64,000 bases of DNA. Origin: an uncultured Clostridia bacterium (lineage in GTDB: Bacteria > Bacillota > Clostridia > Christensenellales > UBA1242). The first letter of the stretch is position 1, and every line of letters begins with the position of its first letter. The stretch spans positions 14,065 through 78,064 of the forward strand of contig CATLHJ010000003.1 of the NCBI GenBank assembly GCA_949949035.1, read 5' to 3'. The position numbers and the translations under genes were made by a program. Below the pieces are notes generated by a model. That model did not search any database. It was not told where the DNA came from and saw only the letters and a list, made by a program, of their open reading frames with translations. Positions 1-64,000 of the stretch are shown piece after piece.

Positions 1-17
1 ACCGACCACCACCGCGG

Positions 18-614
18 TCATGCGGTTTTTCCTTGGCGCACAACAGCGGGCTGTGTGTCGGTCGGGTCAATCACTACCGGATACTTAAAAGTCCCGATTA
101 AAATGGCAAACCAGTCCCAAATCCACATAACCGCCGCCACCAGCCCCAATAAATCGGGCGGGAACAGGTAGGTTTTGTCTTCAAACAAGGCCCGCACGGG
201 GTGCGTAACCGCGCCGGTGCCTTCCCCACCGGGATAAAAAATACAAACGCTTAAAATAAAGAATAATACAAAGCACCCTAGAATAAACACCCCTCGTCGC
301 CAGCGTTTGGCCACGAAACAATGAATCCCGAGAAAGCCGAATACACCGCCAACCGCCATTTTCCAAAACGGAATACTGGCCGGACGCACGGTAGACATAA
401 TAATTTGCGGTTTGGGGCGTTTGACCTTGGGTTCACCCTTGCGCCGACGTTTAATTACCGAGTTCGCGTGGTAGATTTGGTCTTTGCTGATGCCGCAGGT
501 GGGACAAACCGCCGTGCCCTTGGGGATGCGCGTATGACAATAGGGGCAACGGATTGCCTTCATGTACAGGCGGTCCAATCGGTCATCAACCTGTTGTCGT
601 TCATTCGCGCTCAT
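18..614 (-). CDS. zinc-ribbon membrane protein
   Basis: 198-aa ORF. N-terminal CPYCHTRIPKGTAVCPTCG ribbon motif followed by hydrophobic helices. Its start overlaps the 3' end of the upstream protease gene by 14 nt. Confidence 0.6.
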   Translation of the reverse strand: MSANERQQVDDRLDRLYMKAIRCPYCHTRIPKGTAVCPTCGISKDQIYHANSVIKRRRKGEPKVKRPKPQIIMSTVRPASIPFWKMAVGGVFGFLGIHCFVAKRWRRGVFILGCFVLFFILSVCIFYPGGEGTGAVTHPVRALFEDKTYLFPPDLLGLVAAVMWIWDWFAILIGTFKYPVVIDPTDTQPAVVRQGKTA

Positions 615-2076
615 GACGTTTTCTCCTGTTACTAATCCGGCCGTTAATAAAGTTAATCAACACCGTCACCACAATAATACCACACAGTACCCAAAACACG
701 TTAGCCCAATTTTTGATTTCATCGCTGGCCGGCAACACGTAATCTTCGTAGGCAGGTAAACTGGGCGCCAATACGTCTTCCGTGGTTTTCGAGGTCTGCG
801 TGGCCATTTGGTCGTTGGCAAAAGCGCTGACGTTTACCCCGCCGTAGCCGAAGTTGGTGTCGGTTTTGCCGGCTTCGTCCGCCAAGTACAGGTCGGTCGC
901 GTTCAACAATAACGCTTTGTGTTGCGGATTCAAATAATTAAAGGGGGCGACGGTATCCACCTTGGCGTTCCACGTGACCCCCAGCGCGTCGGCCGTGGCT
1001 TTGGTCGGGTCACTGCAAATCAACGCGTAGCACAGGGTCACGAACGGCGTCGCCATACTGGTGCCTTGCAAACGCAGGTGAAAAAGTGGCGTACCGTCGT
1101 CATTAGTCCCGCGGTACGACAAATAATGCCCGTCGTACTGGTAAAGGCCATCCTTGTCGGGTTTCAAACCGGCCAAACTGGCGGGCGCCGCCGCTTGACA
1201 ACAGGCCGACCAAATCTGCCAACCGGGGGCGGATAAACTGATACAGTCATTATGGTACGAAAAATTCGCCAAGTGCTTGACTTGCGTGTACGGGTCAATA
1301 TAGTAGGCCGAAACCGCCAAACTGCCGGCGCAGGCCGCGGGGAAAGCGTAATAAGACTTGCTGGCGACTTCCCCCGCCTTGGTATTGACGTTTCCCGCCG
1401 CCACCACCGGTAACACGCCCGCGTCCCGCAACCGGTTGATGTACGGCGAATAAGACAACAAGTTATCGCGCCATTCGGTCTTGAAGTCGGCTTGGTCTTC
1501 GCTGATACCCTTGGTACCTAAACTTAAATTAGCCGCCACGATGTTCAGTTGTTTAGCCATTTGGCAAACGTAGTTAATGGCACTGCTGAACGCGTTAAAA
1601 GTAATGGTATTATCCGTGCCGACGAACACGCGCAGTGGCAAAATTTGCACGTTGGCCATGCTGCCCGCGGCGATAATGCCCGCCACGTGGGTACCATGTC
1701 CACTTTCATCGTCGTTCCACGCGTCACTCTCCCGTCCGTCTGTCAAATTGAAGTTGCGGGCGTTCGCGGTATCCACCCGACCGTCAAAAACCGGATGACA
1801 GGTATTATCCAAACCACTGTCAATCACCGCCACGGTCACTTTTTTTAAGGGGCTGGTCTTTTGCAGTTCGACCAAATACTCGTTATAGTCCACCACCCCG
1901 ATGTCGGTGTAGAAATTTTCACTATAAAAGTAGTCTGGTGCGGCGTAAGTCGTAGTACTGGTGGCCGCAGTCGCTAAAAATGGGCCGTCGGCCAGCGGCG
2001 ACAGGCAAAAAACTGCCGCCATTACCGCTACCCCCAACCACAGCCAGAACTTGTTTGCCAACTTGCGTAATTTCAT
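601..2076 (-). CDS. subtilisin-like serine peptidase (S8 family), signal peptide plus C-terminal TM anchor
   Basis: Catalytic triad motifs [15 protein letters not shown] and GTSMATP. Hydrophobic N-terminus and a C-terminal hydrophobic helix followed by a basic tail. Confidence 0.85.
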
Positions 2077-2090
2077 CTATGCTATATAGT

Positions 2091-3119
2091 ATGGCAGAAA
2101 TTGAAAAAAGTAAAGCATTGCAGGCCGCTTTGGCCAACATTGAAAAGTTGTACGGGAAGGGCGCCATCATGAAAATGGGCGACGGTCCCGTGGTGCGAAA
2201 CGTAAAAGTTATTTCCACGGGTTGTTTAACCTTGGACTACGCGTTAGGCATTGGCGGTATTCCCCGCGGGCGCATTACCGAAATCTACGGTCCCGAATCC
2301 AGTGGTAAAACCACCGTTTGTTTGCACGTGGTGGCGGAAGCCCAAAAAATGGGATTGACCTGCGCCTACATTGACGCGGAACAGGCGTTGGACCCCGTTT
2401 ACGCGGAAGCGTTGGGCGTCAACGTAAAAGATTTGATTATCAGCCAACCCGACAGCGGAGAACAGGGACTGGACATCGCGCACAAATTGGTCGAATCGGG
2501 CTGTGTGGACTTGGTCATCGTCGACAGTGTCGCGGCCTTAACCCCGCGCGCGGAAATTGACGGTGACATTGGCGACGCGCACATCGGTTTACAAGCGCGC
2601 TTGATGAGCCAAGCCCTGCGCAAATTAACCCCAATTATCAATAAGACCGAAACGGCGTTAATCTTTATTAACCAATTACGCGAAAAAGTCGGGTTGATGA
2701 TGCCGGGGCAAAACCCCGAAACCACGCCGGGCGGTAAAGCGTTAAAGTTCTACGCGTCCATCCGTCTGGACGTCCGCCGCATCGGCAGTGTGAAACAAGG
2801 TGACGAAGTGATCGCCAACAAGACCAAAGTTAAGGTGGTCAAGAACAAGTTGGCGTCCCCGTTCAAGATCGCGGAATTTGACATTACCTTCGGGAAAGGC
2901 ATCGCCAACGACGGTTGCATTTTGGACATCGCGATTGCCAATGACATTATCCAAAAGTCCGGCAGTTGGTTCTCCTACAAGGGCGAACGAGTGGGGCAAG
3001 GCAAAGAAGCCACCAAAGCGTGGTTAGACAGTGATCCACAAATTAAAGCCGAAGTTTTGGCAGCCGTGCAAGCCAGTATGACCGGCACCGCGCCCGTAAC
3101 GCCGACCGAAACCGCCTAA
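2091..3119 (+). CDS. recA: recombinase RecA
   Basis: [24 protein letters not shown] start, Walker [10 protein letters not shown], and the [11 protein letters not shown] and [16 protein letters not shown] motifs. ATG at 2091 chosen over the longer ORF-track start at 1980, which overlaps the protease gene. Confidence 0.97.
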
Positions 3120-3128
3120 CGGAGTGTT

Positions 3129-4157
3129 ATGAAAAAGTCAACCACCGCTCCCAAAAACCCGCCCACGGCCGCCAACCCCGCCGTAACCCGCCGGCATCGT
3201 TTCTTTAACGGCACCATGGTGGCGGTTTCTTTGTTGTGTATAGCGGGCATCGTGACGGGCGCGGTGGTCGGCATTTGGTTCAAACGGACACTGTTAACCA
3301 ATTACGAAAAAACCGACTACTCTAACCTTCGGGAAGCCGACCTGCGCGACGACGCGGACGCAATTATTGCCGACGGCTATGACACCAAAACTCCAACCAA
3401 GAACAAGGACGCGTTAATCAAGGCTTTCATCGCTGCCGAATATAATGGAATACATGCCGACCGTTATTATACCTTCGCCAACAGTTTCGTCGACATGGGC
3501 ATTACCACCCAAACTTCCTACTCCGACAAAACCTTTGACGGCACCACCGTGGTAACCAATACCGCCAGTGCCGGCATGATCAGTTTCGCCGAACGGGTCA
3601 CTTACCGCGTCGGCGACGAAAATTTAACCTTAATCCGCGATAAAAACATCCGTAAGGCAAAAGGCGACACCCTGACTTGCCCGTTTAACTGCCGTTTTCA
3701 TCACCAACCCAACGCAATTATTACCAGTGACTACACCGCCGACCCAACCCCCCAAAGCCACGCGGACTACGTGGCGGTCACGGGTGCGTCACCGCACGGG
3801 ATGCTAACCCACATCGTCAGCAGTAAAACCGTAGTCAATAACCCCGCCGACACTTTTCGCACCGTAACTTTGGCGGACGGACAAACGGGTTACGCGTTTA
3901 CTTTACAACTTAACCCCAAGACATCGGTTCTCAACACCGCCACGCAAATGAAGTATTTAAGTGGCTTAAACGACTACCCCACCTTCCAAAGGGTGCAACT
4001 GGACGTCGTGTTAATCAAAGAAAATGGCAAAATTTACCTAAAAACTATCGACACGACCGAGAAGTATGTGGTACCCTATGGTATGCTTGCGCCGCAAGGT
4101 ACGGGCTACACGCATACCGAATTTACGTTTAATTACCCGTTGCCCGACCCAGAATAA
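3129..4157 (+). CDS. hypothetical membrane-anchored protein
   Basis: 342-aa ORF starting 10 nt after recA. One N-terminal TM helix (MVAVSLLCIAGIVTGAVVGIW). No recognisable motifs. Confidence 0.6.
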   Translation: MKKSTTAPKNPPTAANPAVTRRHRFFNGTMVAVSLLCIAGIVTGAVVGIWFKRTLLTNYEKTDYSNLREADLRDDADAIIADGYDTKTPTKNKDALIKAFIAAEYNGIHADRYYTFANSFVDMGITTQTSYSDKTFDGTTVVTNTASAGMISFAERVTYRVGDENLTLIRDKNIRKAKGDTLTCPFNCRFHHQPNAIITSDYTADPTPQSHADYVAVTGASPHGMLTHIVSSKTVVNNPADTFRTVTLADGQTGYAFTLQLNPKTSVLNTATQMKYLSGLNDYPTFQRVQLDVVLIKENGKIYLKTIDTTEKYVVPYGMLAPQGTGYTHTEFTFNYPLPDPE

Positions 4158-4166
4158 GGAGTACCC

Positions 4167-6575
4167 ATGAAAAAAACGCTGAAAATGATTGGTTTGTACC
4201 TGCTGGTCACCTTGGTAGTGGCGGCGGGGGTAATTTTTTTGGTACCCACTCCGGTCAATGCCCATAACGAAGATTGGCAAGACCCCCTGCCCCCCGAACC
4301 GGACAACCATTTACTGGACATCGTCGGCAACCTAATGAATCTACACGACTTTAACGTGGACGCCGACTTGGCGATCACTACCGGTGGACAAACCATTGCC
4401 GTGGACGCCACCGTCGATCTGCAAGCCACCGACGGGTTTACCGACGTTGCAGTGGCGGGTGACGTCGCGGTCACGATTAACGACTTTAACGCCGCGTTGC
4501 ACGTAACCTACTGGGACAATACCCTTTACGCGGACTACAACAACTTGCACTTATCGGCCGACCTAAACGCCTTACTGGACGGCTTGCCCACCATACTGGG
4601 TTGGTTCGGTGTTGATTTCACCCTGCCTGACACGTCTAACTTGGACGTTAACGCCATTTTGGCGTTGCTGGAAGCCTATACGGAAACCGACAACGGCAAC
4701 GGTTACGACATCGTACTGACGGTAGCGGGTTGCGACCTGCAATTAACCTGCGACCACAACTTTAATTTACAACGGGCAGTAATTCCGGGGCTAACCCTGG
4801 GTGACACCACGCTTAAGGGGGCAATTACCCTAACCGTTTACGCCACCCCCTTGGCCATTACGGTACCGGATGTGGCTTACGTGAACGTACCGCAACTGGT
4901 TAAAATGTTTACTGACTTAATGCCTACCTTTAATCAACCATTTACCATCGCCGGCAATGCGACCTTGTTCGCCACCGTCGACGGCGTACGCCAAGCCGAC
5001 AACTATTTGACCGCAGATTTAGGACGACTGGCGGTGATGACCCGTAACGGACTGCTGGACCAACTGGCAATCGACCTTGCCGTTAACGGTGCCGGCGAAT
5101 TATTTGCCAATCAATTAAGCGGTCGTGCACTAAACCTAGGTGCCTACTTCAACAGCGACAACACCGACGGCGGGGTTTACATTAACTTTGACGGCCTGAA
5201 ATTGTTCTGCGGGAAAGCCGACTTGGCCGACACCTACGCCGCGTTACAAAGTTTGTTGGCCTTGTTCGTCCCTGACGAAATTATGCAATACACCAACCTG
5301 TTCTACTTCAACGACCACAACGATATGGTGTTCGACACCACCGTGTTACAAAACTTAATGGGCAACTTGACCGCCGACGACATCGTGCCGATGCTTACCA
5401 AGTATTTACCGTACCTGCAAGATTTAACCTTGGACGCCGACAACCAATTGACCTTGACGGTGACCGACCCCCAAGGCGGTTTCGCCGTAACCGTAACCTT
5501 GTTCCCCGCCGCCGACGGCATTTACCATTTGACGGTTGAATGTAACTTGGCGGAACAACAACGCGCCCTTACCGCCAACTTCACCTTAACGACCTTGGAC
5601 AGTGTGGTGGGTGTGCCTGCCGACGCCGACGTCAACAACGACCATGCGCCCTACTACAACGTTTCCAGCATCGACAACTTGTTAAACGCGGTTAACAATA
5701 CTGTGCGTTACCAAGAATTTTACTTCACGGGTACGGTCGGTGTCAGCATCAATCTTTTAGGTAAAGATATTCCCGTGGACGTTCCCGTAGAAATTGCCAT
5801 CAATAACACTGACCCCGCACGCGGCTTGGTGGTGGCGGCACACTTCGCGTTACCGTACGATAACTTAACTTCCATCGCTATTGGTAATTTACGTTTGCTC
5901 GATTCCGCGCCCAGTGCCGCGGGTAAAACCCAAAAAGGTACTCGCGACTTGTACCTGTACTACCAACAAGGCAACATTTACCTGTACCGCACCGAACAAG
6001 TGAAAATTAGTGGCAAGTGGCTGTGGAGCGACCCAGTCTATTCTGGCAGTTACGAAAAAGCGGTCAAATTAACCATGGCGGAATTTACCGACGACGCCTT
6101 GAATTGGTTGTTAAAATGGGGCTTCGGTTTCAGCGACACCATTATGAACCCGATTACCGACGCCATCGCCAACGGTGCGACTAACACTGCCCCCTTGGAT
6201 TACGGTAACGTAGTCCACGGTTTCAGCAACACCGACGGCCGTTACGACATTGTGTTAAACTTAGGCGAAATTACCCGCAACCCCGACCTAAAAGATTTCA
6301 CCGTCAGCGTCACCACCGCCGACCGCGACGGCCAAACCGTGGTCACCAACGTGGGACTGGATATGCAGGTCGATGTCGGCGTTAAAATTGTTTTACAAAC
6401 CCGTGACAACGACGACGGCAGCAAAGGCTTGAAATTGTCTTTGGGCGACGGCGTTGCGGACATCACCACCGCCACCGAACGCATGACCATGATTAACGAC
6501 CGCTATGCCGCAATGCCCCTTGCCGACGGTCAAACTTATTACGAAACCATCAAAGGCAACTGGCAAGCCGCCTAA
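4167..6575 (+). CDS. hypothetical large exported or membrane-anchored protein
   Basis: 802-aa ORF with GGAG RBS. N-terminal TM or signal helix. D/N/T/L-rich with almost no cysteine. No recognisable catalytic motifs. Confidence 0.65.
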   Translation: MKKTLKMIGLYLLVTLVVAAGVIFLVPTPVNAHNEDWQDPLPPEPDNHLLDIVGNLMNLHDFNVDADLAITTGGQTIAVDATVDLQATDGFTDVAVAGDVAVTINDFNAALHVTYWDNTLYADYNNLHLSADLNALLDGLPTILGWFGVDFTLPDTSNLDVNAILALLEAYTETDNGNGYDIVLTVAGCDLQLTCDHNFNLQRAVIPGLTLGDTTLKGAITLTVYATPLAITVPDVAYVNVPQLVKMFTDLMPTFNQPFTIAGNATLFATVDGVRQADNYLTADLGRLAVMTRNGLLDQLAIDLAVNGAGELFANQLSGRALNLGAYFNSDNTDGGVYINFDGLKLFCGKADLADTYAALQSLLALFVPDEIMQYTNLFYFNDHNDMVFDTTVLQNLMGNLTADDIVPMLTKYLPYLQDLTLDADNQLTLTVTDPQGGFAVTVTLFPAADGIYHLTVECNLAEQQRALTANFTLTTLDSVVGVPADADVNNDHAPYYNVSSIDNLLNAVNNTVRYQEFYFTGTVGVSINLLGKDIPVDVPVEIAINNTDPARGLVVAAHFALPYDNLTSIAIGNLRLLDSAPSAAGKTQKGTRDLYLYYQQGNIYLYRTEQVKISGKWLWSDPVYSGSYEKAVKLTMAEFTDDALNWLLKWGFGFSDTIMNPITDAIANGATNTAPLDYGNVVHGFSNTDGRYDIVLNLGEITRNPDLKDFTVSVTTADRDGQTVVTNVGLDMQVDVGVKIVLQTRDNDDGSKGLKLSLGDGVADITTATERMTMINDRYAAMPLADGQTYYETIKGNWQAA

Positions 6576-7798
6576 TAGTTTTCTGGCAAATCGTTCAGTA
6601 ACAACAACACGTCCCCCGCACTAAGCAGCGACGGGTAAAAGGCTTTGGCGGCGTCGCGGGTGGCGGCGTAAAAGACGGGTTTGCCCCACCCCGTTAAACC
6701 TTGGGTGAAAGCGTCACGATTGAGCGTACCGACCACAATCACCGCGTCGGCGACGTTTTTAATTTGCGTGCACAACGTGGCGTGGGCGGTCGCCGTGTTA
6801 TCGCCCTGCTCCACGAAACCGGGGGTCTGCACCACTTTGCGGGTGGCGTAAGTGCCCAACACGGCTAACGCACTGGCCGCACTGACGGGATTCGCGTTAT
6901 AACTGTCGTCCAAAATGATAATGCCGTTTGGGGCAACTATTGGTTGCAGCCGGTGCGCGGTCGGTGCTAAATTGGCCACCGCGGTTTTCAGGTGGTCGTC
7001 GCTGATACCTAGTTTCCGCGCCACCGCCACCGCCAACGCGATGTTGGTTTGGTTATGCGCGCCCAATAACGGCGTGGCGAAGTGTTCCGCACCGCCCCGC
7101 ACTAAAGTTAAACGGGGGTGTTTTAATTGCCGACACCACGGATTATCACCGTCAGTAACCGCAATTCCGTCGTCAGGCAGTGCCGCGAACAGTTCGGCTT
7201 TGGTTTGCGCCACCGTAGCCACATCGCCTAAGGTCGCCAAGTGGCAGGCGCCAATACTGGTAATAATTCCGTGGCGCGGGTGGCACAAGTCACACATTTC
7301 ACGGATGTCACCCACGTGACGCGCGCCCATTTCCATAATTAAAATTTGGGTATCGGGGCGCAGGTGTTCGTTCACCGTGCGCGCCAAGCCTTGCGGAGTG
7401 TTAAAACTGGCGGGACTGCTGACCACACGGTATTGGGTACTTAACAAAGCCGCCAAAATATTTTTGACCGACGTTTTGCCGTAACTACCGGTCACACCAA
7501 TGACCATCAAGTCGGGACGGTGGCGCAAGGTGCGTACCGCGCGACGCACGTACCGCCGTCTGTTCGCCGCTTCCCACGGGGTCAGAAGCGTGTTGGCGCA
7601 AGCCACGGTGTGGGCTAACCCAAGGTACGGCAGTCCCAACCCCAAAATCACTAACGCCCACGTCATAACACGTAACCGACGCAAGCGCGCGGTTGGGTTG
7701 GCCGTACCCGTGGTGGTTTTTGCCACCAACGCCCAGTAGTCGCGGTTAACGTAACCGACTAATTGCATTTTGTACAGCAACTCGTTCATGCTAACCAC
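6572..7798 (-). CDS. murF: Mur ligase, MurF-like (UDP-MurNAc-tripeptide--D-Ala-D-Ala ligase) with atypical N-terminus
   Basis: P-loop GVTGSYGKTSVKN and DDSYNANP motif. The N-terminal roughly 90 aa contain a hydrophobic helix instead of the usual MurF N-domain. Confidence 0.7.
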   Translation of the reverse strand: MVSMNELLYKMQLVGYVNRDYWALVAKTTTGTANPTARLRRLRVMTWALVILGLGLPYLGLAHTVACANTLLTPWEAANRRRYVRRAVRTLRHRPDLMVIGVTGSYGKTSVKNILAALLSTQYRVVSSPASFNTPQGLARTVNEHLRPDTQILIMEMGARHVGDIREMCDLCHPRHGIITSIGACHLATLGDVATVAQTKAELFAALPDDGIAVTDGDNPWCRQLKHPRLTLVRGGAEHFATPLLGAHNQTNIALAVAVARKLGISDDHLKTAVANLAPTAHRLQPIVAPNGIIILDDSYNANPVSAASALAVLGTYATRKVVQTPGFVEQGDNTATAHATLCTQIKNVADAVIVVGTLNRDAFTQGLTGWGKPVFYAATRDAAKAFYPSLLSAGDVLLLLNDLPENY

Positions 7799-8433
7799 TC
7801 CCGCACGTCCTTAATAAAACGGGCTTGGTTAGTTAAGTAGGCAAAATGCCCGTGTTCGCGGTAGACTATGCCCACCGCCCCTGGTACTAACTTTTGCCAA
7901 CGGCGTAGCATGCTGACCGGCGTCGCGGTATCCCGTTGTCCCCAAATTAACAGCAATGGGGCTTTAATTTGGGCAATTTCCGCGGACAAGTCGCGGTGAA
8001 TAATGTTTTGAAAGGTCGCTTTCCCGTCATCGTCCAGATTGCGGTAATCGGCACTGCCCCCGTGTGACGGTAAGCCCAAAGCCCGTTTCAATTTATGCAG
8101 GCGGATTTTTGCCCACGTCCACAAGTTAAACCGTGGTGGTAACCCTGCCCCACCGGTTACCACAATTTTGCTAAACAGGTCGGGATGTGCGGCGTTGAGG
8201 ACGGCCATGACCCGCGCGCCGAACGAGTGGGCAATCACCGCACAACGGGTCACGTGCTGTTGCCGCAAATATTGCCACAGGTCGCGGGCGTAATCGTCCA
8301 GTGTGTACACCACCCCCGCGGGCGGACAAGGCAGAGCGGGCGTCAGTACGTTGTAATCACGGCGGAAATAATCGGCCACCCCCGCGAAACTGCGGGCGTC
8401 GCCGCCCCAACCATGCAAAAACAATAAGGTCAT
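7786..8433 (-). CDS. alpha/beta-fold hydrolase
   Basis: LFLHGWGGD oxyanion region, nucleophile elbow AHSFGA, and a C-terminal H in EHGHFAY. Confidence 0.7.
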   Translation of the reverse strand: MTLLFLHGWGGDARSFAGVADYFRRDYNVLTPALPCPPAGVVYTLDDYARDLWQYLRQQHVTRCAVIAHSFGARVMAVLNAAHPDLFSKIVVTGGAGLPPRFNLWTWAKIRLHKLKRALGLPSHGGSADYRNLDDDGKATFQNIIHRDLSAEIAQIKAPLLLIWGQRDTATPVSMLRRWQKLVPGAVGIVYREHGHFAYLTNQARFIKDVREWLA

Positions 8434-8473
8434 AACCTTATATATGCGGGTAGGTTAACCGTGTTTATGCGCC

Positions 8474-8851
8474 TTAACCGTTTTTGTTACAAATAAACTC
8501 GCCGTTATAAAACGGTGTCACAGTAAACGCGTTAACCGTGTCGCCGCTTTGGTATTTACGCATGGCCAAAGCCACGTCCAACCCGTTTTGCAGTTCAATA
8601 ATGGGGATTTGCCCAACGTAGGCGTACGCTTTCGCCACCGCCAAGCCCACCCGAATGCCCGTCCACGAGCCGGGACCGGTCACCACCGCCACTGCGTCAA
8701 AGTGGTCCACCCCCAATTCCTTAATTAGCGGATTGATATTTTTGTCGTGTTGGCGCTGTTCGTGGCAAGTCTTGGTCACGGTAATTTTGCCGTCCACGGC
8801 CAAGGCCACGGTCAAAGTCGGTTGGGTACTGTCAAGCAATAATAAATTCAC
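8474..8851 (-). CDS. tsaB: tRNA t6A biosynthesis protein TsaB, half-length (N-terminal domain only)
   Basis: GPGSWTGIRVGLAVAKA motif. Only 125 aa. Overlaps the tsaE stop by 20 nt. Confidence 0.65.
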   Translation of the reverse strand: MNLLLLDSTQPTLTVALAVDGKITVTKTCHEQRQHDKNINPLIKELGVDHFDAVAVVTGPGSWTGIRVGLAVAKAYAYVGQIPIIELQNGLDVALAMRKYQSGDTVNAFTVTPFYNGEFICNKNG

Positions 8852-9239
8852 GGTCGCCGTTCTCCTTTACTTTAATCGTTACGTTGATTGCGTCGGGGCA
8901 ACCAATGGTCCCTGGCCACTCGATCAACACAGTGTTACCGGGCACGGTTAAGTCCCACAGTCCCACGTTCGCGACAGCCCGCTCAAAATCTAAATTGATG
9001 GGGTAGTCGGCGAGCAAGCGGTACAAATCGGCGTGGTACAGGTGGTCGTTATATTGGTTAATAATGGTGAAGGTCGGGCTGCACGGAACCGCGGTCGGGT
9101 CCAACTCCTTAACTATGGCCGCGGCCAAGGTGGTTTTGCCCGCGCCCATGGGGCCGTTTAACAACACTACCCCGCCGTTACTTTGGCGCAGCCGGTGGGC
9201 TAACTGTTTCGCTACGGTGCGGGTCAGGTTTTGGTTCAC
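8832..9239 (-). CDS. tsaE: tRNA t6A biosynthesis ATPase TsaE
   Basis: LNGPMGAGKTTLAAAI P-loop, SPTFTIINQY and HADLYRL motifs. Confidence 0.85.
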   Translation of the reverse strand: MNQNLTRTVAKQLAHRLRQSNGGVVLLNGPMGAGKTTLAAAIVKELDPTAVPCSPTFTIINQYNDHLYHADLYRLLADYPINLDFERAVANVGLWDLTVPGNTVLIEWPGTIGCPDAINVTIKVKENGDREFIIA

Positions 9240-9699
9240 ACGCTATTGTAGCAGATTTCGGCGGTGGTGCAAAGCGACTGATGGCCGCCAAGGTAAAAAT
9301 AATCCCCGCCACCACAACGTAGTAGATGTTCAAATTAACGACCCAACTCATCAGCAATAAAATTATGCCCGCCCACACGTAGCCTTTGGTGCGTTCCCGA
9401 CTAAACGCCCGTTGCCACCAAACTTTAAGCACGTCCTTAATTTTACGGCGCGGACGGCGGGGCGCGGCCTTTAATTGTCGCCAATACTTACGACCGATGG
9501 TCAGTTCGTAAACGGCATTGATACCCACACTAACCAGCAACGCCCACCACCAACGCCGGGTTACCAAATACCCCACGACGTAGAGAAAAAAGCCCCGCAC
9601 CACAATGTCCATTACGTACGCTACCCGATTCATTAAATTTATTATTGACAAGGACACTGCCAGACCGCATACTAACATGAAAAAAAATTTTTTACACAA
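9178..9699 (-). CDS. hypothetical membrane protein
   Basis: 173-aa ORF with several TM helices and a Pro-rich tail. The start is uncertain (TTG at 9699 or ATG at 9678). Its 3' end overlaps the tsaE start by 62 nt. Confidence 0.5.
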   Translation of the reverse strand: MCKKFFFMLVCGLAVSLSIINLMNRVAYVMDIVVRGFFLYVVGYLVTRRWWWALLVSVGINAVYELTIGRKYWRQLKAAPRRPRRKIKDVLKVWWQRAFSRERTKGYVWAGIILLLMSWVVNLNIYYVVVAGIIFTLAAISRFAPPPKSATIACEPKPDPHRSETVSPPAAPK

Positions 9700-9717
9700 A
9701 AGGTAGGGTTTTATGCG

Positions 9718-11151
9718 GTGGCCAAAGTTAATAACGAGAAAATCATCGAGTTAAAAAACATCACGAAAATTTACGACCAAGAAAAGGTAGTGGAAGACGT
9801 GTCGTTGGCCATTCATGCCGGCGACTTTGTGACGATCTTGGGACCTTCGGGTTGCGGCAAAACCACCCTGTTGCGCATGATTGCGGGCTTTGAAAAACCG
9901 ACCCAGGGTACGATTTTGTTACAAGGCGTGGACGTCACCAACGTGCCACCCTATAAACGTAACATTAACACGGTGTTCCAAAAGTACGCTTTGTTTCCGC
10001 ACTTAAACGTGTTTAACAACGTTGCCTACGGCCTGAAATTAAAGAAAGTTCCGGACGCAACCGCCAAAAAGGGTTACCGGTTGCTGTCCACCACGGAAAT
10101 CAAAGACAAAGTCAACGCCGCGTTAACTATGGTAGATTTAGCCGACTACGGCCACCGCGACATCGACAGTCTGTCGGGCGGACAACAACAACGGATTGCT
10201 ATTGCCCGCGCGTTAGTTAACGAGCCCAAAGTTTTATTGTTGGACGAACCATTATCGGCGTTAGATTTGAAAATGCGCAAGGAAATGCAACTGGAACTGC
10301 GCCGTTTACACCACGAATTGGGCATTACCTTTATTTACGTAACCCACGACCAAGAAGAAGCCATGACCATGAGTGACACCATCGTTGTCATGCGCGACGG
10401 AGTAATCCAGCAGGTTGGCACCCCAAAAAAAATATACGACGAACCGCAAAACGCTTACACCGCGGATTTCATTGGCGAAAGTAACATTATTTCCGGCAAA
10501 ATGTTAAAAGATTACCAAGTTGAATTTTTCGGCACCCAGTTCGCGTGTTTGGACAAAGGTTTCGGCAAAAACGAACCCGTGGACGTGGTGGTGCGTCCGG
10601 AAGACGTAAAGATTAACAAAGCCGATCCGCAAATAGCGGGCAAAGTCATCAGCAGTGTGTTCAAAGGTACTTTTTACGACCTGACGGTACTGGTGGGCGA
10701 TTACGAATTGTCGGTCAAAAACACGCGCGATTACGCGGTGGGCACACCGTTGAATTTAACCATTTTGCCCGACGGGATTCACATTATGCGCAAAGAAGCC
10801 TTAACCAACGCCTACCACACGGTAATCACCGGCGAAAATACGGTAGCCATTGGCGACGTGGACTTTGCGTTTGTCCCGACCGCCGGCGAACAGTTTAACA
10901 AGGGCGACGCGGTGGTGGCCGTGATTGACTTCGACAAAATTGAACTGACCGATGACGAAAAGGAAGGCCAAATTGGTGGCAGCATCAGTGACCTGATTTA
11001 CAAGGGTCGTTACTACCAAGCCAAAGTTTGGTTAGATAACGATACGGCGTTAATCGTCGATACGCCTTACGAATGGGACGCCGACGACCGCGTCGGTTTG
11101 AAAATTAACCAAGCAGACATAAAGGTACGTCACGATGAAGAAGCCAAGTAA
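9718..11151 (+). CDS. potA: spermidine/putrescine ABC transporter ATP-binding protein
   Basis: Walker A GPSGCGKTT, signature LSGGQQQR, Walker B LLLDEPLSALD. Long C-terminal regulatory extension. GTG start. Confidence 0.85.
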   Translation: MAKVNNEKIIELKNITKIYDQEKVVEDVSLAIHAGDFVTILGPSGCGKTTLLRMIAGFEKPTQGTILLQGVDVTNVPPYKRNINTVFQKYALFPHLNVFNNVAYGLKLKKVPDATAKKGYRLLSTTEIKDKVNAALTMVDLADYGHRDIDSLSGGQQQRIAIARALVNEPKVLLLDEPLSALDLKMRKEMQLELRRLHHELGITFIYVTHDQEEAMTMSDTIVVMRDGVIQQVGTPKKIYDEPQNAYTADFIGESNIISGKMLKDYQVEFFGTQFACLDKGFGKNEPVDVVVRPEDVKINKADPQIAGKVISSVFKGTFYDLTVLVGDYELSVKNTRDYAVGTPLNLTILPDGIHIMRKEALTNAYHTVITGENTVAIGDVDFAFVPTAGEQFNKGDAVVAVIDFDKIELTDDEKEGQIGGSISDLIYKGRYYQAKVWLDNDTALIVDTPYEWDADDRVGLKINQADIKVRHDEEAK

Positions 11152-11932
11152 CTTTAACCGTCGTAGTTTATTTGCTTTGCCGTACTGGTTGTACATGACC
11201 GTTTTCGTAGTGGTTCCGTTGTTAATGTTGTTGTTTTTTGCGTTCTACAACAACGGTCACGGTTTTTCCTTTGCCGAAGTAACCAAGTACTTTACGGACA
11301 GCAGTCAATGGGCCACCATCGGTCGCAGTTTGCGGATTGCCTTTTTGGCGGCGATGCTGTGTCTGTGCCTTGGTTACCCGCTGGCGTACCTGATTGCCAA
11401 AATCAAGTCGCAAAAATTGCAATACCTGACTTTGATGGCTTTGGTCGCCCCCATGTGGATTAACGGACTGCTGCGCACCATTGCCCTGAAAGACTTAACT
11501 ACCCTGCTGGGTTGGGCGGCGGGCGAAGACCTGTTAATCTTGGGGCTAACCATTGATTATCTGCCGTTCATGATTATGCCGACTTACTTGGTGATTACCG
11601 GTATCCCACGGTCGTATTTAGAAGTCAGTGCCGATTTGGGCGCGCACCCCGTCACGACTTTTTTCAAGGTCGAATTACCTTTGTCCATGGCGGGGCTAAT
11701 CAGTGGTTTTTTGATGGTCTTTACCCCCGCGGTGTCGACCTACTACATGAGTGAATATTTGGGCGACCAAAGCACTTTCATGATTGGCGAACAATTAAAC
11801 ACCATGTTTATCAAAGACAACAAGTCGGGAGCGGCCGTGATTGCTTTGGTACTGTTGGCGATTGTCGGCTTGTCGGTCGTGTTAACCAACGCGTTATCAC
11901 GACTGGGTAACCGGCGGGGAGGATTGTACTGA
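11135..11932 (+). CDS. potB: spermidine/putrescine ABC transporter permease
   Basis: 265 aa and polytopic. EAA-like loop EVSADLGAHPVTTFFKVELP. Overlaps the potA stop. Confidence 0.75.
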   Translation: MKKPSNFNRRSLFALPYWLYMTVFVVVPLLMLLFFAFYNNGHGFSFAEVTKYFTDSSQWATIGRSLRIAFLAAMLCLCLGYPLAYLIAKIKSQKLQYLTLMALVAPMWINGLLRTIALKDLTTLLGWAAGEDLLILGLTIDYLPFMIMPTYLVITGIPRSYLEVSADLGAHPVTTFFKVELPLSMAGLISGFLMVFTPAVSTYYMSEYLGDQSTFMIGEQLNTMFIKDNKSGAAVIALVLLAIVGLSVVLTNALSRLGNRRGGLY

Positions 11933-14217
11933 TGGCGGCGATTTTTATTTTGTTAGTGTTGGCGGTACTTTATTTGCCCGTATTGTTACTGGTCTTTTTG
12001 TCGTTCAGTGACGGCCTGCAATACTATACCGAACTGTTTACCAACGCCCACTACCTGCAAGCCATTGGCAACACCTTGTTGATTGCGGTGGTGGCGTCCC
12101 TGATTGCCACCATAATCGCGACGATGGCGGCCACTGGCATTATTTATTTGGGAAAAAAATCCCGCGCTATTACCATGGCCGTTAACCAATTACCCATCGT
12201 TAACGCCGACATTGTTACGTCGTTTGCGTTAGTGTTGCTGTTCGTCGGTTTAGGCTTGAACAACTTTGGTTTGTTGAAATTGATTTTGGCGCACGTGTTA
12301 ATTGCCCTGCCGTTTTGTTTACTCACCATTTTACCCAAGTTACGCCAACTGGACGCCAATTTGATTGACGCGGCGCTAGACTTGGGGGCGACGCCCATGA
12401 AAGCCTTTACCAGTGTCATCGTGCCCCAACTGGTACCGGCTATGGTGCAAGCGTTCCTGCTGGGTTTCACCCTGTCGCTGGACGACTTCGTCATTACCCA
12501 ATACAACAACAGTGGCGTCCCTACCATTGCCACGGTGGTGTACGGTGCCATCAGCCGTCGCGACATTCCCAACGCGTTTAAGGCCTTAACCACCATTATT
12601 TTGGCGGTCATTATTATCGTGTTAATCATCATGAACGTGCGCATGGGACGGGTACGCCAAGGCAAAAAGTTGAGTAAAAAAGTCGTTGCCATCATTACCG
12701 CGGTGGTCATTTTGCTGGCAGGTGGCGGTATCGTACCGTTAATTGTTCATAACTTAACGCCCCGCAGTTCGGTGTTAAAAATTTATAACTGGGAAGACTA
12801 CATTGCGATTCCGTCCGACGGCGAAGGGCGGGACTTGGTCGCCGAATTTGAAGCGTACTACCGCGCCCAAACGGGTGATAAAAATTTCCGTGTCGAATAC
12901 CACACTTTCACCGACAACGAAGAACTGTACTCGAAAATTAAGACCCAACGTGCGGATTACGACCTGATTTTTCCGTCCGAATACTTGGTCGAAAAAATGG
13001 CGGGCGAAAACTTGTTACAAACCATTAAGTTAGACCAATTAGACGCGGACGTGGTCGCGGGGTTAGACGCCGCTATCTTATCCCGTACCACAGACTACAC
13101 CGCCGTCACCGCGGATGGTGCGGTCGATCCCAACCAAGTGTGGGCGATTCCCTACATGGTGGGCACGGTCGGTATTATGTACGATACCGATGTCATCAAC
13201 GGCATGGCGACAAAAACCGGAATTGACACCACCACTTTCGAGCAGATGTTGTCGGAACTGGGCTTCGGCGTGCTGTTCGGCGCCAAGTACACCGACGCCA
13301 CGACGGGCACCACCTACGACAGCAGTAAATTTAAGAGCCACATTACCATGAAAAAGTCTGCCCGCGACAGTGTGGGCATTGCGATGTTGTACGCGCAAGC
13401 GGCCCGCATTCGGGACAGCATTACTGCCCACCAAGCCCAAGGTGGCACGGCGGATGACTTCGACAATACGGAATTATCGAACATCTTAAATATGCAAGAC
13501 CAATTCACCATTGACCAAGCCCGCCAAATTTTACAAGAACAAATCCGCGTCATGAACCCGTTTTATGAAAACGATAACGGCAAAAAAGCCTTCGCTAACC
13601 CCAACGACACCCGCTTTGCTTACGGTCTATTTTGGAGTTGCGACGCGGGCTTGACCATGGGCGAAAATGTGGACGATAATGATGAGCAATTAACTAACTT
13701 AAAATTTTACGCCCCCTACGGTACCAACTTGTGGACGGACAATTTTGCCCTGCCCATCTACGGAAAAAACACGGACGCGGCCTACGCCTTTATGAACTTT
13801 ATGTTGGACGCGGATAACGCCGCCGCCAACATCGATTACGTAGGCAGCCAAATGGCCGTGGCTGGTCAAGACGCGGACGGTAATAACACCGCGGTCGGCG
13901 ACCTAAAAGACGATTACGGCTTCGACGAAAACGCCGACGACTTCTCCTATGACAACAGTTACGTCAACGCGGTGTTCCCGCCGGAGTACGCGTTGACTTA
14001 CTCGGCGATTATGCATAACTTCGACCCCGTACAGGAAACGGCGGTCAACGACCTGATGGTCAGCATTCAAAACCAAGCCGCGCAACTGACGGAAAACACC
14101 CACGGCAGCCCCCAAGTTATCCAATGGGTGTTCTTGGCGTTAGTATTGGCGGGCGTGGTCGTGGCGGTGGTTTATTGTGTAAGCCACCGGCGTCCCCAAA
14201 CTCCACCCGTTAACTGA
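11932..14217 (+). CDS. fused ABC permease (PotC-like) and polyamine-binding protein (PotD-like) with C-terminal TM helix
   Basis: The N-terminal roughly 260 aa are a permease (DAALDLGATPMKAFTSVIVP). The remainder is PotD-like (LKIYNWEDYI, FPSEYLVEKM). Terminal hydrophobic helix VIQWVFLALVLAGVVVAVVY. Confidence 0.75.
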   Translation: MAAIFILLVLAVLYLPVLLLVFLSFSDGLQYYTELFTNAHYLQAIGNTLLIAVVASLIATIIATMAATGIIYLGKKSRAITMAVNQLPIVNADIVTSFALVLLFVGLGLNNFGLLKLILAHVLIALPFCLLTILPKLRQLDANLIDAALDLGATPMKAFTSVIVPQLVPAMVQAFLLGFTLSLDDFVITQYNNSGVPTIATVVYGAISRRDIPNAFKALTTIILAVIIIVLIIMNVRMGRVRQGKKLSKKVVAIITAVVILLAGGGIVPLIVHNLTPRSSVLKIYNWEDYIAIPSDGEGRDLVAEFEAYYRAQTGDKNFRVEYHTFTDNEELYSKIKTQRADYDLIFPSEYLVEKMAGENLLQTIKLDQLDADVVAGLDAAILSRTTDYTAVTADGAVDPNQVWAIPYMVGTVGIMYDTDVINGMATKTGIDTTTFEQMLSELGFGVLFGAKYTDATTGTTYDSSKFKSHITMKKSARDSVGIAMLYAQAARIRDSITAHQAQGGTADDFDNTELSNILNMQDQFTIDQARQILQEQIRVMNPFYENDNGKKAFANPNDTRFAYGLFWSCDAGLTMGENVDDNDEQLTNLKFYAPYGTNLWTDNFALPIYGKNTDAAYAFMNFMLDADNAAANIDYVGSQMAVAGQDADGNNTAVGDLKDDYGFDENADDFSYDNSYVNAVFPPEYALTYSAIMHNFDPVQETAVNDLMVSIQNQAAQLTENTHGSPQVIQWVFLALVLAGVVVAVVYCVSHRRPQTPPVN

Positions 14218-14225
14218 TTGCTGCT

Positions 14226-15206
14226 TTACATTTCAAAACCGCTGTCTTCGACGGCGGGGGTTGACTGTTGGCTCAATAATTGGTCGATTTTGTTAAAATT
14301 GGTACTCATCGCCAACTGGTTCATAAACGCGCCATTTAGGTACTGCCCTAACGGTGTATAGTTCGGGTCAATGCGGTAAAAACGGCAACTGGGAATTTCC
14401 CCGTGGTTGAAATTATCCAATAAACGCTCGCGGTCTTTGGGAATCAAGTAAGGGAGTAAACTGGTTTGGTTAATCACGGTTTCGTAACTGGCCGCAAATA
14501 ACGGCGTCAGGCATTGCAGACTGTTGTCGATCTTATCCCGTTCCACTTTAATGGGTTCGCAGTTAAACCAGTAGTACTGGATTTGCCCCGTGGTGGGGTT
14601 CGGGTAAGAATACAGTGCATAATTGTGCTTCGCGTAACGGTAAAAGTTGCCGTACGCCGTGTAGGGGTTAGTCACGGGGTAATCGTTAATTCCCAAATGG
14701 TCGGCGGCGTATTCGTGATATGGTAAGTTATTGATGGTCGGCAAACTTTTGCCGATTAACGCCTTGGTTAACTTTTGCGCCATGGACGGAGTCACCATGG
14801 ATTGGGCGTGGTAAACCATTTCCCCGTTCAACGTTAAATATTCGCTGCCAAGGTGATAATAAGTACCTAAATTGTGTTTTTCCGGATTAACAAAGCGCGG
14901 CGCCACCGCTACGTTTTTCGCGTGCGTGAACATCGAACGGCGTACCGGCAAGTAACTGAACACGTTGTCCACCGTCATCGCGTAAACTTCGTGGTGGTCG
15001 AACAAACTGCTGGTCCATACCATACCGAACGGCACGGGGTCTTGGCGGTGCAAACTGATCGTCGGTTGCGGGATCGCGCCGGAAAACATCGCAAAATCGG
15101 ACAAGCGATAATCGACATTCGCCCGTTGTAATTCGCCTAACGTTGGCACTGTAACGTTGGTTTCCCCCTTTCTCGGCGGCAGCATAAAAGTCGTTAATTT
15201 TTCCAT
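14226..15206 (-). CDS. hypothetical protein (orphan)
   Basis: 326-aa ORF rich in Y, N and P, with no TM helices and no recognisable motifs. Confidence 0.55.
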   Translation of the reverse strand: MEKLTTFMLPPRKGETNVTVPTLGELQRANVDYRLSDFAMFSGAIPQPTISLHRQDPVPFGMVWTSSLFDHHEVYAMTVDNVFSYLPVRRSMFTHAKNVAVAPRFVNPEKHNLGTYYHLGSEYLTLNGEMVYHAQSMVTPSMAQKLTKALIGKSLPTINNLPYHEYAADHLGINDYPVTNPYTAYGNFYRYAKHNYALYSYPNPTTGQIQYYWFNCEPIKVERDKIDNSLQCLTPLFAASYETVINQTSLLPYLIPKDRERLLDNFNHGEIPSCRFYRIDPNYTPLGQYLNGAFMNQLAMSTNFNKIDQLLSQQSTPAVEDSGFEM

Positions 15207-15338
15207 TCTCTAATTATAGAATTACCCAAATTCTAAAGTCAATACCACCGCGTAAAATTTTTCAACTTTTTTTAGCAAAAATTGTCATTCACTTACGCCC
15301 GAGTTCACGCTCCACGGTGCCGTTGATAACGGCGTTAA

Positions 15339-15389
15339 TACTGGGCTTTACTCTCTGCCGACCAATTCGTCAATGCTGCCGTGCAGGTG
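15339..15389. repeat. 51-bp exact direct repeat, copy 1 (3' end of dual-HTH gene)
   Basis: tactgggctttactctctgccgaccaattcgtcaatgctgccgtgcaggtg is identical at 15906-15956. Confidence 0.95.
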
Positions 15390-15797
15390 TTTGGCAATCA
15401 CGTACAAGACGTCCAAACGCGGTTCTTTACCCCGTCGCCAGTGCGTAACCATGGTGCGGTGAAACCCTTGCGCGTCGGCGAAGGCGCGATTGTTGGTGTG
15501 GTTTTGGGCGAGTAAAGTTTGGTATCGCTCCACCAAACCGCTTATGTCATAACGAGTGGTATGGTAATGACCACGGTTACGTTGTTCGTCCAAGCCAAAT
15601 AAATAATCCAAGGAACAATTAAAATATACGGCAATTTTTAAGATTACCGGCAGGGTCGGGATTCCGTCGTGTAAGTAACGGCTATACTGGGTGGCGGTTA
15701 CCCCGCTGACGTGTGCTAACGCCCGCAACGACAACCCACTTTCCGCCACCAAATCTTGCAATACTTCCCGCAAGTTTTCCATAAATTTACCTTGCAT
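15348..15797 (-). CDS. transcriptional regulator with two XRE-type HTH domains
   Basis: Two HTH-like segments: LRALAHVSGVTATQYSRYL and NRAFADAQGFHRTMVTHWRRG. Paralogue of 15915-16352. Confidence 0.75.
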   Translation of the reverse strand: MQGKFMENLREVLQDLVAESGLSLRALAHVSGVTATQYSRYLHDGIPTLPVILKIAVYFNCSLDYLFGLDEQRNRGHYHTTRYDISGLVERYQTLLAQNHTNNRAFADAQGFHRTMVTHWRRGKEPRLDVLYVIAKHLHGSIDELVGRE

Positions 15798-15905
15798 AGT
15801 ATGCTGAAAAAGTGTTACACTACGTTATTGTTACAGATATGCATCACTTTATCAGGGGGCAATTCGCTAATGACCGATGTTTAATCACACCCACGGGGCA
15901 TTAAC

Positions 15906-15956
15906 TACTGGGCTTTACTCTCTGCCGACCAATTCGTCAATGCTGCCGTGCAGGTG
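15906..15956. repeat. 51-bp exact direct repeat, copy 2
   Basis: Identical to 15339-15389, offset 567 bp. Confidence 0.95.
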
Positions 15957-16352
15957 GCGGGCAATGGTGTACAGTAAATCCAACCGGGGCATTTTGCCCG
16001 CCTGCCAATGGCGAATAATACTTTCGTTAAAGGCTTGCGTCGTTTTGGCAAATTGGTAATGGGTTAAATGGTTAGCCACCAACAACTGACGGTAATTGCG
16101 CAAAAAGCGCTGCCGGTCGTAATGGTCGGTGGCGTAGGGACTGGGGCACCGGCGGTCGTCCAAACCGCACAGGTAGTCCAACGAACACTTAAAGTAGCGC
16201 GCAATTTTTAACGCTACGGGCAAGGTCGGCGTGCGCCCGTTTAAGTAGTACGAATAAACCGCCGAACTGACCCCGCTGGCGGCGGCAATCTGGTGCACTG
16301 ATAACCCCGTTTCCCAAATTAAATCCTGCAAAACTTCACGAAATTCTTCCAC
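15915..16352 (-). CDS. transcriptional regulator with two XRE-type HTH domains (tandem paralogue)
   Basis: Same architecture as 15348-15797. The C-terminal residues HLHGSIDELVGRE are identical. Confidence 0.75.
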   Translation of the reverse strand: MEEFREVLQDLIWETGLSVHQIAAASGVSSAVYSYYLNGRTPTLPVALKIARYFKCSLDYLCGLDDRRCPSPYATDHYDRQRFLRNYRQLLVANHLTHYQFAKTTQAFNESIIRHWQAGKMPRLDLLYTIARHLHGSIDELVGRE

Positions 16353-16468
16353 GACACCCGCCCTTTCGTTAAAGATTTATATTGCCATTATCAAATATGG
16401 TCGGTTATAATTATTCACCTTTAACAATAGGGCTAGTCAAGTTAGTCCATAATTAACCAAGGAGTAAA

Positions 16469-16945
16469 ATGGTCAAAAATATTTTATTAGATTTCGTGAT
16501 TAACGTGTTCAACTTGGAAATTGCTAACCACTATACTACTACCGAGCACGCGGTGATTATTGACTTCCCCGACCGCACCCAAGCCGTCATTGCCGCCCAC
16601 CCCGTTGCGGGACACTTTCCACGCCGGCCGGTTTTACCCCCGTTGCGCCAAGACCACAGTTACCACTACGTACACCAACACGATTACGGCTACGGGCGGG
16701 AACCCGAAGTGCTGGAACTGAACAAACTGACCTTGCGGGGCTGGGAAGATTGTCGCGTTTATTTACAAGACGCTTGCGAAACCTTGCTGGCCGCCGAGTT
16801 TAACGACTTTGAAATTACCTTTGACAGTGGCCCCGTGTACTTGTTAACCATAACCCCGTTAATCAAACGTCCCCGCCGTGCCCGTAAAATTCAAACCAAG
16901 CCCCACTCGGCTAGTTTTTCAAAACCGCCCAAGGCGCGGACGTAA
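16469..16945 (+). CDS. hypothetical small protein, orphan family P (copy 1)
   Basis: 158 aa with AAGGAG RBS. Paralogue of 18157-18519: shared LEIAN N-terminal segment, a His/Tyr/Pro-rich linker, and a conserved C-terminal EDCRVYLQDACETLLAAEF...F.SG..YLLTI. Confidence 0.55.
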   Translation: MVKNILLDFVINVFNLEIANHYTTTEHAVIIDFPDRTQAVIAAHPVAGHFPRRPVLPPLRQDHSYHYVHQHDYGYGREPEVLELNKLTLRGWEDCRVYLQDACETLLAAEFNDFEITFDSGPVYLLTITPLIKRPRRARKIQTKPHSASFSKPPKART

Positions 16946-17691
16946 GCGCGGGCTTGCTCGACAATCGCAGCGTACGGTTGCCCGTCAATTTGTTCGTCAC
17001 CAATCGCACAACACAAGTTAACCGGTTGTCCCGTTGCTTGGGCTTTTAAGAACGCGTAAATATTGACGCTGACGTCGGCCTTGGACAAGTCTTTACCGTG
17101 AATACCGCCACCGGTCACACTGTGCCCGAGGTCACTGCCTAATTTACGGTTGGTCGCGCCCGAATCCACATTGACCCCACCCGACCATTCGCCCAACGGG
17201 TTAGTGACGGTGTAGTAGCCCAGATTATTGTAACGGTTGGTCAGCAACTGCCGGTCGGCATGACTTTGGCAAATAATTAAACCTTTGCCGTTTAAGATGT
17301 ACTTGCCGTCGGTCGGGTATTGGCGGTAAATTTGACGCGCAATCGTCGATAATTCTTTTTCTTCGTCGGTTAACGGCAAGCCCTTAAAGATCCCGTTGTC
17401 GCCACAGCGGATCTGTCCGACTTGGTTCTTGGCCAAATGCGGGTCTTGCGGCACCAAAAAAGTTTCGATGTCGGCAATTTCTTGCCCCGCAATTCGTTGG
17501 ACAGTTTGTTCAATAAAATCGTCCGCAAAAGTAATATCGGTTTCGATAATCAACCGACAAAAACCATGCCCGATTAACACTTCGACGGCGATGTGCGGAT
17601 TGTCGTCTTGGGTATAGGCGTAATCGACCAACGCCCCCGCGATGCGGTCGGCCACCTTGTCGGGGTGCGCCGGATTTACTTTTTCAATCAT
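16891..17691 (-). CDS. compact S-adenosylmethionine synthetase-like protein (MetK homologue, 266 aa)
   Basis: AHPDKVADRIAGALVD matches the MetK GHPDKIAD motif. CGDNGIFKG matches GAGDQGLMFGY. NPLGEWSGGVNVDSGATNRKLG and GGGIHGKDLSKADVS match the MetK GRFVIGGP..D.GLTGRK and GGGAFSGKDPSKVDRS motifs. About 120 aa shorter than canonical MetK. Confidence 0.7.
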   Translation of the reverse strand: MIEKVNPAHPDKVADRIAGALVDYAYTQDDNPHIAVEVLIGHGFCRLIIETDITFADDFIEQTVQRIAGQEIADIETFLVPQDPHLAKNQVGQIRCGDNGIFKGLPLTDEEKELSTIARQIYRQYPTDGKYILNGKGLIICQSHADRQLLTNRYNNLGYYTVTNPLGEWSGGVNVDSGATNRKLGSDLGHSVTGGGIHGKDLSKADVSVNIYAFLKAQATGQPVNLCCAIGDEQIDGQPYAAIVEQARAYVRALGGFEKLAEWGLV

Positions 17692-17751
17692 ATGCCATTA
17701 TACCGCCAAATTAACGGGCGGTCAAAAGTTTAGGTTGGCCGTCGCCAAATT

Positions 17752-17994
17752 TTAATCAATTTCAAGTTTACTTTTACTAAACAATGGATCGGCGTAAAAT
17801 TCTTCCAAGGTCAAATCGAAAGCGTCAGCAATCTTGGCCACCGTGGTCATTTTAATGTCTTTGGTCGAACCATCCAAAATACGTTTCAAAGACGACTGCG
17901 GAATTACAATCTTTTTGCACAAAGCGTATTGCGTCATTTGGCTTTGGTTAAGCAAGTTAATTATTCTTTGTGCGATTGCCGCCTGTAATTTCAT
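17752..17994 (-). CDS. XRE-family HTH transcriptional regulator
   Basis: 80 aa. MTQYALCKKIVIPQSSLKRIL HTH. Paralogue of 20838-21080. Confidence 0.8.
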   Translation of the reverse strand: MKLQAAIAQRIINLLNQSQMTQYALCKKIVIPQSSLKRILDGSTKDIKMTTVAKIADAFDLTLEEFYADPLFSKSKLEID

Positions 17995-18086
17995 AACTTT
18001 TACTCCGATGTTATAATTTTACTTTGGGTAAAAATTATTTTAGTTGTTTGCACGCAAATAGTACCCCGTGGTATACTTGTTTACAT

Positions 18087-18110
18087 ACAAGCATGACAGT
18101 GCTTGTTTTT
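18087..18110 (+). terminator. terminator-like hairpin in the 5' leader of 18157-18519
   Basis: acaagca-tgacag-tgcttgt gives a 7-bp stem followed by a T run. It lies 47 nt upstream of the ATG, with no plus-strand gene upstream. Confidence 0.35.
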
Positions 18111-18156
18111 CGTCCAGCGAGAAATTACCGTCACCGACGGAAAGGGGGAAAAACGT

Positions 18157-18519
18157 ATGACTAATCTGGTTACCGAAGTAATAACCGCGGCGTTCCGCAT
18201 GGAAATCGCCAACCCGCTTAAACCCGTGGGCGACAACAGTTTTTTGGTGAGCCTGCCCAACCATGGACAAGTTATCATCACGGTTAAACCACTGCGGCAC
18301 GACCCACATTACCAACCGCCCACCCAACCCAAACGGCATACCGTACACCATAATTTGCAAATTGACCCTAACCAGCCACTGACTTTGTTAAGTATTGAAG
18401 ACTGCCGCTGTTATCTGGACGACGTTTGCCAAAACTTACTCGACGCCGAATACCACGACGGCGAACTGACTTTCCCGAACGGCGACAGTTTTTTGGTTAC
18501 GCTCATGACTTTTCATTAA
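18157..18519 (+). CDS. hypothetical small protein, orphan family P (copy 2)
   Basis: ATG at 18157 preceded by aaagggggaa RBS. Paralogue of 16469-16945 (EDCRCYLDDVCQNLLDAEY...FPNGDSFLVTL). Confidence 0.55.
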   Translation: MTNLVTEVITAAFRMEIANPLKPVGDNSFLVSLPNHGQVIITVKPLRHDPHYQPPTQPKRHTVHHNLQIDPNQPLTLLSIEDCRCYLDDVCQNLLDAEYHDGELTFPNGDSFLVTLMTFH

Positions 18520-19819
18520 GGTTGGTGCTACCGCCACTTTCTCGTGCCGACCCACCCGCGCGGTACAATACGCATTGCCCCAGTTTTTCGGCGTCGCGGA
18601 AGACCGGCCCCGCCGCTACCTGTTCGTCCGCCGTCGCGTACGGGTAACGCAAGCATTGTTCCAGTAATTTATTACAGGACGTACCCACCGTCACGATTTG
18701 CAGCGGTTGTTGCGGGTGCGCACGGTCGTAAGTTTGTACTACCGCCTGTACTCCGCGTACCAAGGCCGCGAAAATGGCCGCTTGGTCGCGTTGGTGTTGC
18801 CGATGTTGGAAGCGGTCGTTGACGGCCAAAGTATTAACCACCGCTTGCGCGCGGTCGGCAAGGATGCGCAAGGTACCTTTAGCGACAATCGTGCCGGCAC
18901 GGTTACGTACCACCAAGTTTTGTGTATCGGGCGCGTAAATCGCCATTTGCGCCACGCCGGAACCATAATACGGCGCGCCAACGGTGCCACAGCAACTGCA
19001 CAAGATGCCCAGCACCGCATTTTCGGGATCACGTTTATCCAACATTGCAAAAGTGAAATCCTGACTGCCAATCGGTTCCGCCAACGGCGTGCCCAAAATG
19101 TGGTGCGGAATCTGGCGCGCGCGGGCTTGGTCAAAGGCCGCCACACTGCGGGTAAAAATGGCTTGGTTCAGGCCGTAACTGGCGCACAGGTTGGCCAGCG
19201 CTTTGGTGCGGTGGGTTACACCGGTGTAAGGCGGTTTGCTGGGGGCGTGGTAAAAACGGGTTAAGCCGTCCGTCACCAACAGACCGTTGACCTGTTTGCC
19301 GTCGGGGTGGGCTTGCATTAAACGGTACGCGCGGTCAAAACGCAACACCAGTTTTTGGAACAGCCCACTTAACGGCGTGACGGAGTCGCGTTCTAACCGC
19401 AGAACCGTAGCCAACCACGAATACTGTACTTGTTTACCCAACCGTGCCGCATGACCGATAAAATCCAGTAACCGTGGGTTGGGCGGGCAATGTTCCGGCA
19501 AATCGGGAAACAAGGCGGCAAAGTCACCAATACGCAAACTGCCTTGCGGGTCGGTCGCCGCTTGACCGTCGGCCAAAATCTGCCGTAACACGGTACTGGC
19601 TTTTTGTCCCAGCACCATCTTGGTGGCCCGTCCGTTCTCGTCCACGTAAGGCTCCCGCGCGAAACAGCCCAATGCTTCCGCGAATCGGTAAAAGGCGTCC
19701 TGTTCCGTACTGTCCGCGGCGACCAACCTTGCGCCCAAGCCCACTTGGTTTAATTGCTCTTGCAAAAAACACACGCTTTGGTTCGGCACCGTACATTTCC
19801 GCAATTTAATTTGGTTCAT
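18503..19819 (-). CDS. hypothetical protein (438-aa orphan, visibly GC-richer than its neighbours)
   Basis: Long ORF. ATG at 19819 chosen (MNQIKLRK). No TM helices. The LGILCSCCGTVGAPYYGSG segment was not recognised. Confidence 0.55.
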   Translation of the reverse strand: MNQIKLRKCTVPNQSVCFLQEQLNQVGLGARLVAADSTEQDAFYRFAEALGCFAREPYVDENGRATKMVLGQKASTVLRQILADGQAATDPQGSLRIGDFAALFPDLPEHCPPNPRLLDFIGHAARLGKQVQYSWLATVLRLERDSVTPLSGLFQKLVLRFDRAYRLMQAHPDGKQVNGLLVTDGLTRFYHAPSKPPYTGVTHRTKALANLCASYGLNQAIFTRSVAAFDQARARQIPHHILGTPLAEPIGSQDFTFAMLDKRDPENAVLGILCSCCGTVGAPYYGSGVAQMAIYAPDTQNLVVRNRAGTIVAKGTLRILADRAQAVVNTLAVNDRFQHRQHQRDQAAIFAALVRGVQAVVQTYDRAHPQQPLQIVTVGTSCNKLLEQCLRYPYATADEQVAAGPVFRDAEKLGQCVLYRAGGSARESGGSTNLNEKS

Positions 19820-19963
19820 TTCACGTTTAGCATAACACACCGCGCCCGGCAAAAGCAAGACCCACCACGGGTGAACGGTTAATTGCGGACGGCGTTACCA
19901 ACTTTTTGTGCGACAGTCACCGCCAATTTGACTACCAGTGTTACGCGGTGATTACCGACCTAA

Positions 19964-20671
19964 TCAATATTCTACCGCCCACAGCGTCAACCCTTTGGCC
20001 GGTGCCGTGCGCCCCGCGGCTTGCCGATTACGCGCCTTTAACACCGCGGTCACGTCCCGCCCGTCGAGCAACGTCCCCACAATAATGCGCACCATGTTGT
20101 GCAAAAAACCATTGCCGGTAATCACGAAACGAATTTCGTCGTCGTGGGCTTGAACGTCCAGTGCGTAAATGGTGCGTACCGGATTTTTGTCGCGCAAGTT
20201 GGTACAAAAGGACGTGAAGTCGTGCGTGCCGACCAGTTGCGCCGCTTGGGCGCGGATTTTCGCCACGTCGACGGGCTTGTACAGTTGGTGATAGGTTGCA
20301 TCGCGTAAAGGACTGCGGGTCGGGGACACGTAACATTTGTACACGTAAGTTTTGGCGTGGGCGTCACTGCGCGCGTTAAATTTCGGCAACAGTTCGGCCT
20401 TGGTCACCGCGATGTCGGCCGGCAAGTAGGTGTTTACGCCCAACAGCAATTGGTACAAATTGACGTTGTCGCACGGACACAGACAAGAAATGACTTGCCC
20501 CACCGCGTGCACGCCGGCATCGGTACGACCACTGCCCACCACCTTGACGGGAGTGTTGAAGTAACGGCTTAACGCACTTTCCAGTTCGGCCTGTACGGTG
20601 CGTTGCCCGACTTGGCTTTGAAAACCCGCAAAGCGCGTGCCCAGATATTCACAAGTAATTTTCAAATGCAT
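19964..20671 (-). CDS. truA: tRNA pseudouridine(38-40) synthase TruA
   Basis: GSGRTDAGVHAVGQV catalytic Asp motif. Start at MHLKITCEYLGTRFAGFQ (ATG 20671). Confidence 0.85.
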   Translation of the reverse strand: MHLKITCEYLGTRFAGFQSQVGQRTVQAELESALSRYFNTPVKVVGSGRTDAGVHAVGQVISCLCPCDNVNLYQLLLGVNTYLPADIAVTKAELLPKFNARSDAHAKTYVYKCYVSPTRSPLRDATYHQLYKPVDVAKIRAQAAQLVGTHDFTSFCTNLRDKNPVRTIYALDVQAHDDEIRFVITGNGFLHNMVRIIVGTLLDGRDVTAVLKARNRQAAGRTAPAKGLTLWAVEY

Positions 20672-20837
20672 TGGGCTATTGTACCGCGCCGACGGGAACT
20701 TGGCAATCACGTCCGCAAACGCCGCCGCCACTACGTGTTCAGTACCCATGATTTAAGCATAGCCCTTATTTACTGTTTGCACAAACGGTATTTTGGCAAA
20801 CGGTAGTTAATACACTATGGCATAGGGGGGAGAAGAT

Positions 20838-21080
20838 ATGAATTTACAAACCGCTGTTGCCACTAAAATTGTCAAACTTTTGCACGAACGCAATATGACG
20901 CGTTACGCTTTATGTAAAAAGATTGCTATGTCCGAATCCAGTTTGAAAAACATTATTGATGAACGATACACCGACATTAAATTGTCAACCGTAATGAACA
21001 TTGCTGATGGTTTTGACCTGACGCTGGCCGAATTTTTCAACGACCCGTTGTTCGCCAAAGAAAATATCGAATGCGAATAA
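20838..21080 (+). CDS. XRE-family HTH transcriptional regulator
   Basis: 80 aa with GGGGGAG RBS. Aligns to 17752-17994 over the full length, with roughly half the positions identical by eye. Confidence 0.8.
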   Translation: MNLQTAVATKIVKLLHERNMTRYALCKKIAMSESSLKNIIDERYTDIKLSTVMNIADGFDLTLAEFFNDPLFAKENIECE

Positions 21081-21091
21081 GCAATTAAAAC

Positions 21092-21556
21092 TTACGCTCG
21101 CCTTAAAATCACGTTGCCGGAAACCGCGGCGATGGCGTCGCCGTTGGTTAAAACCATTTTGCTATTGTGACGGTACTCGCGGACTTGGTTATTCACCCGC
21201 AAATTAAAGGTGCGCGCGCTTTCGTCCACCGCTAACAGCAGGTACTCGCCCGCGGGGATGGTCGCCTTTTTCCCGTCCGCCACCGTGTAGGTCGTACCTT
21301 TGCTTAAAATGACGTCACGTTTTTCGTGCGTTACCCCGACCGCGGTGGCTTCCGCCCGCGCCAAGCGGTTAATTTTTACCGCCCAGATCATAATTAAGGT
21401 TAACAAAATCACCGCCACGCCCGCGATTAACAACCACCAATACCACGCGTAGTGCCGTGCGTTAATGGCGGCGTCAATCGGTAGCGCACACACTAACCCC
21501 GCCAAGGCCGCGGCGATAATCACCCACGGTAAATAAAATTTTACTTTTTTGGCCAT
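21092..21556 (-). CDS. hypothetical membrane protein
   Basis: 154 aa with two N-terminal TM helices and a soluble C-terminal domain. Confidence 0.5.
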   Translation of the reverse strand: MAKKVKFYLPWVIIAAALAGLVCALPIDAAINARHYAWYWWLLIAGVAVILLTLIMIWAVKINRLARAEATAVGVTHEKRDVILSKGTTYTVADGKKATIPAGEYLLLAVDESARTFNLRVNNQVREYRHNSKMVLTNGDAIAAVSGNVILRRA

Positions 21557-21654
21557 ATTTCAGCATAACATACCGCCGCTTTTTCCCCAAACTTTTTACG
21601 TGACGCAGTTAATAACCGATTGTTGCCCCCTGCTCGGCCGTGTTACAATAGCGT

Positions 21655-23079
21655 ATGCCGTATTGGTTACCCAGTGTCGCGTTAAGTTTGGCCATTATTT
21701 ACCTGTGGGGTGGTACCCCGTTTTGGGTGACTAATGGTTGGTTAACTGGCGGTTGGGCGTTAGTACTTTACGCCGTGTTGGTCGCCGTACCGTTAATTGT
21801 GCTTGGCGTCATGGCGTTCCGTCAACGATTAGGTAATACCCCTCCCCCCCCCCTACAACGGCGGGGGTGGCGTCTGGCCAACTGCTGGCTTGGGTTGTTG
21901 CTGGTTTGGTCGTTAACCGTCATTTTGGCCGGCTGGGAAAGTTACGATTTTAAGGACTCCTTATGGCCGTGGACGGAACACTACCACGCTTTGGGGTGGG
22001 TCGAGTCCTTACGGCAAATGACCACTATTTCCAATTACACTCCGTTGTACAATTACTTTTTGGTAATGTTAGGGCAACTAGGTCTAACCCGCACCGCCAC
22101 GTTATACGCGATTAAGTATTTAACTTTGCTGGCGTCCGTTGCGCTGGCGGTGGCGGTGGCTTTAATCGTGGCGCACGTTCGTCAAAAACCGTTTAGTTGG
22201 GGCTTGGTCATCGGTAGTTTACTATTACCGCCGGTCATTATGGAAAGTGCGCTGTGGGCGCAATGCGATGCAATTTACACCGCGCTGTGCCTGTTTGCTT
22301 TTTACGCCGCGTTAAAGCACCGTTCAAGAACCGCCATGGTCTTGGTCGGTTTGGCCTTTGCCACGAAGTTCCAATTTATCTTTATCGTACCGGTATTATT
22401 TTTAATGTTAATAGTCAAGGACGCGGACGGCCGACCTTATTTACGGTGGCGGGACTTATGGTTAGCACCGTTAATGTACGTGGTTAATTTATGGCCGGTG
22501 TGCTTTGGCGCAGACATCGTCCCGATTTTAACCGTTTATTGGGGGCAATACGACGGGTTATACCTAGCCGCCAATGCGGCAACCTTACCCATGCTCACTA
22601 ACCTGCTTCTGCGATACTTAAGCCCACTTTTTCCCTGCGGGATGTCGCAACTGGGATGGGACGTAGCCTATTACGTGCATTTCGGGTTGGGTTTGTTGGC
22701 CTTTGGGCTGTTGTTATTCGTGGCCAGCAAACGCACATATCGCCACCGCCCCGACCCCGCCGGCTGGGTTAACTACGCGTTGTTGTTCGCGTTAAGCATG
22801 CCGTTCATCATGCCCCACATGCACGACCGGTTCTGTTTTATGGCGGCGGTACTGGCTATGGTGTACGCTTACTGCCAACCGAGCCGCCGTAATTTTTGGG
22901 TCATGGGCTTGGTGGTCGGCAGTCAAACTTTGGCCATGTTCCCGTTTTTGCACATTGACCTACTACCTTATCCGTGGCCGCTGTTACTGGCGACGATTGC
23001 CAACTTGGTCGCGTGGTTTATCGGGTTAGACGGATTAAATCGTACGCCCGTGTGCCAACACCCAGTGCCGCCGCAGTAA
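21655..23079 (+). CDS. polytopic membrane protein, possible GT-C-type glycosyltransferase
   Basis: 474 aa with more than 10 predicted TM helices. The architecture resembles membrane mannosyl/arabinosyl-transferase-like proteins. Function is tentative. Confidence 0.5.
   Translation: MPYWLPSVALSLAIIYLWGGTPFWVTNGWLTGGWALVLYAVLVAVPLIVLGVMAFRQRLGNTPPPPLQRRGWRLANCWLGLLLVWSLTVILAGWESYDFKDSLWPWTEHYHALGWVESLRQMTTISNYTPLYNYFLVMLGQLGLTRTATLYAIKYLTLLASVALAVAVALIVAHVRQKPFSWGLVIGSLLLPPVIMESALWAQCDAIYTALCLFAFYAALKHRSRTAMVLVGLAFATKFQFIFIVPVLFLMLIVKDADGRPYLRWRDLWLAPLMYVVNLWPVCFGADIVPILTVYWGQYDGLYLAANAATLPMLTNLLLRYLSPLFPCGMSQLGWDVAYYVHFGLGLLAFGLLLFVASKRTYRHRPDPAGWVNYALLFALSMPFIMPHMHDRFCFMAAVLAMVYAYCQPSRRNFWVMGLVVGSQTLAMFPFLHIDLLPYPWPLLLATIANLVAWFIGLDGLNRTPVCQHPVPPQ
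21844..21853 (+). repeat. homopolymeric C10 tract inside the coding sequence
   Basis: cctcccccccccccta encodes the TPPPP segment at about codon 63 of 21655-23079. It is the longest G/C homopolymer I noticed in the window. Confidence 0.9.
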
Positions 23080-23128
23080 ACTTTGGCTGGTTGCATACCA
23101 ATGCTTTACCACGTACGGGTAACCATGG

Positions 23129-23725
23129 TCAAACGGCGGGCGTGGCAGGTTCGCCGCTGGGGCGAGTGGCTTTGGCCAGTTGGCGACGGTAGACCGCCAA
23201 CATTTTCGGGCGCAAGTAGCGTTGAATCATCGCCGACATTAGGTTCAAAATAATGTTCATCACGCAATACGGCAGCCCGACCGTCAAGCAGTACGGCCAC
23301 GGAATAAAGAAGATCGTCCAACTCAACAGGGCGGATACCAAATGTTCGGCTTCCCCGAACGCGGCTTCTTGCAGGAAGCGGAACAAGTAATCCGGGTTTA
23401 AGTTATCCAGATGGTCCTTGCGAAAACCGCCCAGTTTGCCCAGTTCCGGCACCTTATCTTTCCATTTACGCACCCCGCACGCCAAGCAAAACGTGGTCTG
23501 CCACGGTTTAGTTTGGTAAAATTTGGCCAGTGGGTTGTACAATTTTTTCGGCAACAAGCGCATCAGGCACACCACGACGATGTCGGTACCCAACACAATC
23601 CCCAGTCCCGCCGCCGTCCAAATTCCGCCCCAGGTAAAATCTAACCCCACCGTGGCGGCACAAAGGCCGTTAAGTCCCAAGGTTAGCACCGCAAAAATCG
23701 CCACGATGATCAGGTAAAGTACCAT
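23129..23725 (-). CDS. hypothetical membrane protein (possibly glycosyl-diaponeurosporenoate acyltransferase-like family)
   Basis: 198 aa with TM helices. The GVRKWKDKVPELG ... EAAFGEAEHL segment is reminiscent of that family. Weak. Confidence 0.45.
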   Translation of the reverse strand: MVLYLIIVAIFAVLTLGLNGLCAATVGLDFTWGGIWTAAGLGIVLGTDIVVVCLMRLLPKKLYNPLAKFYQTKPWQTTFCLACGVRKWKDKVPELGKLGGFRKDHLDNLNPDYLFRFLQEAAFGEAEHLVSALLSWTIFFIPWPYCLTVGLPYCVMNIILNLMSAMIQRYLRPKMLAVYRRQLAKATRPSGEPATPAV

Positions 23726-23788
23726 AAATTATGGTAACATACCTTTAATTGGTTGACTATTTTTTTCGACAAAAATTATACTGTATTT

Positions 23789-24712
23789 ATGAAAGTTGGG
23801 ATTCCCCGCGCGTTACTGTATTATAAGTACGAAAAATTATGGACAACCTTTTTTGACGAATGTGGTATCGAGTACATCATCAGTCCCGAAACCAACAAGG
23901 CTATTATTAACGACGCGGCCAATTTGGCGATTGACGAAACTTGTTTGCCGACCAAGATTTTGCTCGGGCACATTAACTGGTTAAAAAACCAGTGCGACTA
24001 CATCTTTATCCCGCGGGTGGAATTTGTCTACCGCGCGCAGATGTGCACCAAGTTCATGGCGCAAATTGATTTAGTCATGAATACTTTCCGCGGAGAGCAC
24101 TTAAAGTTCCTGTTTTACAATTTATACAAAAAAGGCCCGAAAGCCGAATACAAAGCCTTCAAAAAAATGGGCAAGTATTTGGGCTTAAAAAAGTCGGTTT
24201 ACAAGTACGCGTACTACACGGCCAAGCAAGCGCAGGTCTACTACGAAATGTTCCGTGCCCAAAACCAGTTACAGTTATTACAGCAACCCACCCCGCAAAA
24301 CAAAGTGTTAGTGGTTGCACACGCGTACAACATTGGCGACAAGTTCGTGGGGGAACCCATTTTACGCACCTTAAAAAATCTGGGGTGCCGGCCGATTATT
24401 GCCGAATACTTTGACGCACGCGAGTGTATTCAGGCATCCAAGCAGTTATCGCGCACCCTACCGTGGGCGTACAACCAACACCTATTGGGGGCGATTGCGT
24501 TGTATCACGAGCAAGTGGACGGCATTGTAATTTTAACCACTTTTCCGTGCGGTCCCGACAGCATGGTTAACGAAATGATTGTGCGTAAAATCAAGGACAA
24601 ACCCATTTTAACCTTAACTATGGACACCCAAGACGGCAGTGCCGGTTTAGAAACGCGGTTAGAAAGTTTTGTTGACATCTTAAATTTCCAAAAGGAGCGA
24701 CCCCATGCGTAA
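23789..24712 (+). CDS. acyl-CoA dehydratase activase-related protein (DUF2229-type)
   Basis: DETCLPTKILLGH and TTFPCGPDSMVNE motifs. ATG at 23789 (MKVGIPRALLYY). Confidence 0.7.
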   Translation: MKVGIPRALLYYKYEKLWTTFFDECGIEYIISPETNKAIINDAANLAIDETCLPTKILLGHINWLKNQCDYIFIPRVEFVYRAQMCTKFMAQIDLVMNTFRGEHLKFLFYNLYKKGPKAEYKAFKKMGKYLGLKKSVYKYAYYTAKQAQVYYEMFRAQNQLQLLQQPTPQNKVLVVAHAYNIGDKFVGEPILRTLKNLGCRPIIAEYFDARECIQASKQLSRTLPWAYNQHLLGAIALYHEQVDGIVILTTFPCGPDSMVNEMIVRKIKDKPILTLTMDTQDGSAGLETRLESFVDILNFQKERPHA

Positions 24713-25778
24713 AGAAGTAGTGGCGTGTTTCCCCCAATGGGGTAATTATTCCCACGCGTTCAAATTTTTATTGGAACGCGGTTTTAACGTGAAGTACCTT
24801 ACTCCCCCACCAATTACGCGCCAGACTTTGGCGTTAGGCAGCAAGTACAGCCCCGATTACGTTTGCGCGCCGTTTAAGTACTGCTTGGGTTGTTACATTG
24901 AAGCGTTAGCGCAAGGCGCGAATTGTCTGTTACAAATTTTCGGGGCCTGTCGGTTGAACTACTACGGCGAACTAGCCGAACAAATTTTACGCGATTTGGG
25001 TTACGACTTTCAATTCATGAATATGGCGGGTATCCAGTGGTTATCTCCCAAATCAATTATGGAAAACTTCAAAATTGTTAATCCCGACGTATCGTTGGTT
25101 AAGGTCGCGGCGGCGTTACCCACTACCCTAAAAATGATTGAGTACATTGACATCGTGGAAGATTACCTACGACGTAACGTGGGGTTTGAAGTCAACGACG
25201 GCGATTTCGACCGGTTATACCAACAATTTTCGCGGGACTTGGATACGGTGGAAAGTCGCAAGCAGTTAAAAAAAATTTTTAAGTCCTACTGGCAACGCTT
25301 TCGGCAAATTCCGTTAAACAAGCCCGCCAAAACCTTCAAGGTCGGCATGGTGGGCGACTACTACACGGTACAGGAGCCGTTTTCTAACTACTTTATGGAA
25401 AAAGAGTTAGCCAAAATGGGCATGGAAGTTTACCGCGACATGAATTTGACCAACAGTATCGTGCACAACAAATGGCGAGAGCGCCACAAGGTCGGCAAAA
25501 AGTACGCCAAATACAACATTGGGGCGACGGCGACCTTCACGGTAGCGGAAGCGTTACAGTTCGCGAAGCAGGGCTTTGACGGGATTATTCAGGTCAAGTC
25601 GTTCGGTTGCACCCCCGAAATTGACGCGATGCCGATTTTACAAAACGTAGCCAACGATTATAATATCCCCATTCTACACTTCAGTTTCGATTCGCAAACC
25701 AGTGAAGCGGGGGTCAAAACCCGTTTGGAAGCATTTTATGACATGGTGGCGGCGCGTCACCAAGGAGGCAAAAGATGA
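24705..25778 (+). CDS. 2-hydroxyacyl-CoA dehydratase-like / DUF2229-type protein
   Basis: YVCAPFKYCLGC and VKSFGCTPEIDAM motifs. 8-nt overlap with the upstream gene. Confidence 0.7.
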   Translation: MRKEVVACFPQWGNYSHAFKFLLERGFNVKYLTPPPITRQTLALGSKYSPDYVCAPFKYCLGCYIEALAQGANCLLQIFGACRLNYYGELAEQILRDLGYDFQFMNMAGIQWLSPKSIMENFKIVNPDVSLVKVAAALPTTLKMIEYIDIVEDYLRRNVGFEVNDGDFDRLYQQFSRDLDTVESRKQLKKIFKSYWQRFRQIPLNKPAKTFKVGMVGDYYTVQEPFSNYFMEKELAKMGMEVYRDMNLTNSIVHNKWRERHKVGKKYAKYNIGATATFTVAEALQFAKQGFDGIIQVKSFGCTPEIDAMPILQNVANDYNIPILHFSFDSQTSEAGVKTRLEAFYDMVAARHQGGKR

Positions 25779-26725
25779 AAAAAGCGTATTTAGGCATTGA
25801 CATTGGTTCAATTTCCACCAAAGGGGTAGTGATTGACGCCAAAAACCAAATTATTGCCAGCGAATACTTATGGACAGAAGGCGACCCGATGGGGGCGGTC
25901 AAGCGGTTGTTAAAATCTTTACAAAAGCAGATTAAGGACCAAACCGTACAGGTAGTGGCCGTCGGCACGACCGGCAGTGCGCGTAAATTGATTGGCGCAA
26001 TGACCAACGCGACGGTAGTTAAAAACGAGATTACCGCGCACGCCATTGGCACTACTACCCTGTACCCTGACGTAAACACGATTTTTGAAATCGGTGGGCA
26101 AGACAGCAAAATCATCATTGTGGAAAATGGCTTCGTGGTGGACTACGCGATGAACACCCTGTGCGCCGCGGGGACGGGGTCATTTTTAAGCAGTCAAGCG
26201 CATAGATTGGGGGTATCGGTGGCAGAATTCGGCGCGATTGCGTTAACCAGTAAACACCCGACCAACATCGCTGCCCGTTGCACCGTGTTTGCCGAAAGCG
26301 ATCTGGTACACAAAGCCCAAATGGGTCACAAAAAGGAAGACATTATTGCGGGTTTATGCAAAGCCGTAGTCACTAATTACCTGAACAACTTGGGTAAAGG
26401 CAAACGCATTAAAGCCCCGATTGTGTTCCAAGGTGGGGTCAGCAAAAACATCGGCGTCAAAAAGGCCTTTGAAGAAGCGGTCGGTTGCGAAGTCATGGTG
26501 GATCCGAACGGGCACTTAATGGGCGCGTTCGGCGTCGCGGTTCTGGCCAAGCAGGCGGGCATTGAACGACACTTCAATTTTAACGTGGCCGACCTTGATT
26601 TTCGCACCAAGGGCTTTGAATGCCCGAAGTGTGCGAACCACTGCGAAATAATTTGCGTGTACCAAGGCAACAAATTGCTAGACGCTTGGGGCAATAAGTG
26701 CGACAATGGAGCAGTAAGGGTTTGA
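25775..26725 (+). CDS. BadF/BadG/BcrA/BcrD-type ATPase (CoA-substrate-specific enzyme activase)
   Basis: LGIDIGSISTKGVV, EIGGQDSK and CAAGTGSFL motifs of the acetate/sugar-kinase-fold activases. C-terminal CPKCANHCEIIC cluster. ATGA overlap with the upstream gene. Confidence 0.85.
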   Translation: MKKAYLGIDIGSISTKGVVIDAKNQIIASEYLWTEGDPMGAVKRLLKSLQKQIKDQTVQVVAVGTTGSARKLIGAMTNATVVKNEITAHAIGTTTLYPDVNTIFEIGGQDSKIIIVENGFVVDYAMNTLCAAGTGSFLSSQAHRLGVSVAEFGAIALTSKHPTNIAARCTVFAESDLVHKAQMGHKKEDIIAGLCKAVVTNYLNNLGKGKRIKAPIVFQGGVSKNIGVKKAFEEAVGCEVMVDPNGHLMGAFGVAVLAKQAGIERHFNFNVADLDFRTKGFECPKCANHCEIICVYQGNKLLDAWGNKCDNGAVRV

Positions 26726-26823
26726 AAACCATTACTGCAACAGGTCTGGACGCGAGTTTACGCGCGGACAGATAATGGGACAACCCAGAACCACCATTTC
26801 GTGCCAGACAAGGAGAACCAATT

Positions 26824-27642
26824 ATGATTAAATTAGTGATTGACTGTACCTGCGAAATCAGCGTGGCCGAAGCGGCCAAAATGGGCATTACTTGCCTACC
26901 CATGCGCATGGTCATGGATGATGAAGAGTTCTTGGCGGGGGAAAACCTGACCAACGACGAGTTTTACGCCAAATTACCGACCTTAAAAAATTTACCCAAG
27001 ACCATGGCGGTTAACCCCGACGATTACGTCGCGGCGATCAAGCCGTTGTTGGACGCGGGCGACGAAGTGTTAGCCATGGCCATCAGCAGTGGCTTGTCCA
27101 GCACCTACCAAAATTTGACCATTGCCGCGCAAGAATTGAACAACCCCCGACTACGGATTTTTGATACCCAAACCTTCACCATTGCCTACTACGCGTTGGT
27201 GATGGAAGCCAAAAAAATGATTGACGCGGGCAAAAATTTAGACGAAATCGAACAACGTTTAACCGAATTACGGGGTAAAGTACAAATTTACACGATTGTT
27301 GACGACATTCATTACATGATCAAGGGCGGTCGCATCGGGATTGTGACGGGCTTATTGGCGAAGACTTTACACATTAAACCGATTATTGGCGTAGTGGACA
27401 AAAAATTGGCGATGGTTGCCAAAGCGATGGGCTACAATAACGCCAAAAAAGCAATGTTACGTTTGGTGGCCAACGCCGACCGCAACCTGCCCATGTATTA
27501 CGGACACTGCCACGCGCCGGAAAAAGCAGCGGATTTTAAGCAGATTTTTGACTTTAATTTTGTCGAAAACCGCGAAATTGGCCCCATTATTGGCACGCAC
27601 GGTGGACCGGGGTGCGTTGGTTTGGCTTTTTTTGAAAAATAA
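26824..27642 (+). CDS. DegV-family fatty-acid-binding protein
   Basis: 272 aa. Typical DegV layout (IKLVIDCTCEIS, SSGLSSTYQN, GGRIG, GTHGGPG). Confidence 0.8.
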   Translation: MIKLVIDCTCEISVAEAAKMGITCLPMRMVMDDEEFLAGENLTNDEFYAKLPTLKNLPKTMAVNPDDYVAAIKPLLDAGDEVLAMAISSGLSSTYQNLTIAAQELNNPRLRIFDTQTFTIAYYALVMEAKKMIDAGKNLDEIEQRLTELRGKVQIYTIVDDIHYMIKGGRIGIVTGLLAKTLHIKPIIGVVDKKLAMVAKAMGYNNAKKAMLRLVANADRNLPMYYGHCHAPEKAADFKQIFDFNFVENREIGPIIGTHGGPGCVGLAFFEK

Positions 27643-28458
27643 TTATTTTTGGCAGTTAGGGCAATAAACACTGCTGCGCCCGTTCAGGCGGGTGCCGTTT
27701 AAGGTAGTGCCGCAGTGCGGGCACGGTTGTCCGGCGTGGCCGTAAATTTGTAAATAACGGTCAGTTTGGTAACTTTTACCTTCGCTTTTGCGGTATTCGG
27801 TCAACGTTACGTGGTGGTTAGTGATAAATTCGGCGATGACCGCGGGAATCGTTGTGGCCAAACGCGCATATTCGTCGGGGGTCAGGCTGTTACCGGGGCG
27901 CATGGGTGCAATGCCCGCGCGGAAGCAGATTTCATCGCTGTAAATGTTACCGATCCCCGCGACAATGGCTTGGTCGAGCAGTAAACTTTTGACGGCCAAG
28001 GTACGGCGGGCAAATTTCTGTTGCAGGTACTCTGCCGTCACGTTTTTCGGCTCCACCCCCAGTTTTTGTTGTCCCGAAAGATCGGGTTGCCCGTCGCGAA
28101 TCAACCAAAACCGGCCGAAACCGCGGTCATCGGCGAAGCGCAGTTGGTCGCCATTATCCAATACCCACAGCATTACGGTGTGGCGTGCGACAGGGTCGGT
28201 CGGGTGGTTAACGGTCAGCACCCCCGTCATGCGTAAATGAATCACCACGCGGTTACCGTTAGCGAAATGCACGGTCAAATATTTACCGCGGCGCGTTAAT
28301 TTGGTAATGGTTTGTTGCAAAATACCGTAAGTAAACTGGGCGGGCGTGCCGTTGCCCAGTACTTTCAGGTTGCTAATCACCACCTGCACCACCTTACGTT
28401 TATTTAAGGTGGGTGCCAATACGGTACGCACGGTTTCTACTTCGGGCAGTTCAGGCAT
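27643..28458 (-). CDS. mutM: formamidopyrimidine-DNA glycosylase
   Basis: MPELPEVETVR N-terminus, C-terminal zinc finger CPHCG...YCPNCQ, AAGGAGG RBS upstream of the ATG at 28458. Confidence 0.9.
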   Translation of the reverse strand: MPELPEVETVRTVLAPTLNKRKVVQVVISNLKVLGNGTPAQFTYGILQQTITKLTRRGKYLTVHFANGNRVVIHLRMTGVLTVNHPTDPVARHTVMLWVLDNGDQLRFADDRGFGRFWLIRDGQPDLSGQQKLGVEPKNVTAEYLQQKFARRTLAVKSLLLDQAIVAGIGNIYSDEICFRAGIAPMRPGNSLTPDEYARLATTIPAVIAEFITNHHVTLTEYRKSEGKSYQTDRYLQIYGHAGQPCPHCGTTLNGTRLNGRSSVYCPNCQK

Positions 28459-29677
28459 GAGCACCTCCTTGGTTGGTTGGCGGTGTCGCCAGACCAGTGT
28501 AACGCGGCGTGACTTGCCCGTCTTGGTTACCCACAATAATCAGTGGGACAAAAACTTCGTCGGGAGTCAGTCCGGTATGGTGGGCGCGGTACAGATGGTC
28601 GTGAACGCGGTATTCTTTGCCGGGGGCAAAGACCAACATTTTACCGGTTGGTCCGCCAATTGCGATAAAATCACCCAAATGTTTACGGTACGCGGGTGAC
28701 GGTACCCCGCCGAACACGCCTTGGTCAATCAACGTTTGGGTTGGGAACAAAGTATAGTCGTTGGCATACTTGGCGAACGCCTTTTGGAACGCGTCGCGCT
28801 GCCCCGGTTTCACCGTAAAACACGCCCCGCGGGGGTCAAGGGCAATCGGGTGTTGCAAACAATTAGTAATGGCGGGATCAGCATAAATTGGTGTATAACC
28901 GGTCAAATCAATTTGCCCGTGGTCGGCGGTAATCACGAACAAGGTATCGGGACATTGTTTAACTAATTTGGCGAGCCCACGGTCAATGGTGTTAATTAGT
29001 TTACGGGCGGAACGCGCTGTGGTGCCGTAATGGTGCATGGTGGCGTCCAAGTCGGCAAAGTACGCGTACACAAACTTGCGGTCGGGTTGGTGGCACACTG
29101 TCCGCAGATAACGGGTTAATTGTCGCCAGTTATGGTATTCGTGGTAGTTTGGTACACGCAGCGAGTTATTCACAATATCCGGCATCACGCCGTACAAGGT
29201 TCGGTCGGTTGGTTTTTGGGCAAAAAAATACTGGTACGGCAGTTGGTGTTCGGCAAAAGCACGGTCTTGGGTCAGTTCTTTGGTGTAAAAATTACGGTTT
29301 GCAAACAGTTCAATGACGTCGCCGTCAAAGTCTACTGACCACGCGAACCAGCCGTGTTCGGCGGGCGTCAAACCGCTTAAAATAGTCGTGGTGGCGGCGA
29401 CGGTCGTCGGCGGAAAAACCGAAGTCAATTCTTGGGCTTGATGGCGTCGCAAGAAACTTTTTACGGGCAGGTTTTTAGCCATAAGGCGACTGCCCATCCC
29501 GTCCACCACCAAATAAACGATGTTGCGGTAATTATGTTCGTTTAACGCACATTGCAGTACCGGCAAGGTTGAGTGGTGGTTGGGTTGCCCCAGATACTCC
29601 GCCAAGGTCGCGGACACGTTCACCAAGTTCGCGTGAAAGTTCGGGAAAACTAAACCGCTGTGCTTCATCACCAACAT
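28451..29677 (-). CDS. alkaline-phosphatase-superfamily phosphodiesterase / nucleotide pyrophosphatase-like protein
   Basis: VVDGMGSRL, SVFPPTTVAATTTILSG and ITADHGQ motifs. The start is uncertain: TTG 29695, ATG 29677 or ATG 29668. Confidence 0.7.
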   Translation of the reverse strand: MLVMKHSGLVFPNFHANLVNVSATLAEYLGQPNHHSTLPVLQCALNEHNYRNIVYLVVDGMGSRLMAKNLPVKSFLRRHQAQELTSVFPPTTVAATTTILSGLTPAEHGWFAWSVDFDGDVIELFANRNFYTKELTQDRAFAEHQLPYQYFFAQKPTDRTLYGVMPDIVNNSLRVPNYHEYHNWRQLTRYLRTVCHQPDRKFVYAYFADLDATMHHYGTTARSARKLINTIDRGLAKLVKQCPDTLFVITADHGQIDLTGYTPIYADPAITNCLQHPIALDPRGACFTVKPGQRDAFQKAFAKYANDYTLFPTQTLIDQGVFGGVPSPAYRKHLGDFIAIGGPTGKMLVFAPGKEYRVHDHLYRAHHTGLTPDEVFVPLIIVGNQDGQVTPRYTGLATPPTNQGGAHA

Positions 29678-29703
29678 TATAGCACATTTTGTCAAAAAAA
29701 CAC

Positions 29704-29741
29704 AAAAAGTTACTTACATATTTACTTGTAAGTAACTTTTT
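29704..29741. promoter_or_regulatory. perfect 15-bp inverted repeat (operator-like) in a divergent promoter region
   Basis: aaaaagttacttaca-N8-tgtaagtaacttttt. Both flanking genes start here rather than end here. Confidence 0.5.
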
Positions 29742-29766
29742 TTACCCAAATAACCGATAAAAATAG

Positions 29767-29795
29767 TTGTGTAAAATAAATTAAAATTATATAAT
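29767..29795 (+). promoter_or_regulatory. sigma-70-like promoter for 29861-30379
   Basis: TTGTGT, 17 nt, TATAAT. Confidence 0.45.
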
Positions 29796-29860
29796 TTAGG
29801 TAGATTTACGATATGTAAAAATTTTTTGGGATACGCCCAAATTAAAAGGAGAATAAAGTT

Positions 29861-30379
29861 ATGGATTTCATTCGCAAAAATTGGTCACGACTTTCATTAG
29901 CCCTTCTCTTCTTACTTGGTGGTATTTTGGGAATTGTGGCTTTTGCCAACAGTGACATCTTTACGGGCGTCAACAACATCACGAAATTTTACAATATCGC
30001 TTTGTTGGTTTCCACCATGCTGTACTTCTTCGGTATGGCGTGCGTTACCGTGTTAAAAGCGGTGGCCGGCAAAAAAGCCGTCAGCATCACTTACATGGTT
30101 TTTGGCGCGATCGTTTCCATTTTGGAAATCGTAGTTTTGTGCGTCTGCATGAACGAACCGAACTTAATCAGTTTGATTGGGGTTAATGCCGTTGTGGTAT
30201 TCTTCACGTTCATTGTCCCGACTTTGGTTTTCGGTTTCTACCCCTTAATCAAGGGTATTACCCGTTTCATCGAAGCCGAACAAACTCCGGCTCCGGCGAA
30301 AACGACCGTTCAACCGGCCGCGGAACAACCTACCGCACCGGCGAAAAAACCGGCGACCAAGACTCCGGCCGCTAAATAA
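29861..30379 (+). CDS. hypothetical membrane protein with Pro/Ala/Thr-rich tail
   Basis: 172 aa with AAAGGAG RBS, four TM helices and the C-terminal low-complexity segment PAPAKTTVQPAAEQPTAPAKKPATKTPAAK. Confidence 0.6.
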   Translation: MDFIRKNWSRLSLALLFLLGGILGIVAFANSDIFTGVNNITKFYNIALLVSTMLYFFGMACVTVLKAVAGKKAVSITYMVFGAIVSILEIVVLCVCMNEPNLISLIGVNAVVVFFTFIVPTLVFGFYPLIKGITRFIEAEQTPAPAKTTVQPAAEQPTAPAKKPATKTPAAK

Positions 30380-30403
30380 GGCGTTTAACCAAAACTAAAA
30401 AAA

Positions 30404-30428
30404 GCCGTGGCGTTCCCGCGGCTTTTTT
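30404..30428 (+). terminator. rho-independent terminator
   Basis: gccgtgg-cgttc-ccgcggc hairpin followed by tttttt, preceded by an A run. Confidence 0.75.
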
Positions 30429-30443
30429 AGTATGCTGTAAATA

Positions 30444-31496
30444 ATGCAAATTACCCGTTTAGAATTACGCAACTTTCGTAACCACCGGCACACTACCCTG
30501 AACTTGGCGCCGGGGGTCAACGTGTTGGTGGGTGCCAACGCTCAAGGTAAAACCAACCTGTTGGAAGCCATTTATCTGGCTTGCGTGGGACGGGGTTGGC
30601 GCACTTCCCGTGACCGCGAAATGGTGCAATTTGGGGCGGACAGTGCCTGGGTCAATGTCACTGCGCAAAAGCGTTGTGGCACGGTCGAAATTGCTATTCA
30701 TTTAGGCACAGGGCAAAAAAAGGCGATTGCCGTCAACGGCATCCCCATCAGCAAGGTGGCCGAGTTAATGGGACAAATTAACTGCGTCTTCTTTTCGCCA
30801 GACGAACTTAAAATGGTGAAGGAAGCCCCCGCCGACCGCCGGCGTTTCCTGAACATTGACCTTTCGCAACTGGACAAAACCTACTTTTACGCGTTAACCC
30901 GCTATAACAAAATTTTGGCGGAGCGCAACGCGTACTTGAAAACCAACGGCGACCCACGAGAACTGGCGATTTGGGACGAGCAATTAGTCAAGGTCGGCGA
31001 CATCATTATCGCCAAGCGACGCGCGTTTTTGAACCAATTAACCCCGTTAATCATTGCTCAACACCACGCGTTAACCGGCGGACAGGAAAACCTTACCGTT
31101 CAGTACGAAACGGTGCAAAACTTCGCAAAAAACTTGGCGGCAGCCCGCGCCCGCGACCAACAATTACGCACCACCACGGTGGGACCACACCGCGATGACC
31201 TTGCCATTAAAATTAACGGCCAAGACGTCCGCCTGTACGGCAGTCAAGGGCAACAACGCACCGTCGCCCTGTCAATCAAATTAGCCGAGTTAACCTTATT
31301 CACCAAACTGACGGGCGAAACGCCGATTCTATTACTGGACGATGTATTCAGCGAATTAGATAGCAATCGTCAGGCGAGACTGCTAACTACCATTGCAGCG
31401 GCACAAACGGTAATTACCGCCACCGAAGCACCCGCGGTCGGGGAAATTTTTACCATTCACCACGGGCAAGTTGTTTCCCCAGCACCGGTTAGTTAA
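30444..31496 (+). CDS. recF: DNA replication and repair protein RecF
   Basis: LELRNFRNH, Walker A GANAQGKTNLLEAI, GPHRDD, GSQGQQRT signature, and LLLDDVFSELD. Confidence 0.9.
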   Translation: MQITRLELRNFRNHRHTTLNLAPGVNVLVGANAQGKTNLLEAIYLACVGRGWRTSRDREMVQFGADSAWVNVTAQKRCGTVEIAIHLGTGQKKAIAVNGIPISKVAELMGQINCVFFSPDELKMVKEAPADRRRFLNIDLSQLDKTYFYALTRYNKILAERNAYLKTNGDPRELAIWDEQLVKVGDIIIAKRRAFLNQLTPLIIAQHHALTGGQENLTVQYETVQNFAKNLAAARARDQQLRTTTVGPHRDDLAIKINGQDVRLYGSQGQQRTVALSIKLAELTLFTKLTGETPILLLDDVFSELDSNRQARLLTTIAAAQTVITATEAPAVGEIFTIHHGQVVSPAPVS

Positions 31497-32056
31497 AGCG
31501 AGAAACTGTTGCCAACCGCGCTTAACAGTTGCGACATAATCGGGAAGATATGATTTTTGAAAAAATCAAACAAATAGGGGGCGAAGTAACCGCCACTGGC
31601 TGGCGTTAACTGCAAGGCACTGGCCAAGCCCAAACCATCAATCAACATAAACAGAATGGTTAATTCCATGCCCGTTACCAAAATACCGAACACGAACCCA
31701 AACAGGTGGTCCAATACGTTAACCGTCTTGACACGTTCTTTTACGAACGCCAATAACTTATCCACCAAAATTAACAGCAAGCGCACCGCCAAGAACAAAC
31801 CGATAGCGGTCATAATAAACAGCAAGGTCTGGGGCGTCACCACCGGCACGTTCCATTTAGCAATCTGTTCACACCAACCGAATTGGCGGTCTAACCACCC
31901 CGCCAGTGGGCCAGACGCAAAGATCACCACCAACAACGACACGAACGTCGACGCATACTTCAGTACGCTACGCAAAAAACCACGCACCGTACAAATTAAC
32001 GTAATGACCACAATAAATAACGCAATAACGATGTCCGCAATCAGGCCGGCGGTCAT
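31493..32056 (-). CDS. CvpA-family membrane protein (tentative)
   Basis: 187 aa with four TM helices. The N-terminal pattern IADIVIALFIVVITLICTVRGF resembles CvpA. Confidence 0.5.
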   Translation of the reverse strand: MTAGLIADIVIALFIVVITLICTVRGFLRSVLKYASTFVSLLVVIFASGPLAGWLDRQFGWCEQIAKWNVPVVTPQTLLFIMTAIGLFLAVRLLLILVDKLLAFVKERVKTVNVLDHLFGFVFGILVTGMELTILFMLIDGLGLASALQLTPASGGYFAPYLFDFFKNHIFPIMSQLLSAVGNSFSL

Positions 32057-32160
32057 AATTGGCGTCCCCCTTTTCTCTACCGTTATTATAGCCCAGTCAC
32101 ACCCATTTTGTCAAGGTCAACCGTCACGCTTACCTAACCTTTTTCACTTGTCAACCCAAT

Positions 32161-32420
32161 TGTTTAACGTTAAACATTTTTGTAATCAGCAAACCGCTCA
32201 CTAGATTGTCGTAAGGCACAGCCATTGTTCAACGTTAAATATTTTTGTAATCAGCAAATCGTCCACTAAATTATCGCAAGGCACGGCCATTGTTTAACGT
32301 CAAACATTTTCGTAATTAACCAACCGTCCACTAGATTATCGCAAAACACGGCCATTGTTTAACGTTAAACACCTTCGTAATCAGCAAATCGTCCACTAGA
32401 TTGTCGTAAGGCACGGTCAT
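32161..32420. repeat. left array: four tandem 65-bp iterons, each starting with a parS-like 16-mer
   Basis: Units start at 32161, 32226, 32291 and 32356. The 16-mers are TGTTTAACGTTAAACA (perfect at 32161 and 32356), TGTTCAACGTTAAATA and TGTTTAACGTCAAACA. The 49-bp remainder of each unit is also conserved. Confidence 0.95.
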
Positions 32421-32864
32421 CCTTCGTGTGGCAAAACCTTAAAAATAGAGCAAGTGGTGGCAGTTACTTACAAAGCAACGGTTAATAACTCACGGCACAC
32501 TACTGCGACCGGCGACAAAGCGTTTGGCCGTTTGACAATTCGGCTTTGGAATTGAGTATGCCAACCGTCAAAACAGGCCGTCAAGCAAGACCATTTTCGC
32601 GTTCCCGTTGGGATTGCGTCGCGGACGTCATTATTCGCCCCGCGTCCAACAAAACACTGTCATCTCCACTATTCATCCCAATTATCTTGCGCGCAGTGAC
32701 CAATTTGCCGTCGCGCCGCAATGTTTTTTCCCAACCCTTTAATTGTTGACGGCTAAACCAATGACGCAATTTACTAAATTTACCCCGCATCATGCCACCA
32801 CCAGTTCAACCAGCGTTCCGCGCAAAGCGCAAGCCAATTTTTCATCCTTGCCGATCATCAACCA

Positions 32865-32893
32865 ATTATAACCGATTGCCGTCCACAATGCAA
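32865..32893 (-). promoter_or_regulatory. sigma-70-like promoter between the iteron arrays, pointing toward lower coordinates
   Basis: The minus strand reads TTGCAT, 17 nt, TATAAT (plus-strand atgcaa at 32888-32893 and attata at 32865-32870). Confidence 0.45.
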
Positions 32894-32903
32894 GTCGGCA
32901 AAT

Positions 32904-33113
32904 TGTTTAACGCTAACTATCGTTTGGCCTTACGCTTACCAAGTAAGCAGTTTACCAATTACGCAAATGTTTAACGTTAAACAATGACCGTGCCTTACGA
33001 TAATCTAGTGGACGGTTTACTGATTACAAAAATGTTTAACGTTAAACAATGGATGTGCCTTACGATAATTTAGTGGACGGCTTGCTGATTACAAAAATGT
33101 TTAACGTTAAACA
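32904..33113. repeat. right array: inverted copies of the 65-bp iterons
   Basis: Perfect TGTTTAACGTTAAACA at 32968, 33033 and 33098 (65-bp spacing) plus a degenerate TGTTTAACGCTAACTA at 32904. The inter-palindrome sequence is the reverse complement of the left-array units. Confidence 0.95.
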
Positions 33114-33137
33114 ATTTGGGGAGTACCCGAAAAATGT

Positions 33138-33166
33138 TTGCCCTTTAACGTAAAAAAACGTAAAAT
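33138..33166 (+). promoter_or_regulatory. sigma-70-like promoter immediately upstream of parB
   Basis: TTGCCC, 17 nt, TAAAAT. The -10 element ends 7 nt before the parB ATG and no Shine-Dalgarno is visible. Confidence 0.4.
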
Positions 33167-33173
33167 ATAGAAT

Positions 33174-34079
33174 ATGGCAGAAAAAAAAGGATTGGGGCGG
33201 GGACTGGAAGCCTTACTGGGTGGCTTTGCGTTAGACGACGAATTAACCCCCTTGCCCGATGACCGACCGACCGCAACAACGGACACGAATACAGATCACG
33301 GCGTGGAAACCTTGTTGGTCAGCATGATCGACAATAACGTTAACCAACCGCGTAAAACTTTCGACCCCGTGGCCTTGCGGGAACTGGCGGAAAGTATTAA
33401 GGAGTACGGGGTCATCCAACCCATTTTGGTTACACCCGTAGGTAACCGCTTTATGATTGTGGCGGGAGAACGGCGCTGGCGTGCCGCCAAAATGGCGGGA
33501 TTGGTAGAAATCCCCGCGGTAATTAAAAAGTTTAACCACAAACAAATTGACGAAATTGCGATTATCGAAAACTTGCAACGTGACGACTTAAACGATATTG
33601 AATTGGCCATGGGCATTAAACGCTTAATGGACGAACACCACTTGACCCAAGAAAAGGTTGCTGAACGTTTGGCTAAACCGCGCAGCACGATCGCCAACAC
33701 TTTGCGCCTAATTACCTTGCCACCGGCGGTGCAGACTTTAATCAGTAACCGCCAACTGACCGCGGGACACGCGTTACGTTTGTTAAGCGTGACCGACCCC
33801 GCCCAACAGATTAAGTACGCCGAACGGGCCGCCGCCGAAAATTTGTCGGTGCGCGCACTGGGCGAACTGATTGACGGCAAGTTTGCGGGGCTGCCTAAAA
33901 GTGCGGTCAAGCCAACTAAACTGCCCGAAATTCGTGAACAGGAAAAAATTTTGTCCCGCGCAATCGGCACCAAGGTTAAAATTGACGGCGATTTGACCGC
34001 GGGCAAGGTGGTTATCGCCTACCACGCGGCGGAAGAATTGGAACGGATTGTTAATTACTTAAAAAAACACAATATCTAG
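33174..34079 (+). CDS. parB: ParB/Spo0J-family chromosome partitioning protein
   Basis: KGLGRGLEALL, IQPILV, GERRWRAAKMAG (the arginine-patch ParB box) and the HTH LTQEKVAERLAKPRSTIANTLRL. Confidence 0.9.
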   Translation: MAEKKGLGRGLEALLGGFALDDELTPLPDDRPTATTDTNTDHGVETLLVSMIDNNVNQPRKTFDPVALRELAESIKEYGVIQPILVTPVGNRFMIVAGERRWRAAKMAGLVEIPAVIKKFNHKQIDEIAIIENLQRDDLNDIELAMGIKRLMDEHHLTQEKVAERLAKPRSTIANTLRLITLPPAVQTLISNRQLTAGHALRLLSVTDPAQQIKYAERAAAENLSVRALGELIDGKFAGLPKSAVKPTKLPEIREQEKILSRAIGTKVKIDGDLTAGKVVIAYHAAEELERIVNYLKKHNI

Positions 34080-34146
34080 TGGCCTGCCAGCAAGTTGGCG
34101 TACTATATATAGTGTTTTATCCGCCAAAGTGGCAGTTAAAACCATC

Positions 34147-34175
34147 TTGAACAAAAAAGCGTGGTATGGTATACT
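34147..34175 (+). promoter_or_regulatory. sigma-70-like promoter for parA
   Basis: TTGAAC, 17 nt, TATACT, followed by an AAAGGAG RBS. Confidence 0.45.
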
Positions 34176-34202
34176 CAAATACCAGCGAAAGGAGAACGGA
34201 AA

Positions 34203-34970
34203 ATGGGTAAAGTAATAGCCTTTACGAATCAAAAGGGCGGGGTGGGTAAAACCACAACCTGTATTAACCTGTCGGCCTATTTAGCCCAGTTGGGTAAAAA
34301 AGTGTTGATTATCGACATGGACCCCCAAGGCAACGCGACCAGTGGGGTGGGCATCGTTAAGCAACCCAAAATGGCGACGGTGTACAGCGTAATGTGTGAC
34401 CAAGTGGATGCGACCGACGCCATTCAGTTAACCGCGATTAAGGGCTTGGAAATTTTGCCCGCGACGGTGGACTTGGCGGGCGCGGAAATCGAATTAGTCC
34501 GCATGAGTGGCCGCGAACAAATTTTGAAACACGCGGTGGAAAGAATTAAAGACAGTTACGACTTCGTGTGCATTGACTGCCCACCCAGTTTAGGTTTGTT
34601 AACCGTTAATTCGCTGACCGCCGCCGACAGCATTATCATCCCGATCCAGTGCGAATTTTTTGCGTTGGAAGGGGTCAGCCAGTTAATCAATACGGTGCGC
34701 TTAATTAAAAAGCAGGGCCTGAACCCGCACATCGACATCGAAGGCGTGTTAACCACCATGATGGTGCGCAGCAGTTTAACCGAACAGGTCAACGCCGAAG
34801 TGCTGAAATTCTTCGGGCGTAAGGTGTTTAATACCAAAATTCCCCGCAACGTGCGTTTGGCAGAAGCCCCCAGTCACGGGCAACCCATTTGCCTGTACGA
34901 TAACAAATGTTCGGGTGCCAAGGCTTACCGCGAATTGGCGTACGAATTTATGAAGAGGCAACCCAAATGA
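34203..34970 (+). CDS. parA: ParA/Soj-family ATPase
   Basis: Deviant Walker A NQKGGVGKTTT, IDMDPQGNAT, and DCPPSLG. ATG at 34203. Confidence 0.92.
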   Translation: MGKVIAFTNQKGGVGKTTTCINLSAYLAQLGKKVLIIDMDPQGNATSGVGIVKQPKMATVYSVMCDQVDATDAIQLTAIKGLEILPATVDLAGAEIELVRMSGREQILKHAVERIKDSYDFVCIDCPPSLGLLTVNSLTAADSIIIPIQCEFFALEGVSQLINTVRLIKKQGLNPHIDIEGVLTTMMVRSSLTEQVNAEVLKFFGRKVFNTKIPRNVRLAEAPSHGQPICLYDNKCSGAKAYRELAYEFMKRQPK

Positions 34971-35980
34971 ACCCTGCCGTAAAATCGTTTTATCGGGTCT
35001 ACCGTCCGCAGAACTTTGACGCGGTGGGGGGGCAAGAATTTGTCACCAAAACCTTGGCTAACCAAATTGCCACCAACAAAATCGGGCACGCTTATTTGTT
35101 TTGTGGGACACGCGGCACCGGCAAAACCACGGTGGCGAAAATTTTTGCGCGCGCGGTAAACTGCGAACATTTTCACGACGGTAAAGTTTGCGGGCAGTGT
35201 GCGTGGTGTAAAAGTCCCAACCAAAACATGGACATTTTTGAAATTGACGCCGCCAGTAATAACGGGGTGGACGCGGTACGGGACTTGGTGGACAGCGTTA
35301 AATACCCACCGGTCGTGGGACGCTACAAAGTCTACATTATCGACGAGGTGCACATGTTTTCGGGCTCCGCGTTTAACGCGTTATTAAAAACTTTGGAAGA
35401 ACCGCCCGCCCACGTGATTTTCATTTTGGCGACCACCGAACCGCACAAGTTGTTACCCACGGTACAAAGCCGCTGCCTACGCTTTAACTTCCAAAATGTG
35501 GCTTTGCCCGACATTATTAAAGTGGTGCAAGGCGTGTTCAAAAAAGAAAAGTTGACCGCCGACGACGCAGCCCTGACCGCGATTGCCAAGGAAGGACGGG
35601 GCAGTGTACGTGACGCGTTATCCTTTGCCGATACGGTCGCGGCCTACTGCGCGGGCGAACCGATTACCGTGGCCAAGATTAACCAAATTGTTGGGGGGGT
35701 AGACGCTACCGTTTTTGCCCGGTTAGTCCAACAAATTACCGCCCACGACGCGGCGGGGGTGCGGAAAACCGTAGCGGACATTTTCGCGGTCGCGACGGGT
35801 GCTGACCGCTTGCTGACCGGCGTGTTGGACGCGATTAAGGACGCTTACGTGACGACACCGACCCCGCAACTGGCCAACACCCTGAAATTATTTGCCAACT
35901 TGGAACCAACCTTAAAGTACGCGACCGACCCGCACGGCTATTTTGAAACCGCGGCGCTGGTGGCTTGCGGAGCCAATTAA
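34967..35980 (+). CDS. dnaX: DNA polymerase III subunit gamma/tau, domains I-III only
   Basis: YRPQNFDAVGGQE, GTRGTGKTT, a Zn module CEHFHDGKVCGQCAWC, IIDEVHM, and TLEEPP. ATGA overlap with the parA stop. Only 337 aa. Confidence 0.9.
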   Translation: MNPAVKSFYRVYRPQNFDAVGGQEFVTKTLANQIATNKIGHAYLFCGTRGTGKTTVAKIFARAVNCEHFHDGKVCGQCAWCKSPNQNMDIFEIDAASNNGVDAVRDLVDSVKYPPVVGRYKVYIIDEVHMFSGSAFNALLKTLEEPPAHVIFILATTEPHKLLPTVQSRCLRFNFQNVALPDIIKVVQGVFKKEKLTADDAALTAIAKEGRGSVRDALSFADTVAAYCAGEPITVAKINQIVGGVDATVFARLVQQITAHDAAGVRKTVADIFAVATGADRLLTGVLDAIKDAYVTTPTPQLANTLKLFANLEPTLKYATDPHGYFETAALVACGAN

Positions 35981-36276
35981 CCTTGGAAAAAATTTGGGTC
36001 AAAGTGTTACAGGGGTTACGGGCAGCCCAAGAATATTCGCTGTTCGCGTTGTGCAGTAACCTTAACGAAGTGCATTTTACCGACACGCAAATTATTTTAC
36101 CCCCGCACAACTCCACGGAAGCCGCGGTCTTAAAACGTAATTTACCGTTGTTAAACCAACTGGCGGGGGCGGACTGCTTGGTGATTAGTGACGAATTGCT
36201 GACCGAACCCGCCCATAACGACGAATACGTTGCTCGCCTGCAAGAATTATTTGGCGACAAAGTCGAAATTGTGTAA
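35965..36276 (+). CDS. small ORF resembling the C-terminal domain of DnaX (tau), in the -1 frame relative to dnaX
   Basis: LEKIWVKVLQGLRAAQEYSLFALCSNLNEVHFTDTQIILP resembles the W..il..l pattern of Firmicute DnaX C-termini. Possible own start TTG 35983, located 10 nt after a GGAG. Confidence 0.45.
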   Translation: MRSQLTLEKIWVKVLQGLRAAQEYSLFALCSNLNEVHFTDTQIILPPHNSTEAAVLKRNLPLLNQLAGADCLVISDELLTEPAHNDEYVARLQELFGDKVEIV

Positions 36277-36288
36277 TATACTCTTAAT

Positions 36289-36591
36289 ATGAAAAATTTT
36301 CACGTACCGAATAACGGCCAAATGGCCGGACTGATGAAGCAAGCGGAAGCCATGCAAAAGCAAATGGAACAAGCTAAAGCCGAATTGGCGGAAACCGCGG
36401 TGGAAGCCACGGTGGGCGGGGGTATGGTCACCGCATCCATGTCGGGGGCTTACGAATTATTGGACTTACATATTAAACCGGAAGCCGTGGATCCCGACGA
36501 TGTCGAAACCACGGAAGACTTGGTAATCGCGGTCATTAACGAATGTCTGCGCCAAGTCACGGAGTTACGCCATGAAAAATTGCCGTTGTAA
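36289..36591 (+). CDS. ybaB: YbaB/EbfC-family nucleoid-associated protein
   Basis: 100 aa. MAGLMKQAEAMQKQMEQAKAEL ... GGGMVTASMSG ... EDLVIAVINE. Conserved position directly after dnaX. Confidence 0.85.
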   Translation: MKNFHVPNNGQMAGLMKQAEAMQKQMEQAKAELAETAVEATVGGGMVTASMSGAYELLDLHIKPEAVDPDDVETTEDLVIAVINECLRQVTELRHEKLPL

Positions 36592-38077
36592 ACCCGCGTA
36601 CCGGATTGCCCCGTCACCGAGGCGGGAACAAGGCGCCCGCGGTCGGGATGTTGCTCCCGCGTACCGGATTGCCCCGTCACCGACTGGTTACGTGCACCTT
36701 GGCACCATCGGCATGGCGCTAGTTAACAGTTATTTGGCGCGCCAAAACCACGGCACCTTTTATTTACGCATCGAAGACACCGACAGCAAACGTTACGTGG
36801 CCGACGCGGTCGCGAAAATGAAAACCACTTTTGACTACTTCGGCTTCCAGTTTGACGCGGAGTACGTGCAAAGCGAACGCACCGCCCTTTACCAACAGTA
36901 CGCGCGAGCATTAATTGACGCCGGTAAAGCGTACTATTGCTTCTGTACCGCCGACGAATTGGCCGCCATGCGCGCGGAACAAGAAAAAAAGGGCGTCAAA
37001 ACGGGCTACTACGGTGCCTACGCCAAATGTCGTCACCTGTCACCCGCGGAAGTGCAAAAACGTCTGGAGCGGGGCGACCCGTACGTAGTGCGCGCAAACT
37101 TTGGCTACCAAGATTGGGGCGAACGCATTACCTTTACCGACGCGGCGAAAGGCGAAATTGCCTTACCCCCGCAAATCAACGACCCAATCATTTTGAAAGC
37201 CAACGGCGTACCGCCGTACAACTTTGCGCACGTGATTGATGATACTTTAATGCACACCGCGTTAGTGGTGCGCGGGGAAGAGTGGTTAATTTCCACCGCC
37301 GAACATTTACAATTATGCGACCTGCTGGGCTTTCCGCGCCTGCATTATTTACACATGCCGACCATCAATATTGAGGAGAACGGCAAAAAACGTAAACTGT
37401 CCAAACGTAAGGACCCCCAAGCCTTGGTAATGAACTTGGTCGACGCGGGCTACCCACGGGACGCGATTCTTGAATACCTGCTGACCATTTACAACACCGA
37501 CTTTGAAAGTTGGCGTACCGCTAACCCGACCGCCGATCTGACCGCGTTTACTTTCCACATTGACAAAATCGGCACCAACAACCCGTTATTCGACTTGCCA
37601 AAACTGAACGACATTGCCAAAAACGTGTTCGCCCGCCAAACTACCGCCCAAGTAGTCGCCGCCTTTGACGCGTGGCAACCCACGCATTTGCCCGACCTGT
37701 CACCCGTAGTTAAAGACCGCATCCGCCGAATGTTCGCGGTGGAACGGGGTGGTGAACGTCCACGTAAAGACTTAATTAAGTTCGGTGACATCCCAACCTT
37801 ATACAGTTACTTGTTCGACGAGATTACCGTGGACGTCGCCCAAATCGACCCCGCGGTGGTCGCCCGTTACGCGGAGATCTACGACGATCGCGACGACCAA
37901 GCAACTTGGTGGGCAAAAATTAAAGCCATGACCGACGACAAAAAGGAACTGCGACGCATTGCCGCGAATATTCGCTTGGCGGTCACGGGGCAAACCAACA
38001 CCCCTGACCTGTGGTCCATTTGTCGAATTCTCGGGGAAAAAGTCGTAAAAAGTCGTTTATTACGGTTGGCTAGATAA
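36572..38077 (+). CDS. gltX: glutamate--tRNA ligase
   Basis: RIAPSPTGYVHLG (HIGH region), RIEDTD and KLSKRK (KMSKS). The only in-frame start is the ATG at 36572, which gives an N-terminal extension of roughly 30 aa. Confidence 0.9.
   Translation: MKNCRCKPAYRIAPSPRREQGARGRDVAPAYRIAPSPTGYVHLGTIGMALVNSYLARQNHGTFYLRIEDTDSKRYVADAVAKMKTTFDYFGFQFDAEYVQSERTALYQQYARALIDAGKAYYCFCTADELAAMRAEQEKKGVKTGYYGAYAKCRHLSPAEVQKRLERGDPYVVRANFGYQDWGERITFTDAAKGEIALPPQINDPIILKANGVPPYNFAHVIDDTLMHTALVVRGEEWLISTAEHLQLCDLLGFPRLHYLHMPTINIEENGKKRKLSKRKDPQALVMNLVDAGYPRDAILEYLLTIYNTDFESWRTANPTADLTAFTFHIDKIGTNNPLFDLPKLNDIAKNVFARQTTAQVVAAFDAWQPTHLPDLSPVVKDRIRRMFAVERGGERPRKDLIKFGDIPTLYSYLFDEITVDVAQIDPAVVARYAEIYDDRDDQATWWAKIKAMTDDKKELRRIAANIRLAVTGQTNTPDLWSICRILGEKVVKSRLLRLAR
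36593..36683 (+). repeat. 28-bp exact direct repeat with 63-bp period at the gltX 5' end
   Basis: cccgcgtaccggattgccccgtcaccga occurs at 36593-36620 and 36656-36683. It is in frame and duplicates the AYRIAPSP peptide. Confidence 0.9.
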
Positions 38078-38086
38078 AGGAACACG

Positions 38087-38644
38087 ATGAACACAACCGA
38101 CGCCAAACAACGAAAAACGACCAAAAACGATAGGGTGTTGCGCCATAACGACCTGACCGGAATTGCGGCCGCCGTGCGTGCAGGGGAAATTATTGTTTAC
38201 CCGACCGACACCGTGTGGGGATTGGGGTGCGACGCGACCAACGCGGCAGCCGTCCAAAAATTGCGCGCCACCAAGGGCAAACCCGACACCGCGCCGTTAA
38301 TTTGGTTGTTACCATCGCTGCGCGCTGTGCAAAAGTATTGCGGGCAATTTTCGTCGGAGGCACGTAAACTGTTGTTAAAACCGCACACCACGGTGGTCAT
38401 CAACGGCCAAAGTGTGCGCGTGGTGCGGCACGGTTGGGTCAATCGTCTGTTAGCCCGTTGCGGGGTGCCGTTGGTCGCGACCAGTGCCAACCGCCACGGC
38501 CAACCCACGGTACAAACTTGGCGCCAAGCCGTAGCCGAGTTCGGTGACGCGGTGACTGTGGTCCGCGGACGCAAAATTTACCACCGCGCGCCCAGTACGG
38601 TAGTGACCATTAAAGACGGACAAACCCAGATTATTCGCGAATAA
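38087..38644 (+). CDS. tsaC: L-threonylcarbamoyladenylate synthase (TsaC/YwlC type)
   Basis: IIVYPTDTVWGLGCDA, KGKPDTAPL and VATSANRHGQP motifs. Confidence 0.85.
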   Translation: MNTTDAKQRKTTKNDRVLRHNDLTGIAAAVRAGEIIVYPTDTVWGLGCDATNAAAVQKLRATKGKPDTAPLIWLLPSLRAVQKYCGQFSSEARKLLLKPHTTVVINGQSVRVVRHGWVNRLLARCGVPLVATSANRHGQPTVQTWRQAVAEFGDAVTVVRGRKIYHRAPSTVVTIKDGQTQIIRE

Positions 38645-38663
38645 ACCGGCATAGACATGGGTA

Positions 38664-39578
38664 ATGGACGACACTTTGTACCATTACTTACAACATTTAT
38701 GCGGTGCCACCAACGTTAAACGTGACGAACCGTTAAGTAAACACACCACTTGGCGGGTCGGGGGCAACGCCGCTTATTTCGTGACCGTTCTTGACAAAAA
38801 CACGCTGTGCCGGTTAATTTCCGCATTGGTGTTTTTAGACCAACCGTACTTTATTTTAGGTCTTGGCGCGAACGTGTTGGCCAGTGACCGTGGCTACCAC
38901 GGGGTAATTATCCAGTTGGGCTTTACCGAGATTACCCACACCGACGATTTTTTGTACGCCGACGCGGGGGCGACGTTAGGGACAGTGGTGGGCTACGCAC
39001 GCGACCACGGCTTGACGGGCCTTGAGTGGGCGACCGGTATTCCCGCCACCGTCGGCGGTGCGACCTTTATGAACTGTGGCGCGTTTGGGCATAGTTGGGG
39101 GGAGCGCGTGGTCTTGGTCGACGTGCTTGACCGTGGGGTCGTTAAAACCCTGACCGCCAACCAGTTAAACTTTGGTTACCGCCATTCCGTATTTATGGAG
39201 CAACCATACCTGATTTTGGGGGTCTATTTACGCTTGGACCAAGGCGACCCCGCAATCATCAACCAAGCCATGACGGAAGTTTTAGCCAAACGCGCCGGGC
39301 ACCCCCGCGAGCCCAGCGCCGGCAGTGTGTTTAAGCGCCCGCGGGACGGCTTCTACGTCGGGGCAGAAATTGAAAAATTGGGGCTGAAAGGCTACCGCGT
39401 GGGGGACGCACTGGTCAGTCCCGCCCACGCCAACTTTATTGTTAACGTGGGGCAAGCCACCGCGGACGACATTTTACGGGTGCTAACCCACGTACAAGAC
39501 ACGGTCGCCGCGGCCACGGGGGTGACGTTAGACCCCGAAATTCGGTTGCTTGGCGACTTCGACGCCCCCGTAAACTAA
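38664..39578 (+). CDS. murB: UDP-N-acetylenolpyruvoylglucosamine reductase
   Basis: LSKHTTWRVGGNA, ILGLGANVL, GLEWATGIPATVGGA and SAGSVFKRP motifs. Confidence 0.9.
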   Translation: MDDTLYHYLQHLCGATNVKRDEPLSKHTTWRVGGNAAYFVTVLDKNTLCRLISALVFLDQPYFILGLGANVLASDRGYHGVIIQLGFTEITHTDDFLYADAGATLGTVVGYARDHGLTGLEWATGIPATVGGATFMNCGAFGHSWGERVVLVDVLDRGVVKTLTANQLNFGYRHSVFMEQPYLILGVYLRLDQGDPAIINQAMTEVLAKRAGHPREPSAGSVFKRPRDGFYVGAEIEKLGLKGYRVGDALVSPAHANFIVNVGQATADDILRVLTHVQDTVAAATGVTLDPEIRLLGDFDAPVN

Positions 39579-39715
39579 CTGCCTGCGCCCCGACTTTTCG
39601 GCAAAAACCGTCATTTTTCGCGACACGGGTGGTGAAAAACGGGGGTAAAGTAAATTATTTGCCAAGTTCCCCGTTTGGCGGTAAAATTAAGTACGCATTA
39701 TTGGGGGGAACGATA

Positions 39716-40885
39716 ATGAACACAGCCAACATCTTGTTAATGGTGTTCGTGATTGCTTTGGCCGTCTTGGCTTTGTGGTGGGCGTTTAATACCATCCGCC
39801 AAATTCAACTGCAAAAAGAGTTCGCGTCCGTGGCCTTAATCAGCACCGCCAAACTGTGGAAAAAAACCCAATACGTCCCCGAAGACGCGCGCGATCGCGA
39901 ATCGTTGTATCTGTACCGCGACTTTTTGGCCAAGTTCGATGACGCGCAGCAACCGCTGTACCCGTTAATCGTTAAGGACGGGAATGTGCGTTGCTTGACC
40001 CGTCGCGAATACGACCGCGCTTGCCACCAACGCGACAAACAACCGGTCTCCATTTTAGTGTTAATTGCTACCATTATCTACGCGGTTTGCGCCATTGCGT
40101 TTAACCTGAATAACTTACTGTTTGGTATTGGTTTGGCGGCGATTATGCCCGTATGGTTAATCGTGTTAGCCGTGTTCGTTAACCGTTTCAACAAAGACAA
40201 AAACAACTACCGCAACCAATTATTTACCACTTTGCAAGCCAACAGTGCCGACTTTTTACGCTTAACCAAGCCGTACATTGTGGTCGATGCTTACCCACAA
40301 AAGTTCGGCAAAAACGCGAAGCCCCGTTACGTCGCGTTAGGTGACTTAACCGACGACCAAGTTACCGACATCAAAAACTTTATCATTCGCCAAAAGCAGG
40401 CCGAAACCGAGATTGTCACCCGTAATGTGGATAACCAGTACGAAATTGACCGCCTGCAAGGCAAAGAACAACCCGTGGCGTTTGACACCACCTTGACCGC
40501 CCCGACGGCCAGTTCCGCTACCGCGTCCCAACCGACCGCCCCGCAATTGTCGACCGCGGAAAAAACCGACGTGTTAATGAAACTGCTGGACGACGGTATC
40601 GCCGCCGAGCAAAAAACTACGGTTACCGTACCGCAATCGTTATCACGCCAAGAAAAATTCGACCTGCTGACCAAATTGGTGCACGACGGAGTCGTGGCCG
40701 AACAAAAGGCCGCCGCGCAACGTGCCGCGTTAGCCAACGCGCCGTTAGAAGCAATTAAAGAACTGCCGCCCTTGGCACCACTCGGGGACAGCACCCCTGC
40801 GGAACCGGACGCGGACGACTTTTCGTTGGACGCGATTGGTTTGGCGTTAGACGCGGAAATTGCTAAACGTCGCAAGAAGGCTTAA
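39716..40885 (+). CDS. membrane protein with two SHOCT-like C-terminal repeats
   Basis: ATG at 39716 after a GGGGGG RBS. One TM helix near the N-terminus plus two more in the middle of the protein. Repeats EKTDVLMKLLDDGIAAEQK and EKFDLLTKLVHDGVVAEQK. Confidence 0.55.
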   Translation: MNTANILLMVFVIALAVLALWWAFNTIRQIQLQKEFASVALISTAKLWKKTQYVPEDARDRESLYLYRDFLAKFDDAQQPLYPLIVKDGNVRCLTRREYDRACHQRDKQPVSILVLIATIIYAVCAIAFNLNNLLFGIGLAAIMPVWLIVLAVFVNRFNKDKNNYRNQLFTTLQANSADFLRLTKPYIVVDAYPQKFGKNAKPRYVALGDLTDDQVTDIKNFIIRQKQAETEIVTRNVDNQYEIDRLQGKEQPVAFDTTLTAPTASSATASQPTAPQLSTAEKTDVLMKLLDDGIAAEQKTTVTVPQSLSRQEKFDLLTKLVHDGVVAEQKAAAQRAALANAPLEAIKELPPLAPLGDSTPAEPDADDFSLDAIGLALDAEIAKRRKKA

Positions 40886-42027
40886 TTGGTCGCAATAAAA
40901 TCAATGTACAGCGCGTAACCCTTGGCGGGGTCGCGGGTTAAAGCGTGGGTTAAAACCCCCACCAAATGCCCGTCTTGAATAATGGGACTGCCACTCATCC
41001 CGTGCACAATGCCGCCCGTTTGGTCGAGTAACCGTGGGTCGGTTACCCGAATCACCATGGATTTGTCTTGCGGTTGGTTTTGATAACGGGTTTTAATAAT
41101 TTCGCACGCGTATTCGGTCACGGTGGTCCCGTCCAAAGCCACGCACAAGGTAGCCGACCCCGGCTTCACGTGGTAACGGGTGGCCACCGGCAAGGTAGTA
41201 GTTAATTGCCGGCGCAACGGACTGTCCGCGGGCAAACATCCCGTAACTCCGAACGCGGTACCGCGGGTAATGGTGCCCACCGGTTCGTTCGGCCGTAAGG
41301 AACTTTCAATGACTCCCGTTTGTTGGCCTTGAGTGGGGACAATCCCGTGGGTTTGCACCGCGTACACGTCGCCCCCGCGCAAAGTAACCGCCGTGCCGGT
41401 GGCGCTGTCGGTTAACGGGTGGCCTAACGCGGTAAAAGTGCTGTCCGCGGGGTTAACCATGGTGACAATGCCCACGCCATCCGTCGTATCGCGCAACGCC
41501 CAATCCGCGGACGGGGTCACGGTTTTTTGCCGTTTTTGTTTGCCACGCGTCAAAGTCACGGTCACCGTACTTTGCCCCGCGGTAGCGGCGGTCAAGTCGG
41601 CTAAACTGCTGACCCGTTGCCCGTTCACCGCGGTAATCAGGTCGCCCGCCCGCAAATCGGCGGTGGCACTGTCCGCGGTGACCAACACGCCGTCGATTTG
41701 CCCACACAAGCCCACGGGTAAACCGCCAAGTATGACTTCGTCGAAGGGTAACACGTTAACCGCGACCCGTTTTAACGGAATAAGATTAAATAATTTAATA
41801 GTAATGTACTTTTCGCCACCGTTACCGTCGCTCGTGGTGGGGGTGGCGGGATCGGCCAGTTGCGCGTATTCACTGGGTGATAGGGTAATTTGGTCGGGCG
41901 CGTTTAAGCCCCGTACCGTCGGCACCACCACAACTACGTAAATGGTGATTAATAAAACCACCAGTCCGCTGCTGCGTAACCAAAAGCGCCACTTTTGCAT
42001 ACCGCATTTATCTTGTGCCGAAAACAT
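40882..42027 (-). CDS. spoIVB: SpoIVB peptidase (S55 family, PDZ plus protease)
   Basis: PDZ-like LRAGDLITAVNGQRVSSLADL. Protease motif HGMSGSPIIQDGHLVGVLTHALTRDPAKGYALYIDF. The start is either 42027 or 42000. Confidence 0.8.
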   Translation of the reverse strand: MFSAQDKCGMQKWRFWLRSSGLVVLLITIYVVVVVPTVRGLNAPDQITLSPSEYAQLADPATPTTSDGNGGEKYITIKLFNLIPLKRVAVNVLPFDEVILGGLPVGLCGQIDGVLVTADSATADLRAGDLITAVNGQRVSSLADLTAATAGQSTVTVTLTRGKQKRQKTVTPSADWALRDTTDGVGIVTMVNPADSTFTALGHPLTDSATGTAVTLRGGDVYAVQTHGIVPTQGQQTGVIESSLRPNEPVGTITRGTAFGVTGCLPADSPLRRQLTTTLPVATRYHVKPGSATLCVALDGTTVTEYACEIIKTRYQNQPQDKSMVIRVTDPRLLDQTGGIVHGMSGSPIIQDGHLVGVLTHALTRDPAKGYALYIDFIATN

Positions 42028-42037
42028 ACAATTTATT

Positions 42038-42667
42038 ATGTGGCACCGCTTGTGGCTGTGGTTAACCAGCGGTTTACGGCTTAAATACCAAGTTTACCGC
42101 CGTACGCTGTGGTGGTTAGTGGTCTGGTTGGTGGTCGGCATAGTGTTGGCCATTATTTCGTTGGCCGTCGGTGGCGTAGGCGTGGACGACATCAACTACC
42201 ACCTGATTGACGGCAATATTTTACAAATGGCCGACCCTAACGCCGGCATTGGCGGTTTTATTTGGCAAAGGATGTTAGCGTTGTGCCTGCCACCATTGGT
42301 GTTATTGGTGCTGGCGTTAATTTCGCGTTTTACCGCGTTAGCCATTTTCCCACTGGTCTTAATGCACGGTTATTGGTTGTGTTTGTCGGTCTGGTGGACG
42401 TTCATGTACTATTCGTTCAACGCTATTTTTTTGTTAACCTTTTACTTAATTTGGTTAACCTTGGTGACCATAGTCTTGTTTGTCGCGTTAATTGGGGTGT
42501 ACGCGTGGGTTCGCACCGTGCGGGAGCAACACTTCCGCTGTCGGGGGTGGTGGTGGACGCTATTGCGCGGAGCCGTGCTGTTAACCGCGGTGGCGGTCAT
42601 CATGGGCATTTTTGAATACTTGGTTTTTTGGACGATGCTCGGGCGCATTGTGTACCGACCGATCTAA
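42038..42667 (+). CDS. hypothetical polytopic membrane protein
   Basis: ATG at 42038. About 209 aa with 5-6 TM helices. Divergent from spoIVB. Confidence 0.5.
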   Translation: MWHRLWLWLTSGLRLKYQVYRRTLWWLVVWLVVGIVLAIISLAVGGVGVDDINYHLIDGNILQMADPNAGIGGFIWQRMLALCLPPLVLLVLALISRFTALAIFPLVLMHGYWLCLSVWWTFMYYSFNAIFLLTFYLIWLTLVTIVLFVALIGVYAWVRTVREQHFRCRGWWWTLLRGAVLLTAVAVIMGIFEYLVFWTMLGRIVYRPI

Positions 42668-42721
42668 ATGTATAAATTTGTTTAACGAATAAATTTGACA
42701 ACATTGGCCCATCCTAAGGCT

Positions 42722-43951
42722 ATGAAACAACATAAACTTTGGTTAACGTTACTGACCACCGCGGCGGTTGGTGTCGGGGGAGTAGCCGCGGCTGCACCAT
42801 GGCGGGTTGGCCAAGCCAGTCAAACACCCGTTCACGCGGTGAATGCCGCGGTGCAACCGGCGGACAATAATTTACCGAACGCCCCGCAAATTACCGCCAA
42901 GGCGGCGTTTTTGTGGGAAGCCAACAGTGGCACCGTGCTGTACGCGAAAGACGCGGAACAACGGTTGCCGATTGCGTCGATGACCAAGGTGGCAACCTTG
43001 GGGGTGATTTACCAAGCGTTGGCCGACGGGCAAATAACCATGGACACGCCGGTCACCGTCAGTGATTACGCCGCCAGCATGGGGGGCAGTCAAGCCTTTC
43101 TCGATGCGGGCAGTACCTACACCGTCAAAGACTTGGTACAATCAATCGTGGTCGCGTCGGCCAACGACAGTTGCGTAGCGCTGGCCGAACACATCGCGGG
43201 CAACGTGCCGAATTTTGTCGAAAAGATGAACCAATTTGCACGAGACGCGGGAGCGACCAACACCAACTTCGTCAACTGTACCGGTTTGCCTGCGACGGGC
43301 GCGTACTCTTGCGCACGTGACATGGCGTTGATGTACCAAGTTATTATGCGTTCGCCGCATTATGGGGACTTTAACCACGTGTGGCTGTACGACTTGACCC
43401 ACCCCAGTGGGCGCGTAACGGGGTTGACCAACACCAACAAGTTAATCCGCAGTTACCCGAACTGCTTGGGGGGCAAAACTGGCTTTACCAACGAAGCAGG
43501 ACACTGTATTACCGTCGCCGCCCGCGCCAACGACCTGTTACCGATTGCTGTTATTATTGGTGCGCCCGACAGCAAAACCCGCTTTAACGAAAGTCGGGAA
43601 CTGTTAGACTACGCGACCGAAAATTTCCGCAACCAATTACTGGTTGACCGCACGATCCCGATTAAGACGGTCAAAGCCAAAAATGCAGTTATCGACGAAG
43701 TCACCTTGTACCCGCAACAAGATTTCTACTTTTTGACCGCGCAAGGCGCAGACGCGGGCGTCACCATTGCCACCGAAATTCCCGACGTCATTACCGCGCC
43801 ACTGGGCGCCGACACGGACTGCGGGAAAATCTACGTCATGCAAGACGGCCAAGTATTAAGCGAAATTACCGCGGTGCCGAACTTGCCCGTACCCGCCGCT
43901 TCCTATTGGCAAACGGTGCAAAAAATTGTGGAACGCAGCAACTTAACGTAA
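42722..43951 (+). CDS. D-alanyl-D-alanine carboxypeptidase (S11, DacB/DacF-like)
   Basis: Signal peptide plus the SxxK (ASMTKV), SxN (ASAND) and KTG (GKTGFT) motifs. Confidence 0.85.
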   Translation: MKQHKLWLTLLTTAAVGVGGVAAAAPWRVGQASQTPVHAVNAAVQPADNNLPNAPQITAKAAFLWEANSGTVLYAKDAEQRLPIASMTKVATLGVIYQALADGQITMDTPVTVSDYAASMGGSQAFLDAGSTYTVKDLVQSIVVASANDSCVALAEHIAGNVPNFVEKMNQFARDAGATNTNFVNCTGLPATGAYSCARDMALMYQVIMRSPHYGDFNHVWLYDLTHPSGRVTGLTNTNKLIRSYPNCLGGKTGFTNEAGHCITVAARANDLLPIAVIIGAPDSKTRFNESRELLDYATENFRNQLLVDRTIPIKTVKAKNAVIDEVTLYPQQDFYFLTAQGADAGVTIATEIPDVITAPLGADTDCGKIYVMQDGQVLSEITAVPNLPVPAASYWQTVQKIVERSNLT

Positions 43952-43982
43952 ATTATCGTTAACCACCGTTAATCACTGACCG

Positions 43983-44010
43983 AACGGTACGCCTCGCGCG
44001 TGCCGTTTTT
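43983..44010 (+). terminator. rho-independent terminator
   Basis: aacggtacgc-ctcgc-gcgtgccgtt (10-bp stem with one G-U pair) followed by ttttt. Confidence 0.75.
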
Positions 44011-44063
44011 GGTGTTCCTTGCTTGACCGACCACCGGTTTTCGGGGTAGACTGATAAGCGTAC

Positions 44064-44148
44064 GCGGCTATGGCGGAATTGGCAGACGCTCGGGACTAAG
44101 GATCCCGTCTCGCAAGAGGTGAAGGTTCAAACCCTTTTAGCCGCACCA
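44064..44148 (+). tRNA. tRNA-Leu, anticodon AAG as read from the sequence, encoded CCA
   Basis: Acceptor stem gcggcta/tagccgc, 3-bp D stem, anticodon stem cggga/tcccg with loop c-t-AAG-g-a (anticodon 44098-44100), 14-nt variable arm (class II), T arm gaagg-ttcaaac-ccttt, discriminator A and CCA. Confidence 0.85.
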
Positions 44149-44149
44149 A

Positions 44150-44173
44150 AACCGCCCAACGGTGGTTGTTTTT
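44150..44173 (+). terminator. rho-independent terminator after the tRNA
   Basis: aaccgcc-caac-ggtggtt hairpin followed by gttttt. Confidence 0.6.
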
Positions 44174-44200
44174 CGGCAGGCAGTGTAGTACAATTAGAAC

Positions 44201-44944
44201 ATGGATCAACCGAATAATACTATCCGCCGTTGCGGCGACATGTTTATTAAGTTTACCAAGGACGGACAACCCGAATACGGCTTTACTTACGACGCTTATC
44301 ACCGCACGCTTAAACGCTATTATAACTTGCACGACGACCCGACTTTGGCCGACCTGTTGGCACCGGTCAAGCGCATTGAATTACCGACTTGGCACGTGGA
44401 CGTCGACAACCAAAAGATGTTGGCAGCACTAGCCGATTACGCGACGCCTAAATCTGATGCCGACAGCATCGACCGTACTCTCGCCGAACAAGCACTGGAA
44501 AATTACGCCCAAGGCGGCATGAAGATTGCCGACGGGTGCTTTAAGGGGTTAAAAGAATTGCAACTGGTGGTGCCAGGCAATTATTCGGTGATGCTTGATT
44601 GGGGTTGTTTTGACGACGACGCTAAGGTGGAATTGGTGTTGTCGCCCGCCATGGACTTGAAGCAGATCGGGCGCACCTTTGACACCGGTTACGATTACGC
44701 CCACGAACATTGGCCGTTAATTGCGCACCAGGATTTTGACTTCCGTAACGAAGAATACGACGTCCGCGACTACCAACCCGACCAAGACCATTGCCAATTC
44801 GCCATCAGTTACCCCGCAAAGTTAACCACGTGCATGGTGACGCCGGTTTACGCCAATTTCAAGTTGCACCCCTACCACCGACCCACACTCACACCCCAAG
44901 GTTACCGACCTATCGCTCCGGCGGACGACGGGAAAACGTTATAA
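44201..44944 (+). CDS. hypothetical protein, orphan family A (copy 1)
   Basis: 247 aa. Paralogue of 45045-45860 (G.P.YGFT; ENYAQGGMKIADGCFKGLKELQLVVPGNYSVMLDWGCFDDDAKVELVL). The ADGCF...L...VP...V.L..GCF unit resembles a single BspA-type leucine-rich repeat unit. Confidence 0.5.
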   Translation: MDQPNNTIRRCGDMFIKFTKDGQPEYGFTYDAYHRTLKRYYNLHDDPTLADLLAPVKRIELPTWHVDVDNQKMLAALADYATPKSDADSIDRTLAEQALENYAQGGMKIADGCFKGLKELQLVVPGNYSVMLDWGCFDDDAKVELVLSPAMDLKQIGRTFDTGYDYAHEHWPLIAHQDFDFRNEEYDVRDYQPDQDHCQFAISYPAKLTTCMVTPVYANFKLHPYHRPTLTPQGYRPIAPADDGKTL

Positions 44945-45044
44945 CGGCGTTTCCGCTGTTCGACAAACGGGGTGACGATGGTTACCCAAACCTTGACGCC
45001 GTGGGGTCTTGCGTTTTTAATACGCGTTATGGTATAATACGCCT

Positions 45045-45860
45045 ATGGATTATTTTAAGAACGCGGGGGCCGAACCCGCAAGCCAGCCCCAAACACCGGT
45101 CAAAGTCAGCGAAAATTTTGACGAAGTTTATTTGCACAACGACGAACAAGGGCAACCACTGTACGGCTTTACGGTACGCGGGCACACCATTACCCAATTT
45201 CACACTTACCCCAGTTTTCAATGGCAAGACGTCCAATTACCCCAACTGGATTTAAGCAATGACCCGTGGGCCATTCAACACCGTGACGTGTTGGCGGCCA
45301 TGGCCGAACAAAACGGGCACTTCACCGCGGAGTTTCGCCCGACTGCGCAACCTAACCCCGTCCGCGACGCAATGAGCAGTGACGAATGGCTACAAAACTA
45401 CGCGAACGGCGGCTTAACCGTCGCCAAAGGTTGCTTTGCCGGCTACCGTAACTTACGTTTGAAAGTACCAACCGACTACTCGGTAAAACTGGCGGACGGT
45501 TGCTTTGACCAACACGCCAAAGTCGAATTGGTTTTGCCCAACAACGTGGACGTAAAGTGCCTGGAATACAGTTACGCGACCGACCAAGAACGCGGCAGCG
45601 AAAAGTGGCTGTTGTTGGCGCACCGTGATTTTCATTACAACCGCGTGCAACAAGACCCCGACCGCTTTGCCGTCTACGCGACCCACAATTACCAACGCCG
45701 CGACCGCGAAACACAAATTTTTGTGTCACATTTACCCCAACGCAAACTGACGACCTGCACCGTGCAACCGTACCAACTGTTAACCGAAATTAAGGTTGAC
45801 GATTGGTTCGCCCCACAAAACAAAAGCGTTTACTTACAAAACCCCACCCGCGAACGCTAA
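45045..45860 (+). CDS. hypothetical protein, orphan family A (copy 2)
   Basis: 271 aa. QNYANGGLTVAKGCFAGYRNLRLKVPTDYSVKLADGCFDQHAKVELVL aligns to copy 1. Confidence 0.5.
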   Translation: MDYFKNAGAEPASQPQTPVKVSENFDEVYLHNDEQGQPLYGFTVRGHTITQFHTYPSFQWQDVQLPQLDLSNDPWAIQHRDVLAAMAEQNGHFTAEFRPTAQPNPVRDAMSSDEWLQNYANGGLTVAKGCFAGYRNLRLKVPTDYSVKLADGCFDQHAKVELVLPNNVDVKCLEYSYATDQERGSEKWLLLAHRDFHYNRVQQDPDRFAVYATHNYQRRDRETQIFVSHLPQRKLTTCTVQPYQLLTEIKVDDWFAPQNKSVYLQNPTRER

Positions 45861-45908
45861 AGCATTAACCGTTTGACCAAAACGGCGCCGTGACTTATAT
45901 TATTAACG

Positions 45909-46397
45909 ATGAGCAAATTAAAGTTAACTAGCCAAAACCTGATCACCGCCGTACTGTTTGGGGTACTGGGAATTTTGTTAATTGTGTTACGCATGGGCAT
46001 GTTAAACGTATTGCTGACCATTATCGGCGTACTACTTTTGGCGGTCGGGATTTATGACATTGTGATGAATTTAAGCCGTCGTACCAACACCTTGGTGCGG
46101 GGCATTATTGAAACGTTAGTGGGCGTAGTGATTATTGTCTGCGGGTGGACGATTGCCCAGTGGACGTTAATTATCTTTGGCGTACTGTTGGTCATTTTGG
46201 GCGTGGTCGGCAGCGTCAAGTATTTACAAAACCACCGCCACAACGTCACGTTACTGGTGGAGAACATTTTAATGGTGGTGATTGGCGTTATCTTGTGTAT
46301 TGCACCGTTCGCGATTGGCGACATTATTTGCCTGATCGTGGGGCTGCTGTGTCTGGTTAATGCGGTGTTGGCGTTGTTTGGTAAAACCATTGCCTAA
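45909..46397 (+). CDS. small polytopic membrane protein (HdeD/DUF308-like pattern)
   Basis: 162 aa with repeated GxxxIxxG-type TM helices. Confidence 0.5.
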   Translation: MSKLKLTSQNLITAVLFGVLGILLIVLRMGMLNVLLTIIGVLLLAVGIYDIVMNLSRRTNTLVRGIIETLVGVVIIVCGWTIAQWTLIIFGVLLVILGVVGSVKYLQNHRHNVTLLVENILMVVIGVILCIAPFAIGDIICLIVGLLCLVNAVLALFGKTIA

Positions 46398-46447
46398 ATA
46401 CGCAGTTACCCCTTGTCAACGTTGACGGGATAGTGTATATTGTGCCT

Positions 46448-47092
46448 ATGAAAAAAACGACCTTTAATGACCGCCGTTTACACGTTAAACAAGACCGCGA
46501 TGTCGAGATGGCCGGCTTGCACGCCGAGTACCCACTGACCATTACGCCAGCCATGACCAACACGCTGCTGTACGCGGTACTTGATTTTTTCCCGATTGAT
46601 GCCAACTTAAACGACGACATTGCGTTGCACACCACCGACTCCGCGTGGCTGACCGGTGCGCTCTATAACCTTTTGCAAGCCCGCGGGCAGACTTTACCAT
46701 TACCCGTGGTCACCAAGTACGTACATGATTCAAACTTTTTCCAGATGCATCGGCAGATGTACCAAGTACGCTTGGCCTATAACTTATTGGCTGCCGGCCA
46801 AGAGTTTGCGGTGGTGTGCGAAACCTTAACCGCAGTGGGGATTGCACCAGACGTAGTTACCGAAGCCAATGTCAAGTTGAGCCGACAAAAAGCGCAAAGT
46901 CGTGCCGCACAAAATACTGACCATAGTTTTGTTGACAATATTTACGAAAATATTTGCGACTTACGCTGTCGCTTAAGCCACACCACCGACCCCCAACAAA
47001 GCCAGCACTTGCAACAACTTATTGACAGCAAATACGAGTTAATTGACCGCTTAAGTCAGTCGCACTGCGACCATGACCGCGAACGCGAATAA
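46448..47092 (+). CDS. hypothetical protein (orphan)
   Basis: ATG at 46448 (MKKTTFNDRR). 214 aa. No recognisable motifs. Confidence 0.5.
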   Translation: MKKTTFNDRRLHVKQDRDVEMAGLHAEYPLTITPAMTNTLLYAVLDFFPIDANLNDDIALHTTDSAWLTGALYNLLQARGQTLPLPVVTKYVHDSNFFQMHRQMYQVRLAYNLLAAGQEFAVVCETLTAVGIAPDVVTEANVKLSRQKAQSRAAQNTDHSFVDNIYENICDLRCRLSHTTDPQQSQHLQQLIDSKYELIDRLSQSHCDHDRERE

Positions 47093-47127
47093 TTTGCCAA
47101 CCGCAACCAAATTTGCTATCATAAATT

Positions 47128-48198
47128 ATGAGTATTTTAACCACTTATTTGAATTCGCCGGCCATGGCGCAAGACGTTTACGCGACGGGGGACGGCACCA
47201 CCCCCGAAGAAGTCCAATTCGCCACCAACGAATTGACCTACGCGGCTTTGCGTTGGCACCAACTGTTTGAAAACGCCAACGTCGACGCACGCCGCATTAA
47301 CTTGCAACCATTAGGTCACCAAGACTTTGCGTTGTACATCGAGACGGCCACCAACCTGTTGAAAAAACCCAATATGAATCCGGTACGCTTTACCGCCCAC
47401 GTCAATGACCTGTTACGCGCGGCGTCGTACAAGGCGTTAGGCGTTGACCCCACCCGCATTACCGACCCGCAAGTCAGCGACGACTATCACCAACGGTTGG
47501 TGACCTTATTAACCATGGGGGCGTGCGAATACCACGGCAGCAACGCGCGCTTTGCCGACAGTATCCGCGCCCACGGTTTGGACCCGCAAGTTAAGCAGTA
47601 CGACGCGGACGAAATTGGTCACATTGACGGCTTGTTGCGTAAGGCCGGCAGTGATTTAGGCTGGGCGGTGCGCGACCAAACCCGCCTGTCCACGACGCCC
47701 GACCCGCACCACGCCCTGCGCCACGCTAACATCTCGCCCGAATGGTTTTATTTGTTTACCGGCGGTTATTTTCAAAACAACCCCGACCACGCGGCACGTT
47801 TCCACGATACGGCTCGCGCCCACGTATTACAACAGTTACCCCACCCGGAAAATTTAAGTTTCGCCGAACAACAACAACTGTTAACGTTTTTTGACCAGTA
47901 TTGGCCTAAATTGACCACCCATGACCACCCCCAACTGGTGATGGTACCGTACTTCCGTGACCCGCAACTATTAAACGAGCAAATTGACCTGAATTTACAG
48001 TACCTGCGACAGTGGGGTCCCGAAAAGACCATTACCGACTTGTTCAACGGCGATTGTTACTGCGGTTACGAACACGTCCACGACGAACCTATCGACCTAA
48101 CCGACGCGGAAATGGTGGAACTGCCCACCGCCTACACCATCAGTCGGCAAATTGAACGCTCGTTAGCCAACGCCGCGGCCATGGAACAGCATCGATAA
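47128..48198 (+). CDS. hypothetical protein (orphan; weak ADP-ribosyltransferase/Tpt1-like YHGS...SI..HGL segment)
   Basis: 356 aa. EYHGSNARFADSIRAHGLDP and the later RLSTTPD are reminiscent of ART-fold motifs. Unverified. Confidence 0.5.
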   Translation: MSILTTYLNSPAMAQDVYATGDGTTPEEVQFATNELTYAALRWHQLFENANVDARRINLQPLGHQDFALYIETATNLLKKPNMNPVRFTAHVNDLLRAASYKALGVDPTRITDPQVSDDYHQRLVTLLTMGACEYHGSNARFADSIRAHGLDPQVKQYDADEIGHIDGLLRKAGSDLGWAVRDQTRLSTTPDPHHALRHANISPEWFYLFTGGYFQNNPDHAARFHDTARAHVLQQLPHPENLSFAEQQQLLTFFDQYWPKLTTHDHPQLVMVPYFRDPQLLNEQIDLNLQYLRQWGPEKTITDLFNGDCYCGYEHVHDEPIDLTDAEMVELPTAYTISRQIERSLANAAAMEQHR

Positions 48199-48307
48199 GC
48201 ACGAAATTAACCCGTTAAAATAAAAAAGTTAAAAATTTTTACGCAAAGGTATTGCTTTTGGCGCGTAAGTATTCTATGCTGTCTGTAATCATAAAAAAGG
48301 GGACATC

Positions 48308-48700
48308 ATGAAAAAAACCACTTTGCGACAAGGTCTATTCAATAAGGCACGCGCCGTGAAAAACTGGGCGCGTCATTACGGTGCCATGGTGGGCTTGTGG
48401 GCTGCGTCAGCCGGTTTGGTCGCGGGCATTGTCCACGTGAACAACGTACAAAAAACCGCTGCGGCCCGTCAAGACGCAATCTTGGCCCACCATAACGCCA
48501 TTTGGGAACTTTGGGCCGCGCACCAAGGCGCCGGCAGTATCCCGTTAGCCAAAGACGCGGACGCTTTGCGGCAAATTGCTGACCATGCCCGCCAAATGGC
48601 TTTGACGCCCGCGCAAAGCGAAAAAATGAGTCGCGACTACGACTTACCGCGCACCCTTTTTGCCGAAAACCAAACGGTCGACCAAGGGTTGGCCCAATAA
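48308..48700 (+). CDS. small single-pass membrane protein, orphan family F (copy 1)
   Basis: 130 aa with GGGGA RBS. MKKTTLRQGLFNKARAVKNWARHYG followed by a TM helix. C-terminal LTPAQSEKMSRDYDLPRTLF. Confidence 0.55.
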   Translation: MKKTTLRQGLFNKARAVKNWARHYGAMVGLWAASAGLVAGIVHVNNVQKTAAARQDAILAHHNAIWELWAAHQGAGSIPLAKDADALRQIADHARQMALTPAQSEKMSRDYDLPRTLFAENQTVDQGLAQ

Positions 48701-48710
48701 GGAGGAAATA

Positions 48711-49112
48711 ATGAAAAAAACTACTTTGCAACAAAATTTATTTAACCAGGCACGCGGCTTGAGAAACTGGGTGCGCCGTCACGAAATTGGCGTGGCGGTC
48801 GGCTTAACCGCGGTCGGTGTGGCCGGCTTAACTTACAGCGTTGGCGAATTAAAAAAGAGCATCGACGTTTGCGCGCAACGAGCGTTGGCGGAAGAGCAGG
48901 GTATTTACCAATACGCCACGGACGCTAACCAGAAATTACAGAAAGTACAAGACGAGAACGAAACTAACCAAATGTTACGTGACATCGCCAGCCAGATGCA
49001 CTTAACGGCGGAGCAAATTGACCAACTGTGCACGGATTACGATTTACCGCGCGCGATTTTTGACAATTTACCCGCACCAAAAGCAACTGCCGACCAAGAG
49101 TTGGCCAAATAA
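48711..49112 (+). CDS. small single-pass membrane protein, orphan family F (copy 2)
   Basis: ATG at 48711 after AAGGAGG. MKKTTLQQNLFNQARGLRNWVRRHE followed by a TM helix. C-terminal LTAEQIDQLCTDYDLPRAIF. Confidence 0.55.
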   Translation: MKKTTLQQNLFNQARGLRNWVRRHEIGVAVGLTAVGVAGLTYSVGELKKSIDVCAQRALAEEQGIYQYATDANQKLQKVQDENETNQMLRDIASQMHLTAEQIDQLCTDYDLPRAIFDNLPAPKATADQELAK

Positions 49113-49121
49113 GGAGACAAC

Positions 49122-49364
49122 ATGAAATTAAGCAAATTATTGGATCGTTTTAGCCACGGTTACCGCCAAATACAAGCGTGGGGCGAAAAACACGGCGAAG
49201 CCATGGGTTGGGCTTTGGCGGCCGGCTTGGTGGCCGGCACCGCCGCGTGGGGTATCCGTGGTTGCGCTACGGGGAATTGGACACCCGTTTTCGCCAAGAA
49301 TCCCACACCAGTGGTGCAAACCGTTGACGCAGCGACACAACCCGCTCCGGAGTTAAGCAAGTAA
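49122..49364 (+). CDS. small single-pass membrane protein, orphan family F (short copy 3)
   Basis: 80 aa after AAGGAGA. N-terminal basic segment plus a TM helix, similar to copies 1 and 2. It lacks the C-terminal DYDLPR module. Confidence 0.5.
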   Translation: MKLSKLLDRFSHGYRQIQAWGEKHGEAMGWALAAGLVAGTAAWGIRGCATGNWTPVFAKNPTPVVQTVDAATQPAPELSK

Positions 49365-49374
49365 GGCGGGCACT

Positions 49375-50352
49375 ATGTACAGCAAGACCGATTATTGGGC
49401 GACCGAATTTTTGTCGCTTTACACCGCCCACAAGTTACAGAATGGGGGGCTGCCGGTAATTACCGCCCACGAACTGACCGCCACCGCCAACAGTTTAATT
49501 AACAGTATTTACCGCCACTCGCCACACACGCAACAGTTGGCGTTTGATGATTTACTGTGGCTGGCGGCCGCTTGGCAAGACCGCGCCGACGCGCAACACC
49601 CCCACGGAGAACTGGGTTTCCAATTAAAAGACGGTAATTTGGTACCGACCTACGCGTTTCGTAATCTTTCCGACGGCAAGGCCAAGACCTTAAACGCCTT
49701 TTTTGACCGTGCGCCGTTGTTAGTGGTGCCGTCCGCGCCGACCCCGCGCCGTCACGTCAGTCCCGCCGTGCGACTAACCGCGGCCGCCGTGGGGCGTTAC
49801 TTAACCGATTATTTCGCGCAAAAATACATTACGTTCGAACGGGTTAATGGTCGTTGGCCGTGCCACCTGACGGATTTAAGCAACCTGTACCGTGACGACT
49901 TGGCACGTCGTCTGGGCTTGGCCGGCGACAAAAAATACTTTGCCCGCTTTCGCCAAGCCGCGTCCGCTTACGTTGCACAGTTAATGGCCGGCGCGCCCGA
50001 CGGCGTGGTGCAACTAACCGACCAAGTCAGTGGGACTTTGGCGTTTAACAATTTACGGCGTCTGTTGGTAGACTTTGCGTTACTGGATAATTTATGCACT
50101 TCGACCGTGGATGTTTTGCACCCGCAACAGTTACAACTGTCCCTGCACCCAACCGCGATCAGCGTAACCGAAAAGACGCTGCTTAACAAACGGGTAATCA
50201 CCCACCACCGCGCATTGACGCCCACCCAACTGGCCGAATATGTCGTCACGAATGTGAACCAACCGTCGAAGCGCCGTCATCTCAAACTTGGCGATGGCCT
50301 GCACGCATTGCGTAACGCGGTTAACCTTTTCACCGCCGAACGCGATAAATGA
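49375..50352 (+). CDS. hypothetical protein (orphan)
   Basis: 325 aa, starting 10 nt after the previous stop. No recognisable motifs. Confidence 0.5.
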   Translation: MYSKTDYWATEFLSLYTAHKLQNGGLPVITAHELTATANSLINSIYRHSPHTQQLAFDDLLWLAAAWQDRADAQHPHGELGFQLKDGNLVPTYAFRNLSDGKAKTLNAFFDRAPLLVVPSAPTPRRHVSPAVRLTAAAVGRYLTDYFAQKYITFERVNGRWPCHLTDLSNLYRDDLARRLGLAGDKKYFARFRQAASAYVAQLMAGAPDGVVQLTDQVSGTLAFNNLRRLLVDFALLDNLCTSTVDVLHPQQLQLSLHPTAISVTEKTLLNKRVITHHRALTPTQLAEYVVTNVNQPSKRRHLKLGDGLHALRNAVNLFTAERDK

Positions 50353-50412
50353 TTGCTATTTACGTAAATTTAGGTAAACTGTTAATAGGAACACATTTAG
50401 GGAAAGGAAGTT

Positions 50413-51474
50413 ATGGAACAATTTTACGTCGAACCTAATATCAAGCGGACGCAGCGGGTCTTCCCCCGACAAAACCGTTACGCTTACCACCGCTATGACA
50501 TGAACGAAAATCCGGCGGGCTTACCACGTTGGTTCGTAAAAAAGGTAACACGCAAAATTACTCCCGAATTTTTAGCAATTTATCCCGAACCCGACCGTTT
50601 TTTACACCGTTACGCGGACTACGTTGGCGCCAAGTACGAAAACTTGCTGGCTACCAATGGCTCCGACATGGCCATTCGGTACATTTTAGAAACCTTTGGC
50701 GAACGCGGTAAAAAGGTGGTTACGGTGGCGCCGTCTTTTGAAATGTACCGCATTAACTGTAATATTTTGGGCCTACAACATTACCCCGTTAACTATAATG
50801 ACGATTTGTCGTTGGATTTTCAGCAATTATTGGCCGCGATTGATAACGATACGCGGGTCGTCGTTTTGGTTAACCCGAATAATCCGGTTGGCAATGTTTA
50901 CCGTCGCGAGCAAGTCGAACAGGTGATTAACCGCGCCCGTCAATACCGGGCCATCGTGGTGATTGACGAAGCGTATTATTATTTTTATAACCAAACCTTT
51001 ATTGATTACGCTTTGCACGGCGATAACGTTATTGTCTTACGCACCTTTTCCAAACTGTTTTCTTTGGCGGCGTGCCGGCTGGGCGTAGTCATCAGTAACC
51101 CCACCATTATTCAGTACTTAAAAAACGGGAAATTGACCTTTGACGCGAATGCCGTGGCTTTACTGTTTGCCGAAAATATTATTGCCTGCCCCCGCCTAAT
51201 TACCCAGTTAATTGCCAAACAACAAGCGGGCAAGGAGTATTTGTTAACTACGTTACGGGCACTTGGGTATGACTGCCGCGACGGCCAAGGCAACTATGTC
51301 TTTATTGCCACGCGACGGGACGCCCACCAAGTTACGCAAGCACTGGCCGACCAAAAACACGTCTTGGTTCACGATTATGGTAACCCCTTGTTGAGCAAGT
51401 TGATTCGGGTAAGTACGGGTGACCGGAAAAGTATGAAATTTTTTGTCAAAGCCTTTTTGGCCATTGACCGTTAA
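50413..51474 (+). CDS. PLP-dependent aminotransferase, histidinol-phosphate aminotransferase (HisC/CobD) family
   Basis: NPNNPVGN, IDEAYYYF, and RTFSKLFSLAACRLG (PLP lysine). GGAAAGGAAG RBS. Confidence 0.8.
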   Translation: MEQFYVEPNIKRTQRVFPRQNRYAYHRYDMNENPAGLPRWFVKKVTRKITPEFLAIYPEPDRFLHRYADYVGAKYENLLATNGSDMAIRYILETFGERGKKVVTVAPSFEMYRINCNILGLQHYPVNYNDDLSLDFQQLLAAIDNDTRVVVLVNPNNPVGNVYRREQVEQVINRARQYRAIVVIDEAYYYFYNQTFIDYALHGDNVIVLRTFSKLFSLAACRLGVVISNPTIIQYLKNGKLTFDANAVALLFAENIIACPRLITQLIAKQQAGKEYLLTTLRALGYDCRDGQGNYVFIATRRDAHQVTQALADQKHVLVHDYGNPLLSKLIRVSTGDRKSMKFFVKAFLAIDR

Positions 51475-51484
51475 AGGAGCGTCG

Positions 51485-52834
51485 ATGACCAAAGTAATTA
51501 CCTACGGAACTTTTGATTTACTCCATAACGGACACCTGCGGTTGTTGGAACGAGCCAAAAAACTGGGTGATTATTTAATCGTGGGGGTAACATCCGAAGA
51601 GTACGACAAATTTCGTGGCAAAATTAACGTTAATCAATCTTTAATCGAACGCATTGAAGCCGTCAAGGCCACAGGATTGGCCGACGAAATTATCATTGAA
51701 TGGTACGAAGGGCAAAAGATTGATGACATTAAACGCTTTGGCATTGACATTTTTACGGTGGGTTCCGATTGGCAAGGAAAGTTTGACTATCTCCAAGAAT
51801 TTTGCCAAGTGGTTTATTTACCGCGCACCAAAGGCATTTCCAGTTCGCAAATCCGTACTACCAGCAACTCATTGAAACTGGGCATTGTCGGTTCGTCTAC
51901 GACTATTGCTAAATTTATTACGGAAAGCAGTTACGTAAACGGGGTAAGGGTCGCGGGAGTTTGCACCACTAATCTCATGAACTTACCCGACCAATTAAAG
52001 AATCTTGACTGTGTAACGACCGATTACGCCACCTTGGTCAGAAAAGTCGATGCGGTCTATTTGGCGTCAGGGCCGGCCGACCACTACCAACAAATTAAGT
52101 ACGCCTTAAACCACCAAAAACCGGTGCTTTGTGAACTGCCTTTAACCTTGGACGTTAAGCAAAACCAAGAGTTGTTAGCCTTGGCGAGTGCCAAGGGGGT
52201 TGTTTTAGACTTTGCCATTAAGACCGCCTACACTACCGCCTACAACCGTTTAATATTTATGTTAAAAAGCGGGATTATTGGCAAAATCGTGCACATCGAC
52301 GCCACTTGCACGACAGCGGCACTGACTGATTTTGGTGCGACGCAGCCAGTTAACCAAGACTGGAATAACCTTTGCGCGTGGGGCACCAAAGCAATGTTGC
52401 CCATTTTCCAATTATTAGGAACCAATTATCGCGAGAAAAAAATTATTACTTGGTTAACCGACCGCCAGCAACATTACGACGCCTATACCAAAATCAATTT
52501 CCTTTACCGGAACGCCGAAGCGACTTTAAAAGTTGGCCACGGGGTAAAAGCCGCCGGGCAGTTGATGATTGTGGGGACAGAAGGTTACGTTTACGTACCA
52601 GAACCGTGGTGGGAAACCGAATACTTTGAAGTACACTACGCCAATGCCAACACCAAAAAGTTTTTTTACGGGTTGGATGGTGAAGGCATTAGGTACGAAA
52701 TTTTATCCTTCGTCAAGGCGATTAAAAACAAAACCGCGAACACTTATCTCGACCTTGGCACCGTTAACGCGATAACCAAGGTCTGCGGTGACTTTGACGC
52801 CGGACTTGATACCGTTGAATTAACCGTTAAATAA
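51485..52834 (+). CDS. fusion of a glycerol-3-phosphate cytidylyltransferase-like domain (TagD type) and a Gfo/Idh/MocA-type oxidoreductase domain
   Basis: N-terminal YGTFDLLHNGHLRLLERAKKLGDYLIVGV (HxGH) and RTKGISSSQIR. From about residue 130, a Rossmann LKLGIVGSSTTIAKF and an oxidoreductase-like remainder. ATG at 51485 after AAAGGAG. Confidence 0.75.
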   Translation: MTKVITYGTFDLLHNGHLRLLERAKKLGDYLIVGVTSEEYDKFRGKINVNQSLIERIEAVKATGLADEIIIEWYEGQKIDDIKRFGIDIFTVGSDWQGKFDYLQEFCQVVYLPRTKGISSSQIRTTSNSLKLGIVGSSTTIAKFITESSYVNGVRVAGVCTTNLMNLPDQLKNLDCVTTDYATLVRKVDAVYLASGPADHYQQIKYALNHQKPVLCELPLTLDVKQNQELLALASAKGVVLDFAIKTAYTTAYNRLIFMLKSGIIGKIVHIDATCTTAALTDFGATQPVNQDWNNLCAWGTKAMLPIFQLLGTNYREKKIITWLTDRQQHYDAYTKINFLYRNAEATLKVGHGVKAAGQLMIVGTEGYVYVPEPWWETEYFEVHYANANTKKFFYGLDGEGIRYEILSFVKAIKNKTANTYLDLGTVNAITKVCGDFDAGLDTVELTVK

Positions 52835-52920
52835 CAAACAACGTTACAGCCGGTTGACACAGCACACTAAATTTTATATAGTTTTATTGAACATTAGTTG
52901 TCGATAATTGTGGAGGAAAA

Positions 52921-55900
52921 ATGCCAAAGAAGCCACTTGTTTCGGTTGTGATTCCCGTTTATAACGCCGAACGAACTATTGCCGAAACTTTAACTTCGGT
53001 TCTCGCCCAAACCTACACCAATCTGGAAATTTTGGTGATTGATGACGCTTCTACCGACCGCAGTCCCGCCATCTTACAAACTTACGCGCAAAAGGACCCA
53101 CGGATTAAACTTCTTACTAACTCCACCAACCAAAAAGTTGCCGCCACCCGTAACCGTGGCATTGCGGCCGCCCAAGGCGAATACTTGGCCTTTTTGGATG
53201 CGGACGACCTTTGGGCCCCCGACAAAATTGCCCGCCAAATTGACTTGATGACCACCCATGATTACCCGTTAACCTTTACGGCAACAGAATTTATTGACGA
53301 CGCGGGGCACCCAACGGGCAAAGTTTTTTCCGTACCCGACCGCGTTGATTACCGACAACTGTTACGACAAAACGTCATTACTTTTTCTTCGGCCTGCGTG
53401 CGTACCGCCATTGCTAAACGGCACCCGTTGCATAACGCTGAATTACACGAAGATTTTATCTTTTGGTTAGAGATACTGCAAACCGATGTCGAGTACGCGT
53501 ACGCCCTGAATGAGCCCTTAACCCAATACCGCTTAACCACGGGTTCCAAATCCCGTAACAAGTGGCAATCGATGCGCATGACATACCGCACTTACCGCGC
53601 CATGCACTTAAATTTTTTCAGCGCGCATTATCATTTAATGTTTTATATCCTGCGGGGCTTAAAAAAGTACCATCACGCCACCACCGCGGTCATGTCCCAA
53701 CCCGTGTCCCCGATCAGCAAGGCCTATCACCGCGTCAAGACTTGTGGCAGCAGTCCGCGCTTTGAACTGGCAAACTACGCGGTTTTAACCATACTCTTGT
53801 TTTTGTCGTGCTTTTTTGCCCCCTTTACTTGGGTAGCCACCGCTTACGCGGTAGTAACGGCGCTGTTTTATAACGAAAATCAATTACTGAAATTGGCGGT
53901 TTATTTGGCGTCATTCAAACTGTGTTTACAAGGCGAACTGGCGGGACACACTTTGAACTTGAAAACTTTGGCCGTATTGGTTTTGCTCTTGTTTATCGCG
54001 TTAAGGTTAGTCGTATCGGTGTTAAGCCAGCGGCGAAAAATTACTTGGCGCGTTTTGGTTCCTGCCGCGCTGTTGGGGGTTTATCTATTGCTTGGTTTCG
54101 TTCGCCACCGCAGTATCACCAATTTGGTTAATTACTTACTGATTATTTTCGTTTTCTACGTGCTTTACGAAGTTAAAGACAAAATCAAAATCGCCGACGC
54201 CGTTAAGTTTTTTTGTCTGGGTTTAATAATGGCGTCGCTGTGTGCGTTGTTTGAACCGCTTTCACCACGGTTACAAGGTCTGCTGCCGCACCTGACTTAT
54301 TACGGCTATCCACGGTTTGCGGGCTTGTTTTCGCACCCTAACAACTGGGCAGTCTTTGGCATTACCGCACTCGGCAGTTTGCTTTATTTGAAAGCGAAAA
54401 ACCAAATTTCCCACCTTGAGTTTTTGGCACTGTATTTACCATTAGTTGCGTTTGGTGTACTTACCGTACAACGCAGTTTCTTATTGGCGTTTTTGATCGG
54501 GTTGGCCCTTTTTGGCGTGTACTACTTAATCCGGTACCGTCAACGCTCACTGGTGCTTTTAGTGAGCGTAGTCATTTTAACCGCAGCGGTCATGGGCATA
54601 TTTTATCAACCAACGGCGGTTTGTTTTGGCCGTCTCGGTCAAGGCGGTAATAACGATTTTAGTGGCGGAGTAGATATTCCGGATTTTTCCAACCCCGACG
54701 TCGAGCCCGGCGACCATGACGACCACCAATTTTGGCAAGACGTTTTGGCGGGCGAAACCCATTATGACCCCGGACGAATTGGTATTTGGCAAATGTATTG
54801 GCACCAAATTACGTCCAGCACCAAACACTTGCTTTTCGGTAACGGCCTGAACGCGCCCATGATTGGTCAAATGCAAGCGCATAATTTGGTGTTACAAATT
54901 ACTTACGAAATTGGTTTGGTGGGCTTGTTGCTGATTGCTCTGTTGGTACTCGCGACTTTGAATTGGCGTCAGATTAAGACCTTTTATTGTCGCCTGCACA
55001 AATTGATTTTCTTGATCCCGGCGGGTTTCATTGCTTTGGTTGAACCGTGTTTAAGTAACTTGACCATTTTTGTTTTCGCCATGTTGGTGTTAACCGATTA
55101 CCCGCTGTTGCTGGCCCCCGTTACCGCACCCCGTAAGCACACACGCCCCAAACCCAAGTCCGCACCTGCGACACCCGTTGTGCCAACCGCTCCCGCTACC
55201 GTTTCGGTCATCGTGCCCATTTACAACGTAGCACGCTATCTGCCGACTTGTTTACACGCTTTAATTAACCAAACTTACCCCCATTTGGAAATTATTTTGG
55301 TCGACGACGGCAGTCCTGACGCTTGCCCACAACTGTGCGACGCGTGGGCGCAAAAAGACCCGCGCGTTAAAGTGCTGCACCAAACGAACGGCGGCTTGTC
55401 GAATGCCCGCAACGCGGGTTTAGCCGTGGCTACCGGACAATACGTTTATTTTTGTGACCCCGACGACTACGTTGACCCCACGCTTATTGAACGCTTGTAC
55501 TACGCGATTCAAGGCCGCGAACTGGCCATTGGCGGTTACCGTATCATCAATAACGACCATGTTGTGGCCGAATATAACCTACAAGAACTGGTGGGGCAAG
55601 ATACCGCCACCATTTTAAGTACTTTAATTCACCGTTGGGACTTTGGTTTGGCGTGGAATAAACTTTACCGACGTGACCTTATTGACCACCCTTTTGACGA
55701 AACCTTTAAAGTGCGGGAAGACCTGTTATTCAACGTCGAGTACTTTGCCAACGTCAAGACCATTGCCATTGTGCCCACCGTGTTGTACAGTTATCTAAAA
55801 CGGGGTGATTCTTTAACCGCGACGGTTAAACACGTCCCTTTTGCGCAACTGGTGCGCGTACACACCAAATTTTTAACCCAATTAACCCAGAAAAATTTAA

Positions 55901-56154
55901 CCACCGTAATTCCACACCAAAATGCGGCTTTCTTAAAAAGTTTAATTTGTCTTTTTAAGCCTTATACTAAACAAAAATTGACAACTGACGCACGTAAAGA
56001 ACTGCTGGCGTGTCTTGACGATTCCGTTACCCAAGCGGCGTTGGCCAACTGCGCGCCCCAAGGTGTCGCCGAAAAATTGTTCATCTATTTACTGCGTAAA
56101 AAACAAATTCGGTTATTGCTTTGGTTAATTAAGGCGGTACGTGCCAATGGTTAA
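52921..56154 (+). CDS. triple-domain protein: GT2 glycosyltransferase, Wzy/O-antigen-ligase-like polytopic domain, second GT2
   Basis: VSVVIPVYNAE..DDASTD..DADD at the N-terminus. More than 10 TM helices with AHNLVLQITYEIGLVGLLL (Wzy_C-like). Pro-rich linker PRKHTRPKPKSAPATPVVPTAP. Second VSVIVPIYNV..VDDGSPD..DPDD domain. Confidence 0.8.
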   Translation: MPKKPLVSVVIPVYNAERTIAETLTSVLAQTYTNLEILVIDDASTDRSPAILQTYAQKDPRIKLLTNSTNQKVAATRNRGIAAAQGEYLAFLDADDLWAPDKIARQIDLMTTHDYPLTFTATEFIDDAGHPTGKVFSVPDRVDYRQLLRQNVITFSSACVRTAIAKRHPLHNAELHEDFIFWLEILQTDVEYAYALNEPLTQYRLTTGSKSRNKWQSMRMTYRTYRAMHLNFFSAHYHLMFYILRGLKKYHHATTAVMSQPVSPISKAYHRVKTCGSSPRFELANYAVLTILLFLSCFFAPFTWVATAYAVVTALFYNENQLLKLAVYLASFKLCLQGELAGHTLNLKTLAVLVLLLFIALRLVVSVLSQRRKITWRVLVPAALLGVYLLLGFVRHRSITNLVNYLLIIFVFYVLYEVKDKIKIADAVKFFCLGLIMASLCALFEPLSPRLQGLLPHLTYYGYPRFAGLFSHPNNWAVFGITALGSLLYLKAKNQISHLEFLALYLPLVAFGVLTVQRSFLLAFLIGLALFGVYYLIRYRQRSLVLLVSVVILTAAVMGIFYQPTAVCFGRLGQGGNNDFSGGVDIPDFSNPDVEPGDHDDHQFWQDVLAGETHYDPGRIGIWQMYWHQITSSTKHLLFGNGLNAPMIGQMQAHNLVLQITYEIGLVGLLLIALLVLATLNWRQIKTFYCRLHKLIFLIPAGFIALVEPCLSNLTIFVFAMLVLTDYPLLLAPVTAPRKHTRPKPKSAPATPVVPTAPATVSVIVPIYNVARYLPTCLHALINQTYPHLEIILVDDGSPDACPQLCDAWAQKDPRVKVLHQTNGGLSNARNAGLAVATGQYVYFCDPDDYVDPTLIERLYYAIQGRELAIGGYRIINNDHVVAEYNLQELVGQDTATILSTLIHRWDFGLAWNKLYRRDLIDHPFDETFKVREDLLFNVEYFANVKTIAIVPTVLYSYLKRGDSLTATVKHVPFAQLVRVHTKFLTQLTQKNLTTVIPHQNAAFLKSLICLFKPYTKQKLTTDARKELLACLDDSVTQAALANCAPQGVAEKLFIYLLRKKQIRLLLWLIKAVRANG

Positions 56155-57118
56155 TCCGCAGCCCAAAGTTTCGGTGATTGTACCGGTGTACCGTGTAGAA
56201 CCGTACTTGGACGCGTGTGTCGGCAGTATCGTTAAGCAAACTTACCCCCATTTGGAAATTATTTTGGTCGACGACGGCAGTCCCGACGCGTGTGGCGCGA
56301 TGTGTGACGCGTGGGCACAAAAAGACCCGCGCGTTAAGGTCATTCACCAAGCGAACGGGGGGCTATCCGCCGCGCGTAACGCGGGGTTGAACGTAGTTAC
56401 GGGGGAGTATCTAATGTTCGTTGACAGCGATGACCGACTGAACGCGCAATCAGTTGCCATATTGGTCAGTGGTATTCTGGAACAATCTGGCGATCTTGCT
56501 GTGTGCTCGTGGCGCAAAATTTACGACATTGACCACCCCGCCGACCGAACCTATACGGTAACCAGCGACCAGTGGCAGTGTTTCACCGACGACGCGGTTT
56601 TTGACTTGCTCTTTAATCATCAGGTACCGTTAATTATGGCGGCTTGGGCTAAACTTTACCGCACCACCATTTTTGAAAAACTGCGCTTTCCCACCACCTA
56701 TACCAACCACGAAGATGAATACCTGATTCATTATGTTTTGGCCAAAGTTAAAAAACTTTGTTTCATCAATTTACCACTTTATGACAACCTGCAACGCAAG
56801 ACCAGTATCACCGGCACCGTCTACACCAAATCGCGTCTGTTACTGGTTAAAGCCCACCGTGACCGTTGGGATTTCTGTCAACAACACCGTCCCCAATTTG
56901 CACAAAAAGCGTTAGGCAAGTACTTGACCACCTTGGCCGTCAGTTATACAAGATTCAAAGCCGTCCACGGTGACCGTGCCATTTTACAACAACTGTTGGA
57001 CGAGTTTCACCGCTGTTATCCGCAGTTACGGAAAAAGTCCCTGTTCGTTAGGTTGTTCCAACTTAACCGACCAGTAGCAGGATTAGTCGTCAAAATTCGG
57101 GACAAAATAAAGGGGTGA
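56147..57118 (+). CDS. GT2-family glycosyltransferase
   Basis: VSVIVPVYRVE, VDDGSPD and DSDD motifs. ATG at 56147 (the ORF-track GTG at 56141 is also possible). Confidence 0.85.
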   Translation: MVNPQPKVSVIVPVYRVEPYLDACVGSIVKQTYPHLEIILVDDGSPDACGAMCDAWAQKDPRVKVIHQANGGLSAARNAGLNVVTGEYLMFVDSDDRLNAQSVAILVSGILEQSGDLAVCSWRKIYDIDHPADRTYTVTSDQWQCFTDDAVFDLLFNHQVPLIMAAWAKLYRTTIFEKLRFPTTYTNHEDEYLIHYVLAKVKKLCFINLPLYDNLQRKTSITGTVYTKSRLLLVKAHRDRWDFCQQHRPQFAQKALGKYLTTLAVSYTRFKAVHGDRAILQQLLDEFHRCYPQLRKKSLFVRLFQLNRPVAGLVVKIRDKIKG

Positions 57119-57120
57119 AA

Positions 57121-58314
57121 ATGCAAGACATTGTTTTTATTTTACCGGCCGGCAGTTTTCCCGTGCCCGCCATTAACGGGGGCGCCATCGAGTCACTGTT
57201 AGAATTGTTAATTAACGAAAACGAACGCCATCAGTCATTTAACTTGCACGTGCTGATGTGTAAGTCGACAACGGACCACACCCGTTATGACTATACGGCT
57301 TACCATAACACCAAATTTTACGACTTTTACCTGAGCCCCCGTTGGTTTAAGTTAAACCGCCTGCTGAACGCGGGGAACAAACGCTTGGGCTACCATTTAC
57401 CATTGTTTTCGCCGTACGACCGTTGGTTAAAACGTCAAATCAAGCAAATTAATCCCGCCTACGTAATTTTTGAAGGTTCTTACACCATCGCGGCGCGGGC
57501 CATCGCCCAAATGGTGGGGCGCGACCACCTGCTTTATCACCTGCATCACCAAATGTTACCCAAACGCGATTTCAGTGCCATGTTCGGTCACTTACTTTGT
57601 GTCAGCGAATTTATTAAACGCGATTGGGCAGAAAACTTCCGCTTTCGTCACCCCGTTAACTTGTTGGTGTGGGCCAACGCCATTGCTACCGCAAAGTTTA
57701 GTCAAGCAATTACGCCCACGGCACGCCAAAATTTACGCACCGGTTTAGGTTTTAACAACACTGATTTCGTTGTGTTGTACGTGGGGCGATTGGTTAAAGG
57801 GAAGGGTGTCGCCGAGTTAATTACCGCTGTTAGACAAATTGACAATCCGCACGTCAAATTACTGGTGGTGGGGGAATCGGTATTCAAAAATTCGCACCCA
57901 ACGGCTTACACCCAGCAATTACAAACGCTGTGCCAAACCCTGCCTGACCGCGTCAAGTTTACGGGCTTTATTGACAATGACCAATTATACCAATACTACG
58001 CCTTGGCCGACGTGCACGTGTTACCTTCGCGGTGGGAAGAAGCCGCGGGGTTAGTGTTACTGGAAAGCCGATGCGTCGGCACGCCACAAATTTTAACCGA
58101 CTCGGGTGGTGCCCCCGAATTTGCCCGCGCCGACGCTATCATCGTTCCCAAAGCAACCAACTTGGTAAATAACCTTGCCACAGCCATTAACCAAGCCTTT
58201 ACCCACCGTGACCAATTAAACTATACACCCGCCCCAATTAACGACGCCAACTACTATTGGCAACGCTTTGCCACCATTATTAACCATTTAACTGACCAAA
58301 GGGTGACGCAATGA
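57121..58314 (+). CDS. GT4-family (GT-B fold) glycosyltransferase
   Basis: VGRLVKGKG and the PSRWEEAAGLVLLES E-x7-E motif. ATG at 57121. Confidence 0.8.
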   Translation: MQDIVFILPAGSFPVPAINGGAIESLLELLINENERHQSFNLHVLMCKSTTDHTRYDYTAYHNTKFYDFYLSPRWFKLNRLLNAGNKRLGYHLPLFSPYDRWLKRQIKQINPAYVIFEGSYTIAARAIAQMVGRDHLLYHLHHQMLPKRDFSAMFGHLLCVSEFIKRDWAENFRFRHPVNLLVWANAIATAKFSQAITPTARQNLRTGLGFNNTDFVVLYVGRLVKGKGVAELITAVRQIDNPHVKLLVVGESVFKNSHPTAYTQQLQTLCQTLPDRVKFTGFIDNDQLYQYYALADVHVLPSRWEEAAGLVLLESRCVGTPQILTDSGGAPEFARADAIIVPKATNLVNNLATAINQAFTHRDQLNYTPAPINDANYYWQRFATIINHLTDQRVTQ

Positions 58315-59270
58315 ACCAAGGTTTAATTTCGGTTATTGTACCAATTTATCAAGTGGCGGAATATCTAGACCGTTGCGTGGCCAGTATCGTCAACCAAACT
58401 TACCCCCACTTGGAAATTATTTTGGTTGATGACGGCAGTCCCGACGCGTGCGGCGCGATGTGTGACGCGTGGGCGCAAAAAGACCCGCGCATTAAAGTTA
58501 TCCATAAACCAAACGGGGGACTGTCCGACGCACGTAACGCGGGGTTGGATCTGGCGACGGGCGAATTTATTGCTTTTGTTGACGGCGACGACTTCGTTCA
58601 TCCGCAATATTTGGCAATACTATGGCAAAATTTACAAGCGACCGACAGCGACTTGTCACTTTGTTCGTATTGTAGCGTAAATGACCAACAACCCTACCAT
58701 CCTGATTTAACCAACAACTATGCAGTTTATGACGGTACCGATGCCATTACTGACCTTTTATTAGTAAAAAAGTACTGCAACACCATTGTGGCGTGGACCA
58801 AGTTGTATCGTCGCCACATTTTCGCGAACGGGTTAAGGTTTGCGGTTGGCAGATTACACGAAGACGAATTTATTGCACACCAAGTGTATGCGGCTTGCCA
58901 AAGAGTTGTACTGTGTTTTGCGCAATTATATCACTACTATCAACGCCCCGCCAGTATCACCCAACAAAAAAAATTTACTGCCCGCAATTTGGACGCTTTT
59001 TACGCCCTAGAAGCACGTTACCAATACTTTGCGACAACCAAATGGCGACAAGTCGCCTTAAATTTAGTCGTTGGTGGCAGTGCCTACGTTTATTGTTTGG
59101 CGCGCCAAAAACACGCCGACCCGCAATACCTTAAATTGTTAAAAAGCAAATTTCGCGAGTATTACCGTTTGCAACAACATAAAAAATGGTCGCATTATTT
59201 ATTTCGGTTTAGTCCGACACTTTATTATTGGTTAACCAAACTTAAAAATTGTCACCGGCCACAACCTTAA
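58311..59270 (+). CDS. GT2-family glycosyltransferase
   Basis: ISVIVPIYQVA, VDDGSPD and DGDD motifs. ATGA overlap with the upstream gene. Confidence 0.85.
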   Translation: MNQGLISVIVPIYQVAEYLDRCVASIVNQTYPHLEIILVDDGSPDACGAMCDAWAQKDPRIKVIHKPNGGLSDARNAGLDLATGEFIAFVDGDDFVHPQYLAILWQNLQATDSDLSLCSYCSVNDQQPYHPDLTNNYAVYDGTDAITDLLLVKKYCNTIVAWTKLYRRHIFANGLRFAVGRLHEDEFIAHQVYAACQRVVLCFAQLYHYYQRPASITQQKKFTARNLDAFYALEARYQYFATTKWRQVALNLVVGGSAYVYCLARQKHADPQYLKLLKSKFREYYRLQQHKKWSHYLFRFSPTLYYWLTKLKNCHRPQP

Positions 59271-60439
59271 TTATCCGGCGTGCAAAGTATTTGCCGACTA
59301 AGCAAATGGTCAACAATGGCTTGGGCCGAACCGTGATTCGGGTAAAGGCCATTAACGGCAAAAATTTGGGCAACAACTTTTTGGTACGCGGTGGCGTCAA
59401 AAGTTTTTACCGCGTTAAGTAGGTCGGGAAAACTTTCGGCGAACGGCAGTCCGCAGTGTTGCAAATCTAAATACAAAATTCTTTCGTTTTTAATGTATTG
59501 TTCGTAATCCGGCGCGAAACAAAAAGCGGGTTTTTGCGTAATGACAAAATCAATTAACATCGATGAATAATCGGAAATTACCACGTCGGCGGCGGCCAAC
59601 ACCAACATTGAGTCGCCTTCCGCCGTCAGGTCGACCGTACCAAACTTGGCTAACTTATCTTTTAACTTAAGGTCGTTAGGGTGTACTCTGGTACAAAAGA
59701 CAAATTCGCCACCAAACTTTTGATTAAGCGCGGCCGTCAGTTGGGCGGGGTCTAAATGCAAGCGGTCGTAAAAACTGCGGTCGTCACGAAACGACGGGGC
59801 GTAAAGAACAATTTTTTTGTCTTGCAAGTTATGTCTGGTTTTCAGTTCATCAATCGCCGACTGGTCGGGGTGAAATAAAATATCTTCGCGTGGTAACCCA
59901 AATTGCCAAATTTCGCCATCGTACCAGTACGAAGTTTTAAGTTGTGCGGTTTTACTGGCACAATTAGACAGCATAAAATCGGTCAATTTACCGTCTTGCT
60001 TGGCCATACGCACGTACCATTTGCCTAAGGTTTGCTCAACGTCCTTTTCCACGCCTTTTAATAACATGCCCCCGTGGTCCGTTTGCAAGTAAAATTGGTT
60101 TTTACGTTTGAACGGCGGTTTCGGGTTACAACGAATGTTATCAATGCGCAACCGCGCCGTGATTAAATGATAATACATCTTAAGCGATTGGTACTTTATT
60201 TTTTTTAGTGGGGCAGGGACCATCATGTTCAAATCTTTAACTACCCAATAGATGGCGTAATGACCTTTTTTTAGTAATTCGTTAACCAAGTATTTGGGGC
60301 TGTCACCGAAACCGTCACCGCGAAAGTTAAAGCAGACAATTTTGTTTTTCTGCACCGGGCACAGGTAGAAAAACGCACAAACCGCCGTGATGTAGATTTT
60401 ATGCATTAAATGACCAATTTTAACCAAAAAATTTTTCAT
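59267..60439 (-). CDS. CDP-glycerol/ribitol glycerophosphotransferase (TagB/TagF family)
   Basis: LYAPSFRDD and VISDYSSMLIDF motifs typical of TagF-type enzymes. Confidence 0.8.
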   Translation of the reverse strand: MKNFLVKIGHLMHKIYITAVCAFFYLCPVQKNKIVCFNFRGDGFGDSPKYLVNELLKKGHYAIYWVVKDLNMMVPAPLKKIKYQSLKMYYHLITARLRIDNIRCNPKPPFKRKNQFYLQTDHGGMLLKGVEKDVEQTLGKWYVRMAKQDGKLTDFMLSNCASKTAQLKTSYWYDGEIWQFGLPREDILFHPDQSAIDELKTRHNLQDKKIVLYAPSFRDDRSFYDRLHLDPAQLTAALNQKFGGEFVFCTRVHPNDLKLKDKLAKFGTVDLTAEGDSMLVLAAADVVISDYSSMLIDFVITQKPAFCFAPDYEQYIKNERILYLDLQHCGLPFAESFPDLLNAVKTFDATAYQKVVAQIFAVNGLYPNHGSAQAIVDHLLSRQILCTPDN

Positions 60440-61320
60440 TGCCTACCACCTTTGGTAATCAATTTTTCGTAAAAGGTGCCGGTTAAGTCCCGTTGTAAAT
60501 TAAATTTGTAGGTTAGTTTATGCACGAAGCACAATTCCTGCAAATATTGGTAAATCTTTGCGTCATACTGGTTAAACAGGTAAACAAACTGTAAAGTGTG
60601 CGGGTTAAGGTTGGAATTAAACGGCGCGTTATATAATAAATCACGGTACGTGCGCATACACATGGTCACAAAAAAATGGAATATAAAGTAATCAACCAGT
60701 TTATTTTCCTTGCGCCAGTATGTGTATAGCAAATCCCGCGCGTGCACCAAGATCGGGTGGTTAGGCACCGCGGAAATAAACCAATTGGACAAGTCACACG
60801 CTTGATCGTTTTTGAAGTCATCACGGAACACAAAAAAGGCACTGTCCGTCACGTATTGGGGAATTTTCCCCGTGCACAGTACTGTTGCGTCCACCCAAGT
60901 ACCGCCGTATTTAATCAATAACTCCAACCGAAGCAAGTCCGAAAAGTGCGTGTTGGAAATAATTCCTTTACGCCATTTATCGATGATAAAGTCGGGGAAA
61001 GACACCAAATCAAACAGGTTGTCTTGGGTGACCAACGTAATGTCTTGGTCAGTCCAGTTTTTTTGCAAGGCGGCATAACAAGCTTGGACTAATTGCGGGG
61101 CGTGGTCCATACCTTGTAACCAACAAACCCAAACCCGCGCCGGTTTCTTGGCGTGCGGGGCCAGTGTGTATTTAGGTTGCAAATTTTTTGCGTATTTTTT
61201 TTCGACTTTTTTGAAGTGTCGTAAACTGCGGTTCAACACGAAAATATCCACGCCTTGCAGACGCATCGGCACGTGTAACTTTAGCCAGTGTTTAATTTTT
61301 TTCCCTAATTGATTCGCCAT
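60436..61320 (-). CDS. capsular polysaccharide synthesis / GT32-like glycosyltransferase
   Basis: FSDLLRLELLIKYGGTWVDATV motif (Caps_synth / Och1-like pattern). ATGA overlap with the downstream TagF-like gene. Confidence 0.65.
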   Translation of the reverse strand: MANQLGKKIKHWLKLHVPMRLQGVDIFVLNRSLRHFKKVEKKYAKNLQPKYTLAPHAKKPARVWVCWLQGMDHAPQLVQACYAALQKNWTDQDITLVTQDNLFDLVSFPDFIIDKWRKGIISNTHFSDLLRLELLIKYGGTWVDATVLCTGKIPQYVTDSAFFVFRDDFKNDQACDLSNWFISAVPNHPILVHARDLLYTYWRKENKLVDYFIFHFFVTMCMRTYRDLLYNAPFNSNLNPHTLQFVYLFNQYDAKIYQYLQELCFVHKLTYKFNLQRDLTGTFYEKLITKGGRQ

Positions 61321-62845
61321 GAGGTTTACTCCTTTGCTTAATTTTTAGTTTGTTAAACCAGTAACGGCTTTCTTTTTCCCAAGCGGTACCGACCAGCAAC
61401 AAAATTAGAGTAGTTACCGCGCAAACAATCGCCTTAACCACAAACCACTTAATACCTGTGCCCGGAATTAAATTGGTTAGGAAATAGACGGCAACACAGA
61501 CGGCCGTAGCAATCAGCGTGTTTACTAACAATTTAACAAAATATTCTTTTTTACTGCGCTTAAAATAAATTTTATAAAGTACTTGGGCTTCCCAGTAATA
61601 ACTGACCACCAAGTAGGCAACAATGGTGGACACCACCACGCCTTCAATGGAACCAAGTGCCGCACTGATAAGTGTTCCCACCAAATTGACTAACGTAATG
61701 CACAAGGGGCGCAATTTGTCTTTGTCCCACGTGCCAATGGCTTCGCGGTACACGCCACACGCGTTACGGGCTAAATTAACGTAAAACAACACGCACAGCA
61801 AAATTACCACACTGAAATTTAGTGGGGCATTGGTTTGGTCCCAAATCACCATAAATGGTTGGTAAAGTGTTAACAAACACGAAGTGCAAAACGCCACGAC
61901 CATGATGCAGGCATAGTGCAAATGCATAAACAAGCGATAATTATTTTCAACCGAATCTTGGTAAATATTATTGCCAATTCCCGCCGTTAGTGATGTAAAA
62001 ATGATCGTAATAAACGACTGGACGGCCGATTGTAAGTAAAGATAGTTATTGTAAACGCCCAAAATGGTGAGACCAAAAAAGGCCGAAATCGCAATGTTGT
62101 CAATGGAACTTTGCATCACCGACCCCACTTTATGACACAGTAACCCGTAAACTTTGGCTTTAATTTCTTTGGCCAACTCTGGCGACACTTTACCGCGTTC
62201 AAAAATTTGGGGGAACGCTTTTTTAGAAATCCAACCAATAATTAAATTGTTCAAAATGGTTGCGATTGGCGTAAAAATAATGTAGACGTAATAATTCGGG
62301 AACACAAACAAAACCAAGACTTGAAAAGCGTAACATAAGCAGTTAGTTGCGGTTTGCACAATGCTTAAAATGTCGTTTCTTTGGTAGGCCGCAAATAATG
62401 AGGAGCGATACGCAAAGAAAAAGTAACCCGCCACGTTATTAAATAAATAAATTGCGTACAATAAGTACAAGTTAATGTCCGCGGGATAACCACCTTTAAT
62501 CAGGTAGGGCAGAAACGGCATCACCGCCAAGCCGCCGGCGACCACCACTAAACCGCAAATCCGGTAAACTTTTTTGTACAGATTCAGTAATGCACATAAC
62601 GTGTCTTGGTCGTCTTCCGCGATTGGTTTGTACATGCTGAACGTAATGGCGGTGCCAAAACCAATTTCCGCAAAATTTAACACGTTAAGAATGGCCGCGA
62701 ATAACGAATTCAATCCTAGATACTGAACTCCCAGTTTATAAATAATAATGGTTTTAATTGCAAACGGAAACAAGATAGCAACCAAGCGATTGACAAAGCC
62801 AAAAACAATATTCTTTACTGTCCTTTTTGTCTTTTCAATGCGCAT
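61292..62845 (-). CDS. Wzx-like polysaccharide/teichoic-acid flippase (MOP superfamily)
   Basis: 517 aa with about 14 TM helices. The N-terminal KNIVFGFVNRLVAILFPF pattern is typical of polysaccharide biosynthesis transporters. Confidence 0.75.
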   Translation of the reverse strand: MRIEKTKRTVKNIVFGFVNRLVAILFPFAIKTIIIYKLGVQYLGLNSLFAAILNVLNFAEIGFGTAITFSMYKPIAEDDQDTLCALLNLYKKVYRICGLVVVAGGLAVMPFLPYLIKGGYPADINLYLLYAIYLFNNVAGYFFFAYRSSLFAAYQRNDILSIVQTATNCLCYAFQVLVLFVFPNYYVYIIFTPIATILNNLIIGWISKKAFPQIFERGKVSPELAKEIKAKVYGLLCHKVGSVMQSSIDNIAISAFFGLTILGVYNNYLYLQSAVQSFITIIFTSLTAGIGNNIYQDSVENNYRLFMHLHYACIMVVAFCTSCLLTLYQPFMVIWDQTNAPLNFSVVILLCVLFYVNLARNACGVYREAIGTWDKDKLRPLCITLVNLVGTLISAALGSIEGVVVSTIVAYLVVSYYWEAQVLYKIYFKRSKKEYFVKLLVNTLIATAVCVAVYFLTNLIPGTGIKWFVVKAIVCAVTTLILLLVGTAWEKESRYWFNKLKIKQRSKPHGESIREKN

Positions 62846-62968
62846 GTTGTCTCCCTTTACTTTATTTTATCTTAATCGTTAATAATCATTACTTGTCGTA
62901 CATTTTTAGTATAAGGCAATCTCCCCGCTTGTCAAGGTAAAGTACCCTTTACCAAACGGCGGTGCATG

Positions 62969-62994
62969 AAAAAAGCCACGCTGGGGGGCGTGAC
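62969..62994 (-). terminator. probable rho-independent terminator downstream of pyk
   Basis: The minus strand reads gtcacgc-ccccca-gcgtggc followed by tttttt. Confidence 0.5.
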
Positions 62995-63028
62995 TTCTTA
63001 ATCAATATAACACTGTTGTTTTAATATT

Positions 63029-64000
63029 TCAAGCGTTTTTTTGCGACCACGCTTCCATGGCAATTTTCTTCATCGTTTGGATAGTTAAGACCGGAAATGC
63101 ACCCATCGCGGTTTCTTCCGAAGTCATCACGCAATCCGCACCATCGTATACCGCGTTGGCAACGTCACTGGTTTCCGCACGGCTGGGGCGGGGCTTTTGC
63201 ATCATATTCAGCATCATTTCGGTAGCCACAATGACAAACTTGTTCGCTGCGTTACATTTTTTAATAATCATTTTTTGCACGGTCGGCAATTTTTCCACAG
63301 GGTATTCAACACCCAAGTCACCGCGCGCCACCATAATGCCGTCGGCCGCCGCAATGATTTCGTCCAAGTTCTTAACGCCTTGCACACTTTCGATTTTTGC
63401 GATAATCGGCGTGTTACCAACAATGGTACGCATGTCGGCAATGTCTTGGGCACGGTTAACGAACGAAGCCGCAATCATGTCAACCTTTTGTTCCATACCA
63501 AATTTTAAGTCAGCCACGTCTTCGGGACGCAAAAATTGCAAGTGGACATCGACGCCCGGTACGGCCATAGATTTGTGGTTGGCCATTTTACCACCGACTT
63601 CAATTTTCAATTCGATGTCGTGACCTTTAACCGCGGTAACTTTGGTCACAATTAAGCCGTTACAAATCAGCACGGTGTCGCCGGTTTTTACGTATTTATA
63701 CAGGTCGTGATGGGTAATCGATACGCCGTTTTGGTCGCCCAGGCAAGGGTCGCAATGCAAAGTGAACTTGTCACCGGCCTTAACGGTAATTTCACCGGTC
63801 TTGAAATCGCCCAAACGGATGTCCGGGCCTTTGGTGTCCAACATGATTTTCACGTCGGTACCGTACTTTTTGTTCATTTCGCGCACGCGCGCAAATTTAG
63901 CACCGTGTTCTTCGTGGGTGCCGTGGCTGAAATTGCAACGGGCAATATTCATGCCGGCGTCCGCCAATCCTTTTAACACTTCGGGGCTTTCACTAGCCGG
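63029..64000 (-). CDS. pyk: pyruvate kinase (5' end outside the window), apparently lacking the C-terminal regulatory domain
   Basis: GMNIARCNFSHG, DTKGPDIR, IAKIES, MVARGDLG and ETSDVANAV motifs. The reading frame is open to the window edge. The stop at 63029 comes shortly after the end of the A domain. Confidence 0.85.
   Translation of the reverse strand, partial: PASESPEVLKGLADAGMNIARCNFSHGTHEEHGAKFARVREMNKKYGTDVKIMLDTKGPDIRLGDFKTGEITVKAGDKFTLHCDPCLGDQNGVSITHHDLYKYVKTGDTVLICNGLIVTKVTAVKGHDIELKIEVGGKMANHKSMAVPGVDVHLQFLRPEDVADLKFGMEQKVDMIAASFVNRAQDIADMRTIVGNTPIIAKIESVQGVKNLDEIIAAADGIMVARGDLGVEYPVEKLPTVQKMIIKKCNAANKFVIVATEMMLNMMQKPRPSRAETSDVANAVYDGADCVMTSEETAMGAFPVLTIQTMKKIAMEAWSQKNA

Follow-up and report, generated by a model that had tools for sequence, protein, structure and literature searches.

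Few protein-binding DNA sites in bacteria are as conserved as parS. In a survey of ParBs from diverse clades, 17/17 preferred the canonical sequence (PMC7383237). The window analyzed here, a 64-kb stretch of DNA from an uncultured Clostridia bacterium, contains no canonical parS at ≤1 mismatch. Its best matches have 2 mismatches, and every one of them is the same variant palindrome, repeated upstream of parB. This variant matches canonical parS (TGTTNCACGTGAAACA) at 14/16 positions and is the sole parS-like sequence in the 64 kb. Is the palindrome the centromere of this lineage, and has the specificity of ParB changed with it?

Arrangement of the palindromes upstream of parB

The 16-mer TGTTTAACGTTAAACA, a perfect palindrome in A/T-rich surroundings, has five perfect copies at 32161-32176, 32356-32371, 32968-32983, 33033-33048 and 33098-33113. 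Degenerate copies lie at 32226-32241 (TGTTCAACGTTAAATA, 2 mismatches), 32291-32306 (TGTTTAACGTCAAACA, 1 mismatch) and 32904 (3 mismatches). Our search thereby bore out the coordinates given for all eight in an earlier first-pass annotation of this DNA. At ≤3 mismatches the 16-mer has 9 matches in the 64-kb window compared with 1.3 expected, and the maximum in 100 shuffles was 5. The eight palindromes are packed into about 950 bp and form two arrays. The left array (32159-32420) consists of four 65-bp tandem units, each opened by the variant palindrome, and the right array (32904-33115) is its reverse complement. Tandem Repeats Finder reported a period of 65 at 32159-32420 (4.0 copies, 83% matches) and at 32950-33115 (2.6 copies, 90% matches). 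The mutual inversion, noted before, was confirmed as 190-nt arms that are 85% complementary and enclose a 585-bp segment. The 65-bp spacing claimed for the sites holds within the arrays except between 32904 and 32968, where it is 64 bp. The site at 32904, which opens the right array, is decayed and has an unrelated spacer, and the spacer of the perfect site at 32968-32983 is 37% diverged from the unit consensus. The unique core between the arrays (32421-32903) measured 483 bp, and 60 bp separate the end of the promoter-proximal palindrome at 33098 from the parB ATG (33174); both figures agree with the earlier estimates.

Over 10.9 kb the window is matched base for base by L017, an ENA contig deposited independently, although it is possibly the same assembly. 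The contigs assembled in Logan for this species (L127) and for an 88%-identical relative (L019) end inside the array, as is expected of a genuine repeat.

The core appears to be non-coding. Its ORFs are ≤70 aa and have no Pfam match, and a protein-coding gene was therefore ruled out. A Rep-like ORF, looked for with replication-origin iterons in mind, was not found. Rfam and tRNA scans gave no match in the array region. Conservation of the core in relatives is restricted to a 39-nt element at 32452-32490 on the plus strand (92% identical to L018 and 86% to L020), and the remainder has no counterpart. The element contains a degenerate copy of a clade-specific inverted repeat, AGTTACTTACAA-N5-TTGTAAGTAACT, and the copy in the window forms no stable hairpin. 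A 229-aa ORF between the site groups of L103 was also rejected as a candidate gene. It merely reads the palindrome at its start (MFNVKQ), and the other intergenic regions have no counterpart.

The par genes and their chromosomal setting

parB (33174-34079, plus strand) encodes a 301-aa protein with ParB_N, HTH_ParB and ParB_C domains (PF02195, E = 8.6e-31; PF17762, E = 5.5e-31; PF23552, 31.4 bits with a cut-off of 23.8). PDB chains of ParB, Spo0J and Noc match it at E = 4e-48 to 1e-37. Its N-terminus has an LGRGL motif, and GERRWRA and ENLQR follow at residues 98 and 132. parA (34200-34970, plus strand) encodes a Soj-type Walker ATPase with the motif KGGVGKTT (AAA_31, E = 1.2e-69). Its likely start is the ATG at 34200, which follows AGGAGA; the mechanically defined ORF begins at a GTG at 34161. 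Three features of chromosomal ParABS systems are present, namely a ParB_N domain with GERRxRA, an HTH and a C-terminal dimerisation domain, and an adjacent deviant-Walker-A ParA. The three-domain ParB with GERRxRA and ENLQR is common to this locus and to B. subtilis Spo0J/Soj-parS and Caulobacter crescentus ParB-parS (PDB 6S6H/6T1F). So are the adjacent Soj-type ParA and the clustering of sites at the par operon, with some sites inside parB in the clade described below. The density of sites, 8 in 950 bp, is very high for such a system. Gene order differs as well, with parB-parA beside recF and dnaX here and gidB-parA-parB in the nearest outgroup.

Because recF, dnaX, ybaB, gltX, murB and spoIVB flank the par genes, the locus is chromosomal. 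recF and dnaX adjoin the par locus, yet the window contains no dnaA/dnaN, DnaA-box cluster or GC-skew switch.

Conservation of the palindrome in related genomes

Ten genomes of one uncultured Clostridia clade were compared, with ParBs 55-100% identical and 192 kb of sequence (10-64 kb per genome). At 50% identity the lineage falls into a single cluster among 1.84 billion representative proteins, and at 90% into about 95. Each of the ten genomes has 3-8 copies of the palindrome in a syntenic place common to all. In total, 37 perfect and 6 one-mismatch variant sites were found in the 192 kb, all of them in or adjoining the syntenic cvpA-parB intergenic region or within parB. The spacings in relatives are 37, 51, 58-68, 76, 87-88 and 108-114 bp, and the 65-bp unit is absent from the relatives, including the closest. 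When the 49-bp spacer of the window was compared with those of six relatives, no similarity reached significance. Since the palindrome is kept throughout the clade at spacings of 37-114 bp with unrelated spacers, the predicted functional unit is the 16-bp palindrome and not the 65-bp iteron. Within the window, mismatches amount to 2.7% in the palindrome versus 12.8% in the spacer (Fisher p = 0.001), indicating selection on the palindrome.

Several ideas about the 65-bp unit in the first-pass annotation did not survive this comparison. A second binding partner had been proposed for the spacer, which diverges about 5 times faster than the palindrome and is unlike those of the six relatives. The sites had been thought to lie on one face of the helix, but 65 bp corresponds to 6.2 turns, a shift of about 70 degrees with every unit, and relatives do not keep the period. 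To call the amplification very recent was an overstatement, as the units differ among themselves by 9-18% and one unit by 34%. A look for the same iteron layout in related MAGs had been recommended; the relatives keep the palindrome and neither the unit nor the spacers. The 65-bp layout is best explained as what segmental duplication, both tandem and inverted, left behind in this species, not as a functional period. Duplication history also accounts for the asymmetry apparent in the sites of the window and of L001. The consensus of the pooled sites, aaAW-TGTTTAACGTTAAACA-WTtt, is symmetric, which rules out an oriented, asymmetric extended site.

In the sopC centromere of the F plasmid, the partner of SopB, a 43-bp repeat occurs 12 times in tandem, and each copy contains a 16-bp inverted repeat. 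The window resembles it in having tandem direct repeats, each with one palindromic ParB-type site, that adjoin a partition operon. In contrast to sopC, the repeats here are chromosomal, lie upstream rather than downstream, form two inverted arrays and have a 65-bp unit. They also lack a conserved unit in the closest relative, which indicates amplification and not a defined architecture, and plasmid records have no sequence similarity to them. The chromosomal context, the negative BLAST result and the relatives without the 65-bp unit all speak against plasmid or extrachromosomal carriage with a conserved repeat architecture. The first-pass description of a plasmid-style iterated centromere on a chromosome is apt for the housekeeping flanks and the tandem-repeat form, but not for the 65-bp iteron as functional unit.

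Inverted arms of 190 nt around a 585-bp segment, with a core largely missing from relatives, might also be read as a mobile or recombinogenic element. The arrays would then be the inverted termini of a foldback or MITE-like element or of an invertible segment, and their likeness to parS would be coincidental; alternatively, the unit would be a dispersed REP-like repeat. The first-pass annotation had itself named a dispersed REP-like repeat as the finding that would undo its reading. The unit has no copy elsewhere in the 64-kb window, and both there and in every related locus the repeat is confined to the surroundings of the par genes. BLAST against plasmids and phages gave no match, and no transposase or recombinase ORF is present. 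No array was found in 2.9 million viral contigs, where 19 single 16-mers, none of them clustered, were attributed to chance. Furthermore, the palindrome occupies one syntenic position in ten genomes with differing flanks. A mobile element is thus a highly improbable source of the arrays.

The site change tracks a change in ParB

Compared with canonical parS, the variant has A in place of C at position 6 of the 16-mer and, in mirror image, T in place of G at position 11. The first-pass annotation correctly stated that the altered base is not one that discriminates parS from the Noc site; those are G1 and A6 in half-site numbering (PMC7383237), and here it is C5. In the literature searched, neither TGTTTAACGTTAAACA nor its 12-mer core is reported as parS.

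Canonical and variant sites exclude one another. The clade loci have 0 canonical sites at ≤1 mismatch in 192 kb versus 107 in outgroup loci. In the 96 outgroup ParB loci (563 kb) 79 canonical sites are perfect and 28 have one mismatch, whereas the variant has 0 copies there; the nearest outgroup, L104 (47% identity), has three perfect TGTTTCACGTGAAACA sites. A metagenome scan with the clade alignment used the universal ParB peptides EIAIIENL and VAGERRWRA; among the matches listed were only outgroup ParBs of ≤45% identity, which served as negative controls. Together with conservation in the clade, this exclusivity upholds the earlier view that the palindrome is a variant parS belonging to this parB. 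The eight palindromes quite probably form the centromere (parS) of a chromosomal ParB-ParA system, in a sequence variant specific to the lineage.

The conserved residues that contact parS are Q162, G170, K171, S172, N178 and R204 in Caulobacter numbering, of which R204 is conserved across ParB and Noc (PMC7383237). The window ParB keeps Q159, K168 and N175 but not the conserved set as a whole; its contact regions read A167 K168 P169 R170 and G198 H199 A200 L201 R202. L201 aligns with Caulobacter R204 in a gap-free alignment to the ParB DBD chain 6S6H. In Caulobacter numbering the window protein has Leu at 204 and Arg at 205, and it has none of the Noc residues. Of the 95 clade clusters, 93 gave proteins of sufficient length for alignment; the sequence GHA[I/L]R is present in 93/93, and in these proteins R204 is replaced by L or I, position 170 is A, S or G, and S172 becomes P, T or N. 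Position 172 varies among outgroups too. GHA(R/K) is found in 25/25 of the nearest outgroup proteins. Among the next 149 representatives (50% clustering), R or K occupies position 204 in 116/118 parsed sequences, and R occupies position 205 in none. The two exceptions at 204 read GHAVV (P0198) and GHASA (P0239).

We infer that the site change is attributable to this substitution, shared by the whole clade, in the helix that follows the HTH, where R204 gives way to Ile or Leu and Arg appears one residue on. On this view R204 would normally recognise the guanine opposite C5, a contact that would be lost or replaced on the change to A:T. Specificity contacts of KorB-OB, SopB-sopC and H. pylori Spo0J-parS lie outside the HTH recognition helix (PMC5002424). 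The clade change falls in a region that contributes to base specificity among ParB-family proteins (PMC5002424), although the proteins and sites are different. The comparative data favor a shift in ParB specificity, as the first reading of the sequence had suggested.

The specificity may alternatively be relaxed rather than switched. Canonical parS would still be bound well, the A/T change would be neutral drift, fixed when a single founder site was copied by duplication or gene conversion, and the R204 change would be unrelated. Sites within a genome do tend to be identical, and spread by copying is seen in L124, where 4/4 sites share one asymmetric change, TGTTTAACGATAAACA. Moreover, the ten clade genomes are phylogenetically nested, so the co-variation of site and protein represents one evolutionary event and not ten independent ones. 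On the other hand, the variant is invariant down to 55% ParB identity, even at sites in the parB coding sequence and sites with unrelated flanks. Canonical sites (≤1 mismatch), dense around outgroup parB, are missing from the 192 kb of clade DNA, and the branch on which the site changed also saw the replacement of a DNA-contact residue that ParB and Noc have in common. We consider relaxed specificity unlikely and shifted specificity the better reading.

Comparison with Noc and with secondary replicons

A parB-like gene followed by parA is also the order of noc-soj, which raises the question of whether the protein is a Noc-like paralogue in noc's place upstream of soj, with the palindrome as a nucleoid-occlusion site. 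The N-terminus of Noc is a membrane-targeting helix. That of the window protein is ParB-type, MAEKKGLGRGLEALL. The Noc residues Q173, K179, K184 and R201 are replaced by the ParB-type residues R170, T176, T181 and G198. The window site does not have the Noc sequence TATTTCCCGGGAAATA; its bases at positions 2 and 7 are still G and A. parA is followed by dnaX with no spo0J, and the sites lie together beside the par genes rather than dispersed.

Noc remains instructive as a case in which a ParB-family palindrome was altered at one or two symmetric positions via few interface residues, some of them outside the recognition helix (PMC7383237). Noc changed half-site bases 1 and 6 through residues 173, 179, 184 and 201 (PMC7383237), whereas in this clade the altered base is 5 and the altered residues are 204 and 205 (and 172). 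Unlike Noc, the window system retains a ParA partner, a ParB-type N-terminus and clustered sites, which together indicate a centromere protein and not a paralogue. A nucleoid-occlusion role is very unlikely.

Replicon-specific parS sites are known from Vibrio cholerae ParB2-parS2 and from Burkholderia, where they serve secondary replicons alongside a canonical primary system. In those replicons, as here, ParB and its site co-diverged from the universal parS. In contrast to them, the variant here appears to be the sole, primary system of its lineage in the 10-64 kb covered per genome.

Proposed partition complex and autoregulation

By homology, ParB dimers with CTP would nucleate on each TGTTTAACGTTAAACA, close into clamps and slide to flanking DNA. 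Eight sites in 950 bp would provide a high local loading rate and a single compact partition complex, on which the Soj-type ParA would act via the N-terminal LGRGL peptide of ParB. The palindromic core would have no orientation for ParB.

A consensus scan identified a putative parB promoter at 33138-33166 on the plus strand (TTGCCC, 17 nt, TAAAAT), which is conserved in L018. Its -10 element stops 7 nt short of the ATG, and parB lacks a Shine-Dalgarno sequence, so the parB mRNA may be leaderless. The same scan found a perfect cvpA promoter (TTGACA, 18 nt, TATAAT) on the minus strand at 32114-32085. Because the 33098 site lies about 25 bp upstream of the parB -35 element, the cluster probably also autoregulates parB-parA, as operator of the apparently leaderless parB promoter. 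A promoter-proximal site is present in 10/10 clade genomes; its start lies 37-101 bp upstream of the parB ATG, in most cases 52-76 bp.

Could the palindromes be an operator array and nothing more, controlling the divergent cvpA and parB-parA promoters via ParB or another repressor? The cluster fills the intergenic region between the two promoters, and the constant presence of a site just before parB fits such a role. Regulatory and centromere roles coexist in known ParB systems, however, and are not mutually exclusive. ParB has kept its CTPase/spreading motifs and its ParA-stimulating N-terminus, and ParA is encoded next to it. The visible DNA offers no other parS candidate, and in some clade members sites lie within the parB ORF, as they do in many canonical systems. 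A purely regulatory array is therefore improbable, and centromere sites that also serve as an operator remain the preferred reading.

Implications

The 65-bp iteron layout is a species-level amplification of little importance in itself. The palindrome has practical consequences, since pipelines that search for TGTTNCACGTGAAACA would call the genomes of this clade parS-less. If the ParB/site pair is orthogonal, it could join the ParB/parS DNA-labelling tools. The comparison points to a particular residue pair, L201/R202 versus R/A. On balance we lean, by a narrow margin, toward a lineage that re-coded its primary chromosomal centromere, a third natural ParB/Noc specificity, by moving R204 one residue along the helix as the half-site went from GTTTCAC to GTTTAAC, leaving a pair orthogonal to the universal one. 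This would be the second natural case, independent of Noc, of a symmetric protein-DNA interface that shifted its specificity, here with its essential function kept.

Results

A complete ParB/ParA pair is encoded in the window. parB (33174-34079) is a 301-aa ORF for a full-length ParB with ParB_N, HTH_ParB and ParB_C domains, and parA (about 34200-34970) contains KGGVGKTT. The site arrays lie between a CvpA-family gene (31493-32056, minus strand), preceded by recF (30444-31496, + strand), and parB. parA is followed by dnaX, ybaB, a class-I Glu/Gln tRNA synthetase gene, a Sua5-family gene and murB, with spoIVB beyond. The arrays and the parB-parA locus are chromosomal. recF and the CvpA-family gene are convergent with 3' ends overlapping by 4 bp (31493-31496); relatives have an intergenic gap with an inverted-repeat hairpin at this junction instead.

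The first-pass annotation described five perfect and three degenerate palindromes in inverted 65-bp arrays before parB, and all were recovered. Perfect copies of the 16-bp palindrome TGTTTAACGTTAAACA start at 32161, 32356, 32968, 33033 and 33098, and degenerate copies at 32226 (2 mismatches), 32291 (1) and 32904 (3). The window contains 9 matches with at most 3 mismatches versus 1.3 expected, a count reached by no shuffle. Tandem Repeats Finder delimited a left array (32159-32420, period 65, 4 copies, 83% matches) and a right array (32950-33115, period 65, 2.6 copies, 90% matches). The two are mutually inverted (190-nt arms, 85% complementarity), enclose a core of 483 bp and stop 60 bp upstream of parB. 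No Rfam or tRNA features were found in the array region.

The window's ParB falls in a tight clade of proteins from uncultured Clostridia, about 95 clusters at 90% identity, each at least 55% identical to it. They form a single 50% cluster in a library of 1.84 billion proteins, and the next representative drops from 357 to 255 bits. Depositor labels, the source of the taxonomy, are 'Clostridia', 'Eubacteriales' and 'Christensenellaceae'. Nine further clade par loci were compared, with 10-64 kb of DNA seen per clade genome: contigs L018, L001, L020, L126, L125, L101, L102, L124 and L103 (ParB identity to the window 88, 75, 73, 72, 68, 61, 59, 59 and 55%, respectively). All nine have the order recF, cvpA (minus strand), parB, parA, dnaX. 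In L102 a TMEM164-family gene sits between parB and parA (7323-8237), and its dnaX and ybaB are separated by inserted phage-like genes with scaffold and minor capsid domains (10351-12130). The record of L001 (JAMPCO010000013.1) bears the label 'MAG: Prevotella sp.'; as its synteny is that of the Clostridia clade, the contig has probably been misbinned or mislabelled.

The cvpA-parB intergenic region of all nine relatives holds 3-8 copies of the same 16-mer, always with one promoter-proximal site starting 37-101 bp ahead of the parB ATG. Pooling the sites gives the consensus aaAW-TGTTTAACGTTAAACA-WTtt. Distant clade members possess additional variant sites within the parB ORF (L101 8347; L102 6662 and 7031; L103 8743; L124 8781), at about +340 (encoding ..FNVKQI..) and about +740. 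At +340 the window has a mere relic with 4 mismatches (33524-33543).

The tandem 65-bp unit of the window was present in none of the nine relatives' loci, where spacings are 37, 51, 58-68, 76, 87-88 and 108-114 bp, and in six relatives the spacers showed no significant similarity to the 49-bp spacer of the window. Among the window units, the palindrome differs from the unit consensus at 2.7% of positions and the spacer at 12.8% (Fisher p = 0.001); one unit has a perfect palindrome next to a spacer that is 37% diverged. Because relatives keep the 16-mer without the unit or spacer, and spacer mismatches exceed those of the palindrome, the element under selection is the 16-bp palindrome. The iteron architecture is a lineage-specific duplication, tandem plus inverted. 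The earlier proposals of a 65-bp functional unit and of helical phasing by its period find no support in spacings of 37-114 bp, and a second binding partner at the spacer is disfavored by its divergence within the window and among relatives. Logan assemblies of an 88%-identical relative (L019, 1-87) and another strain of the window's species (L127, 1-87) stop 87 bp before parB, inside the right-hand site group, so the repeat breaks short-read unitigs.

The evidence is against a mobile element, REP or inverton: synteny is strict across the clade loci compared, the window holds no further copies, and the arrays are absent from the viral contigs, plasmids and phages searched. Replication iterons would be another reading of such arrays, but the locus is without a Rep gene.

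Site type was compared with protein type. The 10 clade genomes (192 kb) contain 37 perfect variant sites and 6 with one mismatch, and no canonical parS, TGTTTCACGTGAAACA, in either class. Conversely, 96 outgroup ParB loci (563 kb) contain 79 perfect canonical sites and 28 with one mismatch, and no variant sites in either class. No canonical parS with up to one mismatch occurs across the 64-kb window. Between the clade and the outgroups, variant and canonical sites are strictly mutually exclusive. The nearest outgroup locus, L104 (ParB 47% identity), has three perfect TGTTTCACGTGAAACA sites and the normal order gidA-gidB-parA-parB, then cvpA (3469-9683, compared with window 30444-35980). Relative to L104 the clade order is rearranged, with parB preceding parA, and the rearrangement and the predicted specificity change map to one and the same branch.

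Residues that contact parS and are conserved in ParB as well as Noc are Q162, G170, K171, S172, N178 and R204 (Caulobacter numbering), while R173, T179, A184 and G201 distinguish binders of parS from those of the Noc-binding site (NBS) (Jalal et al., PMC7383237). In a gap-free HMMER alignment with the DNA-binding-domain chain 6S6H of Caulobacter ParB, window L201 corresponds to R204 and R202 to A205. All 93 alignable clade proteins (of 95 clusters) read [S/A/G]K[P/T/N]RS...GHA[I/L]RLL; the nearest outgroup proteins read GKSR...GHA(R/K) in 25/25 cases. Outgroups vary at position 172 (S, N, K, D, E, P and others). R/K occupies position 204 in 116/118 parsed nearest representatives, and none of the 118 has Arg at 205. 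Two unrelated ParBs among the nearest 149, P0198 (GHAVV) and P0239 (GHASA), are also without R/K at the R204 position. The comparison shows a DNA-contact arginine substituted on the same branch as the site change.

The variant departs from parS at half-site position 5, whereas NBS differs at positions 1 and 6 (G1 T2 T3 T4 C5 A6 C7; PMC7383237), in agreement with the first-pass annotation. Window ParB has lost R204 and retains R170, T176, T181 and G198; because these four are of ParB type, it is not Noc-like. A Noc-like function is also argued against by the N-terminus and the clustering of sites.

Strong comparative evidence supports the central proposal of the first-pass annotation, that the palindromes are variant parS centromere sites for a ParB of shifted specificity. 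ParB specificity may instead be relaxed rather than switched, since site/protein co-variation amounts to one phylogenetic event and copying clearly spreads sites; we consider this unlikely. All four L124 sites (7394, 7505, 7900, 8781; ParB P0094, 59% identical) are asymmetric TGTTTAACGATAAACA, with one half-site reading TGTTTATC. The pattern suggests either spread of sites by copying or further drift in specificity at a parS/NBS-distinguishing position.

A putative cvpA-side promoter is a perfect TTGACA-18-TATAAT. The putative parB-side promoter, TTGCCC-17-TAAAAT, ends 7 nt from the ATG, lacks a Shine-Dalgarno sequence and is kept in the closest relative. A -10-like hexamer 5-7 nt before the ATG, without Shine-Dalgarno, is found in the window (33138-33176), L018 (about 5963-6003) and L001 (about 4950-4988). 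The proximity of the -10 element, the missing Shine-Dalgarno and the conserved promoter suggest that parB mRNA is leaderless. The sites could be read as operators only; this reading is not exclusive and is compatible with centromere function.

A dispersed inverted repeat, AGTTACTTACA(A/T)-N5-6-TTGTAAGTAACT, is also clade-specific. A strict arm scan of clade loci (192 kb) yielded 10 distinct copies, and that of outgroup loci (775 kb) yielded none. Copies lie at window 29708-29737 and 32462-32492, L018 3009 and 5678, L001 3721, L020 5040 and 5852 (the latter from a looser scan), L126 8861 and 9875, L125 5358 and L101 4992. The 29708 copy forms a strong hairpin (-16.7 kcal/mol, z = -7.3) with an A-run and a T-run on its sides. 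Between the parS arrays lies a degenerate, non-folding copy that is conserved (92% identical to L018). Candidate roles for the repeat are bidirectional terminator, REP-like element and operator.

Discussion

The comparison shows a parS-like palindrome that is clustered at the par promoter and under purifying selection. Judging from established ParB biology, CTP-ParB would nucleate at each palindrome, then close and slide; the dense cluster would yield one partition complex segregated by ParA, and the promoter-proximal site would mediate autoregulation. We infer that the guanine opposite C5 is normally read by R204, and that its replacement by Ile/Leu, possibly contacting a thymine methyl, together with Arg at 205 may re-target ParB to A:T at position 5. 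Such re-targeting is plausible because SopB, KorB and H. pylori Spo0J are known to owe part of their specificity to residues that lie outside the recognition helix (PMC5002424).

TGTTTAACGTTAAACA was not found as a reported parS in the literature searched. A plasmid-style iterated centromere on a chromosome was proposed earlier, and the tandem layout does resemble F sopC in form. However, the arrays are chromosomal, are not kept among relatives and have no plasmid homologue. The system departs from chromosomal ParABS in two defining sequence features, canonical parS and the conserved R204 contact. By protein criteria it is a chromosomal ParABS, and it would work like one.
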